Origin: an uncultured Saprospiraceae bacterium
GTDB lineage: Bacteria; Bacteroidota; Bacteroidia; Chitinophagales; Saprospiraceae
Assembly (NCBI GenBank): GCA_964385675.1
Contig: CAYLSF010000001.1
Coordinates: 53,651 to 117,650 of the forward strand
DNA length: 64,000 nucleotides
Reading direction: 5' to 3'
Shown: piece by piece, positions 1-64,000 of the stretch
Position numbering within the stretch: position 1 is the stretch's first letter
Layout: each line of letters starts with the position of its first letter
The notes under the pieces: generated by a model
Database searches by the model: none
What the model was told of the DNA's origin: nothing
The model's input: the letters and a program-made list of their open reading frames with translations, nothing else
Translations under genes and position numbers: made by a program

Positions 1-670
1 TTTGCTTCTAAAAATCTTAGTTTTGTTTTTAGCTTTTTACATTGAATGACATCATAAAGATATGAACTTGTTTTATTGTTATTATAACGGGTTAGGTTAT
101 TATAAGTTAATTCTAAGCTATGATCATTTGCTAGTTTAATAAGCAGGTTTTTCTTATAGTCATGTGCATGGCCATCTATATTGATATAAATAGGTGCATT
201 GACTGCGCTCTTTAGCAAAGAGATATGCATGTCTACTTGTGATAGGGCATCATCATAATCATCAGACGCAGATATTAAAGTATCTATTGAAGAACCTTCA
301 TGACCAGTAATAAAAATTAGATTGCTGGTGTCTATATCTGATAATATCTCCATAGAAATTTGTGCGTGCCTGAAAAAGTTAGACGCAGAATGACTTAAAG
401 CCAAGATTTCTAATAATGATTTGTACCCTTGGTGATTTTTAGCTAACATTACTAAAGCTCCGCCATCCATAAACGTCGAGCTTAATCCTAAGATAGGTTT
501 AATACCCTGTTTCTTGGCGGACTTATAAAATTGTACTATACCTGCCATACTATTTAAGTCAGTAATAGAGGCAGATTCAAATTCTTGTTGGACTGAGATA
601 TCTACTATCTCTGAAGGCTTGAGAATGCTATCTAATACGCTATAATGACTATAGTTAATAAAGTTGGTCA
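1..670 (-). CDS. dnaE: DNA polymerase III alpha (DnaE-type), N-terminal PHP-domain part; 3' part of gene lies beyond the left window edge
   Basis: Absent from the ORF track because no stop falls in the window. ATG at 670, frame open to position 1. My translation MTNFINYSHYSVLDSILKPSEIV..ITDLNSMAGIVQFYKSAKKQGIKPILG..LAKNHQGYKSLLEI matches the Pol III alpha N-terminus. Confidence 0.7.
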
Positions 671-741
671 TAGATTTTGTTGACCTTTGTGTTATTGTAT
701 TTGCTTGTCGGCCCAAATCTGAGCTTCTAGTCGAATTCCAA

Positions 742-1722
742 CTACTCATTTTTCTTATATTTACCCATGTTTTCTTCTACATAGTCTATACCATGTAAAT
801 GAATATTATAAATAGAACAATCGCACATTGTCATTGGTGATCCACGGCTAGCAATGCCACCTATTTCTTCCTGTGTTAATTGTGGTAGGTTCGTGCCCTC
901 AGTAGTTAATTTCCCAAAAGGACAAAACTTAGTACATTTCCAACTTATATTGAGTTTAGGTATATTACAATTCTTAATTTCGTGATACCTATCTTTTAAA
1001 AGTTGCTCTGTTTTTTCTAAGTCTTTACTTGAAAAGGGTATACTAAAATAGTCTTGTGTCTTGAAAAACAAAATTGATACAATAAAGTTTTTATACTCTC
1101 CATATACTCTGGTAGCCGCCCAATGATAAAACCTAAGTTGAGGATCTTCAAAAAAGTCTTTATATTTCTTGACTTTGCCTGTGTTCCAGTCTTTGGGCTG
1201 GCCAGTTTTATAGTCAATAATTTCTATTGTATTTTCGTCTACTTCAGTAACTAGGTCAACAATACCACTGAGATAAAACTGTGACCCATCGTAATTTTTA
1301 GCCCACTCTTCTGGAATCTCAACTTTAACTCTTTTTTCTGGCGCCAAGATTTTTCTGTTTCGAGGATCATATTCGCCATTATTAAATGATAGTGCTCTTT
1401 TAAGATATTCCTGCATGGTTTCTATATCTTTACCATCAAAATATCCTTCTTTGAAGCCAGACATAGAAAGATGTAAAAGTTCAGTAATAGTATAATTATC
1501 AATATCTATTTCTGTATCTTTAACTTTGAGCGGCGTATTATCTTGCTCTTGAATCTTAAGTTGTACTAAAGCAAGAATTTCTAGAACCTTATGTACTACA
1601 GTTCCAATATCTGCTGCCTTGCCGGCGGGAAAGGTATATTTCAAATTTTGCTCTAAGAAATATCTATGTTGGCAACCATCCCAACTATTGTAAGATGATG
1701 GAGATATTTTTTTAATTTTCAT
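742..1722 (-). CDS. PD-(D/E)XK nuclease, Cas4/RecB-family exonuclease-like
   Basis: IVDLV..IEIIDYKTG resembles the D..ExK nuclease motif. One N-terminal Cys (CQHRYF) plus C-terminal cysteines (CTKFCPFG..CDC) resemble a Cas4-type Fe-S cluster. Confidence 0.6.
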   Translation of the reverse strand: MKIKKISPSSYNSWDGCQHRYFLEQNLKYTFPAGKAADIGTVVHKVLEILALVQLKIQEQDNTPLKVKDTEIDIDNYTITELLHLSMSGFKEGYFDGKDIETMQEYLKRALSFNNGEYDPRNRKILAPEKRVKVEIPEEWAKNYDGSQFYLSGIVDLVTEVDENTIEIIDYKTGQPKDWNTGKVKKYKDFFEDPQLRFYHWAATRVYGEYKNFIVSILFFKTQDYFSIPFSSKDLEKTEQLLKDRYHEIKNCNIPKLNISWKCTKFCPFGKLTTEGTNLPQLTQEEIGGIASRGSPMTMCDCSIYNIHLHGIDYVEENMGKYKKNE

Positions 1723-2470
1723 TATTAATGCTTTCTAGGAATTTGTGCCAGCCAATATTATTTTTTGTGTCTACGTCTATGTTTTGATTATCGATTACAA
1801 AGTTAAAATTGTCCCAGTCGTATTTGTCTTTATCTAGTTGGGATTCTATTGTCGTATTTCGATGGGTTGTGTTTCTAGTTAATCTACCTACATATCCTTT
1901 ATTTTCTTGAATTTTGATTATTTCATTATGTGATCTGACATCCCCTATTAAAAATATAGTGGGTTCGTTGCATTCATCTATTTCAGAAAACGTGGCATTA
2001 ATCCAACAATGTTCATTAATTCTACGTCCCAAATCTGTTCCTAAATATTCCATAAATTCTCTACCTGTCATGGGTCCAGGCTCATGGAAAATCATGTTTT
2101 TGGTGAGATGTTGATAGTCCTGCTTATTTAGGTAATCTAATTTAACGGACATAGATGGAGTCATTACTCCGGGCATATTTTCCCATTTTAGCCAGTCTAT
2201 AGGTTCATTTTTGCCGTGATCGTCATATACTTGGTGATGAGACAAACCAAATAATTCAATACATATTTTTTTAAGTTGATCTGCAAAATATATTACTCTA
2301 CAAACATTGCCTAATTCAAATTCATGTCCCCAATAATCATATAGCTCTAAAAATGAGTCAGGAAGCATAGTCCAGTCATTTTTAATTTTATCTTCTATAA
2401 AATCTACTAAGGTAGTTTTTCCTGACTGCGCTCTTCCACTAATACCAAATACTATATGTTTTTTAGCCAT
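1712..2470 (-). CDS. P-loop kinase, deoxynucleoside-monophosphate kinase-like
   Basis: N-terminal Walker A FGISGRAQSGKTT. Size and position in the replication/nucleotide block resemble phage dNMP kinases. Confidence 0.45.
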   Translation of the reverse strand: MAKKHIVFGISGRAQSGKTTLVDFIEDKIKNDWTMLPDSFLELYDYWGHEFELGNVCRVIYFADQLKKICIELFGLSHHQVYDDHGKNEPIDWLKWENMPGVMTPSMSVKLDYLNKQDYQHLTKNMIFHEPGPMTGREFMEYLGTDLGRRINEHCWINATFSEIDECNEPTIFLIGDVRSHNEIIKIQENKGYVGRLTRNTTHRNTTIESQLDKDKYDWDNFNFVIDNQNIDVDTKNNIGWHKFLESINNEN

Positions 2471-3552
2471 GTTATTATTTCCTTATGGGTCATATCGCCC
2501 AGGTCATTTTTAGGTGGGCATAAATGCTGTATTTTTACGTCAGGTAAGACTCTTAGTATTTCTTTTTTACATGATAGTTCAGCGTGTTCTCCTCCGTCAT
2601 CAGCATCCATAATTGTTGTGATTAATCTTGGCCTAAGACTAGCTATTTTTTCTGCTTGCATAGCTGTCATATTAGAACCAAAAATCGCCAACGAGTTATG
2701 AATACCACATTCTTCTAGTTTCCATACTTCTGATGGTCCTTCGACTAATATAATCTTATCCCAGTTTTTACCATACATGTTCCAATAGTTATATAGGTAT
2801 CTTTCTCGCCTGAATCCTTTATTATGCTTCCATTTTTGAAACATCCAAGGCTCTGATTTTTGATCTGGACATTGAGCCCTAGAATCATGATAACCATCAC
2901 ATACTAAACATTTGTCTTCTGAGGTTCGACCAGAGCATCCTATAATTGTTTGTCCGTCATCGCTAAAAATTGGGACAAGTATTCTTTTAGATAAAGGCTT
3001 ATAAGGTTTATCATAATATCCAATACAATACTTGCGTAGTATCTCTTCTGAAAATCCTCTATTTATATAATACTCAGGAGGGCATTGAATGTTTTGTAAA
3101 AAAGTTTCTTTAGCTAAATTTAATTCTGTATGTAACTTTTCTTTTTTAGCTTTATTTTTATGATGCCTACGTTTGGAATCTATAGGTAAGTTCGGTCTTT
3201 TTTCTAAAAACTGCTCTATGAAAGAAAGAGTTTCTCTAAAGCCAAATACCTTATCTGTATCATTAAAGTTAGACCAACCTAATTTATTAACAGATAAGAG
3301 ACCTCTTACAAGTCCTACCATTGTGCCTTTAAAAATGTTGTGGCACCCGTGTGTATGGCAAATCCACGCGCCGCTGTCTTTATACAAAGTAAATGCGGCC
3401 GGGTTATCTGAATCGGCGTGTAGAGGGCAGCATCCTTTATAATGATCTTCGTATTCTTGTAGATCAAGATTAAAGAAAAACTCTATAGCTTCAAAGTTTT
3501 CTATCAGTTTTAATGATATGTCATTCAATTTTTTAAAACTCAAGTCCGTCAA
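2452..3552 (-). CDS. DNA primase (DnaG-type zinc finger + TOPRIM)
   Basis: CHC2-like zinc finger CCPLHADSDNPAAF..ICHTHGCH. TOPRIM Glu (ILVEGPSEV) and DxD (IMDADDGGE). Overlaps the helicase gene by 20 nt. Confidence 0.8.
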   Translation of the reverse strand: MTDLSFKKLNDISLKLIENFEAIEFFFNLDLQEYEDHYKGCCPLHADSDNPAAFTLYKDSGAWICHTHGCHNIFKGTMVGLVRGLLSVNKLGWSNFNDTDKVFGFRETLSFIEQFLEKRPNLPIDSKRRHHKNKAKKEKLHTELNLAKETFLQNIQCPPEYYINRGFSEEILRKYCIGYYDKPYKPLSKRILVPIFSDDGQTIIGCSGRTSEDKCLVCDGYHDSRAQCPDQKSEPWMFQKWKHNKGFRRERYLYNYWNMYGKNWDKIILVEGPSEVWKLEECGIHNSLAIFGSNMTAMQAEKIASLRPRLITTIMDADDGGEHAELSCKKEILRVLPDVKIQHLCPPKNDLGDMTHKEIITWLKNI

Positions 3553-4984
3553 AATGATCTTTTTTATTCTTAGCAGGTTCTTTTTTAGCTTCTTTTACTG
3601 GATTCTTTTCTTGACTATGAGACCTAGTTCCATCTTCTATCATTTTATTCTTAGAGTGATCAAATGATATATTAATATAATCACCTGGGTCCATCGGCGG
3701 CCCATACCTAGATATTAGTGGCACTAGTTTTTGATTACCACAGTTATAATGTTCTAAAGCCATTTCTTCTTCTGTCTTCCATTTTAATAACGATATAGAA
3801 GAAGCATACATAGAAATTCTATCGGACGCGCCAATTGCCGCAGTATCTTCTCTAGAAATGCCATCTCTATTTAGTTGAGCTGCGGTGAGGATAGGAATAT
3901 CATATTTAACAGCCAAGTTTTGAAGGGCTGTCATTAAGAATCCTATAGCCTGATGTTCTTGTAGTTTGCCTATGTCATCGGCATCCATCATCTTAATATA
4001 ATCGTATATTAGAAGACAGTCTTTAGCTCTACCATCGGCATCAAGGCCTACATTTCTAATAAGCCACTTTCTTACAATAGCAAACTGAGATTCTAAAGAC
4101 ATTCCACTAATATTTTTGTGCATTATATTAGTCTGTTGTATATCAGCAATAGCCTTTTCCATTTTCTGTTTTTGTTGTCTGAACTTACCAGACTCAATGT
4201 CAGAAATGTTTATGTCGCTAACAGTAGAAAGCAGTCTATTTATTTGATCCTCGGTTTGCATTTCTGTATCTAGAATTAAAACAGGTATGCCTGCTTTAGC
4301 TACATTCCAGCCCACATTCTTACAGAAAGTACTTTTGCCAACTTTGGCTCTAGCGCCTATGACGGTGATAGCATGCTTTCTAAGCCCTCCTCCTATACAT
4401 TTATCAAATATAGGAAAGCCCGTTGGGATGCCAATCTGATCTACTGGGTTTTCTTCTAGATCTTTAACGTGGTCAAATACGCTTTTACCAATGTTTACTG
4501 GCTCAGCAGAAGAGTCCGTAAGAAGATCGGCTAAATCTGCAAATCGTTTTTCAACTATGCCAAAGATATCGCCTAAAGATTCTTCGCCTGAAATATTTTT
4601 GACTTCGCCTTGTATTTCTTTGGCAGAGTCATTTATTTTATTACCAACTTCTAGCTTTCTTAGTCTTTTAGCTAAAGCAGCACCGCTCTCAATTTGAGTC
4701 TCGATACTAGTAATATCTGATAAGTATTGGTCTATCTCATACTCTTGAACCCAATTTTCATACCCTAGTGTTTTTGCTGTGCTAATGATAAGGGGTATGT
4801 CAATTTTTTTGATATTTTGACGATCAAATAAGTCTTTACAGCATAGATATATTGTTTGGTGCTTAAAGTCCGTAAATGTTTCTTGATTAACGCCCGTAAC
4901 ATTTATATCATAGTAAGATTCTAGGCCATAATTAATTATGTTAGATATAAGCGCTTTTTCTGAATCTTGGTCTGATAGACGCAT
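3533..4984 (-). CDS. dnaB: Replicative DNA helicase (DnaB family)
   Basis: Walker A GARAKVGKST, then ILDTEM, LLIYDYIKMM and AAQLNR motifs typical of the DnaB C-terminal RecA-like domain. 483 aa. Confidence 0.85.
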   Translation of the reverse strand: MRLSDQDSEKALISNIINYGLESYYDINVTGVNQETFTDFKHQTIYLCCKDLFDRQNIKKIDIPLIISTAKTLGYENWVQEYEIDQYLSDITSIETQIESGAALAKRLRKLEVGNKINDSAKEIQGEVKNISGEESLGDIFGIVEKRFADLADLLTDSSAEPVNIGKSVFDHVKDLEENPVDQIGIPTGFPIFDKCIGGGLRKHAITVIGARAKVGKSTFCKNVGWNVAKAGIPVLILDTEMQTEDQINRLLSTVSDINISDIESGKFRQQKQKMEKAIADIQQTNIMHKNISGMSLESQFAIVRKWLIRNVGLDADGRAKDCLLIYDYIKMMDADDIGKLQEHQAIGFLMTALQNLAVKYDIPILTAAQLNRDGISREDTAAIGASDRISMYASSISLLKWKTEEEMALEHYNCGNQKLVPLISRYGPPMDPGDYINISFDHSKNKMIEDGTRSHSQEKNPVKEAKKEPAKNKKDHFDGLEF

Positions 4985-4988
4985 AAAT

Positions 4989-5360
4989 TTATTTTCCTAA
5001 ACATTTATTACAAATAAAATTACTGTTATTAAAAATAGAGTTTTCAGCAATGCTGAATTGCCTATTACATTCTTTGCAGCGCTTTTTGATTTGTCGAACT
5101 TTTGGCCTTTTGTTCTTATTGACTGGCGCTATATTTTTTGTAGCATTTACAGCATTTTGTTCAGTTGCAGGAACGTCAGCGCTACTGCCTAGCACTTCTA
5201 ATTTTTTACCCCTGGGTATACTAGATGAACCAGAACCAACAATATCTTCGTCTTCTGATTCAGATTCTTCTAGCAACATCTCTTTTAAAGCATCTTTTAT
5301 TTCTTGATTTTTAAGTAGCTCACCTAACATATCAAGAGGATTTTGAGTGTTTTCAGACAT
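4989..5360 (-). CDS. Hypothetical protein with C-terminal zinc ribbon
   Basis: CKECN..CNKC at the C-terminus. The track start at 5432 overlaps the upstream gene by 80 nt, so I prefer the ATG at 5360 (MSENTQ), which gives an 8-nt overlap. Confidence 0.5.
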   Translation of the reverse strand: MSENTQNPLDMLGELLKNQEIKDALKEMLLEESESEDEDIVGSGSSSIPRGKKLEVLGSSADVPATEQNAVNATKNIAPVNKNKRPKVRQIKKRCKECNRQFSIAENSIFNNSNFICNKCLGK

Positions 5361-5844
5361 ATTTCTGAGCCTTGTTTTTTGAGAATTGTAAACTTTTATA
5401 TTTATCTGATATCTGTTGGATGTTTTTGACAACCTCTGATAATGATTCTATTCTTTGCTCTAGTTCTACTAACTTATCCTGACAAGACTTAGCATATAGA
5501 TTGTCTTGAATAGCCTGCGTTCTTTGTAGATCCCACTGCCCATTATATTGATGAGCCGTGGTACAAATAGCGTTATTTATTTCATGTCTAATATATTTGA
5601 TAGCAGATTCATGTTGATTTACAGTTCTTTGTAGATACAAGGAATACTGTGCTAATCGAGTAGAAATAATAACGCATTCTTCAGCATTTAATGCTTTAAG
5701 ATCTGTAACTCCCATTCGCATATATTGATCATATTCTTCCATTAGACCAGGGGGAGCATTGCTAGGAAGTATTTTTTCAACAAACTGAGCAATCTTCTCT
5801 GTATTATATTGCAGCTTCGATTTGTTTTCTCCAGTTTCTTGCAT
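5353..5844 (-). CDS. Hypothetical protein
   Basis: 163-aa ORF in the gene-strand series. No recognisable motif. Confidence 0.5.
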   Translation of the reverse strand: MQETGENKSKLQYNTEKIAQFVEKILPSNAPPGLMEEYDQYMRMGVTDLKALNAEECVIISTRLAQYSLYLQRTVNQHESAIKYIRHEINNAICTTAHQYNGQWDLQRTQAIQDNLYAKSCQDKLVELEQRIESLSEVVKNIQQISDKYKSLQFSKNKAQKYV

Positions 5845-6202
5845 CTTGCTCTTTCAGTCTTATTATATTAATATTGTTGACTTCACACCATTCTTCTTTT
5901 AATCTATCATTTTTTTGAGCCCTATAGAAAGATAACTTATCTCTATGAAAATGCTTATTAAACTCGCTATGTTGCCTACCGTCTATTTCAATAGCTAAAG
6001 AAAAAGAAGGTATAAATATATCGATATAAATATTTTTTTTTATTCCTAAGGGAAGCTTACATTCTTCATAGATATGGACCATCGGAAGAAGCTGTCTTAC
6101 TATTTCTAACGCTTTCTTATGATTTTTAGACGCATTAGATCTAGGTTTGCTCTTGGGGGTCCATTTGATAGGCTCTGCATTTAATCCAAAATAATCATAC
6201 AT
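5804..6202 (-). CDS. DUF559/Vsr-like endonuclease domain protein (possible free-standing homing endonuclease)
   Basis: FIPSFSLAIEIDGRQH..DRLKEEWCEV..IIRL resembles the Vsr/DUF559 restriction-endonuclease-like core. Start is uncertain (6202, 6214 or 6271). Confidence 0.5.
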   Translation of the reverse strand: MYDYFGLNAEPIKWTPKSKPRSNASKNHKKALEIVRQLLPMVHIYEECKLPLGIKKNIYIDIFIPSFSLAIEIDGRQHSEFNKHFHRDKLSFYRAQKNDRLKEEWCEVNNINIIRLKEQDARNWRKQIEAAI

Positions 6203-7226
6203 CGAAGAAATCATTATATACTGACTTTTTAAGTTGCTCAAATATATCTGTATTGTTACATAAATAGGCACGCATTTTTTCGGCGCCCTGCGTTTTTGTC
6301 AATTCTTTACCGTCAGAATCAAACATTGTAAACCATGCGCCAGCCTTTTTAATTCTACCAATAGAAACGCATAGATCTACTAGTTCTGATACCTCATCGT
6401 ATCCTTCTTTATATCGCAACTTACATGTTGCCTTACTACCAGGAGGTCCTAATGCTGATGTTTCACATTCCCAGTGTACATCTTGGCCAATCTGGCTATC
6501 TCCAACATTCCATGGAGAAACATGCGTACCTTTAATTTTTACGTCTGTTTGATATTGTATTTTTTGTCCGCTGGCCTCTGTCCAAACTTTCATGCCAGGG
6601 CCTTGATTGGCAATTCTGTGAGTAATACCAATAACGATACTTTTATTAACTGGAATGATTTGGCTAATACGCTTACAAAAGGACGACAATAAAAGTGGAG
6701 CGTCGTCTCTAAATCTGTCTCCAATATTAGCATCATATCTAGCCTGCGTACATATAGCGCTGAAGCTATCAAATATAAATATAGCGCCCGGTACGTTTCG
6801 TATCAGTTCTTCGCCAATAGCAATGAATTCTTCACCTGTAATGATCTTATCTTTTGTTGATTTAATTAAGGTGAATTTTTCAGGAGAGGTATCTAAATTT
6901 TTACAAGATATATCCCTGATTTTGATCCTACCTTCAATGTCAAAATAAAATACTTTACGAGGTCCAAACTCGCTATCAATTTTTTGTGCGTTGCCGGCAA
7001 AGTGTAATGATAAAGATGATTTACCTAGCTTAGGAGGGCCGCTAACCAGACAAAAACTCCCCTCGGGTATTCCACCGCTCAAAATAATATCCATCTGTGG
7101 GGTTGTAGGGATTACCTTGGGCGGCGCTGTATGTAAGTCGGCTGCGTCAACAAAGACTTTGCCAAACTTTTTAATAATAGCATCTTCTATATTATTAGAG
7201 TTTCTCATTTCGAGAGTTTTAGACAT
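6195..7226 (-). CDS. RecA/RadA-family recombinase (UvsX analogue)
   Basis: LSGGIPEGSFCLVSGPPKLGKSS (Walker A) and IFIFDSFSA (Walker B-like). 343 aa. Confidence 0.75.
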   Translation of the reverse strand: MSKTLEMRNSNNIEDAIIKKFGKVFVDAADLHTAPPKVIPTTPQMDIILSGGIPEGSFCLVSGPPKLGKSSLSLHFAGNAQKIDSEFGPRKVFYFDIEGRIKIRDISCKNLDTSPEKFTLIKSTKDKIITGEEFIAIGEELIRNVPGAIFIFDSFSAICTQARYDANIGDRFRDDAPLLLSSFCKRISQIIPVNKSIVIGITHRIANQGPGMKVWTEASGQKIQYQTDVKIKGTHVSPWNVGDSQIGQDVHWECETSALGPPGSKATCKLRYKEGYDEVSELVDLCVSIGRIKKAGAWFTMFDSDGKELTKTQGAEKMRAYLCNNTDIFEQLKKSVYNDFFDV

Positions 7227-7241
7227 ATTGTTAATTTCTTT

Positions 7242-7640
7242 CTAATCTAATAGATCTAGGTTAAGATTTTTTTTACTTCTAAATGTGGGATTTTCTACAG
7301 TTTCTACTCTTTTAAGAGTCTTGCTGTTTTTGGCTTTCCAGATCTTGAACTCTTTTGGAATATCATCGTAGATCCACTTTGCTTTAAGCGACCATATCTT
7401 TTTGGATCTAATGTAGCTAACTAAAAAATCAGATGGATAAGTCTTGAGTAGGCTTGTGGCATATTTCATCTGGAATAGATAAAAAGCTTTCCACTGTTTT
7501 AGCTTCCAAAAGTTTTTAGGTATTTCAATGTTATTTTTATCAGCATTATTACTACAAACAAGTTCGACAATATATTGTGCAGGAGTAACTTTCTTATCTA
7601 GGTCGCTATAAATAGATTTATACCTTATAGATTCTGTCAT
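7242..7640 (-). CDS. Hypothetical protein
   Basis: 132-aa ORF in the gene-strand series. Confidence 0.5.
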   Translation of the reverse strand: MTESIRYKSIYSDLDKKVTPAQYIVELVCSNNADKNNIEIPKNFWKLKQWKAFYLFQMKYATSLLKTYPSDFLVSYIRSKKIWSLKAKWIYDDIPKEFKIWKAKNSKTLKRVETVENPTFRSKKNLNLDLLD

Positions 7641-8157
7641 TGTCTATATTTTTGTCTAAGTTTGTTTGAGATTTCTTGGCGTCATCGCCCGCTTGAGATG
7701 CTGCCTGCGTAATGGCCGATACTCCCTTTTCATTATTTGAAGACCTATTAATAAATAACTCTGATCCATTTACAGAGGTTAAAGCAGTATTATATAAGTC
7801 TTCTTCCGAGATAGACTCTATGCCTTTCTTTTGTGCCTGGGCACAAATCTTAGCTATTCTTTGCTTGGCAACATTTACATCTAAGCCAGACTTTATTAGT
7901 GATCGAACTACATTTTGATAAACATCGGTTTCTATATAGTCTATAGGCTCTATACTAGTATTTTCTGGTATACTAGATACATCTTGATTAAACGCTTTTA
8001 AAGATGTTGTTTTAAGTTCTTCTATTACTTTGCCAACGGTGGCTTGTGATCTTTCTAGCTTTTTAGCAATAGCATATGCTGTTTTGCCTTCTGATACTAA
8101 CTTCATAATTTCTAGTTTCTCTTGCGCGGTTACGCGTCTTTGCTTCTTTTTAGGCAT
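7618..8157 (-). CDS. Helix-turn-helix DNA-binding protein
   Basis: N-terminal KKKQRRVTAQEKLEIMKLVSEGKTAYAIAKKLERSQATVGKVIEEL is a typical HTH. Confidence 0.5.
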   Translation of the reverse strand: MPKKKQRRVTAQEKLEIMKLVSEGKTAYAIAKKLERSQATVGKVIEELKTTSLKAFNQDVSSIPENTSIEPIDYIETDVYQNVVRSLIKSGLDVNVAKQRIAKICAQAQKKGIESISEEDLYNTALTSVNGSELFINRSSNNEKGVSAITQAASQAGDDAKKSQTNLDKNIDNDRIYKV

Positions 8158-8498
8158 CAGATCATTCTCCTGAGTACTTCTTGATATATAGCATTATTAT
8201 TAGTTTTTAGAAAATTTATATATGTCTCAAAAGTATCTTTGTTCACATACTGAAATTCTTCGCCTGTTGTAATACTACGTAGTCTGGATGTGTTGAGTCC
8301 TATTTGGCTAGGATTAACGGGATTGCTGTCATCATCTAGTTTGATTGCATATACAGTCTTATTGTCTGTAGAAGCAGCCTTAGCGTAAGTTTTGATAATC
8401 TCATCAGTCGTAGGATAGCCATCAACTAGTTTGGAATGATTACCGAAGTTGGTATACCAAATTTCTACTGGCGTTGTCGGTGAATTGTTTTCGTTCAT
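8157..8498 (-). CDS. Hypothetical protein
   Basis: 113-aa ORF whose start abuts the upstream stop. Confidence 0.5.
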   Translation of the reverse strand: MNENNSPTTPVEIWYTNFGNHSKLVDGYPTTDEIIKTYAKAASTDNKTVYAIKLDDDSNPVNPSQIGLNTSRLRSITTGEEFQYVNKDTFETYINFLKTNNNAIYQEVLRRMI

Positions 8499-8704
8499 TT
8501 TTTGTCCTTTGCGTTTTTATCTGCTAGTCCGCCTATTGTTTTTGGCTCAAAAAACTCATTAACTGGCATATCAGCCAGAAAATTACGAGAAATATTTGAG
8601 TCTCCGCACTTAGTACATGCGTGATCTGTGTGATAGTTCTTGCGTTCCATCTGCACAGAAAATTCAAACCCGCAAGATTCACATACAAATGTGTAGTATG
8701 GCAT
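8495..8704 (-). CDS. FmdB-family zinc-ribbon protein
   Basis: MPYYTFVCESCGFEF..CTKCG, a CxxC..CxxC layout typical of the FmdB family. Confidence 0.6.
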   Translation of the reverse strand: MPYYTFVCESCGFEFSVQMERKNYHTDHACTKCGDSNISRNFLADMPVNEFFEPKTIGGLADKNAKDKK

Positions 8705-8745
8705 TCTTATTCCTATTATACGTTTTACTAGTCTTAGATTAATAG

Positions 8746-9399
8746 CTATTTATAGTTTTCAGCCATCGATTTTTCGATGCAAGAGTTTAACTTATTAATG
8801 CTTTCAATAGATTTAACAGTAAGCTCATTACTCTCTATGATTTTTTGTCTTAAGTCTACTAAGAATATAATACCCATTCCAAGAGCTATTATAGCCATAA
8901 TAATTTGATGCCAATTAGCTATTAGCAAATCAAATATTTTTTCTTTAATCGACTTAATTTTTCGTCGAGGATTTTGATGTTCTGTCACGCTGGATTTATC
9001 TTCCACTGGAACAACGTGTGATACATATATAACTATATTTTTATGAACATCTCTTACTGGATAAACAGTTAATGTTATTTTAACTATTTGTCCTGTTTTT
9101 GTAATAAATCTTTTGACCATTGTATAAGTGTCGCATTCGCCCCGCTCCACTTTTTTTAGATTGGCCCAGTCGATACCAATATCTTCAGGATGAGTAATTT
9201 CTGTAAAGTTTTTATCACATAATTCTACATTGGAATAATGCAATAGTTTACACAAAGCTTGATTAACTCTAAGAAATTTACCTTCCTTAGATACGAATGC
9301 TATTGGCTGTGGACAAAGGTCAAATAGTAATCTGGCTTTATGTTCGTGGTTTTGGTCGATTAAAACCAAAGCTTCTTGGTCGCCATAGGTTTTCTTCAT
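8746..9399 (-). CDS. PAS-domain protein with C-terminal transmembrane segment
   Basis: PAS pattern PIAFVSKEGKFLRVNQALCKLLHYSNVEL..ITHPEDI..KRFITKTGQIVKITL, followed by hydrophobic IIMAIIALGMGIIFLV. Confidence 0.7.
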   Translation of the reverse strand: MKKTYGDQEALVLIDQNHEHKARLLFDLCPQPIAFVSKEGKFLRVNQALCKLLHYSNVELCDKNFTEITHPEDIGIDWANLKKVERGECDTYTMVKRFITKTGQIVKITLTVYPVRDVHKNIVIYVSHVVPVEDKSSVTEHQNPRRKIKSIKEKIFDLLIANWHQIIMAIIALGMGIIFLVDLRQKIIESNELTVKSIESINKLNSCIEKSMAENYK

Positions 9400-9410
9400 T
9401 GTTTCTGCCT

Positions 9411-11078
9411 TTAGTATGCATTTTCATCGAAAACCCTAAGGATGTTACCAATATACTTATTACGCTTTATGTCCTCGTATCCCATTTGAACAACATTACA
9501 GCCCTTTATATTGTTTTTACCAAAATGGTCTACACAAAACTCTAGACCATTGTCTTCATGATATGTGTCTTTTTGTTTTATATCTCCAATAACAACACAA
9601 TGAGTATTATGTCCCATTCTACTAATAAATGTTTTAATCTGAGTTGGGTCGCAATTTTGAGCTTCGTCTAAAATCATTATTGCGTTATGGTATGTATGAC
9701 CACGAATCATTTCTACCGGAATAATATCAATTTTGTTGTCTTTTAGTGCTTTATAATAGTCTTGTGCTAAGAAATCTTGTAGATATGCATGTATAAACAT
9801 AAAATAGGGTTTGGATCTTTCTTCAAGCGTCCCCGGAAGTGATCCTATTTCCCTGCCAACATTGACCAAAGACCTGCTAATAATGATTTGATCGATGTGG
9901 TTTTGCTTTAGTTGATTGACTGCCGTTTGTAGTGTAAATAAAGTATTGTGTGTAACAATAAAATTATCAGTAAGGTATAGATGGTCTTTTGAATCTATAT
10001 AAATACATTGTGTTTTTTTGTTTTTTGTCTTTTTAATAGACTTTATAATTCTTTGTGGCTGATACTTTGTTTTAGGGATGTGCGCCTGTTTTTTTCTAGG
10101 TAAGGCGAAGGGACATATATTCTCCGGCATAGAAATCCACACTCTATAGGCTCTATGTCCTTCTTGCTGTCTGTCATTATAAGTATACTTTGGTGTTCTA
10201 TCCGTAATCGTTGCCTTGCCACCTAACGACTCAACTATAAATTTGACATCATTAGCGAGGACTTCGGAAGTTGTGCAAAAATTAGAGTTATATCCATCGG
10301 TCGTACCATCTGTATCCATCAGTCCTTGTAAAACTTTTTTTCTTACTAATACTGTATTGTATTTATAGCAATCTGGAATATGCTTATAATACGATGTTGT
10401 ATTCAAATTTAATTTTTTAAGTTCTTTTTGAAGCTTGCCGCCAGATCTTAAGTAGTAGCTCATACCGTCTTTTTTAGCGGTATATTCTATCTTAAATTTA
10501 TTATATCTTCGTTCATTGGTAAATTTTTCTAATATCCACTTATCTTTAGTTGTAAAACACGGAGTGGTACCCGTAAGCGAGCCGTCGCCTATTAAGGCTC
10601 CCAAAATATACGGACTTATATTAACATCTTGTTTGTCAAATTCAACGGGCTTGGTTTGCGGTATGCTGAGACTTGCTTTTGGATATTTTTCTAAATACTG
10701 TATAATCTGTTCCGTAGTCCAGATGCTTCCGTCTTGATCTTTAGAACGGTTTTCTTGTGTAAAAATTTTCCATAGGTGTTGTCCACAACACTCAGTGTAA
10801 GAATTATCTGAAAACCATATTTGATATACTGGCGTTTCTCCTTGGGGGAATATGCCTAGAACCTTTGCTGATTTTCCATTTGGGGTAGAAACCCTATCTC
10901 CAACTTTCAACTCGCCCATTTTAGCTGGGCCTTTTGGAGTATAAACTGTGGCATCTAGGGGCTGAGCTTTTCCAGTCCCGCTTGGCCCCGCACAGATGGT
11001 GACGTGTGAGTTAATAATACTAGTAATAAGCTCTTCTTGATTTTGTGTGGGCCTAAGTTCCATTTTGTAGCGTCTCAA
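9411..11078 (-). CDS. phoH: PhoH-like ATPase interrupted by an intein
   Basis: The P-loop is split: GPSGTGK|[intein]|TLFTLQ. The C-extein carries ILDEAQN and VVIGDIKQKD, both PhoH-type motifs. Confidence 0.85.
   Translation of the reverse strand: MRRYKMELRPTQNQEELITSIINSHVTICAGPSGTGKAQPLDATVYTPKGPAKMGELKVGDRVSTPNGKSAKVLGIFPQGETPVYQIWFSDNSYTECCGQHLWKIFTQENRSKDQDGSIWTTEQIIQYLEKYPKASLSIPQTKPVEFDKQDVNISPYILGALIGDGSLTGTTPCFTTKDKWILEKFTNERRYNKFKIEYTAKKDGMSYYLRSGGKLQKELKKLNLNTTSYYKHIPDCYKYNTVLVRKKVLQGLMDTDGTTDGYNSNFCTTSEVLANDVKFIVESLGGKATITDRTPKYTYNDRQQEGHRAYRVWISMPENICPFALPRKKQAHIPKTKYQPQRIIKSIKKTKNKKTQCIYIDSKDHLYLTDNFIVTHNTLFTLQTAVNQLKQNHIDQIIISRSLVNVGREIGSLPGTLEERSKPYFMFIHAYLQDFLAQDYYKALKDNKIDIIPVEMIRGHTYHNAIMILDEAQNCDPTQIKTFISRMGHNTHCVVIGDIKQKDTYHEDNGLEFCVDHFGKNNIKGCNVVQMGYEDIKRNKYIGNILRVFDENAY
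9945..10967 (-). mobile_element. Intein (341 aa) with LAGLIDADG homing endonuclease, in the PhoH P-loop; class-3-like
   Basis: Starts AQPLDATVYT (Ala1) and ends IVTHN|T. LAGLIDADG motifs ILGALIGDGS and LQGLMDTDGT. Coordinates come from residue counting and were checked against codons. Confidence 0.8.
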
Positions 11079-11102
11079 GATTAGTTATAGTAATTTACCT
11101 TT

Positions 11103-11468
11103 CTACTCCCACATTTTACACGACCAATACCGGGCTTTAGTTTTAGGCCCAGGATTGTCGCAATTGTGCCTAGCCCTGAAAGATTTTTTCCGTTTTGGGT
11201 TATCTCTTTTAATTTCCATATTAGGGTCGCCAAAGTTGACCTTTACTACATTTCCCTTCTCATTTTTAACGTATACAGAGAATTTTTTCGGTCCATCTGG
11301 AGTTCTAAAAGGCTTATTTAAAGTGACTTTTCTTCCTTGATATTCGGCCGCTTGGCATATTTCCTGCCATTGCTCTTCAGTAATTTCTTCTGAAAAACCA
11401 AGATCTAAATAATCTTGAGCTGCCTTACTTATACTATCTTTAAATTGATGTTCCATTGTTCTCTCCAA
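11103..11468 (-). CDS. Conserved phage hypothetical protein (basic C-terminus)
   Basis: 121-aa ORF with FGDPNMEIKRDNPKRKKSFRARHNC. I do not recognise a function. Confidence 0.5.
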   Translation of the reverse strand: MERTMEHQFKDSISKAAQDYLDLGFSEEITEEQWQEICQAAEYQGRKVTLNKPFRTPDGPKKFSVYVKNEKGNVVKVNFGDPNMEIKRDNPKRKKSFRARHNCDNPGPKTKARYWSCKMWE

Positions 11469-11515
11469 CTAGTAATACACTTCTTAAAAATATCTATTTA
11501 GGATATTAATACATT

Positions 11516-12067
11516 TTACAGAAAGTGAAAGGGCGCTGATACGGAAGTTGAGTATTCTGATGCTGATTTTAAAGCGGTCATTACTCTATCTTTTGCGTCT
11601 AAATCATACTTTTCAGTAGTAAATAGAGATCCTAAGGCATAGGTAGAGCCAGATCCAATAGAGGCAAATTCATCGGTAGTTTGCCATATAGCAAAATTTC
11701 CCTCCATAATATAAATATTATTATTATATGTGAATATAAAGTCTGTATCTACAGATTCTATATCATCATTTTTATTTAAACAACCATTATTTTGGAATAA
11801 TTCTCTTAAAGACTTGGGTATGGTATAGTGTATATACTGCTCTATGCTTAATGATTGTGATTTAGGAGGAAATTTCCAGGTGGCTTTTACTAGCATACCT
11901 GGACGTAAATCTCCTGCATATCCCATTTTTTCTTTGCGGTTACCCGTAGAAGAAACTAAAAATATTTTGGGTCCTCGCATATGAACGATAGAGTCACTAT
12001 CTGAAGCTGCACTATCAGAGCCAAAAACTATTTTATCATTTTGTTTTACGCCAACAACGCAAGTCAT
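11516..12067 (-). CDS. Ntn-hydrolase, HslV/proteasome beta-subunit-like peptidase
   Basis: N-terminus MTCVVGVKQNDKIVFGSDSAAS puts Thr at position 2 after the Met, as in HslV/20S beta. GSGSTYALG lies near the C-terminus. Confidence 0.55.
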   Translation of the reverse strand: MTCVVGVKQNDKIVFGSDSAASDSDSIVHMRGPKIFLVSSTGNRKEKMGYAGDLRPGMLVKATWKFPPKSQSLSIEQYIHYTIPKSLRELFQNNGCLNKNDDIESVDTDFIFTYNNNIYIMEGNFAIWQTTDEFASIGSGSTYALGSLFTTEKYDLDAKDRVMTALKSASEYSTSVSAPFHFL

Positions 12068-12083
12068 ATTAAACCTCTATTAG

Positions 12084-12506
12084 TTAACTGCCACTACTAC
12101 CAAAGCCTTTATCCCCTCTGTCTGTTTGGTCTAGTTCATCAACTTCTTCTATCTCAAATGAACCATAAGGCTTAAACACTACTTGTGCTATCTTGTCACC
12201 TTTGCAGATTTTACGAGGGCTTAAAGGACTGAGGTTTTGTATCAATACAATATATTCGCCAGTATATGACTCATCACAAACGCCGCCTCGAATAGCTATA
12301 CCTTCTGACCCTAGGCCGGACCTTTCACAAATATGAGCATAATATCCAGGAGGAGGGCTTATTGCCACGCCAGTTCTAATTTTAGTAGCCTCGCTATGTT
12401 GAGGTAGCATAACATCTTCAATTGAGAATAAGTCATATCCCGCATCAGTATGACGAGATCTAGCGGGTATCTTTGCGTCTTTATGTAATCTTTTAACTTT
12501 AATCAT
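12084..12506 (-). CDS. dut: dUTP diphosphatase
   Basis: The five dUTPase motifs are readable: AGYDL, RSGLG, GVCDESYTGE, KGDKIAQ and RGDKGFGSSG. Confidence 0.85.
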   Translation of the reverse strand: MIKVKRLHKDAKIPARSRHTDAGYDLFSIEDVMLPQHSEATKIRTGVAISPPPGYYAHICERSGLGSEGIAIRGGVCDESYTGEYIVLIQNLSPLSPRKICKGDKIAQVVFKPYGSFEIEEVDELDQTDRGDKGFGSSGS

Positions 12507-12971
12507 CTACCTAGAAGTCCTTATTTTTTTAATATCTAGAAACTCTACTTTAATGTTTTGCTTATTAGCTACCACTTGTAATTGTAAATACTTCTTAATG
12601 TCATCATCTGGCTTTTTTAGTATAATAATTTTTGGTTTCTTTCCAGTCATCGCTGCGTAATAAAGAGACTGGCCTACGGCCTCGGGCCACTTAGAAAGCC
12701 ACTCTACTTCTATTGCATATTCATTAGTTAGTATATCTACTCTTGATCGATCTGGCAAGGAATATTCCGGCACGCCTTTTGTGGCCGGCTGACGAGATAG
12801 ATATTTTGACCAATCGATTTCCCTCCAAGAGGAGGTATCTCCGGGCAAATCTCTAAAGTCAAAAGTTTGGGCATATGCCGTGCAACTGATGATGCTAAAT
12901 ATAATAGCAAATAAAATTGTACTGTAAGTAATTCTAACTGTTGTTGTGTTTTTGGTTAGTTTCTTATTCAT
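12507..12971 (-). CDS. Secreted or membrane-anchored hypothetical protein
   Basis: N-terminal hydrophobic segment ILFAIIFSIISCTAYA. RVDIL..AIEVEW..K could be a PD-(D/E)XK-like core, but the match is weak. Confidence 0.45.
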   Translation of the reverse strand: MNKKLTKNTTTVRITYSTILFAIIFSIISCTAYAQTFDFRDLPGDTSSWREIDWSKYLSRQPATKGVPEYSLPDRSRVDILTNEYAIEVEWLSKWPEAVGQSLYYAAMTGKKPKIIILKKPDDDIKKYLQLQVVANKQNIKVEFLDIKKIRTSR

Positions 12972-13452
12972 TTTTTGGGATGGGGTTTTGGGGGGTATTT
13001 AAGTTATTCAAAAATTTATTTAAGTAAAATATTTCCAGCGATGTCGAGTTACTTTTAATTTGATTTGCTCGCCAGCTAATTATCTGAACATTTCCTTTTA
13101 TATATCCTTTGGAACTATCTATCCTATCTATTGATGGGCTGGCATCGCCGGAAAAACTTTGAATTTTAATCCAAGGAAGTACTGGACAATATTCAGGTAT
13201 AGTAATGTCTTCGGATGAAATGTTAAATTCAATATTTTTTTTGTTCGCTCTTCGCTTAGCGCACGACACTAAATATTTTTTTATATCTAAATTTGGAGAG
13301 TTTCTTAGCGCATATGGTAAATTTTTGTTTTTACTCCTCTGGTCTCTGTTGGTTTGTACATTTCTACATCTTTTACAGCAATAAAAATGATTTTTACGTT
13401 TTGGTTGAAATTTTCTTTCACATGTATCAGATTTACAGATTTTGGCATTCAT
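12964..13452 (-). CDS. HNH endonuclease (free-standing, homing-type)
   Basis: SIDRIDSSKGYIKGNVQIISWRANQIKSN is a typical phage HNH core. An N-terminal Cys cluster is also present. Confidence 0.7.
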   Translation of the reverse strand: MNAKICKSDTCERKFQPKRKNHFYCCKRCRNVQTNRDQRSKNKNLPYALRNSPNLDIKKYLVSCAKRRANKKNIEFNISSEDITIPEYCPVLPWIKIQSFSGDASPSIDRIDSSKGYIKGNVQIISWRANQIKSNSTSLEIFYLNKFLNNLNTPQNPIPKNE

Positions 13453-14017
13453 ATATTCTTGCGCTCATATTGTCACAGTTATGCAAAATCCATGCTATTG
13501 TTGTTTTAGGCTGTACATAAGAACCCCATTGTGGTAGCTGATGATGAGCTAAAATAGCATGGGAAACTTCAAATATGTCATCTTCTGATATATTGTTTTT
13601 CGTTGCTGATATTGCCCATATATGGAAGGATCTTGGTATGTGATATATCTTATATTTGTGTTCTGATGATATCCATTTTGAAGAGTACTTTACAGAGCTA
13701 TTGTTAGTTGTATGACTATAACTCTGATCGTAATCGAATGTCTTTCCTATGTCATGGTATAAAGCAGCATACATTAAATTTAAATGCTCTTTATCAGATA
13801 TTTTTCTTTGCTTTGCTACACAATCACATAATTCTAAGACTTCTAATGTATGCTGCAAAAGCCCATTATCACCATAATGATGAACACGGGCATCTCCAGA
13901 TCCGCTACACATTAAAAACTTATTATCTAATAGAACTTCATCTATAACATTTTGATTAGCATTTGTAAAGTTAGAAAATAGCTCTCTGATTTTATTTACT
14001 TTTTCATCTATATTCAT
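13433..14017 (-). CDS. HD-domain phosphohydrolase
   Basis: H..(LQHTLEV) followed by AALYHDIGK, the HD motif. Confidence 0.7.
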   Translation of the reverse strand: MNIDEKVNKIRELFSNFTNANQNVIDEVLLDNKFLMCSGSGDARVHHYGDNGLLQHTLEVLELCDCVAKQRKISDKEHLNLMYAALYHDIGKTFDYDQSYSHTTNNSSVKYSSKWISSEHKYKIYHIPRSFHIWAISATKNNISEDDIFEVSHAILAHHQLPQWGSYVQPKTTIAWILHNCDNMSARIYECQNL

Positions 14018-14142
14018 TTATCTTTATTCTTATAGTCCTGTATTCTTTTTTTCAATTTCCATAAATGAAATCCAAGGATAATAAAAAATCTTCTTATTAA
14101 TCGTTGTACTTTTCTCTTTTGCCTTCTGGTATACTTATTCAT
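14014..14142 (-). CDS. Small basic/hydrophobic ORF (42 aa), translationally coupled on both sides
   Basis: Below the track cutoff. Its ATG overlaps the nrdJ stop (TAATG) and its TGA overlaps the next ATG (ATGA). Translation MNKYTRRQKRKVQRLIRRFFIILGFHLWKLKKRIQDYKNKDK. Confidence 0.4.
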   Translation of the reverse strand: MNKYTRRQKRKVQRLIRRFFIILGFHLWKLKKRIQDYKNKDK

Positions 14143-17100
14143 TACACAATCTCACAAGCTCCACCAGAACAGGCCTGACCTGATAAAGTATCAGCATCTG
14201 TAAACTCAGGCCCACAATCCATCGACTCCCAATTTACATTTTGATATTCTCTAGATAGGTCACACCAAGACTTCCAAAGAAAAACGTGCTTGCAGCAATA
14301 GGTTGCTTTTCTCTCGTTGTTATCAAAGTACCTTTGTGCAAATTGCTTAAGCCTTCTTACCCAGTCTTTCTTCAGCTCATGCTTGTCATAAGCTTCTCTC
14401 TCTTCAAAGTATTTAGCTAAATCTTTGTAATTTCTAGTCTTAGGGTATTGTGGCTCTTTAGGCTTTTCATTATCTAGTGAATTATCTATACCTAAAGCAC
14501 AATTACAAGCTAGCCATAAATCATCAAATGCTTCTAAGCCAGCGGTAATAAGTCCGCTAGCAAATACGGCTGCGTCTCCATATTCTTTTACTAGCTCATT
14601 AGGAGTTAGCACAGTAGAGAAAGGAGCTTGAGCATAGTCTAAGTCGCCACTTGAAGGTAGCAATGATATACCACTAAAATACTCTCTATTATCATAGATA
14701 TACTTTTCTACTTCGTCCCACTCTTCTTGTTGAACGATAATAGTGTTAGATATATTATGGGTAATGTCTGGGTTAAGCCCTCTGTTTTTTATTGTGCCCG
14801 GTAGGACCCAATTCTTTTGAGCAAACTTAACTTTTTCTAAGAAGTCAATAGCGCTTAGTTGATTTTTTACAATAGAACCAGGAGGAACTTCGCAAATAAA
14901 CGAAATTACTTCATCGCTATTATTAGCGTCCCAAACAGAATTTTCTACTGCATTTGGATTAAACTTTTTAAAGTGCTGTAGAGCGCTGTCTTGTTTATTA
15001 GATTGAACTCTTCTAATATATCTTCTAGCATGATGAGGATGTATACCAGAAGAAGTACTAAGAATACAAGATGTTGATCCAGATGGTTTGGCGCATGTTA
15101 GTCTAGCAGCAGGATTGATACCTATTAGCTTAGCTATTTTTTCATTTGTTTTTTTGATAATCTTTACGCCATTTTTTAGTATCTTTTCATCAAAGAAAAT
15201 ATGAGGATTAGACATCCATCCTGTAATAGAGCAGCCAAGCAATGACTCATGCTGAACTATTTTTTCTGTTGTTTCACCTAGATATGGGAAGCTATTATAA
15301 CCAGCCTGAAGAGTTCCTATAATTGCTGATGCTTCGCATTGCTCATAAAACTTTTCTGGAGTGTCACAGTACCCACCATTAATATCTGTAAGATTACAGA
15401 AGCTCATTCCTGTATCACCGTTTTCTAACTGTGGCCAGAATCCGATTTCACAATTATGAAGTAAAAATCCATTACCATCAAAAGACGATGTGCTGGGCAC
15501 TGTACAGTCATATACCTTTTTCTCTTCTAGTAACTTAATTGAATTAATCGTTACTTGAAACTTATCCTTATTAGGAGATCTTTTATATTGACTTATTAAG
15601 TCGATTAGCTTATTTTGCTTTTCTTTATTATTAAAACCAATATACTCATTAAATTTAACTATCGATTCATTGGAAATGACTAAATCGTGCCAAGCTTTAC
15701 ATAGATATTGTTTATATGCCCCCTTTCCATCCGGCATAAGTTTATATCTATCGTCTTCTCTGTTGGTGTAAATCTTGGAGAAGATTCCAATTTTTTGGAG
15801 AATCTGTTGCGCTATTTTAAGATTATTTAGGTTTGTCGAGCATAGTCTAACTGATATGCCTTTGTTTTGATTTCCTTGGACTGATCCGTCTGCATCAAAC
15901 CAACCTTTTAGTAGTCCTTCGCAAAAATTAGACGAACAAGACCATATATTTTTATTTATATTTTTGTTACTTAATATGTCAAATCTGTTAATAAGACTTG
16001 TTAGGTAGTTAGATTTTACTCTTGTGCTTTTAACACCATTAATATTAACAGACTTATATTCTGATATGTCGCATTGACCGTGAGCATTTGTTAAATATTC
16101 AGCGGCAAGCTTAGGCATATATGATTCTTCTTGGCCCCAATACTGAAGGTAATGTTGATTTTGATCGGAGGTTCCGTCTCCAAGATACGAACCAATAAGC
16201 CATCCTTGTTCTTTCTCGCCATATCCTTCCCATGTATTGTAACCTGGGTTATTGATTTCTACAACATCACCTATATTTAGGTCTTTTAGCTCTATCCATT
16301 GACCATTAGACATAAATCTATGATCATTTGTTACTTCTACACTAAAACCTTCCTGCGTAGAAACTTCCCAAAGTACCTTAGATCCAGATTCAAAAAATCC
16401 TTCTTCTGATGAATTAGCATGTTTACCATTTATGATAGTTGTAAATTCTTTTCCTACTAACTCTCCAGCGGTTTTGATGCCTTTAGTTGTATGGACAAGA
16501 GTATTTTCCGAAACGCAGCAAGGATTACAGCTCACAAATTCTGGATCTTCACAAAAATAAACACCCGGCTCACCATATTCACGAACGTTCTTCATGATTT
16601 CTTTATAATCATCAAACGAAATATCATTTCTATTAATAACTACAGAATTATTAGCCCTGGCTCTTTGTGGATTATCAATGAACCAATTCCCAGTTTTGCA
16701 CGCTGCCATTTCTAGGTCGTTTTCAGAAAAAAGACTAATCAAAGCAGATCTTCTTAATCCGGCGCTAATAACAAAATCAGCCGCGTGACAGATAATATCA
16801 TGACAATCAAGCGGAGATAATCTATCTTGATTTGCTTTAATTTTATCTTCTAGTAGTTTTTCAATCTTTATAAGACCATTTTTAAGAGGTTCAGAGCCGG
16901 GAGCTTTAAATCTCTTTGCTATAAGAGCGCCCTTTGGTCTAATCTTAGAAAAATCAAATACTACTTTTTTGTTTTTATACTCTGGAAACGTAGTATTTTT
17001 ACTAAAGAAAGATGATAGTAAAACGCCCACTGAGTCTGCCCACCCCTCACACGAGTCTGGGATTACAAACTTCTTTGTGGAATTAGACCTTTTTGTTATT

Positions 17101-17492
17101 TTGGGTAGCTTTTTTACATGGTGTTTTTGTACGCTATATCCCGCGCCACAGCCCGCCATCAAAACAAATACTATGTCTTGAAATGCTTTGGGCTTGTCAA
17201 TTAGGGTGCCAGTACAATTATATAGCCTTTCATTTTTATCTAAAATAGGGCTGCCACCATATTGAAGCGCCCTCTGAGACCCTAGAGTGCGCTTTTTTTC
17301 GTATTGTTTTTGCGCAAAAACGACAGCATTTTTAAGCTCATCGGAAGCTTCTATTTGTTCCTTGTACTTTTCTCTATGCATATCAAAAATTCGGTCGACC
17401 GCCTCTGACCAAATTTCTTTTCTATTTTTATCATAATTAAATTGTGAGTATCTAGATTGAAATGTATATTCTGAAAGTGCTTGTATGCTCAT
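14142..17492 (-). CDS. nrdJ: Ribonucleotide reductase, class II (NrdJ-like), interrupted by an intein
   Basis: Single 761-aa extein. The active-site NPC|[intein]|CEI junction matches the class II NPCGEI motif. C-terminal redox Cys pair CSGGAC. No NrdB partner in the window. Confidence 0.8.
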   Translation of the reverse strand: MSIQALSEYTFQSRYSQFNYDKNRKEIWSEAVDRIFDMHREKYKEQIEASDELKNAVVFAQKQYEKKRTLGSQRALQYGGSPILDKNERLYNCTGTLIDKPKAFQDIVFVLMAGCGAGYSVQKHHVKKLPKITKRSNSTKKFVIPDSCEGWADSVGVLLSSFFSKNTTFPEYKNKKVVFDFSKIRPKGALIAKRFKAPGSEPLKNGLIKIEKLLEDKIKANQDRLSPLDCHDIICHAADFVISAGLRRSALISLFSENDLEMAACKTGNWFIDNPQRARANNSVVINRNDISFDDYKEIMKNVREYGEPGVYFCEDPEFVSCNPCCVSENTLVHTTKGIKTAGELVGKEFTTIINGKHANSSEEGFFESGSKVLWEVSTQEGFSVEVTNDHRFMSNGQWIELKDLNIGDVVEINNPGYNTWEGYGEKEQGWLIGSYLGDGTSDQNQHYLQYWGQEESYMPKLAAEYLTNAHGQCDISEYKSVNINGVKSTRVKSNYLTSLINRFDILSNKNINKNIWSCSSNFCEGLLKGWFDADGSVQGNQNKGISVRLCSTNLNNLKIAQQILQKIGIFSKIYTNREDDRYKLMPDGKGAYKQYLCKAWHDLVISNESIVKFNEYIGFNNKEKQNKLIDLISQYKRSPNKDKFQVTINSIKLLEEKKVYDCTVPSTSSFDGNGFLLHNCEIGFWPQLENGDTGMSFCNLTDINGGYCDTPEKFYEQCEASAIIGTLQAGYNSFPYLGETTEKIVQHESLLGCSITGWMSNPHIFFDEKILKNGVKIIKKTNEKIAKLIGINPAARLTCAKPSGSTSCILSTSSGIHPHHARRYIRRVQSNKQDSALQHFKKFNPNAVENSVWDANNSDEVISFICEVPPGSIVKNQLSAIDFLEKVKFAQKNWVLPGTIKNRGLNPDITHNISNTIIVQQEEWDEVEKYIYDNREYFSGISLLPSSGDLDYAQAPFSTVLTPNELVKEYGDAAVFASGLITAGLEAFDDLWLACNCALGIDNSLDNEKPKEPQYPKTRNYKDLAKYFEEREAYDKHELKKDWVRRLKQFAQRYFDNNERKATYCCKHVFLWKSWCDLSREYQNVNWESMDCGPEFTDADTLSGQACSGGACEIV
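15453..16517 (-). mobile_element. Intein (355 aa) with LAGLIDADG homing endonuclease in the RNR active site
   Basis: Starts CVSENTLVHT and ends GFLLHN|C. LAGLIDADG motifs LIGSYLGDGT and LLKGWFDADGS. Boundary codons checked in the DNA. Confidence 0.85.
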
Positions 17493-17501
17493 GTTCTTTT
17501 T

Positions 17502-18101
17502 TTATTTACTTGCCCACTTAAATAGATTTTTAATTTTCCATACTTCGTTTAGAGGAACTTCTTTACTTTCGTTAAAGCTGTTCTCTGCGTCCCACATTAA
17601 ATAGGAGATTGTTTGGTCGTCTAAAAATTGTAATTCTAGCTCTTTATTATTTTTCCCTTTTACTTCAATTTGAAGAGAGCCTAAACTGACTGGAACAATT
17701 CTTGTAGAACTAATATCTATTAAGCTTGACATGGATGTTATTAGGTCCTTAGCTGCTTTTATAATTAAGGAATTAATTTGCTTGCTATGTGGACCATCCC
17801 AACCCGCCTCTAGTTTGGATAGGTTGTTAATTTGTTCTAAGAGTTTATTATTTTTTTTAGATCTAGTTCTTTTCTTCTTTTTAGTCGTGCCGCTATTTCG
17901 GTTATAAAAGGATTCTAATTCTTCTGCTTTGCTAGTAGTTATTGTTTTTGTTGTTCCTGTAGGTAACCCGTCTGAGTTTCTAACTTGTACTACTAGTTCA
18001 AATATTGGCTCAGAGTCAAAATCAGGTTGTTTAGCTTTGTTTCTTCTAACTAAAGCATCTAGCTCAGGATTAGGTAGGGGAAATGGTGGTTTTTTATTCA
18101 T
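17502..18101 (-). CDS. Hypothetical protein
   Basis: 199-aa ORF in the gene-strand series. Confidence 0.5.
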   Translation of the reverse strand: MNKKPPFPLPNPELDALVRRNKAKQPDFDSEPIFELVVQVRNSDGLPTGTTKTITTSKAEELESFYNRNSGTTKKKKRTRSKKNNKLLEQINNLSKLEAGWDGPHSKQINSLIIKAAKDLITSMSSLIDISSTRIVPVSLGSLQIEVKGKNNKELELQFLDDQTISYLMWDAENSFNESKEVPLNEVWKIKNLFKWASK

Positions 18102-18115
18102 TGTATATTGCCTAA

Positions 18116-18673
18116 TTATTTTAATAATTCCTTAAAAATATCTAGATTTATTTCAACTTCTTCTACTTCCAGTTGATATTGCGTGAGGTATTTTAGAAGT
18201 TCAAATTGCTCTTTATGAGCCGTATTTTGCATACATACTGGTTTGTTATGTACTTTAGGAACGTAGATTTTAGCGATTCCTGCTTGCCAAAGTTTTTGAT
18301 AACATGGGCAACATGGATACCCAGTAATATATGCTATACAACCTTCTGTTGGAGAGCCTTTTCTAGCTGCATTTATTATACAATTATCTTCAGCATGTAA
18401 GAAGTATTTTTCCTTAGAAATTACAATATCTTTATTATATTCGTAATTTGGTAGGAGTTTATCGTTTATACCTCTGAGAACGCCGTTATAGCCCTCTGAG
18501 ACGATATTATTATTCCTCACAAAAATACACCCACATTTTGTTCGTGCGTCATGTGAGCGTAATGAGGAGATCTGAGCATGCATCAGCCATTTGCTATGCC
18601 AATCTATTCTTTTAGAAGTCTTATTTAGATTTAGAGTATTTACTTTCTCTATTATCTCTTCTGGCTTTCTCAA
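18116..18673 (-). CDS. dCMP deaminase
   Basis: Zinc motifs HAEDNCI and PCCPCYQKL. TTG start according to the track. Confidence 0.8.
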   Translation of the reverse strand: MRKPEEIIEKVNTLNLNKTSKRIDWHSKWLMHAQISSLRSHDARTKCGCIFVRNNNIVSEGYNGVLRGINDKLLPNYEYNKDIVISKEKYFLHAEDNCIINAARKGSPTEGCIAYITGYPCCPCYQKLWQAGIAKIYVPKVHNKPVCMQNTAHKEQFELLKYLTQYQLEVEEVEINLDIFKELLK

Positions 18674-18862
18674 GATTAGTCCTTTAGTATAATTCTAGTC
18701 TTATGGAGTGTCGTTAACTGTATTATTTGCGGTCATATTGATCATTGTTAGATTAGACTCGGAATAAATACCGCACTCTTCGATATTTGAGTCTCTTAGA
18801 TACTTATTGTCGGTTCTACTAAAGGGTCAAGAGCCGGATCAATAGATAGTTTGTAGACATTT

Positions 18863-19159
18863 TTAAGACCTAAGTAAAAGTATTAATTCTATTATTTTAG
18901 GGATAATAAGAATTAGCTGAAGAACTAGAAGTACTGATATTCCACATTCATGCCTTACTTTTTTTCTTAGCGAATGCCCTCTTAGTCCTTGGTCATAAAA
19001 GTATACAGTAGCGGGTATAAAGTTGGGAGTATGCTGTTTGTCAGAAAGATCTAAACCGCATAGAGTCATAGCTTCCCAAGCTATTCCTCCATTATTTCTA
19101 AGATTGCTGTAAATTTGTTGTGATAAATTACATTGATCTGGGCTTAGGCTGAAATCCAT
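18863..19159 (-). CDS. Hypothetical protein with C-terminal membrane anchor
   Basis: Starts 2 nt after the upstream stop. C-terminal hydrophobic VLLVLQLILIIPKIIELILLL. Confidence 0.4.
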   Translation of the reverse strand: MDFSLSPDQCNLSQQIYSNLRNNGGIAWEAMTLCGLDLSDKQHTPNFIPATVYFYDQGLRGHSLRKKVRHECGISVLLVLQLILIIPKIIELILLLRS

Positions 19160-19161
19160 GT

Positions 19162-19665
19162 TTACCTCATGGCTACTAGGAGGTTATCATCAAATATCAT
19201 AGGAGCTTTTGTTCCTACTAGAGTATTTTCTACAATCATAGGGGCCTGAACGCCAACCAAACTAACGCTACCACAGTCACAGTCTACACATTCGCACGGA
19301 TCACAATTGCACTCAGTAAGATTATTCTTAGTTAGAGGGCAGACCTTTCTTCCATTTTCGTCTATATAGCAGTCATTGATTGGGCTTTGATTCTTTTGTT
19401 CTATGTATTTAGATGCGCTGTAAGATGACCGCTGAGATAATCTCTGCGCTCTTGAAGCGCGAATCATTTCTCTATTTGATCTAATTCTTTGAAAGAGACT
19501 TCTAATGGGCCTTATTCTAGATTCTGACCTACCAAAAACTCGAACTAAAACGTTTTTAGCGCGACCTGAAAAGACTCCACATGATCCACTGTTACACTGT
19601 GAATAGGCTAAATTGGCCGGCGCAAGTAAAATACAAGCTAATAATACCGCTGTAAAAGTTTTCAT
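19162..19665 (-). CDS. Secreted Cys-rich protein
   Basis: Signal peptide MKTFTAVLLACILLAPANLAYS. Cys cluster CNCDPCECVDCDCG. Confidence 0.55.
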   Translation of the reverse strand: MKTFTAVLLACILLAPANLAYSQCNSGSCGVFSGRAKNVLVRVFGRSESRIRPIRSLFQRIRSNREMIRASRAQRLSQRSSYSASKYIEQKNQSPINDCYIDENGRKVCPLTKNNLTECNCDPCECVDCDCGSVSLVGVQAPMIVENTLVGTKAPMIFDDNLLVAMR

Positions 19666-20444
19666 TTTGTTTCCTTGTTGTAAGTTACTATCATTTGATT
19701 TAGTATATCCATTAATTCTAATGAATCGTTGGGGACGCTATGAAAAGTATCGTCTGAATTTGTTATAAATTGTCCCTTATTATTTAATACACAAATAACA
19801 GGGCCTGTAAAAGTAGAAATACCATCTTGTGTAGTCACATTGCTGGTGCCAATAGCCCTCGATGCCCAAGCATTTTCATACTCAGGTAAGGACATTTTCC
19901 CCCACAAAGGCACAAAATTTTGATCTACAAAGCCTATAATTTCTTCATTATCCCAGATATCTGAAGGGCTATCTGATGATAGTAATATAAGTACAGCTTT
20001 GTTTTCTTGCGATGCTTTTGCTAGTGATTCTGGACTATTACCTAGCCAACTTATTGTTGACTCAGCTAAAAAATCTTCTGTTTCATCTATGTCTAATATT
20101 ACCTCTCCTCTTTTTTTGTCCTTCCATATCCTAATAACCTCATTTAAGCTTTCTTGATTGTTTCCATCTTCATTATAATCACAATATGGACAATCTCTTC
20201 TCGGTCGACCATCGCCAAAAAAGCCTTGTTGCCCACACTCTTGACAATCTTTCGTTTTTGTTGCTTCTTCAGGACTAGGCTCTGGATCAGGACTAGGCAC
20301 AGATACTCTATCTATACTAGTGCCACCCGCACATACAACTACATAATTTAAGTATTTATCAGGCGAGGGCTTAGGTATAAAAATATTTTCTTTACACCCA
20401 ACGCAAATTACTGAGATTAATAATAATATATATATTTTATTCAT
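19662..20444 (-). CDS. Putative lipoprotein or secreted protein
   Basis: I prefer the ATG at 20444 (MNKIYILLLISVICVGCKE), which is signal-peptide and lipobox-like and lies 1 nt after the upstream stop. The track start is 20471. Confidence 0.5.
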   Translation of the reverse strand: MNKIYILLLISVICVGCKENIFIPKPSPDKYLNYVVVCAGGTSIDRVSVPSPDPEPSPEEATKTKDCQECGQQGFFGDGRPRRDCPYCDYNEDGNNQESLNEVIRIWKDKKRGEVILDIDETEDFLAESTISWLGNSPESLAKASQENKAVLILLSSDSPSDIWDNEEIIGFVDQNFVPLWGKMSLPEYENAWASRAIGTSNVTTQDGISTFTGPVICVLNNKGQFITNSDDTFHSVPNDSLELMDILNQMIVTYNKETK

Positions 20445-20445
20445 T

Positions 20446-22635
20446 TTATACTGCATGGGGTGATAAATCATCTAGTTCTTTTCTTTCCCATCCATTCAGT
20501 CCTGAAATAGCGGTCATATATCTTCGTTGAACATCTTTCCAACGCGCCCAAAATGAACCATGTGGAATTTCTATGTCTGAGTTTAGAATTTCTCTGGGTC
20601 CGTCGTTCCATCTGCCCCAGCTATTTAATACCAAGACTAAAGGTCCGCCATACTTTTGATGAGTTTCTCTTCTGTCATCAAAACCAATATATGTCATTGC
20701 GTGTGCCCAGTTTCCTTTTCGTCTAGAAACGCCGTTTTCATCCCTTTGCGACGAAAATCCTTCTGAGCCACACGTTATAATAAAAAAGCCTCTATTTAGA
20801 AAGTCGCGAACTTCTTCTGCCGTGTTAAGTTCTGTAGCAGTTCTAAACAAATTATTATCTAAATGCTCGCCTATTCTTTCAGGAGGAGCTTTTTTACCGT
20901 ATTTTCCAGCTATTTTTCCCGAGTATTTTTCTAAGTTTACTCCAAGAGTATCTGTGTAATCTGCTCTTAATAAAGCTCCACAGTTATTTACTAAAACTCT
21001 GGCAGCGGCAGGGCAATACCAGCCATCTCCGTTATGACCACGATACCAGTAAATTGGCTCAAATGCCAATACTCTGTTTCTTTCCGCTGTCTTAGAGACT
21101 TTAGGACACTCTTCTAATCTTCCTGTTACTTCATCTGGTATTCCTAATACAGATTCTAATACCATTGTTCCCAAAGCAGCGTTTTGCGCGGCGTCGGCAA
21201 CGCAATTATGTACACTAAATCCATCGACTATTAAAGAATGGTCGTCTTCTACGGTTACACAGTATACATCACCAGAATAGTCTTGCTTATCTATGTTTTG
21301 TATTCGTACGGGTATCCCATAAGGATTATTGTTAATCTCTATTTGTAGAGTTTCTGGCTCCTGTTTTTTGACAGCTAGTGCGTTGTCACCATAAAAATTT
21401 AGACTAAATGACTCTCTGCTTTGTTTATAAGCTTTTCTAATATTAATGGAACATCTTAAGCCACAGCTATTTGCAATTTCTTGCATAGATTCTATCAAGG
21501 GCTTAGAGACAGATACACCTATAGTTTTGGTAGATTTTTTTGTTTTTTCTATCCCAGCCTGAAAGTATCCATCTCCATCTATCCAGCCTTGGAGTAATGA
21601 TAGTTTTGTTTGTTTGGGACATTTAAGAATTTGGTGGGGCGCTTTTTTACCATATGTATTTTGACATCCTCCCAAACTATATAATAGCTGCGCCAAACCC
21701 ACATTCCCAACTCTAATTTTTGTACAATTGCTAGAATTTGTTTGGGTTGTACAATTTAATCCGAACACATCTTTAATGTATTTAGAAATTTTATTTTGAT
21801 AATAGTATTCTTTGGAACTTAGGGAAAATGTTACTCTTTTAGGTTTTCCTGTATCAGATTTATCAATTGATCCTTCTGCTAAATATGCTCCTATAATATA
21901 AGCTAGTTTATGATCTAATTTAATAAATCTTGGTATGTCATTTTTACTACCTAATGACCGGCAATTTTCTTTATTGGGCTTTTTGTTTCGTTTACAATTC
22001 TTCTCAGTAATGTCACATCCATATTCAGTCATATCAAACCAAACATCTTCTTGTTGTATGTTTGGCTTTCCTAATACTAAATACTCTCCTTTTTTAACGT
22101 CTTTTAGTTGCTTTTTAACAAAATTTGTATCTGAAGGAGATTTAATTACTGGAACTTCATGATCTGGCGTCGCCACCAAGCTCCTATGATAATTAGATAC
22201 ACTTACTGATAAAAGTCCGTCTTCTGCACTTTTAGTAATTAGGTGTGTTACTGTCTTAGTATTTCCAAGGTGGGTAATAACCTTATCTCCAATAGATATT
22301 TGTTCTATTGGTTTTTTAGAGCCGTCTGCCATTAAAACCATAGCGCCCGCTTTAAAACATGATCCACGAGTTTGACCAGGGCCCGGTAAAGATTCTGGGT
22401 ACTCTTTTAATACATGCACAAATGGTACTACAAGCTTACCTTTAGCATTGTCTGCAAAACCATATGCATGAGCAGCGTCTGTTCCAAACGCATATTCCGC
22501 CTCATCTCTCAGAGCTTCTTTTTCTTCTTCTGAATATAAGGCTCCAGCAAAACCGCCTTCATACATTTTAATAATGTCTTTGCAGCTTTTATCTTGCTTG
22601 GGATTTTGGTCCCACTGTTTGAATAATTTAGGCAT
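20446..22635 (-). CDS. Papain-like (C1-type) cysteine peptidase interrupted by an intein at the catalytic Cys
   Basis: The extein reads GQTRGS|[intein]|CVADAAQN, giving Gln and Cys spaced as in papain. Then NWAHAMTYIGF (His) and VLNSWGRW (Asn-Ser-Trp-Gly). Confidence 0.65.
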   Translation of the reverse strand: MPKLFKQWDQNPKQDKSCKDIIKMYEGGFAGALYSEEEKEALRDEAEYAFGTDAAHAYGFADNAKGKLVVPFVHVLKEYPESLPGPGQTRGSCFKAGAMVLMADGSKKPIEQISIGDKVITHLGNTKTVTHLITKSAEDGLLSVSVSNYHRSLVATPDHEVPVIKSPSDTNFVKKQLKDVKKGEYLVLGKPNIQQEDVWFDMTEYGCDITEKNCKRNKKPNKENCRSLGSKNDIPRFIKLDHKLAYIIGAYLAEGSIDKSDTGKPKRVTFSLSSKEYYYQNKISKYIKDVFGLNCTTQTNSSNCTKIRVGNVGLAQLLYSLGGCQNTYGKKAPHQILKCPKQTKLSLLQGWIDGDGYFQAGIEKTKKSTKTIGVSVSKPLIESMQEIANSCGLRCSINIRKAYKQSRESFSLNFYGDNALAVKKQEPETLQIEINNNPYGIPVRIQNIDKQDYSGDVYCVTVEDDHSLIVDGFSVHNCVADAAQNAALGTMVLESVLGIPDEVTGRLEECPKVSKTAERNRVLAFEPIYWYRGHNGDGWYCPAAARVLVNNCGALLRADYTDTLGVNLEKYSGKIAGKYGKKAPPERIGEHLDNNLFRTATELNTAEEVRDFLNRGFFIITCGSEGFSSQRDENGVSRRKGNWAHAMTYIGFDDRRETHQKYGGPLVLVLNSWGRWNDGPREILNSDIEIPHGSFWARWKDVQRRYMTAISGLNGWERKELDDLSPHAV
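21205..22359 (-). mobile_element. Intein (385 aa) with LAGLIDADG homing endonuclease
   Basis: Starts CFKAGAMVLMADGS and ends GFSVHN|C. LAGLIDADG motifs IIGAYLAEGS and LLQGWIDGDGY. Boundary codons checked. Confidence 0.8.
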
Positions 22636-23255
22636 TACTTATATGGTCTTAAAGGAATGTTTTTAAGATCTGGATCAAATTCATTAGCTATATCTTTACA
22701 AGTCGCAATAAGACTTTCTCTAACATTAGTCGATGGATCATCAATTCTGACCGCTGGATCGAGAGTGCCAGTGGCTACTTTAAGCTTTTTATTAATAGGT
22801 TCATTGATAGCACTAATACCAACTATATTTTGGGATCTTTGAAAACCTATCATAGCATCTGCATGAAGCTTGTCAAAATCACCTATTGTTTTAATCACGG
22901 GCTCTTCTCTTTGTCCTTGTACTGGATGCTTATCTGATTCAAGATAAAAGGCAAGACTGTGATATAAAGAGCCAAGCTCATCTGCTCCTGCTGGGCTTAC
23001 TAAGCTTCTCAATGTATTATCTATTGGGAAAACAGGCGTGGGCTGAGGAGCGGGCATAGGTGGATTATAATCGTCTCTCTTATCATAAACGATATATCCA
23101 ACTAAAGCAATAACAACAACCCATTGTAGCTTAAGCTTTTGTACCGCTTCCCAAATGCTAATTTCATTTGAAACTGTAGGACTTGGTACATTGGGGCCAA
23201 TAATATTCCGCTGTGGAATTCTTGGGGAAACTTCATTATTTGTAGGCTTAATCAT
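22635..23255 (-). CDS. Membrane protein (single N-proximal TM segment)
   Basis: Hydrophobic segment WVVVIALVGYIVY. I prefer the ATG at 23255 (MIKPTNNE, 8-nt overlap) to the track start at 23297. Confidence 0.5.
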   Translation of the reverse strand: MIKPTNNEVSPRIPQRNIIGPNVPSPTVSNEISIWEAVQKLKLQWVVVIALVGYIVYDKRDDYNPPMPAPQPTPVFPIDNTLRSLVSPAGADELGSLYHSLAFYLESDKHPVQGQREEPVIKTIGDFDKLHADAMIGFQRSQNIVGISAINEPINKKLKVATGTLDPAVRIDDPSTNVRESLIATCKDIANEFDPDLKNIPLRPYK

Positions 23256-23607
23256 TATTTTCTTCTTGTTTTTGTGGTGTAGGAACAACATAAACAAAGA
23301 TACCGTCTACTTCTAGATGGGCACTTACAGTTGGCCAAGCTATATCTAAGAACTTATCATCTTGTAAAGATAGCTCACCTGCTTCACAGCTGTTAGCATA
23401 GCCTAAATAGGTTTCCTTCCCCTGCTCATTTTCATACCATCCTGGCCACACAACATCACCAACCCAAAAAATAATCTTTCTTAAGACCGTTGGAGAACCC
23501 TTAAATGTTGTAGACCCATCATGGTTTTCTACAAAGACAACATTAGGATTAGTAGGAAAGTTATTTTCTTGTGGTTTAATAGTCAAGTCTGGCATATTAA
23601 TCTCCAA
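23248..23607 (-). CDS. Hypothetical protein
   Basis: 119-aa ORF. GGAG lies 8 nt upstream of the ATG. Confidence 0.5.
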   Translation of the reverse strand: MEINMPDLTIKPQENNFPTNPNVVFVENHDGSTTFKGSPTVLRKIIFWVGDVVWPGWYENEQGKETYLGYANSCEAGELSLQDDKFLDIAWPTVSAHLEVDGIFVYVVPTPQKQEENND

Positions 23608-23635
23608 ATAAGTTTAAATGCGGGCCGTAGCCCAC
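23606..23635 (-). terminator. Stem-loop with UACG tetraloop (weak intrinsic terminator or RNA-stabilising hairpin)
   Basis: Minus-sense GUGGGC-UACG-GCCCGC followed by AUUUAAACUUAUUU. The G-U pair forms only in minus-sense RNA, because the plus sense has a C-A mismatch there. Confidence 0.35.
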
Positions 23636-23676
23636 CTTTGTAAGGTATAAACTAAATTGTTTTTTGTAAAATCTGC

Positions 23677-23979
23677 TTATGCAGCCTGTGTCTTCAGAGC
23701 AAAGACAACATCTTCATATCCAGGACAAGGACAGTCAGGGCAAGGATTACCATCTGCATCTGTAAGCCCAGGTCCGGTTGATCCGAATACTGTAGGAAAT
23801 TCTAAGAAAATTTCAACAGCTTTTAGTACTGCGTCCGTAGCGGTGCTTACATAAGAAATAAAAGATAGTACCTTTTCGTCGCTAAGATTTAAAATTCTAG
23901 CAACAAGAGGGGCAACCTTTTCAGCTACTTCTGCGCCTTGGCTAGCTAGCCACTTAATGTACTCAAAGTCAATAGTCAT
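23677..23979 (-). CDS. Small acidic hypothetical protein
   Basis: 100 aa, with AGGAGA 8 nt before the ATG. Bracketed by a promoter-like motif and a hairpin. Confidence 0.55.
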   Translation of the reverse strand: MTIDFEYIKWLASQGAEVAEKVAPLVARILNLSDEKVLSFISYVSTATDAVLKAVEIFLEFPTVFGSTGPGLTDADGNPCPDCPCPGYEDVVFALKTQAA

Positions 23980-24017
23980 CGTAATAAGTCTCCTGAAATG
24001 TTTTAGTTTCTATAGGT

Positions 24018-24045
24018 ATTATACAAACAAGCAGATAGTTTTTAA
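24018..24045 (-). promoter_or_regulatory. Promoter-like element TTAAAA-N16-TATAAT (TGTATAATA type)
   Basis: Minus strand: -10 TATAAT at 24023..24018 preceded by TG, and TTAAAA at 24045..24040. It lies in the gap upstream of 23677..23979. Confidence 0.35.
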
Positions 24046-24053
24046 CGGTAAAA

Positions 24054-24845
24054 TCAGCTTTCTGTGGTATTTACTGTTGATCCGCCTAAGTTATATGTAG
24101 TTTTTTTGGCCCCAATAGAAGCGTCTGTGCCTAGAATAGAAGTATCGTCTCTTTCAATAGGATCGACGGCCCAAGAGCCAGAATATTCGTTCCAATTACC
24201 GGCGCGAATACCAGAAGCTGTCATTACAGTTCTTAGCGCTTCTGTTTGGTTAACGTTTCTATTTGGGCCTGTTGCAGCGCCTTGGATAGCATCGTTAGTT
24301 GAATTGGCTAATGACGCAACTCCAATTTGAATAAATTTATTATCTTCGCCGCTCTTAAATACATCGTTTGTTAAGAGCCAAGCTCTTTCGCCGGACGAAG
24401 TAAAGTAAGTTGATGACTCGGCTACAAGCAAGTTTGTTCCATCTTCTGTTTTGAAGAAAACGGTGTCATTAGGATTACTATCCGTACCAAAGCTAGCAAC
24501 AGTAACAACTTTACCCGTATTTGTGAGAATAGAATCGCCTACTTTAAGCGTAATTGACAAACTAGTAGTATATACTAGGCCAAAATTGGAACCTCCAACA
24601 TCGTTAGATGAGTAAGAGCCGCCGATATCTGTTAAAGGAGTTCCATATGTATATCCAAATAGAGATGGCTTAACAGTAGATGGCTCATTGTCTGGATTGC
24701 TAGCAGCTGTAATATTGGCAGCTGAGTCAGTAGCAACTGTACCACCAACAAATCTAGTTTTCTTATTATTAGGCTGAGAACTAATAGCTGAGCCCGCAGT
24801 ATCGTAGATAGTAGTGGCTACTTGTGAGTTTGCAATAGTAGACAT
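24054..24845 (-). CDS. Ser/Thr/Gly/Asn-rich putative virion structural protein, paralog A
   Basis: Cys-free, low-charge composition. Shares its N-terminus and the C-terminal block RTVMTASGIRAGNWNEYSGSW..PIERDDTSI with the neighbouring gene. Confidence 0.5.
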   Translation of the reverse strand: MSTIANSQVATTIYDTAGSAISSQPNNKKTRFVGGTVATDSAANITAASNPDNEPSTVKPSLFGYTYGTPLTDIGGSYSSNDVGGSNFGLVYTTSLSITLKVGDSILTNTGKVVTVASFGTDSNPNDTVFFKTEDGTNLLVAESSTYFTSSGERAWLLTNDVFKSGEDNKFIQIGVASLANSTNDAIQGAATGPNRNVNQTEALRTVMTASGIRAGNWNEYSGSWAVDPIERDDTSILGTDASIGAKKTTYNLGGSTVNTTES

Positions 24846-24878
24846 TTTTTCATCTCTTTTTTAGAAAAATATTATTTG

Positions 24879-25637
24879 TTAGTAGCTTACGCCTGTAGGT
24901 ACATTTGAACCAAATTGGTAGTTTACGAAACCATTACCAGAAAAAGCGGTATCAGTGGCTGGGTTGACAATACTAGTATCATCTCTTTCAATAGGCTCAA
25001 CTGTCCAGCTGCCAGAATATTCATTCCAATTGCCCGCTCTAATGCCTGATGCTGTCATAACGGTTCTAATAGACTCTGAGTTGTTTACATCTCTATTAGG
25101 AGTGGTTGATCCGCCTTCTATGGCTTTGTTGGCCTCTCCAGCTAAAACATTACTGGATGTGAATAATACTTGATAATCTCTATCTTTAAATGCGTCTTTT
25201 CCTAGTAGATAAGATTCTGATCCCGCCCCGGTTCCTATATTTGCTGAAGCTGTACTTTGTGGTATGTTAACATCTAGTGCGGTATCACTTAATATTCTGG
25301 TTACTTTCCCTAAGTTACCAGACTTATTAAAGAGTATAAAGTCTCCTATGGCCGCGTTGTGAGACGAGCCAAAAGTAACAACAGTATTTTGCCCATTTGC
25401 ACCAAGAGACGATACCGTTCCAATAAGCGTGCCATTATATACTTGTGCAATAGACTGATTAATATCAGATGTCTCAATCTTTGTAGCTTGTCTAAAAACA
25501 GCGTTGTCGCTAGATGAAGTTCCAGGACCAGACGCAGATGTCTTATCTAAGGTAGGTTGTGAGGAATCTGAAATTGCAGCGCCACTCGCAGTAAATAAAG
25601 TAGTTGCTACGGCAGAATTAGAAATTTTTGTTGTCAT
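24879..25637 (-). CDS. Ser/Thr/Gly/Asn-rich putative virion structural protein, paralog B
   Basis: Start chosen at MTTKISNSAVATT by alignment with paralog A (MSTIANSQVATT). The track start is 25658. Confidence 0.5.
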   Translation of the reverse strand: MTTKISNSAVATTLFTASGAAISDSSQPTLDKTSASGPGTSSSDNAVFRQATKIETSDINQSIAQVYNGTLIGTVSSLGANGQNTVVTFGSSHNAAIGDFILFNKSGNLGKVTRILSDTALDVNIPQSTASANIGTGAGSESYLLGKDAFKDRDYQVLFTSSNVLAGEANKAIEGGSTTPNRDVNNSESIRTVMTASGIRAGNWNEYSGSWTVEPIERDDTSIVNPATDTAFSGNGFVNYQFGSNVPTGVSY

Positions 25638-25680
25638 AATAAAATATCCATTGTGCAAAGACTGTCTATGGTGATATACA

Positions 25681-26100
25681 CTAACTTTTTACTGATCTGT
25701 CTATTGTTGCGGCTATCTCTGTTTTTACAGTATTTTCATCGAATAACTTAGCAATGCCTACTCTAAATCGATATCTAGTCATAATATCTAATGTCTCTAC
25801 ACCGTTAACAAACTTTAATTTATTTACTAATATGGGAGTAATATCTACATTGCAATGACCAATCCATAAGTTCAAAGTTTGGAGCATTTGATTATCTTGT
25901 GTAACTGTTACCTTTTCATTACCAAACTCTTCTTGCTCATTTTCTACATATCCCTCAATTTCATCATCATTTGAAAATTCTCGAACGATATTTTGAGTAA
26001 TAGAAGGGTCAAACTTTTCAAACTCTACGTGATTAAATTTATTATTTGTCATAGTTAATTCTAGAGTTGGAAAGTACTTAGCGATACGGTTTGTACCCAT
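25681..26100 (-). CDS. Hypothetical protein
   Basis: 139-aa ORF in the gene-strand series. Confidence 0.5.
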   Translation of the reverse strand: MGTNRIAKYFPTLELTMTNNKFNHVEFEKFDPSITQNIVREFSNDDEIEGYVENEQEEFGNEKVTVTQDNQMLQTLNLWIGHCNVDITPILVNKLKFVNGVETLDIMTRYRFRVGIAKLFDENTVKTEIAATIDRSVKS

Positions 26101-26164
26101 ATTAGATCCTTTATGTAAGATAGGTTGTTATCGTTATATAATACACCTTTTGAAATTTGGTTTT

Positions 26165-26827
26165 TTACGCCCAATCTAGCGCTTTGGATACAATGGGAAA
26201 CTGAGAAACAAATATTTTTTTAATTAATTCTGCTATTTCTCGGTGTTCTTTTTGAGTATCTTCTTTTGTTCTAAGGTTTATATAGTGAATCCAACTTCTT
26301 ATTGATCCTTTCATATATAATTTTGTCGTAGAAGCCATAGGCATGATCATCCTAGCAGATTCTCTAGCAACTCCTGCATCTATTAGCTTGTTATAGCAAT
26401 CTTGAGTATCTTGTAAAACTTGCTTAATTTTCTCGTCTGCTTTTGTAGAATCTGATAGACTAGGGTTTATAATGTCTTCTCCTACCTGACGATTTGTTTT
26501 ACCCTGAGATCTTAATTCTATGTGTTGTATAGATGGAACTTTTGAATACCTTTGAGAAAATTCTTGAAATGAGAAACTTCTATGCCTAATAATCTGTGCA
26601 GCTATAGCTCGACTAGTTTCAACAGACACGCACATATCTACCATTTCAAATATAGACCAGTGTCCGTGTCTTATACAAAAATTTAATAGCTTAGGAGCTG
26701 TTTCATGATTATGCTGATTACTTGGATTAGAAACTCTTGCGCAATATGCTATCAACTCTTCTGGGTTGTTGTTATAATCTGATGGCTGAGTAACAGATAT
26801 TAATTCTACTTTATCTTTATTAGTCAT
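26165..26827 (-). CDS. thyX: FAD-dependent thymidylate synthase ThyX
   Basis: ThyX signature RHRSFSFQEFSQRY. 220 aa. Confidence 0.9.
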   Translation of the reverse strand: MTNKDKVELISVTQPSDYNNNPEELIAYCARVSNPSNQHNHETAPKLLNFCIRHGHWSIFEMVDMCVSVETSRAIAAQIIRHRSFSFQEFSQRYSKVPSIQHIELRSQGKTNRQVGEDIINPSLSDSTKADEKIKQVLQDTQDCYNKLIDAGVARESARMIMPMASTTKLYMKGSIRSWIHYINLRTKEDTQKEHREIAELIKKIFVSQFPIVSKALDWA

Positions 26828-27192
26828 TATTCCTCTGCTTTAAACACTGAAGTTGGACATATTGCCGGTATATTTTTTGCTAGTTCTGCCGCCTCAAAGA
26901 GAGTGACGGCCTGCTGTATGTCATATACTAGATGAGGGTTGTCCTCTTGAAAATCTAATAGATGGTGTAAAAATTCTTTTTTCAAATTTGGGCCTAGTTC
27001 ATCCATAAGCCCGGCCAATATTAAATCTTTTGCTTCAAGCTCGTTATCCATAGTTAGATAACATTCTACGCCGTCATTAGTAATGGTAAATGTAATAACT
27101 GCGCAAGGCTCTGTATTATTTTCCTGAATGCTTGCTTCTTTTGATGGTTGTTCTGGCTTTTTGAATAAACTTTTTATATATCTGATGAGCAT
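26827..27192 (-). CDS. Hypothetical acidic protein (start uncertain)
   Basis: 121-aa ORF. A 77-nt overlap with the upstream gene makes the annotated start doubtful. Confidence 0.4.
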   Translation of the reverse strand: MLIRYIKSLFKKPEQPSKEASIQENNTEPCAVITFTITNDGVECYLTMDNELEAKDLILAGLMDELGPNLKKEFLHHLLDFQEDNPHLVYDIQQAVTLFEAAELAKNIPAICPTSVFKAEE

Positions 27193-27679
27193 GCTGCTTT
27201 GTTCCTTGTAATTTGGCCGCGATCTCAGTAAAGGTTTGATTACCCTCAGTTTTTGCTAAGGCAACATACTTTTCTGTATCCGTGATAGATTTGTTTGTCA
27301 ATATATACTTAATTTCGTCTTTGTTATCTATTTGGTCTATTTCTTTAGTAGAGCCTATATTTTTTAAGTGGCTTATATCTTTGAATTTGTAGCTCTTTTT
27401 TTTGTTTTCTAAAAACCTATATATCTCCCAGTTAACGTATTGTATTCTTCTTGATTCAAAGGTCATCTCAAGTTCTTCATTATATGTACAATCTGAATAC
27501 CATATTGAGACTCCTACGTTACTTATTAGGTCTTCATTGGATAGCATTTCTTTTTTGTAGTATTTACTATTTTTAATATAGTATAGACTAATCTGTCTTA
27601 GATTTTTAATATTGCTATAGTCTGGATCATTTGTAATATGTTTTGGATTTGGAATATATGAAGAAATATGGAAATTCAT
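27116..27679 (-). CDS. Sigma-factor-like protein (region-4-type HTH)
   Basis: C-terminal TFTEIAAKLQGTKQHAHQIYKKFIQKA resembles sigma-70 region 4.2. The rest of the protein is divergent. Confidence 0.4.
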   Translation of the reverse strand: MNFHISSYIPNPKHITNDPDYSNIKNLRQISLYYIKNSKYYKKEMLSNEDLISNVGVSIWYSDCTYNEELEMTFESRRIQYVNWEIYRFLENKKKSYKFKDISHLKNIGSTKEIDQIDNKDEIKYILTNKSITDTEKYVALAKTEGNQTFTEIAAKLQGTKQHAHQIYKKFIQKARTTIKRSKHSGK

Positions 27680-27693
27680 ACTAGAGTCCCTTG

Positions 27694-27727
27694 AATAAAA
27701 AATAAGGGGCTAGGATTACTAGCCCCC
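27694..27727 (-). terminator. Intrinsic terminator
   Basis: Perfect 8-bp stem GGGGCUAG/CUAGCCCC with a 5-nt loop, followed on the minus strand by UUAUUUUUUAUUC. It lies directly after the stop of 27738..27938. Confidence 0.6.
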
Positions 27728-27737
27728 TTTTGTTAAA

Positions 27738-27938
27738 TTACTTACGTCTGTTGACAGCTCTACGAGCGCGGACGCGGGCATTAGTAACAGGAATCTTTTC
27801 TAGTCGGTATAGTTCTGATCTGGCTTCTTCTGTCTTAAGCATAGGTAGAACCGAGCGGATAGAAGCTCCTTCAATAAACTCGTGAATAGCTCTAGCATTA
27901 TCACGAAAAACAACATCCCAATTAGTCGCTACGTTCAT
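27738..27938 (-). CDS. Small hypothetical protein
   Basis: 66-aa ORF followed by a strong terminator. Confidence 0.5.
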   Translation of the reverse strand: MNVATNWDVVFRDNARAIHEFIEGASIRSVLPMLKTEEARSELYRLEKIPVTNARVRARRAVNRRK

Positions 27939-27984
27939 CTTAAAGTCCTTGTGTTAAAAATGTGTTGTACAAAACATCTGTGAT

Positions 27985-29067
27985 TTACTCTAGGTCTAAG
28001 TTAACCTCTCTTTCTTTGACCTTTAAAGATTCAGTTAATATATCGACACAATTATCCCAGTTATAGTACGATATTACATTTTCATAACCAGGGTTATCTC
28101 TAATGTTATTTCTAAAGCAATATCTCATATGCTCTATAAATTGATCTTTTTGCTCTGTCCCTATATTGGCCCATTCAAATTGACCATAAAACCATTTGCC
28201 ATCTATAGCAGGCGTTAGCTTTTGGATAGGGACTTTCAAGCTATTGTTTGTTTGGCAAATTTCAGCTTGAGCCGAGTAATCTGTCGTAATAACAGGCCTA
28301 TTTGATGCTATAGTTTCTAATATTCCTAGTCCAAATCCTTCTGATCTGGTAGGATATATGCCACAATGACAGCTTTTTATTAACTCGGCCACTTCATGAT
28401 GATACTGTGTTCTAATAAAATGGATCTTGTGTCCTAGTGGTGAATTTTTATACAGCCTCTCCCATGTCTCTTGTTCTTCCTTATGGATGAACGGATTATC
28501 CCATTTTATATATAGTTGAACATCATCTTTTTCAGTAAAAGCATTATTAAATAGCTCAACTAGAATGTCGTGACCTTTGCGTTTTTCTAGTTTACCTGTG
28601 GAAAAGAATTTATAGGTTTCTGAGTCATTAGGTTCGGAAGGCTTAAAGATTTCATCATCTGCTCCCATTGGAAGAACTTCACAAGTAGTATTGCAATGTT
28701 CTTCAACAATATTCTTGGCCCATTTAGAAGCAACATATAAATAATCTAATGAGTTAATATGATTGACAGCTCTTTGATTAAGTTTATTTCCCTCAAAAAA
28801 GGTGAGGGCTGTATTTAAAGTATTGCTAAATCTGGCGGCTAAGTCAAACTCATGCCATATTTTCAAAGAAGGATTTTGCCCGTTATATGTGTCTGCATTT
28901 TTTATTGAAGCGTTCCAAGCATTATTAACAGCAGGCGACTCTATATCGGGATTGCCAATAGGAAACAGACAAACATGGTGCCCTTTTTGGTATAAGGTTT
29001 TTAAGATATTGGTGGCAACGCAGCCATAGCCAGTTTTATTGATTCCCGCGCTTAAATTTATATTCAT
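27985..29067 (-). CDS. Glycosyltransferase, GT-B fold (GT4-like)
   Basis: C-terminal EGFGLGILETIASNRPVITTD, an EX7E-type motif. Confidence 0.75.
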   Translation of the reverse strand: MNINLSAGINKTGYGCVATNILKTLYQKGHHVCLFPIGNPDIESPAVNNAWNASIKNADTYNGQNPSLKIWHEFDLAARFSNTLNTALTFFEGNKLNQRAVNHINSLDYLYVASKWAKNIVEEHCNTTCEVLPMGADDEIFKPSEPNDSETYKFFSTGKLEKRKGHDILVELFNNAFTEKDDVQLYIKWDNPFIHKEEQETWERLYKNSPLGHKIHFIRTQYHHEVAELIKSCHCGIYPTRSEGFGLGILETIASNRPVITTDYSAQAEICQTNNSLKVPIQKLTPAIDGKWFYGQFEWANIGTEQKDQFIEHMRYCFRNNIRDNPGYENVISYYNWDNCVDILTESLKVKEREVNLDLE

Positions 29068-29411
29068 GATACTATAATGGTTTTTATATTATATTGATTT
29101 GCTAGTGTAATCATATTCTTTGTTCCTCTTCCTCCTGGAAAAGCAACTACTAAGTCTGGCTTAGCTATATCTAACATCTGCTTATTCCGAATAGGTCCAG
29201 CAGCCCTTCCAAACTTGCTCCACTGGGCTGGAAAACAAACGCTTTTAACCTCTCTTATTATACTATATTCATGCGCGAGATTATCTGCTCCTGAAGCTCC
29301 GCCATGTATAATATAAGAAAAATTTTGTTCTTCTTGCTGTAAAGCGTCTAGCTTAGAAAAGACAGCATTTTTATCATCATAATCCCTTCCTCCACATACT
29401 AAAATCTTCAT
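29064..29411 (-). CDS. DUF2493 / YspA-like SLOG-family protein
   Basis: MKILVCGGRDYDD..IIHGGASGADNLAHEY..GPIRNKQML..VVAFPGGRGTKNM matches the DUF2493 SLOG pattern. Confidence 0.7.
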   Translation of the reverse strand: MKILVCGGRDYDDKNAVFSKLDALQQEEQNFSYIIHGGASGADNLAHEYSIIREVKSVCFPAQWSKFGRAAGPIRNKQMLDIAKPDLVVAFPGGRGTKNMITLANQYNIKTIIVS

Positions 29412-30127
29412 TTATAATACTTAATCCCAAAGTTACCTTCTAAGTCCTCTACTATTGCAGAACAATTTTCTACCCAGTCTCCCGTATTAAAGTATTCTAT
29501 GTCTTCTATCTTGGTCATTTTTGGGAAGTGAATATGTCCTGTGATTATAGTTGTACATCCTTTATTTCTAGCGTGCTCAGCGGCGCGATCTTCGTATTTC
29601 GTTATATACGACATACATTGCTTTGTTTTATACTTTATTTCTTTTGCTAGATTTTCTTTTAATGACCATCTGTCAAACCAAGAACTTATCATTTGGACAG
29701 TTGGATAAAGTCTTGCTCCTATCTTATATAAGAGCCTAGATATCTTAACATGAGATTCTAATTTATCCCCATGCATCATAAGGATTTTTCTATCGCCTCT
29801 ATCTAAGATAATTTCGTCTAAAACCTCAATTTGATTAATAGAAAGACCATCATATGATCTCATAAAAGAATCGTGGTTGCCGGGACAATAAAAGATTTTT
29901 ACTTTGTTTTTATCATTGAGAATATGATTCATAAACATAGTATAGCAACTAGTCCACTTGCGCCTTCTTTTTAGCTGGTCGCAATCAAAAATATCTCCTA
30001 ACAAATAGAGTTCTTCATATTCATATCTAGAAAGAAAATCTAGTAGTGATCTACACTGAGAATATTGAGATCCCAAATGCAGGTCTGAGATATACAAAGC
30101 TTTAACTTTGTGTCTGTATACTACCAT
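29408..30127 (-). CDS. Calcineurin-like metallophosphoesterase, LpxH-like
   Basis: ISDLHLG, LLGDIFD, PGNHD, MHGD and GHIH motifs appear in the canonical order. Confidence 0.7.
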   Translation of the reverse strand: MVVYRHKVKALYISDLHLGSQYSQCRSLLDFLSRYEYEELYLLGDIFDCDQLKRRRKWTSCYTMFMNHILNDKNKVKIFYCPGNHDSFMRSYDGLSINQIEVLDEIILDRGDRKILMMHGDKLESHVKISRLLYKIGARLYPTVQMISSWFDRWSLKENLAKEIKYKTKQCMSYITKYEDRAAEHARNKGCTTIITGHIHFPKMTKIEDIEYFNTGDWVENCSAIVEDLEGNFGIKYYK

Positions 30128-30461
30128 TGTTACTCTCTAAACTTTTGAGACGTTTTTCTAATCTATCCAACTCGTCCTGATTGCGTTCTATTGGATTCTT
30201 AAGAAAAGTGTTATAAAGCTCTATAAAAGATTGATTGGTTTGTTTTTGTCTTTCGACAGCTATTTCTTTTTTATTAGGAAGATTTTCAAGAATGTCTTCC
30301 AACTCCTCGTGAGTAACGAATTCTTCATCTAAATGAGGAGTTATATATGTAGATATCTCTGGGCCAAATAAGCCTAGAAAGATACCTATTAAGACGATAA
30401 AGCCATCTCTAGACGAAACTTTTTTGTTTTGAGAACCGTTTTCATTAATAATTTCAGACAT
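30102..30461 (-). CDS. Membrane protein with coiled-coil tail
   Basis: TM segment FIVLIGIFLGLFG followed by a charged helical region. Confidence 0.5.
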   Translation of the reverse strand: MSEIINENGSQNKKVSSRDGFIVLIGIFLGLFGPEISTYITPHLDEEFVTHEELEDILENLPNKKEIAVERQKQTNQSFIELYNTFLKNPIERNQDELDRLEKRLKSLESNNGSIQTQS

Positions 30462-31438
30462 TAATAACGAACCGAAAACTGAGCTGATTTTTGAAATTGT
30501 TTTATGCTCCTGGCCCCAAAATAACTCATGGAACTACGAAGCCCTTCGCCGTATTGTCTCACCAATTCTTTTATTTTTAGTCCATTACAAGTTAATTCTC
30601 TGGTAGTTCCTTCAACGTACTTAGGTTCTTCTCTGTAAATAGACTGTATTTTTGATGATGCTGAACCGCTATATATCTTATACACCTGACCGTTGTGGTC
30701 AGTTCTGGTTTTAGCAGGACTATCTACACATGCTGCTATGATAGACCCAGCCATAGTTATGTTAGCGCCCAAAGCCAAAGCTTTGCACATATCTTGGGGT
30801 TCTCGGATGCCTCCATCAGCTATTACTTTGGCTTTTTTACTTAAGCACTTATAGTGCCTTCCTTTTGACATTTCTGCTAAAGTTGAAGCCATAGGAGAGC
30901 AACATCCCGTTGCATTTTTAGTAGTACATCCTGCGCCAAAAGCAATGCCCACCCTAACGGCAACTACATTTTTCATTTCTGCTAAAAATTTATACCCTTT
31001 ATAGGATGCGACATTCCCAGCGATTATTTGGGTATCGGGTAAATCAAGCTGAGATATAAATTTTCCTACTCGCTCTGACGCCCCATTAGCAACGTCTACA
31101 CAAAATATTCTACAGCCATTATCATAAAGCTGATTGTATCTTTTCTGCTCTTCTTTTGAAATGCCTATAGCACACGCCACATCAGGAGGAGATTGGAGAT
31201 AAGATTTGGTTTGTTCGTCTATACTAGAAAATCTATGCAATATAGAGTAGCCGCCCGCTTCATATATTTTTTTAGCTACCTCTGAGTCTACAACATCAAC
31301 CATCGGAGGAGCTATAAGAGGAATATCAATTCTAATATCGCCTATTTTAGCGCTAATATCTATATCATCTCTAGAATCAATATTAGAAATGGTATCTGGG
31401 ATTAAGTCTATGTTAGAATAATCTAATGATTGTAGCAT
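30461..31438 (-). CDS. IMPDH/GMP reductase-family oxidoreductase (GMP reductase-like, no CBS insert)
   Basis: Catalytic-loop-like VGIAFGAGCTTK, ADGGIR and GSASS. The 325-aa length is close to GuaC. Confidence 0.65.
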   Translation of the reverse strand: MLQSLDYSNIDLIPDTISNIDSRDDIDISAKIGDIRIDIPLIAPPMVDVVDSEVAKKIYEAGGYSILHRFSSIDEQTKSYLQSPPDVACAIGISKEEQKRYNQLYDNGCRIFCVDVANGASERVGKFISQLDLPDTQIIAGNVASYKGYKFLAEMKNVVAVRVGIAFGAGCTTKNATGCCSPMASTLAEMSKGRHYKCLSKKAKVIADGGIREPQDMCKALALGANITMAGSIIAACVDSPAKTRTDHNGQVYKIYSGSASSKIQSIYREEPKYVEGTTRELTCNGLKIKELVRQYGEGLRSSMSYFGARSIKQFQKSAQFSVRY

Positions 31439-31445
31439 TCTTATT

Positions 31446-31691
31446 TTAGCCCTTTTTAATTATTTGGTAGTTATCTCTATGTTTTTTGAAATGCTGGAGC
31501 CAAGCTATGTTAGAGCTTAGTTTATTTTCTGTCGACTTTTGAAAGTATACAATTAGGTCTTGGGTATGATATGCAAGGTAAGCGTTTTTATCTGCAACTA
31601 TACGAAAATAATTGTCTTCTTTGTCCAAAATCTTTAAGAATAAAAAGAGCTGTAACTTGTCTTGATAAAAGATTGTTTTGCTATGATACAT
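31446..31691 (-). CDS. Hypothetical protein
   Basis: 81-aa ORF in the gene-strand series. Confidence 0.45.
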   Translation of the reverse strand: MYHSKTIFYQDKLQLFLFLKILDKEDNYFRIVADKNAYLAYHTQDLIVYFQKSTENKLSSNIAWLQHFKKHRDNYQIIKKG

Positions 31692-31692
31692 A

Positions 31693-31971
31693 CTATTGAG
31701 AGTCGTTATTAAATACTTTTCTTGTAGCTAGAATGACCATAATTTCATGACTATTAGCTTCTGAAGAGACTAGAGCGTTATAAAATTCTAGATCTGATAT
31801 AGTTGTAAAACTCTTAAAATCAAATTGATTTCCTTCTCTCCTAGACTCAAGCTCACTAGCCACTCCCTGTTCTAGGGCTCTTTGTCTAGCATTTCTACCA
31901 GTAAAGCAAGCTCCGTTGCTTCCCCATTTAAATCCTTTTCTACCATTATTGGAGCAGCTTCTAAGAGACAT
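31693..31971 (-). CDS. Hypothetical protein
   Basis: 92-aa ORF immediately downstream of a sigma-70-like promoter. Confidence 0.5.
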   Translation of the reverse strand: MSLRSCSNNGRKGFKWGSNGACFTGRNARQRALEQGVASELESRREGNQFDFKSFTTISDLEFYNALVSSEANSHEIMVILATRKVFNNDSQ

Positions 31972-32025
31972 AATATCTTACCTTTTAACCTACGATTGTT
32001 TGAGAAACACTATCTTTCTATTAGT

Positions 32026-32054
32026 ATAGTACACTCGTGACCCCTGTTTGTCAA
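32026..32054 (-). promoter_or_regulatory. Sigma-70-like promoter TTGACA-N17-TACTAT
   Basis: Minus strand: perfect -35 TTGACA at 32054..32049, a 17-nt spacer, and TACTAT at 32031..32026. It lies in the gap upstream of 31693..31971. Confidence 0.4.
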
Positions 32055-32058
32055 GTAC

Positions 32059-32358
32059 TTATTGGTAAGATTCCATTATATTTGCCGCTAGAAGCTCTGT
32101 GGTCACTTCTAAGCCCTTGTCTTGAAGCTTACGATGGATGGGAAAGGTTTCGTCGATGTCTATTATAAGGCATCTGTGAGGCCCGTAAGCAGCTCTATAT
32201 TTCTTTGACTTTAATCTAATCTCGTCAGAGTTCCGGCAATATGGTATAACTAGGACAACTTGCTTGAAACTGTCGAGGTTTAAGATCCTAGGGTCTTCTG
32301 ATATATTCTGAAAAAAAATCTCTGCCTGTTCTTCAGGATTACAAGTAAACTTTTTCAT
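32059..32358 (-). CDS. Hypothetical protein
   Basis: 99-aa ORF with AAGGGA upstream of the ATG. GTATAATA motif at 32405..32398. Confidence 0.5.
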   Translation of the reverse strand: MKKFTCNPEEQAEIFFQNISEDPRILNLDSFKQVVLVIPYCRNSDEIRLKSKKYRAAYGPHRCLIIDIDETFPIHRKLQDKGLEVTTELLAANIMESYQ

Positions 32359-32405
32359 TCTTTTGTCCCTTTATAACCAAAACTTTGTTGCATTATATAT
32401 TATAC

Positions 32406-32801
32406 CTATTTCTTGATGCTCATATCTGACAAAATTTCATCGCTAAACTTTAAAAAAGTCTTGTAGGAAATCCACGCTGCTTTATATGGGTTTGTTGCCA
32501 ATATACTTTGCTTTAATCTTTCTTTACCAAATCTAATGAAGCCTTCTCCATTCAATTTAGACATTCTATATATGTAGAATATATTTGATGAGTCATAAGT
32601 CCCACATTTTGACATTATGGTTTTTTGGGCTTGCTCTGTATAATTTTTGTCTAAAACATACATCCACTTAATTTGGTTTAAATTTTTACATATAACATAA
32701 TATTCTTGATATATATGTTTTTTCTGTTTTATTGGGAAAACGATATCATTGTCAGATGGAATTAGCCACGCGGGGTTCCTATTAATGCTGTAAGAAGACA
32801 A
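32406..32801 (-). CDS. Hypothetical protein
   Basis: 131-aa ORF in the gene-strand series. Confidence 0.5.
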   Translation of the reverse strand: MSSYSINRNPAWLIPSDNDIVFPIKQKKHIYQEYYVICKNLNQIKWMYVLDKNYTEQAQKTIMSKCGTYDSSNIFYIYRMSKLNGEGFIRFGKERLKQSILATNPYKAAWISYKTFLKFSDEILSDMSIKK

Positions 32802-33486
32802 TAGAGCCTTTCCCTTTTATGCAATAACCACAATCTGAGCAAGACTTTTTAGTACCTAGTTGCTCCCAGCAAACAGGCGTCTTACCACTATAAGTACTCT
32901 CTATTTTACTATCGGAACTACCCTTTTTTTGTTGAGAATTGAAAGCAAATAAGCTAAATCCTAGACTTTTGAACTTTTTATATTGATCTTCAGTATCAGA
33001 ACTAGCATAAACTTTAACTCCATATTTCTCTAACTTTAGAATATCTTTATTAGGGACATGCGTATATAGCCATATTGGCGGAATTTTATCTTTGTCTAAA
33101 GACTCTAAAGCTTTAATAACGGCATTTAAATACTTTTTATCTAAGACTTTGGCACCAGACTTTGTAGTCATTAACCAATCGCCAGAAACATGCCATCTAA
33201 TTGGCGCATTTTTTTTCTGGGCGGCTAATAATAAGCTGCGATATTTTTGCCAATCTTTAATTTCAGTATTTTTGGACCACGCTTTTAAGGCTGTTGGATA
33301 AATTCTTTGTATCTTTTGGGCGTAGCATTTTCCACCATTAGTGTCTAAATGTTGACAAGAATTTGGGCACGTTTCCCCAGCGATTCTAGATATGGAAAAT
33401 ACTTTGCCTAGCTTAATATTGGTATTATATCCATAGGATAGATTCAATTGATTATCTTCCGTTTTTGCAGGTCTAATTTTTACCAT
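32782..33486 (-). CDS. Hypothetical protein with two Cys clusters
   Basis: GETCPNSCQH..KCYAQK near the N-terminus and CWEQ..CSDCGYC near the C-terminus suggest a metal or Fe-S site. Function not recognised. Confidence 0.5.
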   Translation of the reverse strand: MVKIRPAKTEDNQLNLSYGYNTNIKLGKVFSISRIAGETCPNSCQHLDTNGGKCYAQKIQRIYPTALKAWSKNTEIKDWQKYRSLLLAAQKKNAPIRWHVSGDWLMTTKSGAKVLDKKYLNAVIKALESLDKDKIPPIWLYTHVPNKDILKLEKYGVKVYASSDTEDQYKKFKSLGFSLFAFNSQQKKGSSDSKIESTYSGKTPVCWEQLGTKKSCSDCGYCIKGKGSIVFLQH

Positions 33487-33488
33487 AG

Positions 33489-33496
33489 TGTATAAT
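33489..33496 (+). promoter_or_regulatory. TGTATAAT -10-like element for the only plus-strand gene
   Basis: Plus-strand TGTATAAT lies 35 nt upstream of the ATG at 33531, in the divergent gap. Confidence 0.35.
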
Positions 33497-33530
33497 CCTA
33501 TGTTATTATATGGTTTAAGTGGAGCAGAAA

Positions 33531-33869
33531 ATGTCCAAAATTTTATTTTATCGTGGTGACTCTCTTCCTATAACTATTACTTTGTGGTCTAACCCTAATA
33601 GTGCGGATGTATTTAGTATTGATGGATTTACCTTCGAAATGACTGTAAATACTAATAGAGACCCTATAGATAATACAAATAAGCAATTTGCCGTTGTCGG
33701 CAACGTAACTAATTCAAGTACTGGCACCGTAGTATTTACGCCAACATCTAGTCAAACAGATATTCCTGCTGGGGAGTACTGGTATGATATTAGTATGTAT
33801 AATGAGTCTGAGTCTAGAACTTTAAGAAAAGATGTATTTATTGTTCAGCAAGACATTACTAAAGCTTAG
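33531..33869 (+). CDS. Ig-like/BppU-N-like beta-sandwich protein (possible virion decoration or receptor-binding accessory)
   Basis: Pattern FYRGDSLPITITL..DGFTFEMTV..GTVVFTPTSSQT..AGEYWYDI. I prefer the ATG at 33531 (GGAG 7 nt upstream) to the track's GTG at 33519. Confidence 0.5.
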   Translation: MSKILFYRGDSLPITITLWSNPNSADVFSIDGFTFEMTVNTNRDPIDNTNKQFAVVGNVTNSSTGTVVFTPTSSQTDIPAGEYWYDISMYNESESRTLRKDVFIVQQDITKA

Positions 33870-34254
33870 AATTTGCAGTATAAGTAACGTTGGACATAAA
33901 TAGGCTGATATTATCCCGTATTTCCAATAGACTATTATCACTGCACCCGTCTACATCTTCATAGTCATAAGCCCGATTGGATTTAAGATCATAGACCGCT
34001 GGGTGTTTAGGTATATATACGGCTATTTCATCGTCAACCTTAAAAAGGGCAAGGTATACAGGGAATTCCCAGTCGCCGCCAGCTTGTACCCCAAACCATT
34101 CATATCCTTTATAATGTTGGAGCCCTAAAAGACTTTTATAGGGTAAAAAATCGCTTGCTTCGGTATCATAGTTTTCCCAATCAAAATTTACATGAAAATT
34201 TGTTTCGTGTCTTTGATTGTTAATCCAATCCAATACTTCTGTCTCTGTAATCAT
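33859..34254 (-). CDS. Hypothetical protein
   Basis: 131-aa ORF whose 3' end converges on and overlaps the plus-strand gene by 11 nt. Confidence 0.5.
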   Translation of the reverse strand: MITETEVLDWINNQRHETNFHVNFDWENYDTEASDFLPYKSLLGLQHYKGYEWFGVQAGGDWEFPVYLALFKVDDEIAVYIPKHPAVYDLKSNRAYDYEDVDGCSDNSLLEIRDNISLFMSNVTYTANSKL

Positions 34255-34268
34255 ATAAACTTTCTTTT

Positions 34269-34772
34269 TTAGCGCTGTGTAGATTTATGCTCAATATCCA
34301 TATAGCTATCTGGTTTAATACAAATAGTTATATTGTGAAAAGCTAACATTCCAGATTCATGTAGAGCAAATAACAAATCATTGTCTTGTAATCCTCCTCT
34401 TCCACATCCAATCCAAGGCATTATCACTCTTTTGTTTTCACCAAGGTCACGAGATATTTTTTCTAAGCCAAGCTGGATTGCTATTTTATTAGCATAAACT
34501 TTTTTGTCGTATCCATAGTTATATTGTGAATATAGATTATATATTTTAAATCCTAGTGGATTAGGTAGGATTGCAGACGTATAAGTACCTAGTTTATTAT
34601 AGCTGCCTTTTTTTGTTTTCCTGTCTGCTTCTTCTACTTCTGGAAATGCATCTTTTATAGACTTGGCAACGCCAGAGTTCATTGTATTAAAACAATTGCA
34701 GCCATGTATAGCCGCGTCATAATTTTCTGTTTTAATTTCTTGAACAATATTTGCTGATTTTTCAATCCACAT
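34269..34772 (-). CDS. Macro-domain (ADP-ribose-binding/hydrolase) protein
   Basis: AAIHGCNCFNTMNSGVAKSIKDAFPE and IGCGRGGL resemble the HxxNC..MGxGIA and G-rich loops of small macro domains. Confidence 0.55.
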   Translation of the reverse strand: MWIEKSANIVQEIKTENYDAAIHGCNCFNTMNSGVAKSIKDAFPEVEEADRKTKKGSYNKLGTYTSAILPNPLGFKIYNLYSQYNYGYDKKVYANKIAIQLGLEKISRDLGENKRVIMPWIGCGRGGLQDNDLLFALHESGMLAFHNITICIKPDSYMDIEHKSTQR

Positions 34773-34794
34773 TTTACATTCTTAATAAGTTTGC

Positions 34795-34998
34795 TTATCT
34801 GCTAAATAAATAGGCCACAAATAACACAATAGAAAAGATAAGTAATACTGGCCATAATAAGCCTATAACAATAGAAGTGAATATACATCTATAATAATCG
34901 ACGAAATATAAATCTCGACTTTTAGTGTCAAGATATGGGTCCATATTCAATAACATTACTATAGTTGTAATGATAAATATACAGATATAAATTATCAT
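34795..34998 (-). CDS. Small membrane protein (two TM segments)
   Basis: A 67-aa ORF that is almost entirely hydrophobic. Confidence 0.5.
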   Translation of the reverse strand: MIIYICIFIITTIVMLLNMDPYLDTKSRDLYFVDYYRCIFTSIVIGLLWPVLLIFSIVLFVAYLFSR

Positions 34999-35044
34999 GC
35001 AAACCTTTTATTAAAAATACTAAGCTCTAATTTTAGACTTACTA

Positions 35045-35221
35045 TTATTTGGCTTCATCTTTATTTTCGTATGCTTCTTTTCCTAGGTAGGCCTTATATG
35101 TTTGATCGTCTAAGTCAAATGGACATCCGTGCTTTAATGCATATCGTAGTCTTCTTCTTAACTTGCCGCTATTCAAAATACGCAGCAATTTATTTGATCG
35201 AAAAAGTTTTTTACGCTTCAT
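35045..35221 (-). CDS. Small basic ORF (58 aa)
   Basis: Below the track cutoff. ATG at 35221 overlaps the upstream stop. Translation MKRKKLFRSNKLLRILNSGKLRRRLRYALKHGCPFDLDDQTYKAYLGKEAYENKDEAK, with TAA at 35045. Confidence 0.35.
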   Translation of the reverse strand: MKRKKLFRSNKLLRILNSGKLRRRLRYALKHGCPFDLDDQTYKAYLGKEAYENKDEAK

Positions 35222-35498
35222 GATTTTTCACCAGCTGTTTAAATTTTTGACAAATAGAAATAATATTGTCTATGTTTTTTTCATCTACAATCAGCGTATC
35301 AGTATACTCATTTCTAGTTTTTAGTCCAACTATATATCTATATGCTATTTTGATTCTTTGCCATAGGCTGTGGTATGAGTCTAATGTGGCATAAATTTGT
35401 AACTCCGGCTGATTGTCAAATACGTCTAGATCAAATCTAATACTATGTGTATGATCCGAACATGAACAATCAACTATAACTATGGACTTATCGCACAT
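35211..35498 (-). CDS. Hypothetical protein
   Basis: 95-aa ORF whose C-terminal 17 codons are duplicated at 35849..35900. Confidence 0.5.
   Translation of the reverse strand: MCDKSIVIVDCSCSDHTHSIRFDLDVFDNQPELQIYATLDSYHSLWQRIKIAYRYIVGLKTRNEYTDTLIVDEKNIDNIISICQKFKQLVKNHEA
35237..35288. repeat. 52-nt dispersed repeat, copy A
   Basis: By hand alignment, 45 of 52 positions are identical to 35849..35900. Confidence 0.7.
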
Positions 35499-35530
35499 TA
35501 TTTTTATCCTTATGTTTGTGTATAAGAAGT

Positions 35531-35601
35531 ACGCTAGCCCCGAATCGCACGGAGAACTATTGGTTGGAAGCCAATTATTTTTCTAGTTAAACTACTAGCG
35601 C
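35531..35601 (-). tRNA. tRNA-Gly(UCC)-like gene with non-canonical T-loop
   Basis: Hand-folded 71-nt cloverleaf in an ORF-free, locally GC-rich gap. The acceptor stem is 7 bp with G1-U72 and the D stem is 4 bp. The anticodon stem ATTGG/CCAAT has loop CU-UCC-AA, and the T stem is CTCCG/CGGGG. T-loop is UGCGAUU (G55) and the D-loop lacks GG. No CCA is encoded. Confidence 0.55.
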
Positions 35602-35650
35602 ATTTAAAAACAATACTGGAGGGCCAAAAGACCCATTGTTAAATATGATA

Positions 35651-35839
35651 TCATATAGGCTTAGTCCTTTCTTCGTTGATTTTATCAGATCCATACCACC
35701 AAATATGCCTGAGAGGATAGTTTCTTCTAGTACCATCTTGAAAAACTACGCCTAAAGTTTCTGATTCCGGCATAAAAGCTTCTACATTCTTAAGTATTAG
35801 CTTATTAGATGAGTCTCTAGGAGAGATTGTTAGATTCAT
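35651..35839 (-). CDS. Hypothetical protein
   Basis: 62-aa ORF. Confidence 0.45.
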   Translation of the reverse strand: MNLTISPRDSSNKLILKNVEAFMPESETLGVVFQDGTRRNYPLRHIWWYGSDKINEERTKPI

Positions 35840-35933
35840 TGTGTAGCTCCTTAAATCTTTGATAAATAGAAATAATGTTGTTTATGTCTTTTTCATCTAC
35901 TTTTGCAGTTTTGTAGTCTTTTTTACGAAACAT
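35817..35933 (-). CDS. Small ORF (38 aa), truncated paralog of the C-terminus of 35211..35498
   Basis: AGGAAA 7 nt before the ATG at 35933. Compare ..KVDEKDINNIISIYQRFKEL.. with ..IVDEKNIDNIISICQKFKQL.. Confidence 0.3.
   Translation of the reverse strand: MFRKKDYKTAKVDEKDINNIISIYQRFKELHNESNNLS
35849..35900. repeat. 52-nt dispersed repeat, copy B
   Basis: See copy A at 35237..35288. Confidence 0.7.
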
Positions 35934-35953
35934 ATATTTTTCCTAATTGAGTC

Positions 35954-36445
35954 TTAACTACCCTTAGATTTTTCTCTGTTTTTTATATATTCTACAGCAT
36001 TAGAATAATATTCTTCTATATCTTCATCGTTTACAACAGTGCCAATTCTTGCGGCGTACCAAGGAAGCCCTGGAGAATTAATAAGACCGGACAATTGAAC
36101 GGTTGTAAGATGGGCACAATATTTGTAATAAACGTCCTCTAAAAAGAAGCTTGTTTCCCGGTCTACTTTAACAGGATAGTCTTTCCACCTTGATATAGGT
36201 CCGGCGCCATATTCAACAAAATGTTCCATAACGGATGGAATAGAAGGACCATATTTTTGTTTCACTATAGCATCGTCAAAAAGCGGACTTTTGTTAAGCG
36301 CAAGATGAAACCCATGAGCAATAATACATAGTTTTACTAATTTAAGCAAGGACATATACTCATAGTCACGCTTAGCCCTTTCCAAAAACCATACAGAAAC
36401 TTCTACAGCAGTCATTTTTACTTGATTAGGATCTGAGATATTCAT
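35954..36445 (-). CDS. Panacea (DUF4065, SocA-like) antitoxin-domain protein
   Basis: VEVSVWFLERAK..MSLLKLVKLCIIAHGFHLALNKSPLFDDAIVKQKYGPSIPSVMEHF fits the DUF4065 pattern (LKLxKLxY..hG..L......LF.......GPV.p.v). Confidence 0.65.
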   Translation of the reverse strand: MNISDPNQVKMTAVEVSVWFLERAKRDYEYMSLLKLVKLCIIAHGFHLALNKSPLFDDAIVKQKYGPSIPSVMEHFVEYGAGPISRWKDYPVKVDRETSFFLEDVYYKYCAHLTTVQLSGLINSPGLPWYAARIGTVVNDEDIEEYYSNAVEYIKNREKSKGS

Positions 36446-36457
36446 CTTTTAAATTTC

Positions 36458-36805
36458 TTATCTACAATCATTATAAAAATCTATATAATCTAAATAACAT
36501 TTGGCTCCCTTGACAATATCAGAAATACTGTCTTTAGACCAAAAACAATAAACGTCTACTAAGTTTTCTAATTTATTTATTAAACTTAGATTATCACTTA
36601 AAATTCTTATTTTTCTAGGGTCTGTAATCCAAAAATTAGGTTGATTTAGTTCATCTGTAGATATTTGTGATGGTTCTATATAGATTTTACAATATGTTCC
36701 ATTACTATATCCTATGAGTTCTGAGGGAGTTAGGTACTTGTAAACCGTTTTTAGTTAGAGCAAACGGCAATTGCGGACTGAGGGCATCAGCGTAATAGCA
36801 TACAT
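36458..36805 (-). pseudogene. Interrupted ORF: 16-codon ATG-initiated segment, in-frame TAA, then 98 open codons without any ATG/GTG/TTG
   Basis: My translation is MYAITLMPSVRNCRLL*LKTVYKYLTPSELIGYSNGTYCKIYIEP..YLDYIDFYNDCR*. The TAA is at 36757..36755, next to an A5 run (36752..36748). The ORF ends 12 nt before the Panacea ATG. Confidence 0.4.
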
Positions 36806-36845
36806 ATTCTTCTTGTCCGTTTTTGAATTTATATAGCGCTAAAGA

Positions 36846-36916
36846 TCCTCGTCTCGGCTCTGCCCCGAGCTTTTCCCGGTACAAACGGGGAGTTTTGCTG
36901 ACTAAACTAACGAGGA
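36846..36916 (-). tRNA. tRNA-like cloverleaf, anticodon UGU (Thr), with non-canonical D and T loops
   Basis: GC-rich island. Acceptor TCCTCGT/ACGAGGA is 7 bp perfect, with U8 and A14 present, and the D stem is GTTT/AAAC. The anticodon stem CCCCG/CGGGA has one C-A mismatch and loop UU-UGU-AC. T stem is CTCGG/CCGAG and T-loop is GGCAGAG. 71 nt. Confidence 0.4.
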
Positions 36917-36922
36917 GCATAT

Positions 36923-36930
36923 ATTATACA
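36923..36930 (-). promoter_or_regulatory. TGTATAAT -10-like element placing a transcription start at the 5' end of the tRNA-like element
   Basis: Minus strand reads TGTATAAT-ATATGC-T(36916). The cloverleaf begins 7 nt after the -10. Confidence 0.35.
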
Positions 36931-37048
36931 TTACACACAGCTTGTTCGAATATTTATTGTGTATCACATATATGTGTTGCTTCGAACCTATATTTACGAG
37001 CCACAATGAGAATCCCTAGCAACTCTTCATATTTAATTATAATACACT

Positions 37049-37240
37049 TCAAAACCCTATAAATACTTTACTTGCAAAGTAAATTAGCCACATAAACATA
37101 ATGAGTACTATTCCGAAACATCCCATCATAGGAAAATCATAGTCTGATTTGGTTCTTGTAGACTCATAAACTATCATTCCAACAATCATACATATTGTAA
37201 TAAGCGTTGGAATTGTCCAAATACCTAGTGTTATGCTCAT
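37049..37240 (-). CDS. Small membrane protein
   Basis: 63 aa with two hydrophobic segments. Confidence 0.5.
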   Translation of the reverse strand: MSITLGIWTIPTLITICMIVGMIVYESTRTKSDYDFPMMGCFGIVLIMFMWLIYFASKVFIGF

Positions 37241-37262
37241 TTAATTTCCAATCGATTTAAAA

Positions 37263-37472
37263 TTAAGGTAACGGAAAACATTCGATATATACCACTGCAT
37301 TTTCAGGTCGTTTGTATGTCTCATAGAGCTTGCCATCTGGGCCTTCTATATAATACGGTATAGCATCACTATTAACTAGCTCATCTTCGTGGTATTCTTC
37401 AACATAACTAATCCACTCGTCTTCGGGTACATGTCTAGTTATAAACCCTTTTACTATTGTTTTTTGTATCAT
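37263..37472 (-). CDS. Hypothetical protein
   Basis: 69-aa ORF with AAGGAG 6 nt upstream of the ATG. Confidence 0.5.
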   Translation of the reverse strand: MIQKTIVKGFITRHVPEDEWISYVEEYHEDELVNSDAIPYYIEGPDGKLYETYKRPENAVVYIECFPLP

Positions 37473-37535
37473 ATTAACTCCTTGGCCGATACAGCAATGA
37501 TTTGGTTTAGTTTAGTCATGTAGAAACTCTTAAGA

Positions 37536-37757
37536 TTAACGTTTGATAAAAAATCTAATACTTTTAAGTATACTGTACGATACCAAGATAAGAATCGTAA
37601 CAGGGATATAAATTGGATATGCTAAAGTAGACAACAAAAGGTCTATGTCATTGGGGCTGCTTTTCACTAGTATCGGGAATAAATATCTGTTAAATAGAAT
37701 AGAAAATACTATGCCTATTAATAGGTAAACCGTTAGAAATATTATGCTATTAGCCAT
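37536..37757 (-). CDS. Small membrane protein
   Basis: 73 aa with two hydrophobic segments. Confidence 0.5.
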   Translation of the reverse strand: MANSIIFLTVYLLIGIVFSILFNRYLFPILVKSSPNDIDLLLSTLAYPIYIPVTILILVSYSILKSIRFFIKR

Positions 37758-38677
37758 TTAACCGCCTCTGTATTGTGCCATGCTTCTTCTGAGTAATATT
37801 TATTATAATAATCTTTAGCAGCCTGAGAACATAAAGCATAAAAATCAGAGTCTTGTTTTAATTCTCTAGCTATTTTTCTTGCTAAGACAAGGTTTCCTTG
37901 TTCTACTGTAGTATATGGATGTAGTTCCTTTTGAGTAGAAGAATTTTTATATCCAATACAAGGTATACCAAAATAAGCACAATTTAATTGAAAGGTGCCA
38001 GCGGCATACTCTCTCATCAAATGCACGCCATATTTAAATGCTGATAAAGTAGACATCCAATTTGACCAGTTTGCAAATGGTAAATATTGCACTTTTTTAT
38101 TAATTACTCGCTCATTATCATGTCTTCGGCCCATAGTTGGCGCCCAAACATTTTCTCCTAATTGAGACGCTATAACATACGAATCTGCTCCACCATACCA
38201 TCTAGTAAAATTTCCTCCTATAATGGGATCAGGTAATTGAAGCCTTGTCTCTTTAGGTATGGCATCTTCTATCATCAGTGACTGTAGATGTAAAACATTT
38301 TTTGTTGGCAATAGCCCTGCATAATAATTTATATCACTTTTATTATGGCATAGGAGAGCATCGGCCTGGGACAAAAGCTTTAAATATGTTTCTTGTTTAT
38401 CCGTTTCCCATTCATGCCAATAATTATTTGCTCCTTCTTGCATAAAAGCTAACTTATTACAGTTGTCTTTAATGCGAGCTACAACATCTACAATATTGTA
38501 ATTCCAGTTTTTAGGTAGAATTACTACCCCTGTAGTGTACGTATTGTCGTTAATTTTGCCAAGGTTTTGATGGTCTGCATTTAAACTGCATTGCCATGCA
38601 AATTCTGTGCGCATATTACAAAAAGTTCTAGCAACTTTTCCAAAATGCGTATTTTCCGAAAAGAAACAAATACTCAT
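37742..38677 (-). CDS. Hypothetical protein, last gene of the glycosylation operon (possible glycosyltransferase)
   Basis: 311 aa with a 4-nt overlap to the upstream gene. No clear motif. Confidence 0.45.
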   Translation of the reverse strand: MSICFFSENTHFGKVARTFCNMRTEFAWQCSLNADHQNLGKINDNTYTTGVVILPKNWNYNIVDVVARIKDNCNKLAFMQEGANNYWHEWETDKQETYLKLLSQADALLCHNKSDINYYAGLLPTKNVLHLQSLMIEDAIPKETRLQLPDPIIGGNFTRWYGGADSYVIASQLGENVWAPTMGRRHDNERVINKKVQYLPFANWSNWMSTLSAFKYGVHLMREYAAGTFQLNCAYFGIPCIGYKNSSTQKELHPYTTVEQGNLVLARKIARELKQDSDFYALCSQAAKDYYNKYYSEEAWHNTEAVKWLIA

Positions 38678-39339
38678 AATACTATATTAAATATATTTTT
38701 GCAGTGTTGTGATATATCTAAATCCATAGATTTTACTATCTTTTTATATAGATTTGGATTTTCCTGTTTTATTTCCAAAAATCTTGTATTAACATTATTA
38801 TCGATACGACCAAATGATGAGCCTTGTCCCTCTTTGCTTTTTGGTGGCGCGAATGTCCAAGGTATATGTTTTTTTAAATGCAATAAAGACTCTATTTGCT
38901 TGAGATAGTCTTTATCATATATTAACTTATTATATATAAGACATTTTTCTGGATACATTTCGTATAGTTTTATATATTCTTTCCAAACGTCAATAGCATC
39001 TCTGTTTCTTTCTTTGTTGTGTCTTTGTCTAGCGGAATCTATTCCCCTTTTTGATTTTAGTCTGGATGCAGCTATATTTGGCCAGTCTCTTAAAATAAAA
39101 AGGGTGTCTTTGTTTTGTAGTTCTTCTATTGACGGTTCGAAATCTTCGTAAGAAAATATTTCACATACAGGCTTTACTTTTGTATTTCCATATTTATGTT
39201 TGCTCCATATAAAAGTGGGGTTTGGGTATCCTATGCAATCATTATAATGGATCGTGCATTCAAAATGTTTTGCTATCCATTCTATAATAGCGTGATTTCC
39301 TGATCTTCTTAGGCCAAAAATTTTAAATGATTTCTGCAC
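38674..39339 (-). CDS. Hypothetical protein, weakly sulfotransferase-like
   Basis: N-terminal FGLRRSGNHAIIEW resembles a PAPS-binding 5'-PSB loop. This is weak evidence only. Confidence 0.3.
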   Translation of the reverse strand: MQKSFKIFGLRRSGNHAIIEWIAKHFECTIHYNDCIGYPNPTFIWSKHKYGNTKVKPVCEIFSYEDFEPSIEELQNKDTLFILRDWPNIAASRLKSKRGIDSARQRHNKERNRDAIDVWKEYIKLYEMYPEKCLIYNKLIYDKDYLKQIESLLHLKKHIPWTFAPPKSKEGQGSSFGRIDNNVNTRFLEIKQENPNLYKKIVKSMDLDISQHCKNIFNIVL

Positions 39340-40144
39340 AGGCTATACCTTCTTCGCCTCTGTATGAGTAATAAATAAACTTTTTATTATCTGTGTTTAA
39401 GATAAACGGATCTCTTATCTCTGTGTTCCCAATCCTGGCCCCCGGTCTACTAGGTTCACATCTTAATGCTACTTCAAATCCTTCAGGCTTCATAAAAATA
39501 CTACTTTTTTCGGGTGAATCTATATTGTTAAATTTTATAGATCTAATATGCTCTGGACAATCACCTATTCTTGTATAATACACTGTATCAGTTTTACTGT
39601 CATAGCATGCATGTCTCATATTTGGTAAGACATGTTTTTTTGATTTTCCAAAAAAATCACACAACATCCCCCCGATATTTTCATTCTTGTATAGAAGACA
39701 TGGTGAGCCTATTGATCTTGAGATATATCTAGCATAAAATTGAACTTGGGGAAACTCATAGTGATGTTCAAACTTACGCAAATCTTTTGTAATGTAGCAT
39801 CTGGTTTCCTGTCTACCTTTAGTCACGCCGTGTATCAGTACTGAAATGTCATTTGTTCCTACTATAACATCAGGACTAGCTACATGATCTTTTAATTCTG
39901 GTAATGTATCAACCTTTAATATTGTGTTTTGCGAAACTCGCCATCCATAATGAGGTTCATTTGAATAAGCGACCCTAATAGAGTCTCCTCTATGATGGGC
40001 AAAAAGCATAATATATCTACTGCGCCCAGGTAAAAAATTAGGTCTTTCAAAAACGCATGGACCGTTAATATTAGATGAGTCTATATTTTTTGGTATGCTA
40101 TTTGGCGTGATAACTGGCCCGTGTCTTTTAATGGTTGATGACAT
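39323..40144 (-). CDS. Hypothetical protein in glycosylation operon
   Basis: 273 aa. GPVITP..YIMLFAHH..IRVAYS is faintly reminiscent of beta-propeller glycoside hydrolases or phosphorylases. Confidence 0.4.
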   Translation of the reverse strand: MSSTIKRHGPVITPNSIPKNIDSSNINGPCVFERPNFLPGRSRYIMLFAHHRGDSIRVAYSNEPHYGWRVSQNTILKVDTLPELKDHVASPDVIVGTNDISVLIHGVTKGRQETRCYITKDLRKFEHHYEFPQVQFYARYISRSIGSPCLLYKNENIGGMLCDFFGKSKKHVLPNMRHACYDSKTDTVYYTRIGDCPEHIRSIKFNNIDSPEKSSIFMKPEGFEVALRCEPSRPGARIGNTEIRDPFILNTDNKKFIYYSYRGEEGIACAEII

Positions 40145-41087
40145 TATCTATAGTTGTAATTAATTGGAGGTAGTTGTTATATCCTCTATCTCGAATATTT
40201 TTTTCCTTGTCTATCACAGGATATATTGGCGCACCAGACAATTTTCTATAGTATGACTGTTCATCAAAATATCCTTCTCTAATCTCTTTTCCTGTAGTAG
40301 TATATATAATATTAGGCACTTGAAAATAACTACCCAGAATTCCTACCCCTCCAGCTATAGATATAAATGCAGAGCTTTTACTAAATACTCTTAGCTGTGA
40401 TTCATTATAAGAGCAGTCTGCATTATTAATAATATCTTTTAGTAAAAAGACTCCTGTAGTTTCTCTAGCCAGTTCCAAATCTGTTTGTTGTGATTTCGGA
40501 TCTCTGATGTGTAAATCATCTTTTAAAGTATCTTTTTCTCCTTCGTCGTTTGGAAAATCGGAGTTGATGGGACGATGATAAACAATATCATACCCCTTGC
40601 TTTTTAATAAGGTAAAAATATTTTTGAGAGCGCCATATCTAATAAATCCCGTTGGAGATCTTCCGTGTTCATAATTAAATCTATTTAGAATAGTTACAAA
40701 CTTGGTAGGGGCGTCAATAAACTTATCTTGATAATATTTTTTGTAGTTTGGTGGGCTCCATTTAGAATAGTCTAATACTCCATTTGCTTTAATTTGTTCA
40801 TCTTGTGAACAGTCTGAATAGTCTTTGTTAAACAATGACCAGCAATTATGATGTAACCAATTGTTTGGTAGTCTATCAAGGCCTGCTAGATTATTATTAT
40901 GCGTTCTGTGATTAAATTTTTCTTCAACATTATCCGCAAAAAAATAGAAAGGTTTCATATCATGGCATGTGATTACTTTATTTAATTGATTATTTTTATG
41001 TAGATAATGTACATATGGCGTCATTAAAACTAGTTCTATCCCAAACTCTGGATTACCGGAAATAGTCAATTTAGTTGAGGCAGACAT
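40128..41087 (-). CDS. Hypothetical protein in glycosylation operon
   Basis: 319-aa ORF with 17-nt overlaps on both sides. Confidence 0.45.
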   Translation of the reverse strand: MSASTKLTISGNPEFGIELVLMTPYVHYLHKNNQLNKVITCHDMKPFYFFADNVEEKFNHRTHNNNLAGLDRLPNNWLHHNCWSLFNKDYSDCSQDEQIKANGVLDYSKWSPPNYKKYYQDKFIDAPTKFVTILNRFNYEHGRSPTGFIRYGALKNIFTLLKSKGYDIVYHRPINSDFPNDEGEKDTLKDDLHIRDPKSQQTDLELARETTGVFLLKDIINNADCSYNESQLRVFSKSSAFISIAGGVGILGSYFQVPNIIYTTTGKEIREGYFDEQSYYRKLSGAPIYPVIDKEKNIRDRGYNNYLQLITTIDNVINH

Positions 41088-42009
41088 TTAAAATTTTATC
41101 TATTCTATTGGTGGTTTGGTGCGATGCTTTTGTTTCTAACAAAGATTTATGAGCTAGGTCTTTAGATATATCAGGATTAGACGCATAATATGCCGCTTTA
41201 GTAAGTACATCTTCTGTAGAATACCTATCATAATAAGCTATATTTTTAACGCTATTTGGCAGCTGTGGGGTTATATCGTTCATAACGCAACAGCCACATG
41301 CCATAGCTTCAAATAGTCGCATATCTCCTTCCCATGGCTCTGGATTGCAGTTAATCAAAATTTTAGTGTTTAGCAATAAACGATGATAGGGTTCACTTAA
41401 ACACTGTCTTGCTGACCTACCTCCTTGAGAAACTAAACCTATTTGTTTTTTGTATTGTTTTAAAAAATTGGATTGTTGTACAGCAAAAGCTATAGCGTTT
41501 CTTCGTGTGATTCTGGGGATAGGAGGAAATAATATAGAAATATCAATGGGTCGATTAGCCCAGTTTACTTCTTGAGCTATTTCTAAATCTGGGCGCACAC
41601 AATAGGGTAAATGATAGACTTGTCTGTTATAGGCTACGAGTTTATTTTCTACTAAGTCTGAAGTGCTTCTTTTGAAGTAAAACTTGGCGTTGTCTGGCAT
41701 TAACCTGATAGGATTATCGTCGTAGTCTATGATTGCAGATTTATCAGGATATAAAATTTGTGAAGTTTCTGCTCTAATATTTGCCCATAATTTTCTAGTA
41801 TTATAATGAGTAGACCAACACATTTTATTTCTAGTTGAAAATAAACATAAATCTGCTTCTTCTTGAGTTGGCACTTCTAGAGTTTCTTTATGTTTGTCTA
41901 TACTGTCTTGTATAATTTTGAAATCTTCACCATACAAATCAAAGTCTGGATCTATTTGTTTACATTGTTTGTAACATTCATCATTTTTATAAAGAAAAAT
42001 GCGTATCAT
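41071..42009 (-). CDS. Glycosyltransferase (GT1/CgeB-like C-terminal domain)
   Basis: RLFEAMACGCCVMND is typical of the GT-B donor-binding helix. Confidence 0.55.
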   Translation of the reverse strand: MIRIFLYKNDECYKQCKQIDPDFDLYGEDFKIIQDSIDKHKETLEVPTQEEADLCLFSTRNKMCWSTHYNTRKLWANIRAETSQILYPDKSAIIDYDDNPIRLMPDNAKFYFKRSTSDLVENKLVAYNRQVYHLPYCVRPDLEIAQEVNWANRPIDISILFPPIPRITRRNAIAFAVQQSNFLKQYKKQIGLVSQGGRSARQCLSEPYHRLLLNTKILINCNPEPWEGDMRLFEAMACGCCVMNDITPQLPNSVKNIAYYDRYSTEDVLTKAAYYASNPDISKDLAHKSLLETKASHQTTNRIDKILNVCLN

Positions 42010-42857
42010 ATAAGCTGTGCTATTTCTTCAATTGTGTATTGATCTACTTCATTACTAAAAGTTTTACCATCCATTGTTTCATGCATATTTTCTTCTGAGC
42101 TTAAATTGTTTATTATTACTGTGGGCTCAATATGCTCTTTTCTATATTTTTCAATTAATGCTTTGTTTAGATTGCCTAAGCTCATAGCTTTCATTTGTGG
42201 TACAATCGGCTTTGCATTCGTACCATTTTCAATAGCATTAAAAATTAAATCTATCGCTTCGTTAACAGGCCAAAAAAATCTAGTTGCATTAGGATTGTTC
42301 AAGATTAAAGGTTTGTTTCTCCTGATGCATTCTCTCCATTTGCAAAGAACAGATCCTGTGCTATATAAGACATTTCCATATCTTACAACTCGATACTTAG
42401 TATCTTGATTTATACTTTCATATTCTTGGAATAGTTTTTCCATTAGGTATTTACTAGATCCGTACACACCTTTAAGTTGCGCTGCCTTATCTGTAGAGAT
42501 TCCTACTACTAATTCACATTTATTTGATTTACTAGTTTCCAGTATGTTGATTGTGCCATTAATATTTGTTTGTATACATTGATAGGGATTAGACTCTGCT
42601 ATTCCTACATGCTTCATAGCCGCTAAATGAAATACTATATCTATATTTTGCATAGCCTTCTGAACGTAATAATAGTCTGCAATATCTCCTGGCAGTATAT
42701 TTATACTAGGAAATTGTTCTTTTAAGCTAACAAGATTTCCTTCATTTCTGGCTAGCACTGTTATTTTGTTATTATCGACTAATCTTTCGATTAAAGGCTT
42801 TCCTAAAAATCCTGATCCGCCAGTTATAAGTATATTTTTATTTTTAATTTGCATCAA
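42006..42857 (-). CDS. NAD(P)-dependent nucleotide-sugar 4,6-dehydratase/epimerase (CapD/PseB-like)
   Basis: Rossmann ILITGGSGFLG, the STDKA signature (ISTDKAAQ) and YGSSK (YxxxK). Confidence 0.75.
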   Translation of the reverse strand: MMQIKNKNILITGGSGFLGKPLIERLVDNNKITVLARNEGNLVSLKEQFPSINILPGDIADYYYVQKAMQNIDIVFHLAAMKHVGIAESNPYQCIQTNINGTINILETSKSNKCELVVGISTDKAAQLKGVYGSSKYLMEKLFQEYESINQDTKYRVVRYGNVLYSTGSVLCKWRECIRRNKPLILNNPNATRFFWPVNEAIDLIFNAIENGTNAKPIVPQMKAMSLGNLNKALIEKYRKEHIEPTVIINNLSSEENMHETMDGKTFSNEVDQYTIEEIAQLI

Positions 42858-43821
42858 AAACGTCTTTCCATCCTAGGGGCTTATAATTTGGATCAAATAA
42901 ATGTTGTAAATTTTTGTTTGAGTACTCGTTTGCTATTTTATACCATTGATGGCACGCTCTGAGTTTGCCTAAATCTGTTTTATCTTTGACTAACTCTTCA
43001 CCTAAAATATCTGATCTTTTATCAGGGTGTTTTCTATTATGAACTAGTAATAAATCTTTAAATAAATATTGATTTAAATTATGATGCCTACAAAGCATCA
43101 TAAATCCTGTGTCTTCTGACACAAAAAAGGCATAGTCTTTAGGCACATTAAGGCCGTTTTTGATTACGTCTGATGATATTACTAGGCCACAACCATTAAA
43201 CTGTGGAGTGTTCATCTTATAATAGGAATATTGATAATCTTTATTCCATTCTTCCATTTCGTCATACGACATTTTATACCGAAGGCTCCAGTAGTTTTTG
43301 GTATCGCCCTCTATAAATGGTTTTCCTTGGAATTTTGAGAATGTTAAAACATCCCAAGATTTGTCCCACATAACAGCGCCTCCCCAAAACGCAATAAAAT
43401 TGGGGTCTATATCATATTTTTCATGATAAAGTTTTGCAATAGATATAAATGTTTGACTGGGGACAACCATGTCTGTCTCCCCCCACATCAATACATCGGA
43501 TAGCTCAGAATATTTTTGGTTAAAATCGTACCTATAGTCTGCTACTGTATAGATATCGTCTATATTTACTCTGTAATTTACATCAAGACTGTAGTTTAAA
43601 ACGTATTGATGCATCAAACTTAGAAGTTTTGTCGATATTTCTCCTGGGCTTTTAGAACATTTTTCTAAGTCTTGATTCATATTGAAGACAAAATCAATTA
43701 TGACTTTCCCATCATAATTATTTATTGCCTTAGATAAGGATGATACATACTCTTCAAAAATGTTATGTTCGTACCACTGAACTAAACATCCAATAGCAAT
43801 CGTGGGAAATTTATTTTGCAT
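42844..43821 (-). CDS. Putative GT-A-fold glycosyltransferase
   Basis: N-terminal beta-strand TIAIGCLVQWYE and the acidic motif WGETDMVVP. Confidence 0.4.
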   Translation of the reverse strand: MQNKFPTIAIGCLVQWYEHNIFEEYVSSLSKAINNYDGKVIIDFVFNMNQDLEKCSKSPGEISTKLLSLMHQYVLNYSLDVNYRVNIDDIYTVADYRYDFNQKYSELSDVLMWGETDMVVPSQTFISIAKLYHEKYDIDPNFIAFWGGAVMWDKSWDVLTFSKFQGKPFIEGDTKNYWSLRYKMSYDEMEEWNKDYQYSYYKMNTPQFNGCGLVISSDVIKNGLNVPKDYAFFVSEDTGFMMLCRHHNLNQYLFKDLLLVHNRKHPDKRSDILGEELVKDKTDLGKLRACHQWYKIANEYSNKNLQHLFDPNYKPLGWKDVFDAN

Positions 43822-44542
43822 AATGTTGATATAATTTTTCCATCCAATATTTTGGAGAAGGTTTTACTCCACAGTTAAAATGAAATATATCTCCCATATC
43901 TGACCAAAACAAATCCTCGTCATTCAGACAGTTTCTACGTGGAAGATCCTGTATATTATAGATATATGGCAATCTATTTACTGTGATGTTTCTATGTTTT
44001 AGAAATAAATTAAAGATGGTCTGATCTTGTCCCATCCCCAGTTTATCCGTTAAGTTATAAATTTTATCTTTATTATTACGGACGAATTGTAAAAAATCTT
44101 GGAGAGTTGGACTGATAATTTTATCAACTATTATTAGACCAGTATTGAAATAGTTGTGGTAGTCTAGTGAAATACTTTTAAAAATATTGTGGGCCAAAGA
44201 GCAGTTTTCTATAGTCCTGCATACCCATTCTAAGGAGCCGAAATTTGGCACAGCTGATATAGTTTTATTTTGGCATATAACTTGTTCTAAATCTGAGTTT
44301 GGTCTTATAATAGTATCAGCATCTACTACACACAAAGTTTTATACTTTTTAAATAGAGATTCTAGATCGTATTTTAGAAATTGTGGTCTCAAATCATTAT
44401 TTTTGGTAATTCTTATATAGTCTAGCGCTGGTTTATCTTTAACATAATTCTCAAAAGACTTTGTGTGTATTTCATACCCCTGCAGCACGCTTCTTTCTGA
44501 TTCTATCTGCACACTGACTATTGCATTTTTAGCTTCTTTCAC
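43811..44542 (-). CDS. Glycosyltransferase family 8-like
   Basis: VVDADTII (DxD), FNTGLIIVD and GQDQTIFN, the GT8 motif order. Confidence 0.6.
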   Translation of the reverse strand: MKEAKNAIVSVQIESERSVLQGYEIHTKSFENYVKDKPALDYIRITKNNDLRPQFLKYDLESLFKKYKTLCVVDADTIIRPNSDLEQVICQNKTISAVPNFGSLEWVCRTIENCSLAHNIFKSISLDYHNYFNTGLIIVDKIISPTLQDFLQFVRNNKDKIYNLTDKLGMGQDQTIFNLFLKHRNITVNRLPYIYNIQDLPRRNCLNDEDLFWSDMGDIFHFNCGVKPSPKYWMEKLYQHYAK

Positions 44543-45290
44543 TATAGACGCCCCATATTTGTTTCATGATAGATTCTCTTTGATCTACCGGCATACCGGT
44601 GAAGTGCCAAATTTTTCCAGTTTTTAGAAAATACGGTTCTTGCGAACCTTGTTGAAAATTAGCTTGATTCAACCCTAAAGAAAAAATTCCAAACTGATTA
44701 TACATATGAGGCATATATAGTAATTTTATTTGATGTTTTTGCAAGATAAAATTGATCGGAGTTTGGTCTATTCCAGTATTTGGCGTGTCCCATTGGTCTA
44801 GGTCTTTTTTATTGTTGAGATAAAATTCAAAAAGTAAGTTGCATAAAGAGCTACCCGACTTTCGGTCCATTAATAATATACCAGAATTGACATAATTTTT
44901 ATACTGTAAATTGATATCTGGGAAAAACTTTTGGTATGCTTTTACAGAGTTGTTGAGCCAAGCTAAATTGTTGTGATCTTCAACGCCATAAATACCTTGA
45001 TGTGTAAACGTTTCAAAAATGTTTTCACATCGCCAAGATGGCATTGTATCAGAGTCAACGAGCAAAATTCGATCGCAATTATTGCTGACATAATTCCAAA
45101 TCTGAGATTTCATCCATTTAGGATGATTGATTTTAGGATTATTGATATTGTCTATCAGAATAAAGTCTAAATTATATTTTTTGCAATATTGTTTCCAAGA
45201 TCTTTCAGCATATAGACCCCATGTTGAATGTTGATATTTTGATTTGTCGCTATCTATACAAATCATCACAACGGCATTATTCGATTCCAT
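44529..45290 (-). CDS. Glycosyltransferase family 8-like (paralog of 43811..44542)
   Basis: LVDSDTMP, VNSGILLMD and GIDQTPIN. Confidence 0.6.
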   Translation of the reverse strand: MESNNAVVMICIDSDKSKYQHSTWGLYAERSWKQYCKKYNLDFILIDNINNPKINHPKWMKSQIWNYVSNNCDRILLVDSDTMPSWRCENIFETFTHQGIYGVEDHNNLAWLNNSVKAYQKFFPDINLQYKNYVNSGILLMDRKSGSSLCNLLFEFYLNNKKDLDQWDTPNTGIDQTPINFILQKHQIKLLYMPHMYNQFGIFSLGLNQANFQQGSQEPYFLKTGKIWHFTGMPVDQRESIMKQIWGVYSERS

Positions 45291-46128
45291 CTTCTATAAA
45301 TTTTCTGTTGTCACTTATAATATTGTTAACTTGCCAATATAATTTATCTGGCACATTTTGAAATGCGCCTAACCAGAGATTGTTTTTGTGCATTTTCTCA
45401 TAAGATTCTTCATCTCTAATGTGTTGCCCGTATTTTCCTATATTTTGAACTACAGATACCGCTGGAAACAGGGTCTTTTTACCTTTTGAAAAGTATTTGT
45501 GGAATGGCCATACGAAAGACCCAGGGCCTTTATCGATTCTGTTAATCTCGTTTAGCCAATCTTCTCCCTTGCAAGCATAAGTACGACCTTTTGGAGTAAT
45601 ATAATCTACTCCAAACATACCTATTTTATTAATCTCTTTATATGTTTCTTTAGTCATACCAAAGCCGCCAGTTCCATCAAACCATTCTTTGGCAACTAAA
45701 CCTGTAGTATTGTTGTATGTTTCATAATGACCTGGGTGACATGGCCTATGAAATGTACATGCTGCAAATAGATTATTGTCGTTAAGTCTAGGTAATACTT
45801 GTTGAAAGTAATCAAGAGTATATTTAGATGGCAATGTATCATCTTCTAGATGAATAGCATAGTCATACCCCTTGCTAAAAGTATAGTCTAAGCAGAATTT
45901 AGTGTTAACAAAGCACCCGTGTGTATGGCTATGTCCTAATATATCATAAAATTTAAGCCCGCTGAGTTTTGCTGCTTCTAAATTTTGTTGTTGTATAATA
46001 GTTTCGGCGCCGTCGCACACCAATACTATATCATAGTTGTCTACATTATTACACTTTTTAAGGGCCTTTAATACCTTTAGCAAATAGATAGGCCTTTTAT
46101 ATGCTTTTATAGTGATCAAAGCTTTCAT
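45277..46128 (-). CDS. Putative GT-A-fold glycosyltransferase (EDD motif)
   Basis: ALITIKAYKRP..L..L.. N-terminal strand and IHLEDDTLPS. Confidence 0.45.
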   Translation of the reverse strand: MKALITIKAYKRPIYLLKVLKALKKCNNVDNYDIVLVCDGAETIIQQQNLEAAKLSGLKFYDILGHSHTHGCFVNTKFCLDYTFSKGYDYAIHLEDDTLPSKYTLDYFQQVLPRLNDNNLFAACTFHRPCHPGHYETYNNTTGLVAKEWFDGTGGFGMTKETYKEINKIGMFGVDYITPKGRTYACKGEDWLNEINRIDKGPGSFVWPFHKYFSKGKKTLFPAVSVVQNIGKYGQHIRDEESYEKMHKNNLWLGAFQNVPDKLYWQVNNIISDNRKFIEDGIE

Positions 46129-46781
46129 TTGGTAGCCTCTATTTCTTTTTCTAAGGCGTCTATAGCATCTTGCTGCCGAGAGTCAAAATATCCCTTGGCT
46201 CTAAAATTTCCGGTCCAGTTTTCTTTTAGATGTAGTATTTGATATTTATCGGGGTTTAATATCCCGGCTCTAAATCCATTTGGAACTTCATGACACCCAG
46301 GAGACGCATTCAAATATGGCGAAGTATTTACAAATCTAGTATCATCATTAAGAAAACACATATGATAGTTATCTGGATGTACAAAATGTCTATTAAATAG
46401 ATTGTATCTTAGAACACCGGCATATGAACCCTCTGGATTTACTACATCATATTCCCAGTCAAATGTTTTTAGATGGTCAGCCGTATGAGGCATTAAGAGT
46501 TCATCAGCATCAATAAACATTCTACATTTTGTCTCACACCTATCTAAAATTTGGTTTTTAGCCCCGGCAAAATCATTGTTAAGATTCAAATTAAAGCTAA
46601 AAAACTGAGATTTTTGTATTAAACTAAGTAACTTTGTATATAGATTGTGTGCTTTTGGGCCATCTTCATCTATTCCAACGCAGATTCTAGATGCTATACC
46701 ATCATGGTTTTCACACCAGCCTTTGATAAATTTTTCGTCCGAAGGACTTAGAAGCAAGCATATTGTAAGGTCTTTATTCAT
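46125..46781 (-). CDS. Putative GT2-like glycosyltransferase
   Basis: LTICLLLSP N-terminal strand and FIDADELL (DxD). Confidence 0.45.
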   Translation of the reverse strand: MNKDLTICLLLSPSDEKFIKGWCENHDGIASRICVGIDEDGPKAHNLYTKLLSLIQKSQFFSFNLNLNNDFAGAKNQILDRCETKCRMFIDADELLMPHTADHLKTFDWEYDVVNPEGSYAGVLRYNLFNRHFVHPDNYHMCFLNDDTRFVNTSPYLNASPGCHEVPNGFRAGILNPDKYQILHLKENWTGNFRAKGYFDSRQQDAIDALEKEIEATK

Positions 46782-47176
46782 AAAAACATTTTGGTTAGAA
46801 TTATATCTTTAATAGCTGCTTGAGCGCTTATAATTATACTTTGACGTTGAACATTAGAAACATAAAGCATGCTCGATACTCTACAGTATTTAAGATATTT
46901 TCTATTTTTATGTATTCGGAAATCTCTTATTAGAGTATACAGTGTAGAGTTTGTCTTAAAGCATTTTTCTATTAGTTTGTTATATAATAAAACAATATCT
47001 AAGTCGCATTTCAAAAAAATAGCTATTTGATGCTTTGAGAAAGCTAATGGAGGTACGCTTTCTATAGTTTCGTAAACTGTGTTTGATATTGTTTTAGTTT
47101 TTATAAGGCCGTGCGGTGGACATCCTACGTAATGATATCCACCATTAGACCAAAAAATCTTGCCAGATTGATTCAT
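46778..47176 (-). CDS. Hypothetical protein in glycosylation operon
   Basis: I prefer the ATG at 47176 (ATGA overlap with the upstream stop) to the track start at 47203. Confidence 0.45.
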   Translation of the reverse strand: MNQSGKIFWSNGGYHYVGCPPHGLIKTKTISNTVYETIESVPPLAFSKHQIAIFLKCDLDIVLLYNKLIEKCFKTNSTLYTLIRDFRIHKNRKYLKYCRVSSMLYVSNVQRQSIIISAQAAIKDIILTKMFL

Positions 47177-47706
47177 AGTTTTTGTTGATCCAAAAATTTC
47201 CATCTGTTCAATCTCGGCTCTATTCCCATATTAACATTAATAATGTATCTTTCAACTTCATCCCAAGAGCCAAAAAACATTTCGTGTTTTAGCATTCCCC
47301 ATAGAAAATTAGGAACGCCTTCTTTGCCTTGTTCACAGCAAATAATAACAGGCTTTCTTTGCATAGCTGCATGTGCTATTTCAATAATAGAACCGCACAT
47401 AAAAATATCGTGGTTGATATATGCAACTACAAAGCTAGATAAGTCCACAGCTCTTAGGTCTCTTTGTACAACTTCTTTACCTATTCTTGTAGCCTTATCC
47501 CAGTCTGCCGCTTCTTTTGCAATATTAATTTTAGAAACAGCTACACTATCGTCTTCATTAGAAAAAGCAGAATCTGTTGGATCTATTACAGATATGCCTT
47601 CATTTCTTAAGAAAGGGGCTAGATTTTTTCTCCAAGTCTTTCCATCATCTTTGGCCTGATCAATAGGCCCAGCTAAGTAACAAATATGATTTGATAAAAG
47701 TCCCAA
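47173..47706 (-). CDS. Nucleoside 2-deoxyribosyltransferase-like protein
   Basis: ICYLAGPID..W N-terminus and GSIIEIAHAAMQRKPVI resemble the NDT/Rcl-family pattern. Confidence 0.5.
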   Translation of the reverse strand: MGLLSNHICYLAGPIDQAKDDGKTWRKNLAPFLRNEGISVIDPTDSAFSNEDDSVAVSKINIAKEAADWDKATRIGKEVVQRDLRAVDLSSFVVAYINHDIFMCGSIIEIAHAAMQRKPVIICCEQGKEGVPNFLWGMLKHEMFFGSWDEVERYIINVNMGIEPRLNRWKFLDQQKL

Positions 47707-47718
47707 AATAATAAGTCC

Positions 47719-48231
47719 TTATGGGTTTGCAGATACTATTCCTATTTCAAATGTTGATCCGGCTCCACCATCATTAATTCTAACATATCTATTCGAGCTA
47801 TTTATAACCCAGCCGCTTAGAGGATTAGAAAATGCCATTATACCGCTTGGATAGATGGGTATAACGGTTGATTGAGCATATCCTGTTTGCCCTTGAGCTA
47901 TAGTATTGTCTAGCTCTATAAACTGATTAGCTCCTGTACTAGTATTTTCAACAGAGAGAAATTTAAGCCATCCTCCATCAAGAGATAAGCTGATATTATT
48001 ACCAAATAAGTTTCTTGACAGATTTTGAAAATCAATAGTATCTGATCCGCCCGGAGCTAAAAGTCCAGTACCGTAAAATACCTTGTTAGCTTGACTAAGG
48101 CCTGTGCCATCAGTTAGCTGGGTCGTTCTGCTCATTGTCACAGAATCTCTAGCTTGATTATCGCCAAGTCCGGTATCAGTTTGCGTCCAATTAAGCTCAA
48201 CCCGAAGGGAGCTGGTTGTTGTAATAGCCAT
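47719..48231 (-). CDS. Ser/Thr/Gly-rich putative virion structural protein
   Basis: 170 aa, Cys-free, with composition like 24054..25637. No SD sequence. A TGTATAATA motif ends 5 nt before the ATG. Confidence 0.5.
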   Translation of the reverse strand: MAITTTSSLRVELNWTQTDTGLGDNQARDSVTMSRTTQLTDGTGLSQANKVFYGTGLLAPGGSDTIDFQNLSRNLFGNNISLSLDGGWLKFLSVENTSTGANQFIELDNTIAQGQTGYAQSTVIPIYPSGIMAFSNPLSGWVINSSNRYVRINDGGAGSTFEIGIVSANP

Positions 48232-48236
48232 ACACT

Positions 48237-48244
48237 ATTATACA
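48237..48244 (-). promoter_or_regulatory. TGTATAAT -10-like element (possible leaderless transcript)
   Basis: Minus strand reads GGTGTATAATAGTGTATG. The predicted start falls on or next to the A of the ATG at 48231. Confidence 0.35.
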
Positions 48245-48261
48245 CCAGAACACCGCTTATT

Positions 48262-48465
48262 TTACAGTGTATTTTCTTCTTCTTTATAGTTATCAATAGC
48301 ATTTACTAATGCATCTTCAAAAGATTTCCCAATCATTTGCCTCGGAGTACGAAGTACAAAAGTGTTTTTATCGCTCGGATTTTTAGGACTTATAATCAAG
48401 GCGTATTTCTTTAGTACCTTGATAAGGTCTTCTGTCAAGTCGACATTAAAATCTTGGGTCTCCAT
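48262..48465 (-). CDS. Hypothetical protein
   Basis: 67-aa ORF overlapping the pnkp stop by 20 nt. Confidence 0.45.
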   Translation of the reverse strand: METQDFNVDLTEDLIKVLKKYALIISPKNPSDKNTFVLRTPRQMIGKSFEDALVNAIDNYKEEENTL

Positions 48466-50899
48466 TAGTCCCTCTTTGTTTGACCTGTAAAAATTTGCCT
48501 AGATTTTCGACAGATGGATCTTCTAAGATATCTTTAGCTAGTTTAAATTGAGCAATAGAATCTGACAATTTATATCTAATCTTTTTTCTTGACATTAGCT
48601 TGTCGAGTTTAGCCGGATTAGTATAATCAGGACCATATACTATTCTTAAATATTCTGGATTTCGTACTTTTATGTAGGGCGCTATATCTAAATTATAAAC
48701 CTTATCAGGCTTGACCACGCACCCTTCTATTTTATTAGATTTTAAAAAGGCCTGGAAATCTGATAATAGCTCTTCAGAAATATTATTTAAGTCTAATAAT
48801 ATTGACTTAGATTTATTAATTTTACTAAACATGTCGCTATTTGACTCATTCCAATAGGTCTTGGTAGACCCATCAGTATAAACATCTTTGAGTATAGCGA
48901 ACGGCTCTATTCTAGCCGGCTCATCCGATCCATAAATATCTACCTGTTTTTTGAAAAGTTCTAGATAGGCATTTTGTGATTCTACACTTATATAGTTCTT
49001 GTGTATATTTTTAATACCTTTGGACAAGCTATATTTGTGATGTCCATATTTTTCAATATATTCTGTTTTTGTTAGGTTGTCAAAATCTTTATTTGTAGAA
49101 ATAGATTCTTCAAGCTTATTGAGTACTTTATCTAGATTTCCTTCGGCTCTTAATCTTGAATGTTCTGAGGCTGCATGATAGTATCCGTAAAAAGACTTAT
49201 CTATTAGCCCTTCTCCGAGCAATCTCCATGGAAGGGCCTCGCAATCTAAAATCGTAAATAAGCCACCCTGACTAAAGAAGTCTTGTCTTTCTTCAATTAG
49301 TCTGGCATATTCTTCTTTTAATATTTCATTAAGCTCTTCTTTAAATCTATATCCATTTTTTGTTACTCCATAACACTTCTCGGGATCTGAATATAGATAA
49401 ATTTGCGCTCGCGAGCCCATAAACTTTGGCTGTAAGCACACTTGTTCTATTCCATTCTTCCTATAATAATTAAAGGCCCAATCTAGACTTTCTAGTTCTG
49501 TGTCGGTTTTATCAGCGGGACACATAGTAGGAGATAAATAGCAAATATTTTGCTTTGCCATTCTTGAGGCTAGCTTAAGATTATCTTCGTCTATTTGAAT
49601 ATCTCTAGTAAAAGATAAGGTCTGAAGCCTATCGTCACAATATGCGTTCTTTGAATTAACTTTCAGGAAGTGATGCCGGCCTTTATCAAAATATACTGCG
49701 GTTAGACAGTTACCATATACCGCGCCAGTGTCTATACCTATATTTGAACTGTTAACAAAAGCTCTTTGCAACGCTATATGACCCCAAATATGTTTCTTAT
49801 GAGATTTATTTTTTTCTCTATCAACAAACCACAACTTGTCTTCTAAAGTTTCTTTTTCTTCTAAACGATATCTATAATTTCTTTGATTTCTTAGAGCTTC
49901 TCCAGAGTTCTTTTTTAGAAACTTTGTTTGGCAAGGACTGTGAGTAATAATAGCTTCTTTTGTTTCAACCCAATGGTAAGACAGTTTTAATAGATCTAAA
50001 AATTTTTTTTGTAGCTCTGGGCTCTCAGCTAAAAATACAGCGTCATTAAAATATTTATTGAGAATGTCTTGAGGGACTTGAGTATCTTTTTTAGTCCAAA
50101 AAACTTCTGCAAAATGATCGTGATTACCTCGTACTAGTCTAATTAAGTCTAGATTTTCTTTAATAAGATTGATTGTTTTTTCAGCTGAGTCTTTTTCTTT
50201 GTTCTTATCAAAGATGTCTCCTATTAAAATAATATCTTGAAATTTCTTTGCTCTAAGCTGATTAAGCATTTCTTCTAATTCTCTATAGCAGCCATGTATA
50301 TCTCCAACTACTGCATATTTTGAATTATTGTCTAGCCTTAAACCATTCTTAGGTTCTTCTTCTCTTATTATCTCATGAGAGATTTCGGCATGAGACTTAA
50401 TATTATATACTTGTGCAAAATTTTTGTAAGAGTTTATACTCTTAAGGGTCGTTTCCTTAAATTTTCTAACATGATTCTTAATAATAAAATTATTTCTATC
50501 GCTATAGTAATCTTTTGTGTTCTTGTAATTAAAGGTAACAAAGCACAAATTGTAATGATGCTTTTTAGCTAATGTGGTTATTTTTTCATGGAAGGAAGGA
50601 CTGAGAGCAGTGCTGTCTACAACAACTATGTCTTGATTAGCTGGGTAACTGATAACTGATTCTAGTTCAGTCCAGAGCATATTAAAAGCTTGATCTGATA
50701 CTGCAAAAAGTTCTGAATCATGCTTGTCTAAATCCGATCCTATTATCATCCGCCTCAGATTATCGGAGGATATATAGTGAACTGTTTCAAATAGTCCCGA
50801 CGCAATCGGTAAGAAATTATTCTCGCACCAATAGCTTTTTCCACAATTACTTGGGCCAACTGTAACTACAATAGTATTCTTTTTAATTTTTAATGACAT
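48446..50899 (-). CDS. pnkp: Polynucleotide kinase-phosphatase-ligase (bacterial Pnkp-type RNA repair enzyme)
   Basis: Three modules in Pnkp order. The P-loop kinase has GPSNCGKS. The metallophosphatase has VVGDIHGC, GDIFDK and RGNHD. The adenylyltransferase/ligase has LQPKFMGSRAQIY, similar to the KxMGSR lysine motif. 817 aa. Confidence 0.8.
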   Translation of the reverse strand: MSLKIKKNTIVVTVGPSNCGKSYWCENNFLPIASGLFETVHYISSDNLRRMIIGSDLDKHDSELFAVSDQAFNMLWTELESVISYPANQDIVVVDSTALSPSFHEKITTLAKKHHYNLCFVTFNYKNTKDYYSDRNNFIIKNHVRKFKETTLKSINSYKNFAQVYNIKSHAEISHEIIREEEPKNGLRLDNNSKYAVVGDIHGCYRELEEMLNQLRAKKFQDIILIGDIFDKNKEKDSAEKTINLIKENLDLIRLVRGNHDHFAEVFWTKKDTQVPQDILNKYFNDAVFLAESPELQKKFLDLLKLSYHWVETKEAIITHSPCQTKFLKKNSGEALRNQRNYRYRLEEKETLEDKLWFVDREKNKSHKKHIWGHIALQRAFVNSSNIGIDTGAVYGNCLTAVYFDKGRHHFLKVNSKNAYCDDRLQTLSFTRDIQIDEDNLKLASRMAKQNICYLSPTMCPADKTDTELESLDWAFNYYRKNGIEQVCLQPKFMGSRAQIYLYSDPEKCYGVTKNGYRFKEELNEILKEEYARLIEERQDFFSQGGLFTILDCEALPWRLLGEGLIDKSFYGYYHAASEHSRLRAEGNLDKVLNKLEESISTNKDFDNLTKTEYIEKYGHHKYSLSKGIKNIHKNYISVESQNAYLELFKKQVDIYGSDEPARIEPFAILKDVYTDGSTKTYWNESNSDMFSKINKSKSILLDLNNISEELLSDFQAFLKSNKIEGCVVKPDKVYNLDIAPYIKVRNPEYLRIVYGPDYTNPAKLDKLMSRKKIRYKLSDSIAQFKLAKDILEDPSVENLGKFLQVKQRGTNGDPRF

Positions 50900-50944
50900 C
50901 TATAAACTCGTTTGTTTGTATTTTTTTTAGATTTTCTGATATAT

Positions 50945-51211
50945 TTATTGTTGCAAAAATTGTAGTTTTTCTATAATAGAATTTTTCAACCCCAACTCAT
51001 TAAATAGCGGTATATATCTAGTAATGATGCTTTCTGTATTAAAACCTGCCTGTTCTCTACCGGATAGAATACCGCAAATTTCATAGCGTACAGCTTTAAG
51101 AGTGTTATAGATTAATATTGCATATGCCACATGTTTAGTCTCTAAAAAATATTTAGATATTGTTAATACAAACGCCCCATGTTGTAGGTATGTTATTAAC
51201 TGTATCGCCAA
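50945..51211 (-). CDS. Hypothetical protein (doubtful start)
   Basis: 88-aa ORF between hen1 and pnkp with a 59-nt overlap onto the hen1 3' end. Confidence 0.3.
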   Translation of the reverse strand: MAIQLITYLQHGAFVLTISKYFLETKHVAYAILIYNTLKAVRYEICGILSGREQAGFNTESIITRYIPLFNELGLKNSIIEKLQFLQQ

Positions 51212-52379
51212 TACCTGTTATTGATATTTCTTTATTTTGGCCAAAAATATTTATTATCTGATTAGATAGTTGCTTTAGCGTAAATTCAAACTTATGATCT
51301 TCGTGTCTTAGCTCTATTCCATAGAATGGATTAAATTCTTTGTTTGGCGTAGTAATCAATATTTGGGAGGGTTTTAAACTAAGTAGCCCCTTAAAAATCT
51401 CGGCATGCTTGTCGAGTTCTATATGTTCAATTACTTCAGACATAATGATCGTACAGCCATTTACTGTCTGTTTATCTATTTCGTCAATTGAACTTACTAC
51501 ACTTGCGTTATCTATGCCGTTGTTTTCGATTTTTTTAGAACATTTAATTTGGCAGTCTGGATCTATATCAACACAAATATAATTTTTATGATTCTTTGCT
51601 AGGCGTGTAAGGTATCTGCCCTCGCCAGAGCCAAAATCTATGATAGTGCTATCTTCTGGAATTAAGGAGTTAATGTAGTCGAATCTTGATTCCCAATTAT
51701 TTTTGGGCGACATGTTTAGTTCATATTTCTCACTATTATTGATAAGCTCTTGATATTCGTAGAACTTTTTTTCGCTGTTTCTTAATAGGTTTTGTTTGAA
51801 TAGATACCTGATGAAATATGGCGCGTCAATATCAGATATTAATTGGAAGTATTTTTTGTTTATATTGTCGTCTTTGTATATAGCATCTTGATCTAACGCC
51901 ATATAGAAAGCTACTACCTGAACAAACTTTAAGAAATATTCCAGAGTATGTTTATACGAGCGAATTTTAATACATCTGTAATTAGTCCAATTTTCTGAAG
52001 GGTAATCTTGAATAATAAATTCATGGAAATATTTTTTAATACTTTGGAATGTAGAGTCTCGAACATTAACGTTACTAATTTCCAGTGAGATATCACTAAT
52101 ATCATCATATTTTGTATTTAGACCATCCAACATACCGTCTATCATTTTGTTTATAATAAATGGGTTGTTAAATTTGTTAACGTCTAAATACTCAAAATCT
52201 GAGCCTCCAAATGAACTTTCATCATGACCTTCCATAAATGAAATGTAATATGTTTGTGGGTCTGTAAACCAACCAATCAAATTACCTTTCCTACAGTCTA
52301 TAATACGTGGTCCGCTATCGGGGTTCTTGTTTATAATATAGGAAAAATCTAAATTGTCATTTTTGAGTTTGATGATCAT
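51153..52379 (-). CDS. hen1: Hen1-type RNA 3'-terminal 2'-O-methyltransferase
   Basis: SAM motif IIDFGSGEGRY, then MSEVIEHIE and LRHEDHKFEFT (Hen1 metal/RNA-binding motifs). The N-terminal domain of about 230 aa sits where the Pnkp-ligase-activating domain is expected. Confidence 0.8.
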   Translation of the reverse strand: MIIKLKNDNLDFSYIINKNPDSGPRIIDCRKGNLIGWFTDPQTYYISFMEGHDESSFGGSDFEYLDVNKFNNPFIINKMIDGMLDGLNTKYDDISDISLEISNVNVRDSTFQSIKKYFHEFIIQDYPSENWTNYRCIKIRSYKHTLEYFLKFVQVVAFYMALDQDAIYKDDNINKKYFQLISDIDAPYFIRYLFKQNLLRNSEKKFYEYQELINNSEKYELNMSPKNNWESRFDYINSLIPEDSTIIDFGSGEGRYLTRLAKNHKNYICVDIDPDCQIKCSKKIENNGIDNASVVSSIDEIDKQTVNGCTIIMSEVIEHIELDKHAEIFKGLLSLKPSQILITTPNKEFNPFYGIELRHEDHKFEFTLKQLSNQIINIFGQNKEISITGIGDTVNNIPTTWGVCINNI

Positions 52380-52968
52380 GTTTATTCCAGCTTATTTTAT
52401 GTTTGATGTCGTGCTTTAATTTTGACAGGTCTTCTTTTGGAAATTGATATCCCTGCATCATATATTTTAGTATTCTTTTTTTTGTTTTGTCAGTAGCATA
52501 TTTCCAGTTAACCTTGGTCTGTAGACCTACTATTTCTGATATTATACGTGAGTCTGCCTCTATATGCATTTTTTTTACTGGTAGTATTGCTTTACAGCAT
52601 TCAATATCAAATAAGTTTACACTTACCACACCTTGAAATATTTGTAGTTTTTTCCTGATATTTTTATATTTCAACTTAACATCTATATTAATCTCATAAT
52701 ATGGGCGGTGGTACTTTACTGATTTTTCATTAAGGACCGCAATAGAGTTGAAGATCTTTGCTATTTGATTTACTATTTTAGTATATGCCATATCATTATG
52801 ACATATAAAAATATCTATATCGCCTGCGCCCTCTTGTCTATGTATTGCTCTTTGTATCGAGCCTCCAGTTATAAATATACTATCAAGGTATGTTGGTATT
52901 ATATTGTGGAGTATTTTATCAGAAACATATTTAAGAATCGTATTATTTGGGATTAAATAAGTACACAT
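52357..52968 (-). CDS. Pol-beta-superfamily nucleotidyltransferase
   Basis: FITGGSIQRAIHRQEGAGDIDIFI fits the hG[GS]x9-13Dh[DE]h motif. Confidence 0.45.
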   Translation of the reverse strand: MCTYLIPNNTILKYVSDKILHNIIPTYLDSIFITGGSIQRAIHRQEGAGDIDIFICHNDMAYTKIVNQIAKIFNSIAVLNEKSVKYHRPYYEINIDVKLKYKNIRKKLQIFQGVVSVNLFDIECCKAILPVKKMHIEADSRIISEIVGLQTKVNWKYATDKTKKRILKYMMQGYQFPKEDLSKLKHDIKHKISWNKHDHQTQK

Positions 52969-54227
52969 TAAACATCCTCATAACCATCAAAATCACTAAG
53001 GCTAAATACTTTAGATTCATCTGGTATATAATCTTCTGAAGCTCGTCCAGAAAGGAACCAAAACCAATTCTTAGGTTGTTGCGGACTTACTGCATTCCCT
53101 ATCCCATCTGTTATGACAAATACTAGATTTGGATACTCTTTTTGCTTGGTGTGAACTTGTATATATTCTTCTATAATGTCAAATGCAGTTCCCCCTCCAC
53201 CGTAAAATTTTCCTGTTTTTAAATCTACACTTTCAACTTCTGTGTTAAAAGTATGAAACTTAATGTTAAATGTATCGGTTGGAATGCTCCGCGCCGCGTC
53301 GATAAATCTTTGACAATAATTAACACATGATCCAGAAACATCGGCAAAAAGCCACAAGTCCCATTTATTTTTACCTTTATGATCACATCTATTAATAGTT
53401 GGAAGTAAAAACTTTTTGTCTATTAGGGATGCTCTTCTGTCTGGCTTATGCCATTGATAAGTTCTACTTTTATCTTTAGCTATCAAATTTCTACGAATTT
53501 GCCCAACTACAGATTCCCATCTTTTGTTTTGTGGCTGCTTTTTATAAATTATATTGAGAATATCTTTTATATTTTCTGTGCCAGCAGACAATTCTTGGAC
53601 AATCTTTTCTGCTTGTTCTTTATCATTGATAGCTTCTGAGATAACTTCTTTAAGTTCTTCTTCAGTTAATGATGGTAAAGAGGAATGGTCGTCTAAAGAC
53701 CCTCCATTGGGTGTTGCAGTAAGGTCTATGACAGTTTGTTTTTCTGCCCTATCTAGCAACTCTTTAAAGTAATACTCAAAAATATCATCGTCGTTAATCT
53801 TTTGATGATCATCTTTAAAAGCGATGTCTTTGAATACTGGAGACATATCTCCTAGTTCAGACATGTCTTCTCTAGAAAATCCAAAATTGTCTATAAGAGA
53901 ATGATTAACAACAATATCTAACGCGATATTTGCTATTTTTCTATTTAGACGATTATCTTTGATGCGTTCTCCGTGATTGAAAAGCAGGTGGAGCATCTCG
54001 TGACAGCAAACAAATTTGACTTGATCCCAGGTTAGTTTTTCTAAGAAGTCTGTGTTAAACAAAAACCGTAGGAATTTTCCCTCTCTGTCAAAAGTAACGC
54101 ACGCTGTTTTTATTTTATCTGATACTCCGGGCCTGCCTATTGCGCCTAGCTTATAAAACATCTCGTGATATTCACACATATCTTTGATTATCAAATCATA
54201 ACAATCTAGAAGATCTTGTGGCTTCAT
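52968..54227 (-). CDS. VWA-domain protein with N-terminal HExxH metallopeptidase-like domain (DUF2201-type, MoxR partner)
   Basis: CCHEMLHLLFNH (HExxH). C-terminal VWA-like LWLFADVSGS (MIDAS DxSxS) and VFVITDG. Confidence 0.65.
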   Translation of the reverse strand: MKPQDLLDCYDLIIKDMCEYHEMFYKLGAIGRPGVSDKIKTACVTFDREGKFLRFLFNTDFLEKLTWDQVKFVCCHEMLHLLFNHGERIKDNRLNRKIANIALDIVVNHSLIDNFGFSREDMSELGDMSPVFKDIAFKDDHQKINDDDIFEYYFKELLDRAEKQTVIDLTATPNGGSLDDHSSLPSLTEEELKEVISEAINDKEQAEKIVQELSAGTENIKDILNIIYKKQPQNKRWESVVGQIRRNLIAKDKSRTYQWHKPDRRASLIDKKFLLPTINRCDHKGKNKWDLWLFADVSGSCVNYCQRFIDAARSIPTDTFNIKFHTFNTEVESVDLKTGKFYGGGGTAFDIIEEYIQVHTKQKEYPNLVFVITDGIGNAVSPQQPKNWFWFLSGRASEDYIPDESKVFSLSDFDGYEDV

Positions 54228-54238
54228 TGTATATCCTA

Positions 54239-55324
54239 TTATATTTGTTTAATTTCAGACATGCTAATGTATGATTCAATCGCCTCTAGTATACTTGATG
54301 ATTGTGCGTATTCTAGAAACTCTTTATTGTTCTCGCTTCCAACAGCAATAATATTTGCAATAATATCGTACATTTTTTGTCCATTGCCAACCTCAACAGA
54401 CTCAGAAATAATTGATGTAAGTAAATCTCTATGCTTTACTTTTACTATTTCGGCAGCAATTTTTTCTTTAGGCCAATAATGTATATACTTTTCAGTATTT
54501 TGTTGGCTTAGCACGTAATCTTTTGTCGCGCTAAAATTATTCTCATCCTTAAAGAATTTAGTAATCTTTTCGTGATCTTCACCACACTCCTTAAGTTTTT
54601 CGAGTACTGGTCCATCTTTTAGAGCTGCCTTTAAGCTATTAAGTTCAACTCCTTGCGGGAGAAAAGGTTCTAGTCTCATTTTTTTATTAAGGAAGCCATC
54701 CATAGCATAATCAAGCGTGCGAGGAGAGACCTTTTTAATCAAATCAGGCCTATTAATCTTAAGTTCGTTCCACCAAGATATAGCGCCGGCCGCTGCATTT
54801 TGCCCATACTTATTACTAAAGTAATTTCTATCTGGCTGATATGGCATATTTAGTCGAACGTGAAACCTGCTTTCCTGAGCTAAGTCTAGCCTATCAGTAT
54901 CATAATCATCATTATAAGGGTTGATAGCCACCCAAATAACTTTTAAGTTATCGTACTTAATGCCATTAAGCGATTTAAACTGAATAAGTTCCATCACTGC
55001 ATTTCTGACATGAGTGTCTCCGCGATTAAACTCATCCATAAAGATCGCCTCTATTTTATCTTCGGCAAATCTTTTTGGTCTTACGAGGTCAAGATATTTT
55101 GTTCCGGTGTTCTCGTCTACAGTTTCTTTTGGGCAACCTATAAAATCAATAAATGGGTCCATTGTAGGAGCGCTAAAATAAGCCCAGCTATCTTCTCCAT
55201 ACTTTTCAGTAAATAGCTTGGAAACTATATGAGTCTTACCAACGCCATGTTCGCCCTCTATGATAACATTGAGTTCATTATCTAGAGCTTCCTTGAGATC
55301 CTGAATCATTACTTTATTAGACAT
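54239..55324 (-). CDS. AAA+ ATPase, MoxR/CobS-like
   Basis: Walker A IIEGEHGVGKTH, Walker B IFMDEFNR, 361 aa. Adjacent to a VWA protein. Confidence 0.7.
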   Translation of the reverse strand: MSNKVMIQDLKEALDNELNVIIEGEHGVGKTHIVSKLFTEKYGEDSWAYFSAPTMDPFIDFIGCPKETVDENTGTKYLDLVRPKRFAEDKIEAIFMDEFNRGDTHVRNAVMELIQFKSLNGIKYDNLKVIWVAINPYNDDYDTDRLDLAQESRFHVRLNMPYQPDRNYFSNKYGQNAAAGAISWWNELKINRPDLIKKVSPRTLDYAMDGFLNKKMRLEPFLPQGVELNSLKAALKDGPVLEKLKECGEDHEKITKFFKDENNFSATKDYVLSQQNTEKYIHYWPKEKIAAEIVKVKHRDLLTSIISESVEVGNGQKMYDIIANIIAVGSENNKEFLEYAQSSSILEAIESYISMSEIKQI

Positions 55325-55832
55325 TGATAATCTTCTCCTTAGAGAGTTTAGTTATTCGCCCGCTAGAATCTAATTTTTCGATAGAATGAATAGTTTTACA
55401 TCTAGAACAAAATATTATTAATTTGTCTGGATATATATCAAAATTGCTATCTTGAAACTTTTTTATAGCTGTTTCTCTATCGTTAGTAGACAAGGGAATC
55501 GTAATATCATGAATATTTGAAAACGTGATTAATGTGGTATCTACAATATTCCCATCAACTTCAATCTTTGTAGAATGCTTATGGTCTGATGCTATATAGC
55601 TAATTTCGTGTCCATGTTCAAAAATTTCAGTGTTGTTTTCTGGAAATTTATTATATGTTTTAATATAAGACTGAATGCTTGGGTCGCTTATTGCTCTATC
55701 AAGCATTTTTGCGTCTTCACACAAAGATAAGAAATTATACAAGTATTCATTAGATTCTGACCCACACATAAACATATGCGGCTTACCATCTTTAATAATG
55801 GTAATGTTCTTCCCGCTCATAATTTTTTTCAT
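55317..55832 (-). CDS. Hypothetical protein
   Basis: 171-aa ORF between the rIIA-like and MoxR-like genes. It does not look like T4 rIIB to me. Confidence 0.5.
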   Translation of the reverse strand: MKKIMSGKNITIIKDGKPHMFMCGSESNEYLYNFLSLCEDAKMLDRAISDPSIQSYIKTYNKFPENNTEIFEHGHEISYIASDHKHSTKIEVDGNIVDTTLITFSNIHDITIPLSTNDRETAIKKFQDSNFDIYPDKLIIFCSRCKTIHSIEKLDSSGRITKLSKEKIINV

Positions 55833-55833
55833 G

Positions 55834-57870
55834 TCAATTTACATTCTCTTGAAAGAGCCAAAGAATTTGATCTTTTGATAATTGTTTTTTGACGCTAACA
55901 TACGAGCTAAGTATACTCATAGGCATATTATTTTTTGTTAGGTTAATTATTTTATCTATCAATTTAATAGACTGTTCTTTTATTAGTTTTTGTTGCCCAT
56001 CCGATAAAAAACCTGACCAGAATCTATAATCTTCCAGATTAAGATAGTTTTTGTAACGAAAGCTCGTTCGTCTATATTGAAATGCTTGGTCTATGCTTTG
56101 AATTTCGGCGGCGGTAAAAAGTTTGACCTTAATACTATCTTCTAAGCGTCCCCAGATTGCATAAAAATTAATATAGTTTTTATCTTGTAGCTGACTAAGA
56201 CTTTCTATCAAGTAGATATTTTTGCAATATCTTAGTTTTTCATCAGGAATACCTTTATTTTTGATAAAGTCTTTTAAGGGCTTCATATTCTGAGAAATCG
56301 CCCAGTTTATCTTATCTGGTTTGACTCCAAATAAATTGTATTTCCCAAAATCTATGAAGTCTTTGTACCTATCCATATGGATATTTATATCAACTTCTGG
56401 CTTGTATCTTTTTATTGGAACATATAAGTCGGACTTGCCATTATTAGTAGTATAATTAACAGCCTCCCAGAATCTAGAATATTGATTTACATTGACCCCG
56501 CCTTTGTCAGGCCTGAACTTAAAGATTTTAATATGTCCATATGTCCCTCTTTTTTTGCCGGTAGATTTAACGTAGTAATCGCTTGCACGAATAATCTCAT
56601 GGTCTTTTAAGCCTGTCAACTTTTGGAGTTCATCAATATTCCCTGAAAATAATAGTCCATGAATTTGATTTGTCTTGTTCAGGTAGCTTCTGGCTGCTTT
56701 GACATATCCAGTCTTAATATCTACATATATAATAGGAAGTTTGTTACTTATGTCATTTCCAGAAAGAAAATCTGTGTCATTTCCTCTTTTAGCAAAAAAT
56801 CTATCAACTGAAGATAAAGTCCCCGCACTCTTTATATCAATTCCATTTGAATTAATTTTTGAGCCTTTATATTCTGAGAAAATTACAGGCTTGTTAGAGC
56901 TTCTAGAGAGCTTATGCAAGAATCCAATCGCTTCATATGGCGTGGCAAAGCTGTTTACTTTTTTCGCTGTATCCTTTTCTATTTCTTGATATACTTCTTT
57001 TAATTTAGCGGAAACTTTTGCAGAATTTTGCGGTGTGTCTTGTAACGCTTCTCGGCTTATTGTAATGCCAACATATCCTATAGGCACTTTTATAATAAGA
57101 TTATCAAATGTTGTTTTTATATTTGTCTTGTAAAGAATATTCCCCATCAAAACTTGGGCATTGCGTCTTTGAAACGAATTTGTTTCTAGACCTTTATGTA
57201 GTAAAAAGTTATCTCCAGAGAAATAAGATAGATTTTTATGAGTTTTGATGTTTTTAACTTGGTCAGTATTGTAATTTGGCTGCACATCAAACCATTGGTA
57301 TATAATTGCAGCTTTTTTGATAAACTCTTTGTGGTCTTTAGTCTCTACGGGAAACTTTACTTCTAGCCCATTTTTCTCTGTTGTATCTTGTTCCGAGATT
57401 ATTTGTAGGTATGGTACATGATATTCATCTCTAGCGCACAAAGCAGAGATAGCTCTGCCGTTAAAATACGAGGTTACAATAAACTGATTTGTATACGCAA
57501 ATGGGCTCTTGGAGCCGATGCCGATTGATCCAATATGCTCATTAGAATCTCTTCTATTACTTTTAGCGTAGCGAGTATAAGTTTGTGTTAAGTCTTCTTT
57601 TGACAGGCCAGTACCATAATCTCTAATGCGAAAATCTGCGTTGCTACCTATGGGCAAGTCTATATCAAATGGCACATCTTGATTATTGGCATCTATATGG
57701 GCATCATAAGCATTCGTGGCCAATTCTCTAAGGATAGCAGAAATTGGATCTTCATATACATCATCTGACAGCCTTTTCATAATGGCTGGGTCGGTTTCTA
57801 CTTGAAACTCAAATCTTTCATCTGCTTTTAGCTCGTTTTTATGATATTGCCTATTAAATGAGGGCTTCAT
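55834..57870 (-). CDS. rIIA: rIIA-like GHKL-ATPase protein
   Basis: RELATNAYDAH, RDYGTGLS and IGSIGIGSKSPFAYTNQFIVTSY match the Bergerat-fold N-terminus of T4 rIIA as I recall it. 678 aa. Confidence 0.65.
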   Translation of the reverse strand: MKPSFNRQYHKNELKADERFEFQVETDPAIMKRLSDDVYEDPISAILRELATNAYDAHIDANNQDVPFDIDLPIGSNADFRIRDYGTGLSKEDLTQTYTRYAKSNRRDSNEHIGSIGIGSKSPFAYTNQFIVTSYFNGRAISALCARDEYHVPYLQIISEQDTTEKNGLEVKFPVETKDHKEFIKKAAIIYQWFDVQPNYNTDQVKNIKTHKNLSYFSGDNFLLHKGLETNSFQRRNAQVLMGNILYKTNIKTTFDNLIIKVPIGYVGITISREALQDTPQNSAKVSAKLKEVYQEIEKDTAKKVNSFATPYEAIGFLHKLSRSSNKPVIFSEYKGSKINSNGIDIKSAGTLSSVDRFFAKRGNDTDFLSGNDISNKLPIIYVDIKTGYVKAARSYLNKTNQIHGLLFSGNIDELQKLTGLKDHEIIRASDYYVKSTGKKRGTYGHIKIFKFRPDKGGVNVNQYSRFWEAVNYTTNNGKSDLYVPIKRYKPEVDINIHMDRYKDFIDFGKYNLFGVKPDKINWAISQNMKPLKDFIKNKGIPDEKLRYCKNIYLIESLSQLQDKNYINFYAIWGRLEDSIKVKLFTAAEIQSIDQAFQYRRTSFRYKNYLNLEDYRFWSGFLSDGQQKLIKEQSIKLIDKIINLTKNNMPMSILSSYVSVKKQLSKDQILWLFQENVN

Positions 57871-58262
57871 TTTAGTTTTTCCAATTGTCCACGATTATTT
57901 GTATACATTACTTTTGTAATGCCATATGATTCAATAGTTTTCATACAGCTACTACAAGGCCTTGACATTAAGAATGTCTGTTTGTCTGGCTCTCTACTAA
58001 TTCTGAAGTTAACTAAGACACATTTTCTAAGATTGTATTTTTTAGGCGCCTTTCTTAAAGCGTCTAGCTCAGAATGAATTGATGGATAAGAATAAAACTT
58101 AGCTGCATTAGTATTTGTTTTTCCTGAGTTTAATCCTATCGATATGATTCGATTTTTATACAATATAATGGTAACATGTCTACATCTTTCTTGGCATTTA
58201 TCTGCTATATTAATAGCAAGATCCGAGATTTGAATCTTCTTGGGTTCTGAAATCATGTTCAA
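57867..58262 (-). CDS. Cytidine/deoxycytidylate-deaminase-fold zinc enzyme (second deaminase)
   Basis: IHSELDAL (H[AS]E) and PCSSCMKTI (PCxxC). 131 aa. Confidence 0.6.
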   Translation of the reverse strand: MNMISEPKKIQISDLAINIADKCQERCRHVTIILYKNRIISIGLNSGKTNTNAAKFYSYPSIHSELDALRKAPKKYNLRKCVLVNFRISREPDKQTFLMSRPCSSCMKTIESYGITKVMYTNNRGQLEKLK

Positions 58263-58446
58263 ACTGACCGTTTAAAAGATTGCATACAGTATTTAGAGTC
58301 TCAATATTAAGGGGACCAAGATCAACAGTTCCACTTTGTAGATTAGCCTGTCCTAAGCAATTACTTTCCCCGCATGGAAGTTCCTCCATAATGTATACTA
58401 ACTCTTCATTGTAGGGATGAATTTCTAGTAAGATAGTGTTCTTCAT
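58210..58446 (-). CDS. Hypothetical protein
   Basis: 78-aa ORF with a 53-nt overlap onto the downstream gene start. Confidence 0.4.
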   Translation of the reverse strand: MKNTILLEIHPYNEELVYIMEELPCGESNCLGQANLQSGTVDLGPLNIETLNTVCNLLNGQFEHDFRTQEDSNLGSCY

Positions 58447-58461
58447 GGGAATATCCTTATA

Positions 58462-59358
58462 TTAAGTTAAACATCTGCCGCTAGGAAGTTTTTTAATTAT
58501 TCCTATACGATCTAAATAGGGTTCAATTTCTTCTAGAATTGTATTTTCTGTAAGATTTGATAAACTAGCAATAGTCTTTAGTCCTAATGGTCTATCCGCA
58601 GCTTTTAAGGTATCAATATATTGCCTATCATTCTTATCTAAACCTTTTTCATCTACTCCATATAGATCAAAAGCTTCGTTGACTATATTAGCGGATACAT
58701 TTCTTGTATTTTTACTGATAGAAAAGTTATATATCCACTCTAAATATGCGCTCGCAATTCTTGGCGTCCCTTTACATCTTTTTGAGAGATTACGCTTAGC
58801 GTCTTCATCTATTGTAAAATTGTTTTGGGTTGTGTGCTTCTGAATGATATTTTCTAGTTCTTTATCAGAATAGAATGTCAGGTGAAACTTAAGTGTCATC
58901 CTATCTAGCAAAGGCTTTGGCATCAGCCCTGTATTAGTAGTTGCACCTATTATTGTAATAGGACTTATAGGAACAACAATTGCATTCTCTGTTTTGTCTT
59001 TCTTCGCCTCTGTAATGATGAGCTTATCATCTTCGAGAGGCATATATAATGTTTCTGCTACTTTTTTAGGCAGAGAATGGATTTCATCTATAAAAACAAT
59101 ATCTTTATTTGAGCTTTGTACTAATGCTTTAATTATAGAGCTGGGATTAGATACTGTTGCGCCATTGATTATTTGACAATTTGAATCAAGTTCATTGGCA
59201 ACGGCTAGTGCAAATGTAGTCTTACCAAGACCTGGAGGACCTTGGAATATCATATGTGGTATTTTACGGTCTAATTTACTTGCTGCATTAATACAAATCT
59301 TTAAGCTTTGTTTTATATCTTCCTGCCCAATAATATCATTTATTTTTGATGGTCTCAT
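58462..59358 (-). CDS. ruvB: Holliday-junction branch-migration ATPase RuvB
   Basis: MRPSKINDIIGQEDIK, FQGPPGLGKTT, FIDEIH, IGATTNTG..PLLDR, GTPRIA and a C-terminal winged-helix EIEPYL..G.I.. Confidence 0.85.
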   Translation of the reverse strand: MRPSKINDIIGQEDIKQSLKICINAASKLDRKIPHMIFQGPPGLGKTTFALAVANELDSNCQIINGATVSNPSSIIKALVQSSNKDIVFIDEIHSLPKKVAETLYMPLEDDKLIITEAKKDKTENAIVVPISPITIIGATTNTGLMPKPLLDRMTLKFHLTFYSDKELENIIQKHTTQNNFTIDEDAKRNLSKRCKGTPRIASAYLEWIYNFSISKNTRNVSANIVNEAFDLYGVDEKGLDKNDRQYIDTLKAADRPLGLKTIASLSNLTENTILEEIEPYLDRIGIIKKLPSGRCLT

Positions 59359-59714
59359 ATGTATTCTAATGTGTTTTTTACCATAAGGTCAAACTCACCA
59401 TCTTCTACTTTTAATAGGGCCTTTTGAATATTTTGCTTTTCAAATCCCTGAGCTTCTAGTATAGATAAGATTCTTTCCCTATTATCATTTTTAGCCGCTT
59501 CTATGTTTTGAGTTTTTACCTTATCTGCTTTCTTTATAAATTGTGCTAGGTCAGGATCTTCTATTTGAGATACCTGTCCACAGCTACAAAAAATTTGAAA
59601 GTTTGGATTATTAAATTGCGGCGGCGTTAGCCAATGTATCCAGCAACAATTATTACAAATATAGCTAACTGCTATATCATAATCATTTGGCTTTAAGCGT
59701 TGGTATTTTTGCAT
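59355..59714 (-). CDS. Hypothetical Cys-rich protein
   Basis: 119-aa ORF with CNNCC..CSCG. Confidence 0.5.
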   Translation of the reverse strand: MQKYQRLKPNDYDIAVSYICNNCCWIHWLTPPQFNNPNFQIFCSCGQVSQIEDPDLAQFIKKADKVKTQNIEAAKNDNRERILSILEAQGFEKQNIQKALLKVEDGEFDLMVKNTLEYI

Positions 59715-60103
59715 AAGATTTTATGCTGTGTATAAACAGCTCCTGAATGCATAGTTCTTTCTTGTTCATCCATATAGATATAATGGATTCCAGTTAGCTC
59801 TTTAGTAGAGTACGCTAGTATTCCATCTTTTAAAATTTCTTTGACTTGAAATACTCCGTGGGAGTTAAGATGGATTTTTTCTTGAGACTCTTCACATATG
59901 TAATAAGGACCTGACCCCTGTATTACTTTAATAATATCGTTTTTCTTTAGCCGTCGCCAATCTTCACATGGGATATATTGCTTGGGTCTTCTTTTTCTAC
60001 GAGTAGATTTTTGTACTACAAATTTATGCCCACAGGTTTTACAAACTTGTAATCTTACTCCAGAGATAGTGCCGCATGATGGACATTTCTTTTTGCCTCT
60101 CAT
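59693..60103 (-). CDS. Zinc-ribbon protein
   Basis: N-terminal CPSCG..CKTCG. Confidence 0.5.
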   Translation of the reverse strand: MRGKKKCPSCGTISGVRLQVCKTCGHKFVVQKSTRRKRRPKQYIPCEDWRRLKKNDIIKVIQGSGPYYICEESQEKIHLNSHGVFQVKEILKDGILAYSTKELTGIHYIYMDEQERTMHSGAVYTQHKILCKNTNA

Positions 60104-60556
60104 TTATTCTCCATAGTCTTCAAATGCACTATCTAGATCGTCGTTATTACCTTTATAACCCATCGACTTTCCGAATAGTTCAGGAATGATATTCTGAGAC
60201 TTTTCTTGAAAATATTTATCTATATCTTCTACTTTTTTATAGTAAAGAGGTTGTCCATTCTCTTTTTCTACTAAAAAGAAGAAATAATTTGCTATATGCT
60301 CTGGAATTAAACTTGTATATACTTCTCCTTCTGGAAGGTATTCAAGAGAAATTTTAAGTCTTTGCAGCATAGCCTTGTCTTCTTCCATATTGATTATCAG
60401 ATTAAACTCTGGGTTTTCAACTGGGACGGGCTGAATTTTTAGGTTAGACATCTCCCTAAGATTAAATCCAAAATTTAACTTAAAGAAAGAATATATATAC
60501 GATGACGGTACCCATTCTGATTCTTTAGGTATTCCCCAACTTTGTCTAATACTCAT
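60104..60556 (-). CDS. Hypothetical protein
   Basis: 150-aa ORF that abuts the upstream stop. Confidence 0.5.
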   Translation of the reverse strand: MSIRQSWGIPKESEWVPSSYIYSFFKLNFGFNLREMSNLKIQPVPVENPEFNLIINMEEDKAMLQRLKISLEYLPEGEVYTSLIPEHIANYFFFLVEKENGQPLYYKKVEDIDKYFQEKSQNIIPELFGKSMGYKGNNDDLDSAFEDYGE

Positions 60557-60569
60557 ATTTTGATACCTC

Positions 60570-60866
60570 TTAATCTTCCTTAGTCTTTATATTTTCAGCA
60601 AATTCTTTTATATTTACTTTTTTAGCATAATGGCTATCTAGTCTTTTGGTTATTCTTATTGTTTTTGAAACAGGGTCATAACACAAACAGTCTCCGATAA
60701 GCCTAGAGTGTCTTCTTCTATTTTTAGAAAAATGGTGATAACAATAAAAAATTGCTGCTGAGCAGTCTGATGTCAGCGACCACTTTTTAAGTTTTAACAC
60801 AAAGCCTATATATCTTAGGTCCGATATGCTTTTTATTCTACAGTATAATTGTTTGTTTCTAACCAT
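60570..60866 (-). CDS. Hypothetical protein
   Basis: 98-aa ORF. Confidence 0.45.
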   Translation of the reverse strand: MVRNKQLYCRIKSISDLRYIGFVLKLKKWSLTSDCSAAIFYCYHHFSKNRRRHSRLIGDCLCYDPVSKTIRITKRLDSHYAKKVNIKEFAENIKTKED

Positions 60867-60903
60867 TTTTACTGTGTAATTTTAGACCTTGTAGCTCTTT
60901 GAC

Positions 60904-61749
60904 TTATAGTATTTTATAAGTGATTATAGAATCTGGATAGCTATCTGCACTCCTATAGGAGTCTGTAGTAATAATCTTGTCAAAGGTATTCAGTGGCTCT
61001 GCATAACCCTTACTAAAAATTCCGTGGGTTACAAAGACCCTTACTTCACTTGCTTTTTTCTCTCTTAAGAGATTAGCTATGGCTATGTGGCTACCAAATC
61101 CGTCCCCAATGTCATCAATAATAACGCAAGACTTATTATCTAAGTTATCGCTATGAACTTTAAAGTTAGATAGCTTGCCTGTTTTTGTATCTCTTTGTTT
61201 AGAACAATAAACAATTTCGGGGTGGGGAGTATTTGCAAAGCTTACAATGCTACTTATACGCTTTACTGCTCCCGCGTCTGGACAAACTACTACATCTATA
61301 TCATCGTCAATAACATTATCGGCAATCATATGATCTATGTTTTTAACTTTACATCTATCAATCAATGCAGTAACAACATCACTATGAGGCTCTATAATTT
61401 GAACCCAGCCATAATTTTGTTGGTTTATAATCTTAGCATAAACTTTGGCGCCTAGAGCTTCTCCTTCTTGAGTTACTCTGTCTTGTCTTGCCCCTGGAAA
61501 ATAACCTGTAATTAGATTAATCTTAATAAGCGGGAAAGCCTGTCTAATAGCATCGGTTGCCATAACCAGATACATTAGATCGTCGCTATCATTAAGTCTA
61601 CATGTGATATTACAGTGAGTCCAGTCTTTTTTGCTTAAGGGCCTATCATTTAATCTAACATGAACCTCTCCCGCGGGAAATTTAATTTGAGTTAATCCGC
61701 ACTCTAAGGTTTCATTTTGATCAATGTCGATAAATTGAAGTTTAAACAT
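60904..61749 (-). CDS. Ribose-phosphate pyrophosphokinase (Prs)-fold enzyme; candidate ADPR-pyrophosphate synthetase (Adps-like)
   Basis: FPAGEVHV, YFPGARQDR, PDAGAVKR, THGIFS and TTDS all follow the Prs layout. The phosphoribosyl loop is IIDDIGDGFGS rather than DDxxDTxGT. 281 aa. The gene starts 3 nt after the Nampt-like stop. Confidence 0.7.
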   Translation of the reverse strand: MFKLQFIDIDQNETLECGLTQIKFPAGEVHVRLNDRPLSKKDWTHCNITCRLNDSDDLMYLVMATDAIRQAFPLIKINLITGYFPGARQDRVTQEGEALGAKVYAKIINQQNYGWVQIIEPHSDVVTALIDRCKVKNIDHMIADNVIDDDIDVVVCPDAGAVKRISSIVSFANTPHPEIVYCSKQRDTKTGKLSNFKVHSDNLDNKSCVIIDDIGDGFGSHIAIANLLREKKASEVRVFVTHGIFSKGYAEPLNTFDKIITTDSYRSADSYPDSIITYKIL

Positions 61750-61751
61750 TT

Positions 61752-63197
61752 TTAGTTTCTCATATTGTTACGAATTTGATCAAGAGTAATTTTATTAACA
61801 ATAACACCATTCTTAAATACTGTTTTAAGCTCGCCTTGCTGCTCTTCCTCTTGGGATACTTGATCTTTTAGGGTGAGCTGGCCATTTACTCTTTCTACCT
61901 TTAACAGGCCTTTTGCTGATTTTTTAGTGCCGTCATCAGTTATAGGGTCCTTATAAACATTATAACCACAGTTTTCATGTTCTACATAAGTACATTTAAC
62001 TGCCCATCCAAATTCATCACGAGTCTTACAATGGTTCCAACTGCCTAATCCTAAAAATACATTAGGATAAAATCCTTTATCAATAAGTCCGTTAAGGATT
62101 CTGTCACATCGATCTAAAGAAATAGCCTCACCATAAACTGCTCCTACTTTAGGATTCAGTCTCTTAAAACCATTTTCATCAATCTCGCCTCCAAAGGTAT
62201 CCCATAACAGCTCTATCGTACCTTTATATTCTGGGCTATTTGGATCTGCATCAGGATCTCCTACTATAATTTTTACAGGGTCTCCACTGTCTCCCCTAAT
62301 AGCACAAGATACTAAGCCATTTTCGTCAGGCGTTCTATTTAAAATTTCATTTTTTAGCTTTGGCATGTACTCTGTAAGAACTCGCCAGTAATCATAAGTA
62401 TCACTGACCAAAGCAAGCAATCCACTTGGAAATGCTTCTGTAACAAGATATTTATAATAGTCAAACTCTGATCCTAAAATCTTAGTACCTGTACTCATAC
62501 AGGCATGTTCACTAGCAAATATCTTGTTTGTAGGGAATGATGCATTATAGTATTTATCAATAGCATAAAATGCGGGCACAGTATCAGATGCATCAAAATT
62601 AACAAAGTGTGCCATTCCAGCAACCATAGATGACTCTGAAGAATTGAGCCCTCTGCAACTAAAATCGTGAAATTGTATGTTTATAAATCCATTGTCACCG
62701 CCTACTCTATCCCATGCTTTTTCTGCAACTTTCCTATATTGATTTAGCGTTGTAGCAGAAGTACTTGGCAACCAAAGTACACAAGACATTAAAGTTTCTA
62801 TATAATTTGTAAGCCAATAAAAATCTTCGTGTGTATTGGTGATTGTTAAAACTGGCACTCTCAATGGGACTTTAGTTCCTTCCGGCAGAGCCTTAATTTC
62901 TATCGGAAGAAAACCAAGTTCATGAAGCTGCCTAATCTTATCTGTGTCAAAAGCAGTATACTTTTCAAATTCTTCTACAACTTCTTCTATATCCCTATCA
63001 AAAAACCCCTTTTGCATTCTTGTAGTAAGATATTCTTGCAAAAAATATTGCAATCCAAAGAATACAATTTCTTTAATTTCTGCGTCTCTTGATGCTCGCG
63101 GAGTCAAATTGCTATAAATCTTTGTAGTCCCAGGAACTAAAAAGTAATCGTGAAAAGTTTTGTAGCTATCAACAGTAAGCAAAGGGTTTTCAATCAT
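61752..63197 (-). CDS. Nicotinamide phosphoribosyltransferase (Nampt/NadV)-family enzyme; candidate Namat-like
   Basis: 481 aa. N-terminal NPLLTVDSYK, IRGDSGDP and GLGSW motifs are typical of the Nampt family. Confidence 0.8.
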   Translation of the reverse strand: MIENPLLTVDSYKTFHDYFLVPGTTKIYSNLTPRASRDAEIKEIVFFGLQYFLQEYLTTRMQKGFFDRDIEEVVEEFEKYTAFDTDKIRQLHELGFLPIEIKALPEGTKVPLRVPVLTITNTHEDFYWLTNYIETLMSCVLWLPSTSATTLNQYRKVAEKAWDRVGGDNGFINIQFHDFSCRGLNSSESSMVAGMAHFVNFDASDTVPAFYAIDKYYNASFPTNKIFASEHACMSTGTKILGSEFDYYKYLVTEAFPSGLLALVSDTYDYWRVLTEYMPKLKNEILNRTPDENGLVSCAIRGDSGDPVKIIVGDPDADPNSPEYKGTIELLWDTFGGEIDENGFKRLNPKVGAVYGEAISLDRCDRILNGLIDKGFYPNVFLGLGSWNHCKTRDEFGWAVKCTYVEHENCGYNVYKDPITDDGTKKSAKGLLKVERVNGQLTLKDQVSQEEEQQGELKTVFKNGVIVNKITLDQIRNNMRN

Positions 63198-63208
63198 TTT
63201 ATCTTTCT

Positions 63209-63490
63209 TTAGTTTGAGCGGATTGTATTTAAAAGTGTTTGTAATGAAACTTCTTTATAGTAAGTACATGGGTCTTTAGCGCCTACATATATTTCTGTGC
63301 GATTAAGTATAATGAATCTATTTTTAAAGCATATTAAGACTTTATCTGGTTTATTTTTAAATGTTTTTATTAGCCTACAAGGACCCTTTTTATCCCAATC
63401 ATTAGTTTCAAGCTTTTTTTCTATTTCTTTATTTACTAAGTAAAAAGATAGGCTGTTGTCTATTTTGTAAGCAAGTTGACACGACTTCAT
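63209..63490 (-). CDS. Hypothetical protein
   Basis: 93-aa ORF. Confidence 0.5.
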   Translation of the reverse strand: MKSCQLAYKIDNSLSFYLVNKEIEKKLETNDWDKKGPCRLIKTFKNKPDKVLICFKNRFIILNRTEIYVGAKDPCTYYKEVSLQTLLNTIRSN

Positions 63491-63783
63491 TTTGTTTTGA
63501 GTTCTGCTAAAAAGTCTTCAACGGATATTGCTATCTGTCCGATGGGGGGTACTCTCGATAAGTAAAAATTTCTATCTAGAATATTATTCTGTGGCTCAAC
63601 ATAAGATATTTGAAGATAATATTTTTCAGACTCGGACAAATTAGCACGCTCAAAAGCTAATCTTATTTTTTTTAAAACCTCCCTGGGATCTTCTTTTGCT
63701 CGAAGGGCTTTTGAGGCCTTAAGAACTATTAGTTCTGCTTTCATCTTTCCTAGTATAGGCCCTATTACTTTATAGCTTATCAT
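63487..63783 (-). CDS. Hypothetical protein
   Basis: 98-aa ORF with a 4-nt overlap to the next gene. Confidence 0.5.
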   Translation of the reverse strand: MISYKVIGPILGKMKAELIVLKASKALRAKEDPREVLKKIRLAFERANLSESEKYYLQISYVEPQNNILDRNFYLSRVPPIGQIAISVEDFLAELKTK

Positions 63784-63814
63784 TATTGATATTTTGTCTT
63801 AATAAAGATTCTAT

Positions 63815-64000
63815 TTATTCTTTAGAGCTTTTCTTATTTGTATAAATGTCAAGAATATTGGCTCCTATGTATGTTTCGATATACATGATTATGATGCCAA
63901 GAGACATTCCGAAAATGTTAGTGATTGTATTTGCTTCGGCTAACAAGGCGCCAATCCAAAACATTCCCCCTAAAAATAAAATTAGCGCTGCTAACAGCAG
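63815..64000 (-). CDS. Membrane protein, C-terminal part only (gene starts beyond the right edge)
   Basis: Absent from the track. The frame is open from 64000 to TAA at 63815..63817. Translation ..LLLAALILFLGGMFWIGALLAEANTITNIFGMSLGIIIMYIETYIGANILDIYTNKKSSKE. Confidence 0.45.
   Translation of the reverse strand: MLLAALILFLGGMFWIGALLAEANTITNIFGMSLGIIIMYIETYIGANILDIYTNKKSSKE

Follow-up and report, generated by a model that had tools for sequence, protein, structure and literature searches.

Whether a phage encodes a complete RNA-repair system at positions 48446 to 52968 of the window (the whole 64,000-nucleotide stretch of DNA that we analyzed), and whether the nucleotidyltransferase (NTase) gene beside it belongs to that system, are the questions raised by this locus. 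An initial annotation described a cassette of three adjacent, co-oriented genes (NTase, hen1 and pnkp) that also includes a doubtful 88-aa ORF. The ORF list agrees: all four ORFs are on the minus strand, as described, the NTase and hen1 genes overlap by the 23 nt that had been noted (52357..52379), and each of the motifs quoted for Pnkp, Hen1 and the NTase can be located in the translations.

Gene layout and phage setting

The features to which we refer are as follows.

54239..55324, minus strand: MoxR-like AAA ATPase, 361 aa (phrog_1297 ATPase and a weak AAA Pfam match); possibly linked, as the partner of the vWA protein
52968..54227, minus strand: DUF2201_N metallopeptidase-like and vWA protein, 419 aa (Pfam DUF2201_N), immediately upstream of the NTase gene; possibly linked
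52357..52968, minus strand: NTase, 203 aa, a nucleotidyltransferase with a minimal Pol-beta fold (Gad2 N-terminal-domain family)
51153..52379, minus strand: hen1, 408 aa, with Hen1_N (aa 2-217) and a methyltransferase domain (aa about 240-405)
50945..51130 (61 aa, GTG start) or 50945..51211 (88 aa), minus strand: doubtful small ORF in the hen1-pnkp spacer
48446..50899, minus strand: pnkp, 817 aa, predicted trifunctional RNA end-healing and sealing enzyme
50834..50857, minus strand: kinase P-loop GPSNCGKS (aa 15-22), which aligns on GSSGSGKS of C. thermocellum (Cth) Pnk
50750..50770, minus strand: kinase SSDNLRR with catalytic Asp46 and Arg49 (D46 is Cth D38, R49 is Cth R41)
49778..50305, minus strand: phosphoesterase metal-binding motifs, from alignment to the Cth Pnkp phosphatase and lambda phosphatase
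48623..49426, minus strand: ligase nucleotidyltransferase motifs, from alignment to Cgi Rnl and the Cth Pnkp ligase domain
55834..57870: rIIA, a phage marker in the window

The hen1 and pnkp genes are carried by a large T4-like phage of ~142 kb. The window corresponds to a T4-like phage scaffold of 142 kb, and this metagenomic scaffold (142,144 bp) encodes identical cassette proteins; in addition to rIIA, the window contains genes for a UvsX-like recombinase, DnaB helicase, primase, RNR, PhoH and NAMPT, so the phage setting that had been proposed is well founded. The window has a single tRNA gene and no RNA-repair genes beyond the cassette, which counts against a repair role. Between 47 and 58.5 kb no minus-strand terminator was found, and the genes follow one another closely.

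The spacer between hen1 and pnkp is 253 nt. The 88-aa form of the small ORF runs into the 3' end of hen1, and on the public scaffold, which is identical, the 61-aa GTG-start version is the one reported by gene callers; neither homologs outside near-identical contigs nor a Pfam or PHROG match was found, so the doubt expressed about this ORF was justified. The spacer shows no RNA structure signal (z = -0.19) and no Rfam match.

Pnkp and Hen1 retain their catalytic residues

The phage encodes what its sequence identifies as a Hen1-Pnkp RNA-repair pair, complete and with its catalytic residues in place, hen1 followed by pnkp. Pnkp has three modules, that is, a 5'-OH polynucleotide kinase (about aa 1-185), a calcineurin/lambda-type 2',3'-phosphoesterase (about aa 190-430) and an ATP-dependent Rnl-type RNA ligase with an insertion module (about aa 445-800). 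This organization, already recognized in the initial annotation, is confirmed, well beyond chance, by matches to Pfam (PNKP_ligase, E 4e-32; Metallophos, 1e-14; AAA_33, 1e-6) and to PDB sequences (Rnl 4xru_B, E 2e-38; Cth phosphatase 4j6o; Cth kinase 4gp6), and by an AlphaFold2 model (mean pLDDT 86.8) with which Foldseek, module by module, retrieves Rnl (TM 0.79-0.80), the Cth phosphatase (0.68) and the Cth kinase (0.83). The phosphoesterase motifs are GDIHGC (199-204), GDIFDK (227-232), GNHD (258-261), H320 and GH (373-374); those of the ligase are KFMGSR (motif I, 492-497), LDCEALPW (III), EGCVVKP (IV) and KVRNPEYLRIVYGPDY (V), with Lys492 as the predicted AMP acceptor. The catalytic residues of all three modules are invariant over 12 homologs at 27-39% identity, including the P-loop, D46 and R49 of the kinase, D200, H202, D228, N259, H260, H320 and H374 of the phosphatase, and K492, E554, E725, K730 and K744 of the ligase.

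The identification of Hen1 likewise holds, with a Hen1_N match (E 3e-37) in addition to methyltransferase families in Pfam, and Hen1 of the Pnkp1-Rnl-Hen1 complex (4xrp_C, E 3e-25) as the top PDB match. The SAM motif IIDFGSGEG (246-254) and the metal/RNA motifs EVIEH (315-319) and RHEDHKFE (358-365) are intact; the C-terminal domain is predicted to be a metal-dependent SAM 2'-O-methyltransferase. Neither protein comes near its NCBIfam equivalog cut-off (Pnkp, 190 against 750 bits; Hen1, 66 against 340 bits). We transferred function on the basis of homology between domains and of the conservation of catalytic residues.

The fusion of kinase, calcineurin-type phosphatase and ligase in one polypeptide is the classical architecture. 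The classical Pnkp/Hen1 heterotetramer had been taken as the model system; however, among solved structures the ligase and Hen1 are closest to the Rnl and Hen1 components of the Capnocytophaga Pnkp1-Rnl-Hen1 heterohexamer, so this choice of model requires correction.

The hen1-pnkp pair is a subfamily common to large phages and Bacillota

The pair in the window belongs to a distinct subfamily common to large phages and Bacillota. A hen1 gene is located beside a gene for a Pnkp/Rnl-type ligase in five isolated phages, and hen1 and pnkp are linked in 27 of 29 IMG/VR viral contigs and in four further metagenomic phage-like contigs; among bacteria, hen1 is directly upstream of pnkp in all 80 of the genome loci listed (267 relatives were found, predominantly in Bacillota). 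This conserved linkage argues that the two proteins work together. The presence of PNKP and Hen1 in Xanthomonas phage XacN1 was pointed out in 2018 (PMC5852040); with this precedent and the distribution just described, the earlier suggestion that the cassette is uncharacterized in phages stands for its biochemistry but not for the gene pair itself.

The NTase belongs to the Gad2 N-domain family and is lineage-specific

As had been reported, the third gene has a Pol-beta NTase signature, with GGS (35-37) and GDIDIF (49-54), to which we add FDIECC (120-125) and RILKYMMQGYQF (165-176). The family assignment was made with a precomputed match to PF26128 (Gad2) that is flagged as weak, a Gad2-N HMM built for this analysis (26.6 bits, when 1000 shuffles reach 9.2 bits at most), phrog_4400 (E 0.0025), which we showed to be the Gad2-N family, and phrog_12715 'nucleotidyltransferase' (E 1e-4); the predicted structure has low confidence (pLDDT 43). 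The CCA-like activity proposed previously is not borne out, since the protein matches no CCA-adding/poly(A) polymerase model and falls in the Gad2 (anti-Gabija) family. RlaP was considered as an identity and rejected, with no match to RlaP models and a Gad2-type assignment instead.

The NTase is also not a conserved member of a three-gene cassette. In locus L014, the closest relative, no NTase gene is found between the vWA gene and hen1, so the NTase is lineage-specific; no homolog of the 203-aa protein was found in the other phage loci examined, and neither such a homolog nor a distant Gad2-type NTase is present in any of the 80 bacterial hen1-pnkp loci. The one close homolog is P0025, in L015. 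In the lineage of the window, the gene is an insertion that separates the vWA gene from hen1. At its start it overlaps the stop of the vWA gene (TAATG), and at its end it shares 23 nt with the start of hen1, a position that suggests co-expression with both neighbors.

Pol-beta NTases of two families nevertheless recur beside phage hen1-pnkp: a more distant Gad2-type NTase is 2 kb from pnkp in L016, and RlaP adjoins the pair in L016 and L036 and is nearby in L010. In phage CBB, a Gad2-type NTase is also located upstream of Rnl1 (by about 1.5 kb) and of a T4-type Pnkp (by about 3.3 kb), and in PVP-SE1 one comes after a 24-tRNA gene array. Given these repair and tRNA neighborhoods, a part for the NTase in RNA repair is plausible. 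RlaP trims or extends damaged RNA 3' ends; a comparable service by the NTase to the repair pair is a tentative suggestion, with the odds against it.

Proposed role and alternatives

By reference to characterized homologs, we propose that a host or competitor ribonuclease would cut tRNA to yield 2',3'-cyclic-phosphate and 5'-OH ends; the phosphoesterase module of Pnkp would remove the cyclic phosphate, the kinase module would phosphorylate the 5'-OH, and the C-terminal methyltransferase of Hen1 would 2'-O-methylate the 3'-terminal nucleoside. The N-terminal domain of Hen1 would then license the ligase module to seal the nick via a Lys492-AMP intermediate, and the methylated junction would resist further cleavage by transesterifying ribotoxins. 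In the Pnkp1-Rnl-Hen1 system, the Hen1 N-terminal domain activates the ligase, and ribotoxin-cleaved tRNA is repaired only when all components are present (PMC4411300). In a phage, the pair most likely serves as a counter-defense against anticodon nucleases and other abortive-infection effectors that cleave tRNA; the initial annotation had made the same proposal, which we retain as the most economical one by analogy with T4 Pnkp/Rnl1. We assign a probability of about 0.7 to the explanation as a whole, that is, Hen1-Pnkp tRNA repair as phage counter-defense, with the role of the NTase left hypothetical.

The alternatives with the most weight concern the NTase. It could be an independent anti-defense gene, directed against a Gabija-like or other DNA-targeting host system, that merely adjoins the repair pair in a part of the genome with many counter-defense genes, so that only hen1-pnkp is the RNA-repair unit. 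Gad2, the one member of the family that has been studied experimentally, counters a DNA-targeting system: its anti-Gabija activity was validated genetically, and it is predicted to contain an NTase domain; the family assignment, the lack of the gene in L014 and in all of the bacterial operons, and the location of relatives in replication/recombination modules (flanked by a nuclease and SSB in Streptococcus phage SW22, adjoining an exonuclease in a Sulfitobacter phage) all point this way. However, Gad2 has 400 aa and the NTase only the N-domain of about 200 aa, the family name defines no substrate because the mechanism of Gad2 is not established, and both the overlap with hen1 and the Gad2-type NTases near RNA-repair or tRNA genes (L016, CBB, PVP-SE1) count against this independence, which we regard as a real prospect, though with the odds against it. 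We consider it unlikely that the NTase is instead the third component of the MoxR-like AAA and DUF2201/vWA module and not a partner of Hen1/Pnkp. The TAATG overlap favors such an association, as does the gene for P0025, which comes directly after a vWA homolog (47% identity); vWA homologs precede a Gad2-type NTase both there and in Aeromonas phage 2L372D, in which the order is AAA_5, DUF2201/vWA, a homing-endonuclease-like gene, a small ORF and the NTase, with no RNA-repair genes within the 6-kb flanks examined. The AAA and vWA pair is kept in L017, 2L372D and megaphage LR756511, and vWA homologs precede hen1-pnkp in L014, L017 and L040, but the module occurs without any NTase in L014, L017, L040 and LR756511, and there is no AAA-vWA pair in the vicinity of most of the Gad2-type NTases examined.

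As to the pair itself, Hen1-Pnkp might serve the phage's own RNA metabolism, act against ribotoxins of competitor phages or bacteria, or heal DNA ends, and not oppose host defense. The healing modules of C. thermocellum Pnkp also act on DNA ends in vitro, and the pair is kept outside phages, in the hen1-pnkp operons of Bacillota. Such roles are nonetheless improbable: the sole established role of a phage kinase-phosphatase with an RNA ligase is the reversal of PrrC tRNA cleavage, in T4 (PMC4411300), and the large phages in which the pair is enriched have RlaP, HD and extra phosphoesterases as well (as in the L016 island). We judge it very improbable that the cassette is what remains, in decay or without activity, of a bacterial operon gained by horizontal transfer; the pair is highly divergent from canonical models and, in L014, all three methyltransferase motifs of Hen1 have been lost, but in the window the ORFs are full length, the catalytic residues are intact and invariant in the clade, the Pnkp model is confident, and in a rough NJ tree the lineage of the window branches deep among phage sequences and is not nested in bacteria.

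Gene layout and phage setting

The window belongs to a large T4-like phage, and its further genes include those for a UvsX-like recombinase, DnaB helicase, primase, ribonucleotide reductase (RNR), PhoH and NAMPT. All four minus-strand open reading frames that the initial annotation had described were recovered at the positions it gave, and every motif it quoted was located in the window proteins; the junction sequence gives 23 nt for the overlap between the nucleotidyltransferase (NTase) gene and hen1, as had been claimed. The genes of the region are as follows:

55834..57870, rIIA
52968..55324, minus strand, MoxR-like AAA + DUF2201_N/vWA gene pair, directly upstream of the cassette
52357..52968, minus strand, NTase (203 aa)
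51153..52379, minus strand, hen1 (408 aa)
50945..51211, minus strand, small doubtful ORF (88 aa)
48446..50899, minus strand, pnkp (817 aa)

These genes form a tight co-directional array in the order rIIA, a 171-aa ORF, MoxR-like AAA, DUF2201/vWA, NTase, hen1, small ORF and pnkp; the stop codon of the vWA gene and the start codon of the NTase gene are shared in the sequence TAATG. A scan of the minus strand from 47 to 58.5 kb identified no terminator, and a promoter scan was uninformative, that is, promoter-like matches occurred near the shuffle expectation. The spacer between hen1 and pnkp, which have the same orientation, is 253 nt; it contains no signal of RNA structure (z = -0.19) and no match to an Rfam family. 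The doubt expressed about the 88-aa ORF was justified: it matches no family, and its homologs are confined to near-identical contigs. In an identical public scaffold the small ORF is annotated as a 61-aa gene with a GTG start (50945..51130), and no homology was found between it and the analogous small ORF of comparison locus L010, nor was a homolog seen in any other locus.

A metagenomic scaffold of 142,144 bp encodes identical cassette proteins, and a megablast search with the 14 kb around the cassette identified no DNA-level match in isolated phages. The DnaB of the window shares ~30% identity with those of Bacillus phages, a level that is uninformative on the host of the phage. No homologs of RlaP, Rnl1, HD proteins or a further T4-type Pnkp were found in the 64-kb window.

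Domain architecture and catalytic residues of Pnkp and Hen1

Pnkp contains three modules, as identified by Pfam (AAA_33, aa 11–124; Metallophos, aa 194–378, E 1e-14; PNKP_ligase, aa 446–793, E 4e-32) and by AlphaFold2 and Foldseek applied to each module; their order is 5'-kinase, calcineurin-type 2',3'-phosphoesterase and ATP-dependent ligase. In the kinase module the P-loop is present, and Asp46 and Arg49 align with D38 and R41 of the solved Pnk of Clostridium (C.) thermocellum (Cth). A structure-guided alignment locates the complete metal ligand set of the lambda-phosphatase type in the phosphoesterase module (DxH/GDxxD/GNH(D/E)/H/GH), and alignment of the ligase module to solved structures locates motifs I (Lys492), III, IV and V. 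The catalytic residues of all three modules are invariant in an alignment of 12 homologs that share 27–39% identity. The AlphaFold2 model built on this alignment (mean pLDDT 86.8) was compared with the PDB using Foldseek: the closest matches are Cth Pnkp for the kinase (4GP6/4MDE, TM 0.83) and the phosphatase (4J6O, TM 0.68), and Rnl of the Pnkp1-Rnl-Hen1 system for the ligase (4XRU/4XRP, TM 0.79–0.80; 4drf also matched). T4 Pnkp matches the model weakly (TM 0.15/0.37).

Hen1 matches Hen1_N (aa 2–217, E 3e-37) and families of SAM-dependent methyltransferases; from these domain matches, it is predicted to combine a ligase-activating domain at its N terminus with a metal-dependent SAM 2'-O-methyltransferase at its C terminus. 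Its SAM-binding motif (FGSGEG) and its metal motifs EVIEH and RHEDHKFE (the latter conforming to RHxDHxFE) align to the solved Hen1 structures. Judging from these alignments and models, the cassette is real and its repair pair is predicted to be catalytically intact.

The Hen1 of the closest relative of the window (L014:705-1889) differs: it retains the N-terminal ligase-activating domain (31% identity), and its SAM and metal motifs are lost, with VIELACKDD in place of IIDFGSGEG and with EVIEH and RHxDH absent. This protein may have been reduced to a ligase activator, so that repair would proceed without methylation. A census of Hen1 motifs by regular expressions was too strict for variant SAM motifs; only the complete loss in L014, which was seen by alignment, is reliable.

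Relation to characterised repair systems

The classical bacterial Pnkp/Hen1 has the same domain architecture as the window pair in both proteins, and the two genes are adjacent in both; unlike the classical pair, the window pair is carried by a phage. Canonical bacterial Pnkps share ~23–26% identity with the window Pnkp, and although Cth Pnkp provides the nearest structures for the kinase and phosphatase modules, the ligase fits the Pnkp C-terminal domains of Cth and Anabaena (62 bits, TM 0.55–0.64) less well than it fits the Rnl of Capnocytophaga gingivalis (135 bits). The Pnkp1-Rnl-Hen1 heterohexamer of that organism (PDB 4XRP/4XRU; PMC4411300) includes the closest solved relatives of both the window ligase (E 2e-38) and the window Hen1 (4xrp_C, E 3e-25), and its logic of repair with methylation is that proposed for the window pair. 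However, its ligase stands alone and its ends are healed by a T4-Pnkp-like kinase and a HAD phosphatase, whereas the window ligase shares one chain with a Cth-like kinase and a phosphatase of the calcineurin type. The Pnkp1 chain gave no match to the window Pnkp. The gene contexts differ as well: hen1 adjoins pnkp in the window, and in Capnocytophaga it is unlinked to the other two genes (PMC4411300). A putative Pnkp1-Rnl-Hen1 has also been reported in archaeal Borg elements.

The T4 pair of Pnkp and Rnl1 that acts against PrrC follows the same proposed logic, that is, a phage heals and seals tRNA cleaved by its host; however, the HAD phosphatase and the ligase family of Rnl1 are unrelated to the modules of the window protein, and the T4 pair includes no methyltransferase, so the mended tRNA can be cleaved again.

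The scores of the window proteins are far from the NCBIfam equivalog cut-offs: 190.4 bits for Pnkp (TIGR04075, at least 750) and 66 bits for Hen1 (TIGR04074, at least 340). The homologs from Paenibacillus and from viral contig L016 are likewise below them (179–188 bits for Pnkp, 73–74 bits for Hen1), and we place the window pair in a separate subfamily. The Paenibacillus representative is also Rnl-like, and from the large set of Bacillota and phage homologs that share both the low scores and the Rnl-likeness we conclude that these proteins constitute a third Pnkp/Hen1 subfamily, in which the classical fusion carries an Rnl-type ligase and is accompanied by Hen1, and which is common to Bacillota and large phages. 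This subfamily bridges the two characterised systems, classical Pnkp/Hen1 and Pnkp1-Rnl-Hen1. A rough neighbor-joining tree, calculated without support values, separates the subfamily from canonical Pnkp by a long branch, gathers the Bacillota sequences into a single clade that lies within the deep branches of phage and metagenomic sequences, and pairs the window with L014 in a basal position. We found no biochemical study of this third subfamily in the literature.

Occurrence in phages and bacteria

Five isolated phages encode Hen1 beside a Pnkp- or Rnl-type ligase (Vibrio phages RYC and vB_VpaM_sm033, Xanthomonas phage XacN1, and Stenotrophomonas phages CM1 and RAS14); their homologs share 26–32% identity with the window proteins and, unlike these, have split or rearranged architectures. 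In RYC (L001:5073-8290), a stand-alone Rnl-type ligase comes first, and next to it is a fusion protein that joins Hen1 to a T4-like kinase and HAD phosphatase; the P-loop and DLDGT motif of this fusion are visible in the alignment, and it is annotated simply as "polynucleotide kinase". In XacN1 (L002:3084-6158; ORF197-199), a separate small kinase, Hen1 (annotated as "methyltransferase") and the ligase (annotated as "metallophosphoesterase") are encoded by separate genes. In these two records, no NTase of the Gad2 type (vide infra) is annotated beside hen1 or the ligase.

The initial annotation regarded the cassette as uncharacterised in phages. This holds for experiment, in that our literature search found neither biochemistry nor genetics of a phage Pnkp/Hen1, and Hen1 is unmentioned in a survey of RNA repair in jumbo phages; it does not hold for interpretation, since the XacN1 paper explicitly reads its pair as tRNA repair. 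The cassette is a divergent member of a known repair system, precedented in phages at the level of annotation.

A scan of IMG/VR with the clade alignment identified 29 viral contigs of 27–530 kb (a scan with a single Pnkp sequence gave zero matches); the Pnkp match is approximately full length in 26 of the 29, and in 27 hen1 is located within 6 kb of pnkp, mostly directly upstream. Four more phage-like metagenomic contigs have the same hen1-pnkp arrangement. A scan of genomes identified 267 relatives of the Rnl-like fused Pnkp subfamily, so the possibility that the clade is specific to phages was rejected: these loci are in cellular genomes. Among the 80 of the 267 that were listed (L060-L139), Bacillota predominate (Paenibacillus, Brevibacillus, Listeria, Enterococcus and Bacillus); these relatives are full length with 31–33% identity, and hen1 is directly upstream of pnkp in every one of the 80 loci inspected. 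The Paenibacillus representative that was tested (L060) scores far below the NCBIfam cut-offs for Pnkp and Hen1, so the Bacillota genes of this subfamily may be under-annotated.

Family assignment of the NTase

The NTase is a near-orphan: among 1.84 billion representatives, a word-index search recovered the protein itself, an exhaustive phmmer search added one close homolog (P0025, 165 aa, encoded in locus L015), and a profile made from the two sequences added nothing more. No match was obtained in local Pfam (E <= 10) or in NCBIfam. The local Pfam copy apparently lacks PF26128, given that another protein (L016:10712-11626; 82 bits with a Gad2-N HMM, phrog_4400 at 8e-68) also gave no Pfam match; this is why the NTase seemed to have no family in Pfam.

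Four lines of evidence place the window NTase, by profile comparison, in the family of the Gad2 N-terminal NTase domain. A precomputed match to PF26128 "Gad2" exists, although it is flagged as weak. An HMM that we built from ten phage Gad2 homologs (Gad2-N) matches the NTase with 26.6 bits over HMM positions 2–186 (the maximum among 1000 shuffled sequences is 9.2) and P0025 with ~26.5 bits over almost the entire profile. The NTase matches phrog_4400 weakly (E 0.0025), where bona fide Gad2 proteins reach 1e-27 to 1e-82. Finally, P0025 matches phrog_1614 "nucleotidyltransferase" (E 3e-4), as do four of the five Gad2-family proteins that were scanned. In the homologous NTase domains of the window protein and Gad2, the motifs hAGGxI, DxDIxF, KxQxIh, FDFxxC and RxxKYxxxGY are collinear. 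The kinship is detected by profiles only; pairwise BLASTP between the NTase and Gad2 is non-significant.

The residues shared by the NTase and P0025 are consistent with a Pol-beta NTase: the GGSIQRAIH...GDID.F block, with GGS at 35–37 and D50-x-D52, is invariant, the two proteins also share FD..CC farther along the chain and R.LKY..QGY.F towards the C terminus, and D121, conserved across the Gad2-N family, is a candidate third carboxylate. The predicted order of secondary structure agrees with the Pol-beta core (alpha-beta-alpha-beta-alpha-beta), but the AlphaFold2 model has a pLDDT of 43, and its Foldseek matches (TM <= 0.44) were not relied on.

Gad2, from Bacillus phage SPbetaL7, is an anti-Gabija protein of 400 aa with a predicted NTase domain, the mechanism of which was still described as unknown in a 2026 review. 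The window NTase, in contrast, consists of the N-domain only; the C-terminal half of Gad2 is absent from it. Two other identities were considered. The initial annotation suggested that the NTase might be CCA-like, but it is not a CCA-adding enzyme: there is no PolyA_pol (PF01743) match in Pfam or NCBIfam, and the structural echoes are of low TM and derive from the low-confidence model. RlaP (PF10127; PMC12776372) is a Pol-beta-fold NTase found beside RNA-repair ligases, phages included; this identity was ruled out by the lack of a PF10127 match at E <= 10, with a Pfam library that does detect RlaP in L016 and L036, and by a non-significant BLASTP comparison with the RlaP of L010. The NTase may nevertheless resemble RlaP by functional analogy.

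Genomic contexts of Gad2-type NTases

In the window lineage, the divergent hen1-pnkp is combined with a Gad2-type NTase. The three-gene cassette initially described stands in part: hen1-pnkp is intact and linked, but the NTase is not a constant member. In L014, the genes for vWA, hen1 and pnkp occur in this order with the NTase missing; compared with the window proteins, its Pnkp is 38% identical, its vWA protein 49% and a downstream 170-aa protein 40%. No NTase was found within 3 kb of hen1-pnkp in any of the 80 bacterial operons inspected.

The AAA-vWA pair may be an alternative partner of the NTase. The gene for P0025 is directly downstream of a vWA homolog, and in Aeromonas phage 2L372D the order is AAA, vWA, a homing-endonuclease-like gene, a small ORF and a Gad2-type NTase; because of these two loci, the contexts of the NTase also point to the AAA-vWA pair. 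As a counterpoint, the pair also stands alone, and in L017 and L040 it is located upstream of hen1-pnkp with no NTase present. A partnership with repair, on the other hand, is suggested by the overlap of the NTase gene with hen1 and by several phage loci. In L016 (IMGVR_UViG_3300045599_000040; 4722-14475), an island encodes hen1, pnkp, RlaP, a small ORF, an HD protein, a Gad2-type NTase (82 bits) and a second metallophosphoesterase; two more ORFs follow, and then another RlaP-like ORF that is truncated by the end of the locus; RlaP also flanks hen1-pnkp in L036 and L010. Pol-beta NTases of two families are thus recurrent beside phage hen1-pnkp. In Pectobacterium jumbo phage CBB (L059, CBB_77-87), a Gad2-type gene is located between an HD gene and the genes for Rnl1 and a T4-type Pnkp, and in Salmonella phage PVP-SE1 (L058, genes 79/80) a Gad2-type NTase directly follows an array of 24 tRNA genes. 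These associations come from a handful of lineages and carry no statistics. Weighing the hen1 overlap, the L016 island, the RlaP neighbors and the CBB and PVP-SE1 contexts against the absence of the NTase from L014 and the bacterial operons and the vWA linkage of P0025 and 2L372D, we put the probability of a direct role of the NTase in repair at about one in three.

A broader proposal, which we regard as unlikely, is that Gad2-type NTases constitute a second RlaP-like family, that is, RNA-directed enzymes that would act on damaged tRNA 3' ends beside phage repair ligases. If it is true, the anti-Gabija activity of Gad2 could reflect a step at the level of RNA or tRNA (for the related phage P2 OLD nuclease, killing by tRNA cleavage was recently demonstrated; PMC12445682), and the NTase-hen1-pnkp of the window would be the most compact natural pathway to "restore the nucleotide, methylate, seal".

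In the rough neighbor-joining tree, the L016 Pnkp is located inside the Bacillota clade; therefore, this contig may be from a Bacillota phage or prophage. The Gad2-type homolog in PVP-SE1 is apparently split into two ORFs. AAA + vWA pairs homologous to that of the window precede hen1-pnkp in L014, L017 and L040; in L015 and 2L372D such a pair is located upstream of a Gad2-type NTase, and in megaphage LR756511 it occurs by itself. The label "HNH endonuclease" that PHROG 1314 gives to the vWA protein looks like a misannotation.

Proposed pathway and its implications

By homology with the characterised systems, a broken RNA would be dephosphorylated, methylated, phosphorylated and sealed, in that order; the ligase would depend on Hen1 for its activation, and the mended junction would resist re-cleavage. 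The counter-defence role that had been proposed for the phage pair would follow from the same homologs. We know of no ribotoxin identified as being countered by Pnkp/Hen1 in vivo; a phage-borne version sets Pnkp/Hen1 in a defined conflict and could lead to the nucleases that it counters. It also bears on whether "repair plus methyl-immunisation" outdoes the T4 type of repair as an arms-race strategy. Of the new leads, the third Pnkp/Hen1 subfamily and the recurrent association with NTases are the strongest; the latter, with NTases of two families beside hen1-pnkp and Gad2-type members near Rnl1/Pnkp and tRNA arrays, is a testable lead that could open the mechanism of Gad2 to experiment.

Other features of the window

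The sole tRNA or Rfam match in the 64-kb window is a tRNA-Gly gene (anticodon UCC). Several further genes have features or matches of note, and those that are glycosyltransferase-like or deoxyribosyltransferase-like may function in DNA or surface modification:

35529..35601, minus strand, tRNA-Gly
37742..46781, minus strand, long run of co-oriented genes, immediately downstream of the cassette region, with features like those of glycosyltransferases
27985..29067, glycosyltransferase PHROG match
47173..47706, ORF with a faint Pfam match to nucleoside 2-deoxyribosyltransferase families
14142..17492, minus strand, 1116-aa ORF with an RNR PHROG match

The match of the 1116-aa ORF is in two separate stretches, the best of which covers aa 5–325 only; the interruption may stem from an intein or some other insertion.

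Follow-up and report, generated by a model that had tools for sequence, protein, structure and literature searches.

The window, a stretch of 64,000 nucleotides of an uncultivated phage scaffold of at least 142 kb and 34% G+C, carries a pair of adjacent minus-strand genes, one of the Nampt family and one with a Prs fold (Table 1). This phage probably infects a bacterium of the Bacteroidota, and a near-identity DNA search of the GenBank phage records returned no match to the scaffold. Both open reading frames were found, with ATG starts, where an earlier note on this DNA had placed them, and the tight coupling and 3-nt junction that it described were borne out: the junction reads ...AAC TAA AA ATG TTT..., so that the Adps-like start lies 3 nt past the last base of the stop codon, with 2 nt between stop and start. 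All four motifs it had listed (FPAGEVHV, YFPGARQDR, PDAGAVKR and IIDDIGDGFGS) were recovered from the Adps-like translation. Since the gap is only 2 nt and there is no terminator-like site between the genes, the two are probably co-transcribed and translationally coupled; a promoter and terminator scan gave a number of sites no higher than the chance expectation, and the operon structure is therefore deduced from the spacing of the genes only. An assembly artefact is excluded for the Nampt-like sequence, because the identical protein is present on 13 contigs.

Table 1. Features discussed in the text and their positions in the window.
Feature	Position	Strand	Remarks
Namat-like gene (candidate nicotinamide ADP-ribose transferase)	61752..63197	minus	481 aa, ATG; first of the pair; Nampt family
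Selectivity-clamp loop (SCL), PRASR37DAEI	63075..63101	minus	adenine-stacking Arg kept; same length as the SpβL1 Namat loop
Selectivity-clamp helix (SCH), G385-S-W-N-H-C-K-T-R-D394	62016..62045	minus	aligned to SpβL1 GSFTYQYNTRD
Adps-like gene (candidate ADP-ribose pyrophosphokinase)	60904..61749	minus	281 aa, ATG; Prs fold
PP loop of the Adps-like protein, D212-D-I-G-D-G-F-G-S-H221	61087..61116	minus	translation checked
Candidate Adpp gene (Poa1p-like macro-domain ADPR-1''-phosphate phosphatase)	34269..34772	minus	167 aa; about 26-27 kb from the pair, outside the operon
SLOG gene	29064..29411		PF10686 YAcAr

The Namat-like protein contains the Pfam domains PF18127 (NAMPT_N) and PF04095 (NAPRTase) and belongs to phrog_448 (E=7e-153). 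Its best match in the PDB is the SpβL1 Namat (9w5x/9w5w) with 382 bits, as compared with 200 bits for the human and 176 bits for the Xanthomonas Nampt structures, while in the reciprocal control a Nampt of the KVP40 genus scored 402 and 372 bits with Nampts and 241 bits with the Namat. The closest phage match is an ICP1-like homolog with 44-45% identity, versus 24-29% for the KVP40-type and T4-like Nampts. We compared these proteins in a neighbor-joining tree (24 taxa, 470 columns, 200 bootstraps) in which JSF1 stands for ICP1; the ICP1 isolates show an in-frame stop in the Namat sequence. The human, Xanthomonas, KVP40-type and T4-like sequences are separated from all the Namat-type sequences, including the window protein, with a 100% bootstrap value; internal nodes have low support. 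The profile and phylogenetic comparison that the earlier note had proposed thus places the Nampt-like protein in the Namat clade and outside the Nampt clade.

At the residue level, 18 of the 21 published ligand-binding or catalytic positions (criteria from PMC12774641) are identical in the window protein, and D10, Y12, F179, R182, D205, H231, R301 and D303 are all conserved. Five of the six positions that discriminate Namats from Nampts are also Namat-like, namely R37, S180, A358, S386 and the aromatic W387. Namat and Nampt structures superpose at about 1 Å, and the selectivity clamp of Namats is assembled, with the ligand, where the two subunits of the dimer meet. The adenine-stacking residue of its loop can be Arg, Lys or Tyr in Namats; canonical Nampts have at this site either a shorter loop (Xanthomonas and KVP40-type) or a longer and different one (human).

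The Adps-like protein contains PF13793, PF00156 and PF14572 and falls in phrog_619 (E=1e-71). In the PDB copy searched, which contains no Adps structure, the protein matched only Prs structures. The comparison between Adps and Prs was made by scores and alignment, with the E. coli enzyme as the single true Prs reference. In phmmer searches it obtained 86-149 bits with Adps proteins (102-112 with those of ICP1 and Bas63, 149 with that of Kremar) and 66 bits with E. coli Prs, to which it is 24% identical. The one Prs model that it passes is the broad TIGR01251 subfamily model, with 122.5 bits against a cut-off of 113, where verified or Adps-type proteins score 98-139 and E. coli Prs 423. All of the NCBIfam equivalog cut-offs for housekeeping Prs are failed, as they are by verified Adps (best score 108 vs a cut-off of 296; 97.5 bits vs 297 for NF002320), and so are those for archaeal-type Prs. 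The profile comparison proposed for this protein therefore gave Adps-like scores and a failure at every housekeeping cut-off.

The architecture of the protein points in the same direction. The claim that it is shorter than housekeeping Prs holds (281 vs 315 residues in E. coli), and in the alignment it ends ahead of the Prs C-terminal helices, lacks the N-terminal Prs insert and has a regulatory loop shorter by one residue, while its catalytic hairpin (K-x-R-D-x-x-T-G) is two residues longer (criteria from PMC13586617). Adps has been described as a PRPS-like fold that lacks the alpha11-alpha12 regulatory/filament module and whose regulatory loop is remodelled (PMC13586617). Residues K184, R88, H122, D158, D212 and D213, which correspond to Adps K185, R87, H121, D161, D212 and D213, are kept. 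The conserved hairpin Lys and acceptor-site residues suggest an active enzyme but are uninformative on its specificity, because they are common to Prs and Adps.

The PP loop is more ambiguous. Where the Adps consensus reads DDICDGG(G/R/A)TF and Prs has DDMIDTGGTL, the window protein has DDIGDGFGSH. With respect to the donor site of ICP1 Adps (C215-D-G-A-A-S220 with the F221/F223 lid), D216, G217 and S220 are kept and Gly, Phe and His replace Cys215, Gly218 and Phe221; among 116 relatives the Cys is found in 101 and the Phe in 109. The earlier note had argued from its altered substrate loop in favor of NARP1, and the loop is indeed divergent, with the Adps-type 'DG' in place of the Prs 'DT', but taken by itself it is weak evidence, being of Prs-like length and departing from the Adps consensus as well. 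The same variant occurs in relative P0128, whose partner is a canonical Namat, and for this reason the loop appears compatible with a NARP1-type pair. We also considered that the clamp and PP-loop variants might co-vary, and rejected it on the basis of P0128/L184: as this rare Adps loop occurs elsewhere with a canonical Namat, there is no sign of a joint change in both enzymes.

The absence of NMNAT and Nudix genes that had been reported for the window was upheld by a Pfam scan, in which no PF01467 (NMNAT) or PF00293 (Nudix) match was found in the minus-strand open reading frames of at least 90 aa, and the same is true of the Pfam matches over about 9-10 kb on each side, where an NMNAT gene just outside the window would have lain. 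An AAA_28 protein encoded just beyond the left edge of the window was examined as a possible NadR-like kinase and rejected, since it is a generic P-loop protein without an NMNAT domain or a NadR match.

Farther away on the same strand, the gene reported as a macro domain encodes a protein that falls short of the Pfam cut-off for Macro (PF01661, 18 bits vs 22, E=0.003) but belongs to phrog_335 'phosphatase' (E=1e-37), as does Pontus gp172 (E=1.5e-50), which is encoded between Adps and Namat. In phmmer searches it scored 81 bits with the Kremar macro protein and 58 bits with Pontus gp172, and tblastn matched it to phage proteins annotated as 'macrodomain protein, Poa1p-like family', so that the identification stands through the Poa1p-like phage macro phosphatases rather than through Pfam. 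The gene might thus be an Adpp-type third component of, or accessory to, NARP1, and its being Adpp-type would strengthen the NARP1 reading, although Adpp lies within two genes of the pair in NARP1-AP and the homolog in the window does not. The SLOG gene was confirmed (E=2.4e-14). As for the ADP-ribose/NAD theme that both genes had been said to fit, the macro gene agrees with it as an Adpp-type gene, while the link between SLOG and NAD is only a published prediction.

NARP1 has been defined as an Adps-clade gene with a Namat nearby, which is true of 97% of Adps-clade genes (Osterman et al., bioRxiv 10.1101/2024.02.11.579819), and is present in about 4% of phages. In the window the Adps-clade and Namat-clade genes share a strand and are separated by 2 nt. 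We regard it as highly probable that the pair is a NARP1-type NAD+ reconstitution module, and the preference of the earlier note for this reading over plain NMN salvage is supported by the Namat clade, by the Adps architecture and scores, and by the lack of an NMNAT gene in 82 kb. [quoted passage not shown] The Poa1p-like phosphatase may extend this pathway to ADPR-1''-phosphate, as in NARP1-AP.

In order to place the pair among its relatives, viral homologs were collected with an alignment-based scan of IMG/VR (a single-protein scan gave none). In 69 of the 80 nearest, an Adps-like gene lies within 4 kb in the same orientation, and the order Namat then Adps is that of a minority (10 of the 69 paired relatives); relative P0004 has a weak Adps-like open reading frame upstream. 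Outside its own three-sequence subclade, the nearest relatives of the Namat-like protein are Bacteroidota chromosomal genes, with 44-50% identity. A survey within 5 kb of 80 such chromosomal loci identified an Adps-like gene at 57 and an NrtR-like regulator at 53, and the pairs often adjoin NrtR, Tpt1, Macro and Metallophos genes. The macro, SLOG and Metallophos genes of the window were compared with those of the Bacteroidota clusters and rejected as their orthologs, the sole weak match being the Metallophos domain of Pnkp. The earlier note had held that branching of both proteins inside housekeeping clades would speak against NARP1; the bacterial neighbors do not amount to such a case, because they are themselves Adps/Namat-type pairs.

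These bacterial relatives, together with the ADPR-responsive nrtR-prs-nadV operons described previously (PMC2330246), give some weight to the view that the same chemistry serves metabolic upkeep, i.e. that the phage carries an auxiliary set akin to the NrtR-controlled Bacteroidota operons and recycles ADPR from NAD-consuming enzymes during infection rather than opposing a defence. We consider this unlikely, given that in the phages tested so far the demonstrated benefit of the pair is against NAD+-depleting defences and that ADPR-PP was detected only under an active defence system. The window further encodes a phosphatase of the Adpp type, which is known for counteracting the aRES defence, and a recent transfer from bacteria is not resolved by the tree, given its low internal support.

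A second alternative arises from the selectivity-clamp helix. The published 11-residue motif GS-X-phi-X-phi-X-phi-TRD, in which positions 3 and 7 are aromatic, is not matched by the window helix, which has 10 residues with a 1-aa gap: GS and TRD are retained and position 3 is aromatic, so that SpβL1 F392 corresponds to W387, but Y396, the second adenine-stacking Tyr, is replaced by C390. This deletion occurs in no other homolog among the approximately 280 surveyed. The window protein forms a subclade with 100% support in the neighbor-joining tree with its two closest relatives, P0002 and P0003, which both have Leu at the position of Y396. The protein would therefore be a divergent member of the Namat clade, whose strict ADPR-PP specificity is not assured. 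It could be that the clamp is weakened or broadened, in which case Adps would make ADPR-PP while the Namat-like enzyme would use PRPP and ADPR-PP about equally and yield both NMN and NAD+, the subclade perhaps drifting towards Nampt. The lack of an Adps-like gene beside P0002 or P0003 would agree with this, but these two lie on contigs of no more than 3.5 and 7.2 kb. Since the Trp at SpβL1 position 392, T392, R393 and D394, Arg37 and the Namat-specific Ser180 and Ser386 are all retained, the Adps-like partner gene is intact and closely coupled, and single clamp mutations in SpβL1 cost only about 1.3-1.7-fold (double ones up to about 17-fold; PMC12774641), we find a broadened clamp quite improbable.

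Classical nicotinamide salvage, in which the Prs-like enzyme would make PRPP from ribose-5-phosphate, the Nampt-like enzyme NMN, and an NMN adenylyltransferase of the host or in an unseen part of the phage NAD+ (NARP2-like, or Prs with NadV), fares worse still and appears very improbable. The Pfam and NCBIfam names of the two proteins are those of Prs and NAPRTase/NadV, the clamp Tyr is lost, and characterised Namats still make NMN from PRPP in vitro (PMC12774641), so that some NMN may be made here as well; moreover, the NMNAT/Nudix screen covered 82 kb of the 142-kb scaffold, which leaves about 60 kb outside it. The Namat-like protein also passes the NF006629 equivalog cut-off (456 vs 405), but this model was discarded as a discriminator, since it accepts the verified Namats and the KVP40-type Nampt alike. 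Salvage is contradicted by the position of the Namat-like protein outside the 100%-supported Nampt clade, with Nampt bit scores half those of Namat, by the failure of its partner at both the housekeeping and the archaeal-type Prs cut-offs, and by SpβL1 Adps itself, which converted ADPR and ATP and gave no product in the Prs-type assay. Besides the absence of NMNAT across 82 kb, in the published survey 94% of the phages with a KVP40-type Nampt encode an Nmnat, and the two pathways never occur together in one phage (bioRxiv 10.1101/2024.02.11.579819).

Finally, a shortened helix that lines the pocket entrance with Trp, His and Lys instead of Phe/Tyr...Tyr could alter the donor choice of the Namat-like enzyme, for example towards 2'-phospho ADPR-PP, giving NADP+ as well as NAD+, or towards other ADP-ribose derivatives, which would make it a natural specificity variant of NARP1, but to this we attach the least credence of all.

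Read as a NARP1-type module, the pair adds an example from an uncultivated large phage, probably of a Bacteroidota host, and together with its 80 IMG/VR relatives would suggest that the pathway reaches well past the cultured phages of enterobacteria, Bacillus and Vibrio that defined it, with the implication that NAD+-depleting defences matter in the hosts of those phages. With its deletion in the clamp helix, the Namat-like protein is a naturally occurring case on which the published selectivity-clamp model can be tested, in particular whether ADPR-PP is still preferred without the second stacking Tyr. The side observation that Bacteroidota chromosomal pairs lie beside an ADPR-sensing NrtR and ADPR-processing genes may matter more, for such pairs would explain the 'second prs' of the nrtR-prs-nadV operons as an ADPR pyrophosphokinase.

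Compared with known systems, the pair shares with housekeeping Prs and NadV/Nampt the folds and the residues K184, H122 and D158 and D212-D213 (Prs fold) and His231, D205 and R301 (Nampt fold), but differs in the missing allosteric/filament module and in the Namat-type residues at the pocket entrance. NARP2 of Vibrio phage KVP40 (Nampt with a bifunctional Nmnat) likewise has a nicotinamide-using Nampt-fold enzyme and an NAD+-restoring role, whereas the window enzyme belongs to another clade and has a Prs-fold partner, with no Nmnat found in 82 kb, so that the gene content that defines NARP2 is absent there. The closest cellular relatives, in Bacteroidota, are paired Adps-like and Namat-motif genes, as in the NrtR-regulated prs-nadV operons (PMC2330246) and Paenibacillus foliorum NARP1 (PMC12774641); the window pair departs from these bacterial loci by its phage scaffold, the lack of NrtR, an order opposite to most of them and the clamp deletion, and the window's own macro, SLOG and Metallophos genes share no homology with their namesakes in the bacterial clusters. 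With NARP1-AP (Adps-Adpp-Namat) of Vibrio phage Gary (bioRxiv 10.64898/2026.01.28.702374) the window has in common a Poa1p-like macro phosphatase homolog, of the PHROG of gp172 from the congeneric Pontus, although at 58 bits to the Thalassavirus protein and about 26-27 kb away rather than within two genes. The best counterpart is NARP1 of phages Bas63, SpβL1 and ICP1 (bioRxiv 10.1101/2024.02.11.579819; structures in PMC12774641 and PMC13586617), with which the pair shares the same-strand arrangement of Prs-fold and Nampt-fold genes without NMNAT, the Namat clade with its conserved catalytic core and SCL Arg, and an Adps without C-terminal regulatory helices, with a longer hairpin and a 'DG' PP loop. 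It differs from them in the minority order of Namat then Adps, in a clamp helix shorter by one residue with Cys for the second stacking Tyr, in the three PP-loop replacements at Cys215, Gly218 and Phe221 (Gly, Phe and His), and in an identity of only 30-45% to the verified enzymes. NARP1 has already been published, and the pair in the window is most probably a further example of it in which the sequence of one enzyme is slightly unusual.

The gene pair near the right end of the window (see table) probably encodes NAD+ reconstitution of the NARP1 type, that is, the phage pathway in which Adps converts ADPR and ATP to ADPR-PP and Namat joins the latter with nicotinamide to give NAD+. All the motifs cited in the earlier note were found in the translated ORFs, and the junction sequence AAC-TAA-AA-ATG leaves a stop-to-start gap of 2 nt. 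The Nampt-like protein carries the Pfam domains NAMPT_N and NAPRTase and matches phrog_448 (E=7e-153), and the Prs-like protein carries Pribosyltran_N, Pribosyltran and Pribosyl_synth and matches phrog_619 (E=1e-71). The identical Nampt-like protein is present on 13 contigs, the longest of which is a 142-kb metagenomic scaffold (the window is its positions 29572-93571), and no match to the window was found among the phage records searched for near-identical DNA.

In a PDB-wide sequence search, the Nampt-like protein had as top matches 9w5x and 9w5w (382 bits), the crystal structures of SpβL1 Namat (PMC12774641), versus 200 bits for human and 176 for Xanthomonas Nampt. The ranking was reversed for a control query, a Nampt from the genus Schizotequatrovirus (to which KVP40, with its PRPP-preferring Nampt, belongs), with 402 bits for Xanthomonas, 360-372 for human and 241 for Namat. 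A neighbour-joining tree (24 taxa, 470 columns, 200 bootstraps) placed the human, Xanthomonas, KVP40-type and T4-like Nampts on one side of a split with 100% support and every Namat-type sequence, the window protein among them, on the other; within the Namat clade, where deeper nodes lack resolution, the window protein grouped with the metagenomic proteins P0002 and P0003 (100%). Its best match in phage records is an ICP1-like homolog (44-45% identity), with 33-34% identity to Bas63 and 24-29% to the KVP40-type and T4-like Nampts. As for ICP1 itself, the Namat gene of isolate 2018_Mat_167 (L009:2456-2680) is interrupted by an in-frame stop near codon 29 ('...THV*SNF...'), its annotation begins at a GTG further downstream, the annotation in isolate 2017_Dha_S (L001) is shortened likewise, and the gene of the ICP1-like phage JSF1 is intact (488 aa); NARP1 may be truncated or pseudogenised in some ICP1 lineages.

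As described for the ICP1 enzyme, Adps has lost the C-terminal alpha11-alpha12 module of Prs, has remodelled regulatory elements, and has a conserved PP loop binding the ATP donor and the catalytic hairpin Lys185 (PMC13586617). When aligned with the verified Adps of ICP1 and Bas63, Adps-like proteins and E. coli Prs, the window Prs-like protein stops short of the Prs C-terminal helices, is missing the N-terminal Prs insert, has a hairpin (K-Q-R-D-T-K-T-G) two residues longer and a regulatory loop one residue shorter, and reads 'DG' for the Prs 'DT', while every shared catalytic residue is retained. With the NCBIfam models it scores as Adps proteins do and not as Prs: 122.5 bits for TIGR01251, compared to 98 for ICP1 Adps, 138.5 for Bas63 Adps, 100 for Pontus, 101 for the Lacibacter neighbour and 423 for E. 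coli Prs (533 with NF002320). The phmmer scores were 86-149 bits against Adps proteins and 66 against E. coli Prs. These scores, together with the 100% bootstrap for the Namat clade, bear out the NARP1-type reading proposed in the earlier note, and by homology to tested systems the pair would share their chemistry and counter-defence role.

Namat combines a conserved catalytic core with a 'selectivity clamp' made of a loop (SCL, with Arg40) and a helix (SCH) with the motif GS-X-phi-X-phi-X-phi-TRD, in which the aromatic residues of positions 3 and 7 stack against adenine (PMC12774641). The window protein is identical at 18 of the 21 published residues, including the catalytic His, with the substitutions F392 to Trp, D361 to Glu and Y396 to Cys (SpβL1 numbering), and is Namat-like at five of the six positions discriminating Namat from Nampt (R40, S190, A/S362, S391, aromatic 392 and Y396). 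Its SCL keeps the Arg and equals that of SpβL1 in length. A one-residue deletion adjoins the Cys at the Y396 position, giving GSWNH-CKTRD, so that the protein departs from the strict SCH motif yet belongs to the Namat clade; the deletion was absent from all other homologs surveyed (119 database relatives, 80 IMG/VR loci and 80 bacterial loci). In SpβL1 Namat, single clamp mutations cut activity just 1.3-1.7-fold, and double ones up to 17-fold (PMC12774641). The window clamp is most likely functional but possibly less selective, and the shortened helix is the sole feature meriting an experiment. The PP loop of the Prs-like protein, DDIGDGFGSH, is also unusual: of 116 relatives, position 215 is Cys in 101 and position 221 is Phe in 109. 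However, the Adps-like protein P0128 has a near-identical loop (DDIGDGFGTH), and the Namat upstream of it, which shares 56% identity with SpβL1 Namat, has a clamp that is canonical throughout; the loop variant is therefore compatible with an ordinary pair and shows no co-variation with the clamp deletion, marking a small lineage independent of that deletion. The locus concerned (L184, a 5-kb Logan contig of SRR28113949) is another Namat-then-Adps pair, with a 515-aa Namat, a 78-aa ORF and the Adps in that order.

An Adps-like gene lies on the same strand within 4 kb of the Namat-like gene in 69 of the 80 nearest viral relatives, the order being Adps then Namat in 59 and that of the window in 10. 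The earlier note's observation that the window holds no NMNAT or Nudix gene was confirmed by a Pfam screen (PF01467, PF00293) of all its minus-strand ORFs of at least 90 aa, and neither appeared among precomputed hits in about 9-10 kb of each flank, which brings the coverage to 82 kb of the 142-kb scaffold. A P-loop protein of the AAA_28 family, located shortly beyond the window edge amid pieces of a DNA polymerase III alpha gene, was rejected as a NadR-like enzyme since it lacks an NMNAT domain and matched nothing in the PDB.

The macro-domain gene of the earlier note falls below the Pfam Macro threshold; the assignment is nevertheless favoured by membership in phrog_335 'phosphatase' (E=1e-37), which includes Vibrio phage Pontus gp172, located between Adps and Namat, and by an 81-bit match to a macro gene of Pseudomonas phage Kremar that lies two genes beyond Namat. 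The window thus holds a candidate ADPR-1''-phosphate phosphatase (Adpp), 26 kb away from the pair. Pontus shares a genus with phage Gary, whose Adps-phosphatase-Namat operon dephosphorylates ADPR-1''-phosphate and overcomes aRES defence (bioRxiv 10.64898/2026.01.28.702374), and an Adpp-type macro gene is present in 11 of the viral loci. The proposed SLOG gene holds up by its PF10686 match; it overlaps at its end with the beginning of a Metallophos gene, and its product also matches phrog_289, labelled 'GTP-binding domain'. A role in processing ADPR-derived signals is putative. The only link between SLOG and NAD is a prediction from the literature, made for YpsA-like SLOG domains of viruses (PMC9503650).

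Elsewhere, this phage scaffold carries an RNA-repair pair of bacterial type, Pnkp and Hen1, and a polysaccharide or sugar-modification cluster of a size unusual in phage. PhoH, a ribonucleotide reductase of class II (B12-dependent) and an unassigned 729-aa ORF contain inteins or insertions of LAGLIDADG homing endonucleases, and a weak Hint-domain match falls in the region of DNA polymerase III alpha shortly beyond the window edge (L100:13958-14800).

Coordinates of features in the window and its left flank
Feature	Position	Strand	Length	Details
Intein/LAGLIDADG insertion genes	9411..11078, 14142..17492, 20446..22635	minus		
YAcAr-type SLOG protein	29064..29411	minus	115 aa	PF10686
Calcineurin-like phosphoesterase	29408..30127	minus		Metallophos
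IMPDH/GMP-reductase family	30461..31438	minus		two genes further downstream
Candidate Adpp	34269..34772			
tRNA-Gly	35529..35601	minus		anticodon tcc
SocA/Panacea antitoxin-like	35954..36445	minus	163 aa	marginal, 25.0 bits vs cut-off 25.7
Sugar-modification cluster	~37742..46781	minus	~10 genes	glycosyltransferases; Polysacc_synt_2 / NAD-dependent epimerase-dehydratase
Nucleoside 2-deoxyribosyltransferase-like	47173..47706	minus	177 aa	PF15891, E=1.3e-9
Pnkp	48446..50899	minus	817 aa	AAA_33 kinase, Metallophos, PNKP_ligase
Hen1	51153..52379	minus	408 aa	Hen1_N, methyltransferase
Prs-like	60904..61749	minus	281 aa	
Nampt-like	61752..63197	minus	481 aa	
AAA_28 P-loop protein	L100:13423-13983		186 aa	same scaffold, ~2 kb left of window

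Beyond the subclade formed with P0002 and P0003, the nearest relatives of the window Namat-like gene are Bacteroidota chromosomal genes (44-50% identity), all with the full clamp motif; their taxonomy and a G+C of 34% suggest a Bacteroidota host. Since these bacterial relatives are themselves Adps/Namat-type genes, the placement of both proteins inside housekeeping clades, which the earlier note had named as counter-evidence, was not found in the sense intended. Within 5 kb of the Namat-motif genes at 80 Bacteroidota genome loci (L104-L183; also L010, Lacibacter sediminis, and L011, Aquimarina) we found an Adps-like short Prs paralog in 57 and an NrtR-like regulator in 53, along with Metallophos (43), Tpt1/KptA (38), Macro (19) and DUF4291 (16) genes. 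They resemble nrtR-prs-nadV operons, derepressed by ADPR, that were reported in 2008 without a settled role for the additional prs paralog (PMC2330246). The arrangement looks like a NARP1-like recycling operon on the chromosome, regulated by ADPR, and may explain that 'second prs'; NARP1 in bacteria has since been demonstrated in Paenibacillus (PMC12774641). Given that NARP1 occurs in about 4.3% of sequenced phages (859 pathways in 20,185 genomes; bioRxiv 10.1101/2024.02.11.579819), the window pair is a further example of an already known system.
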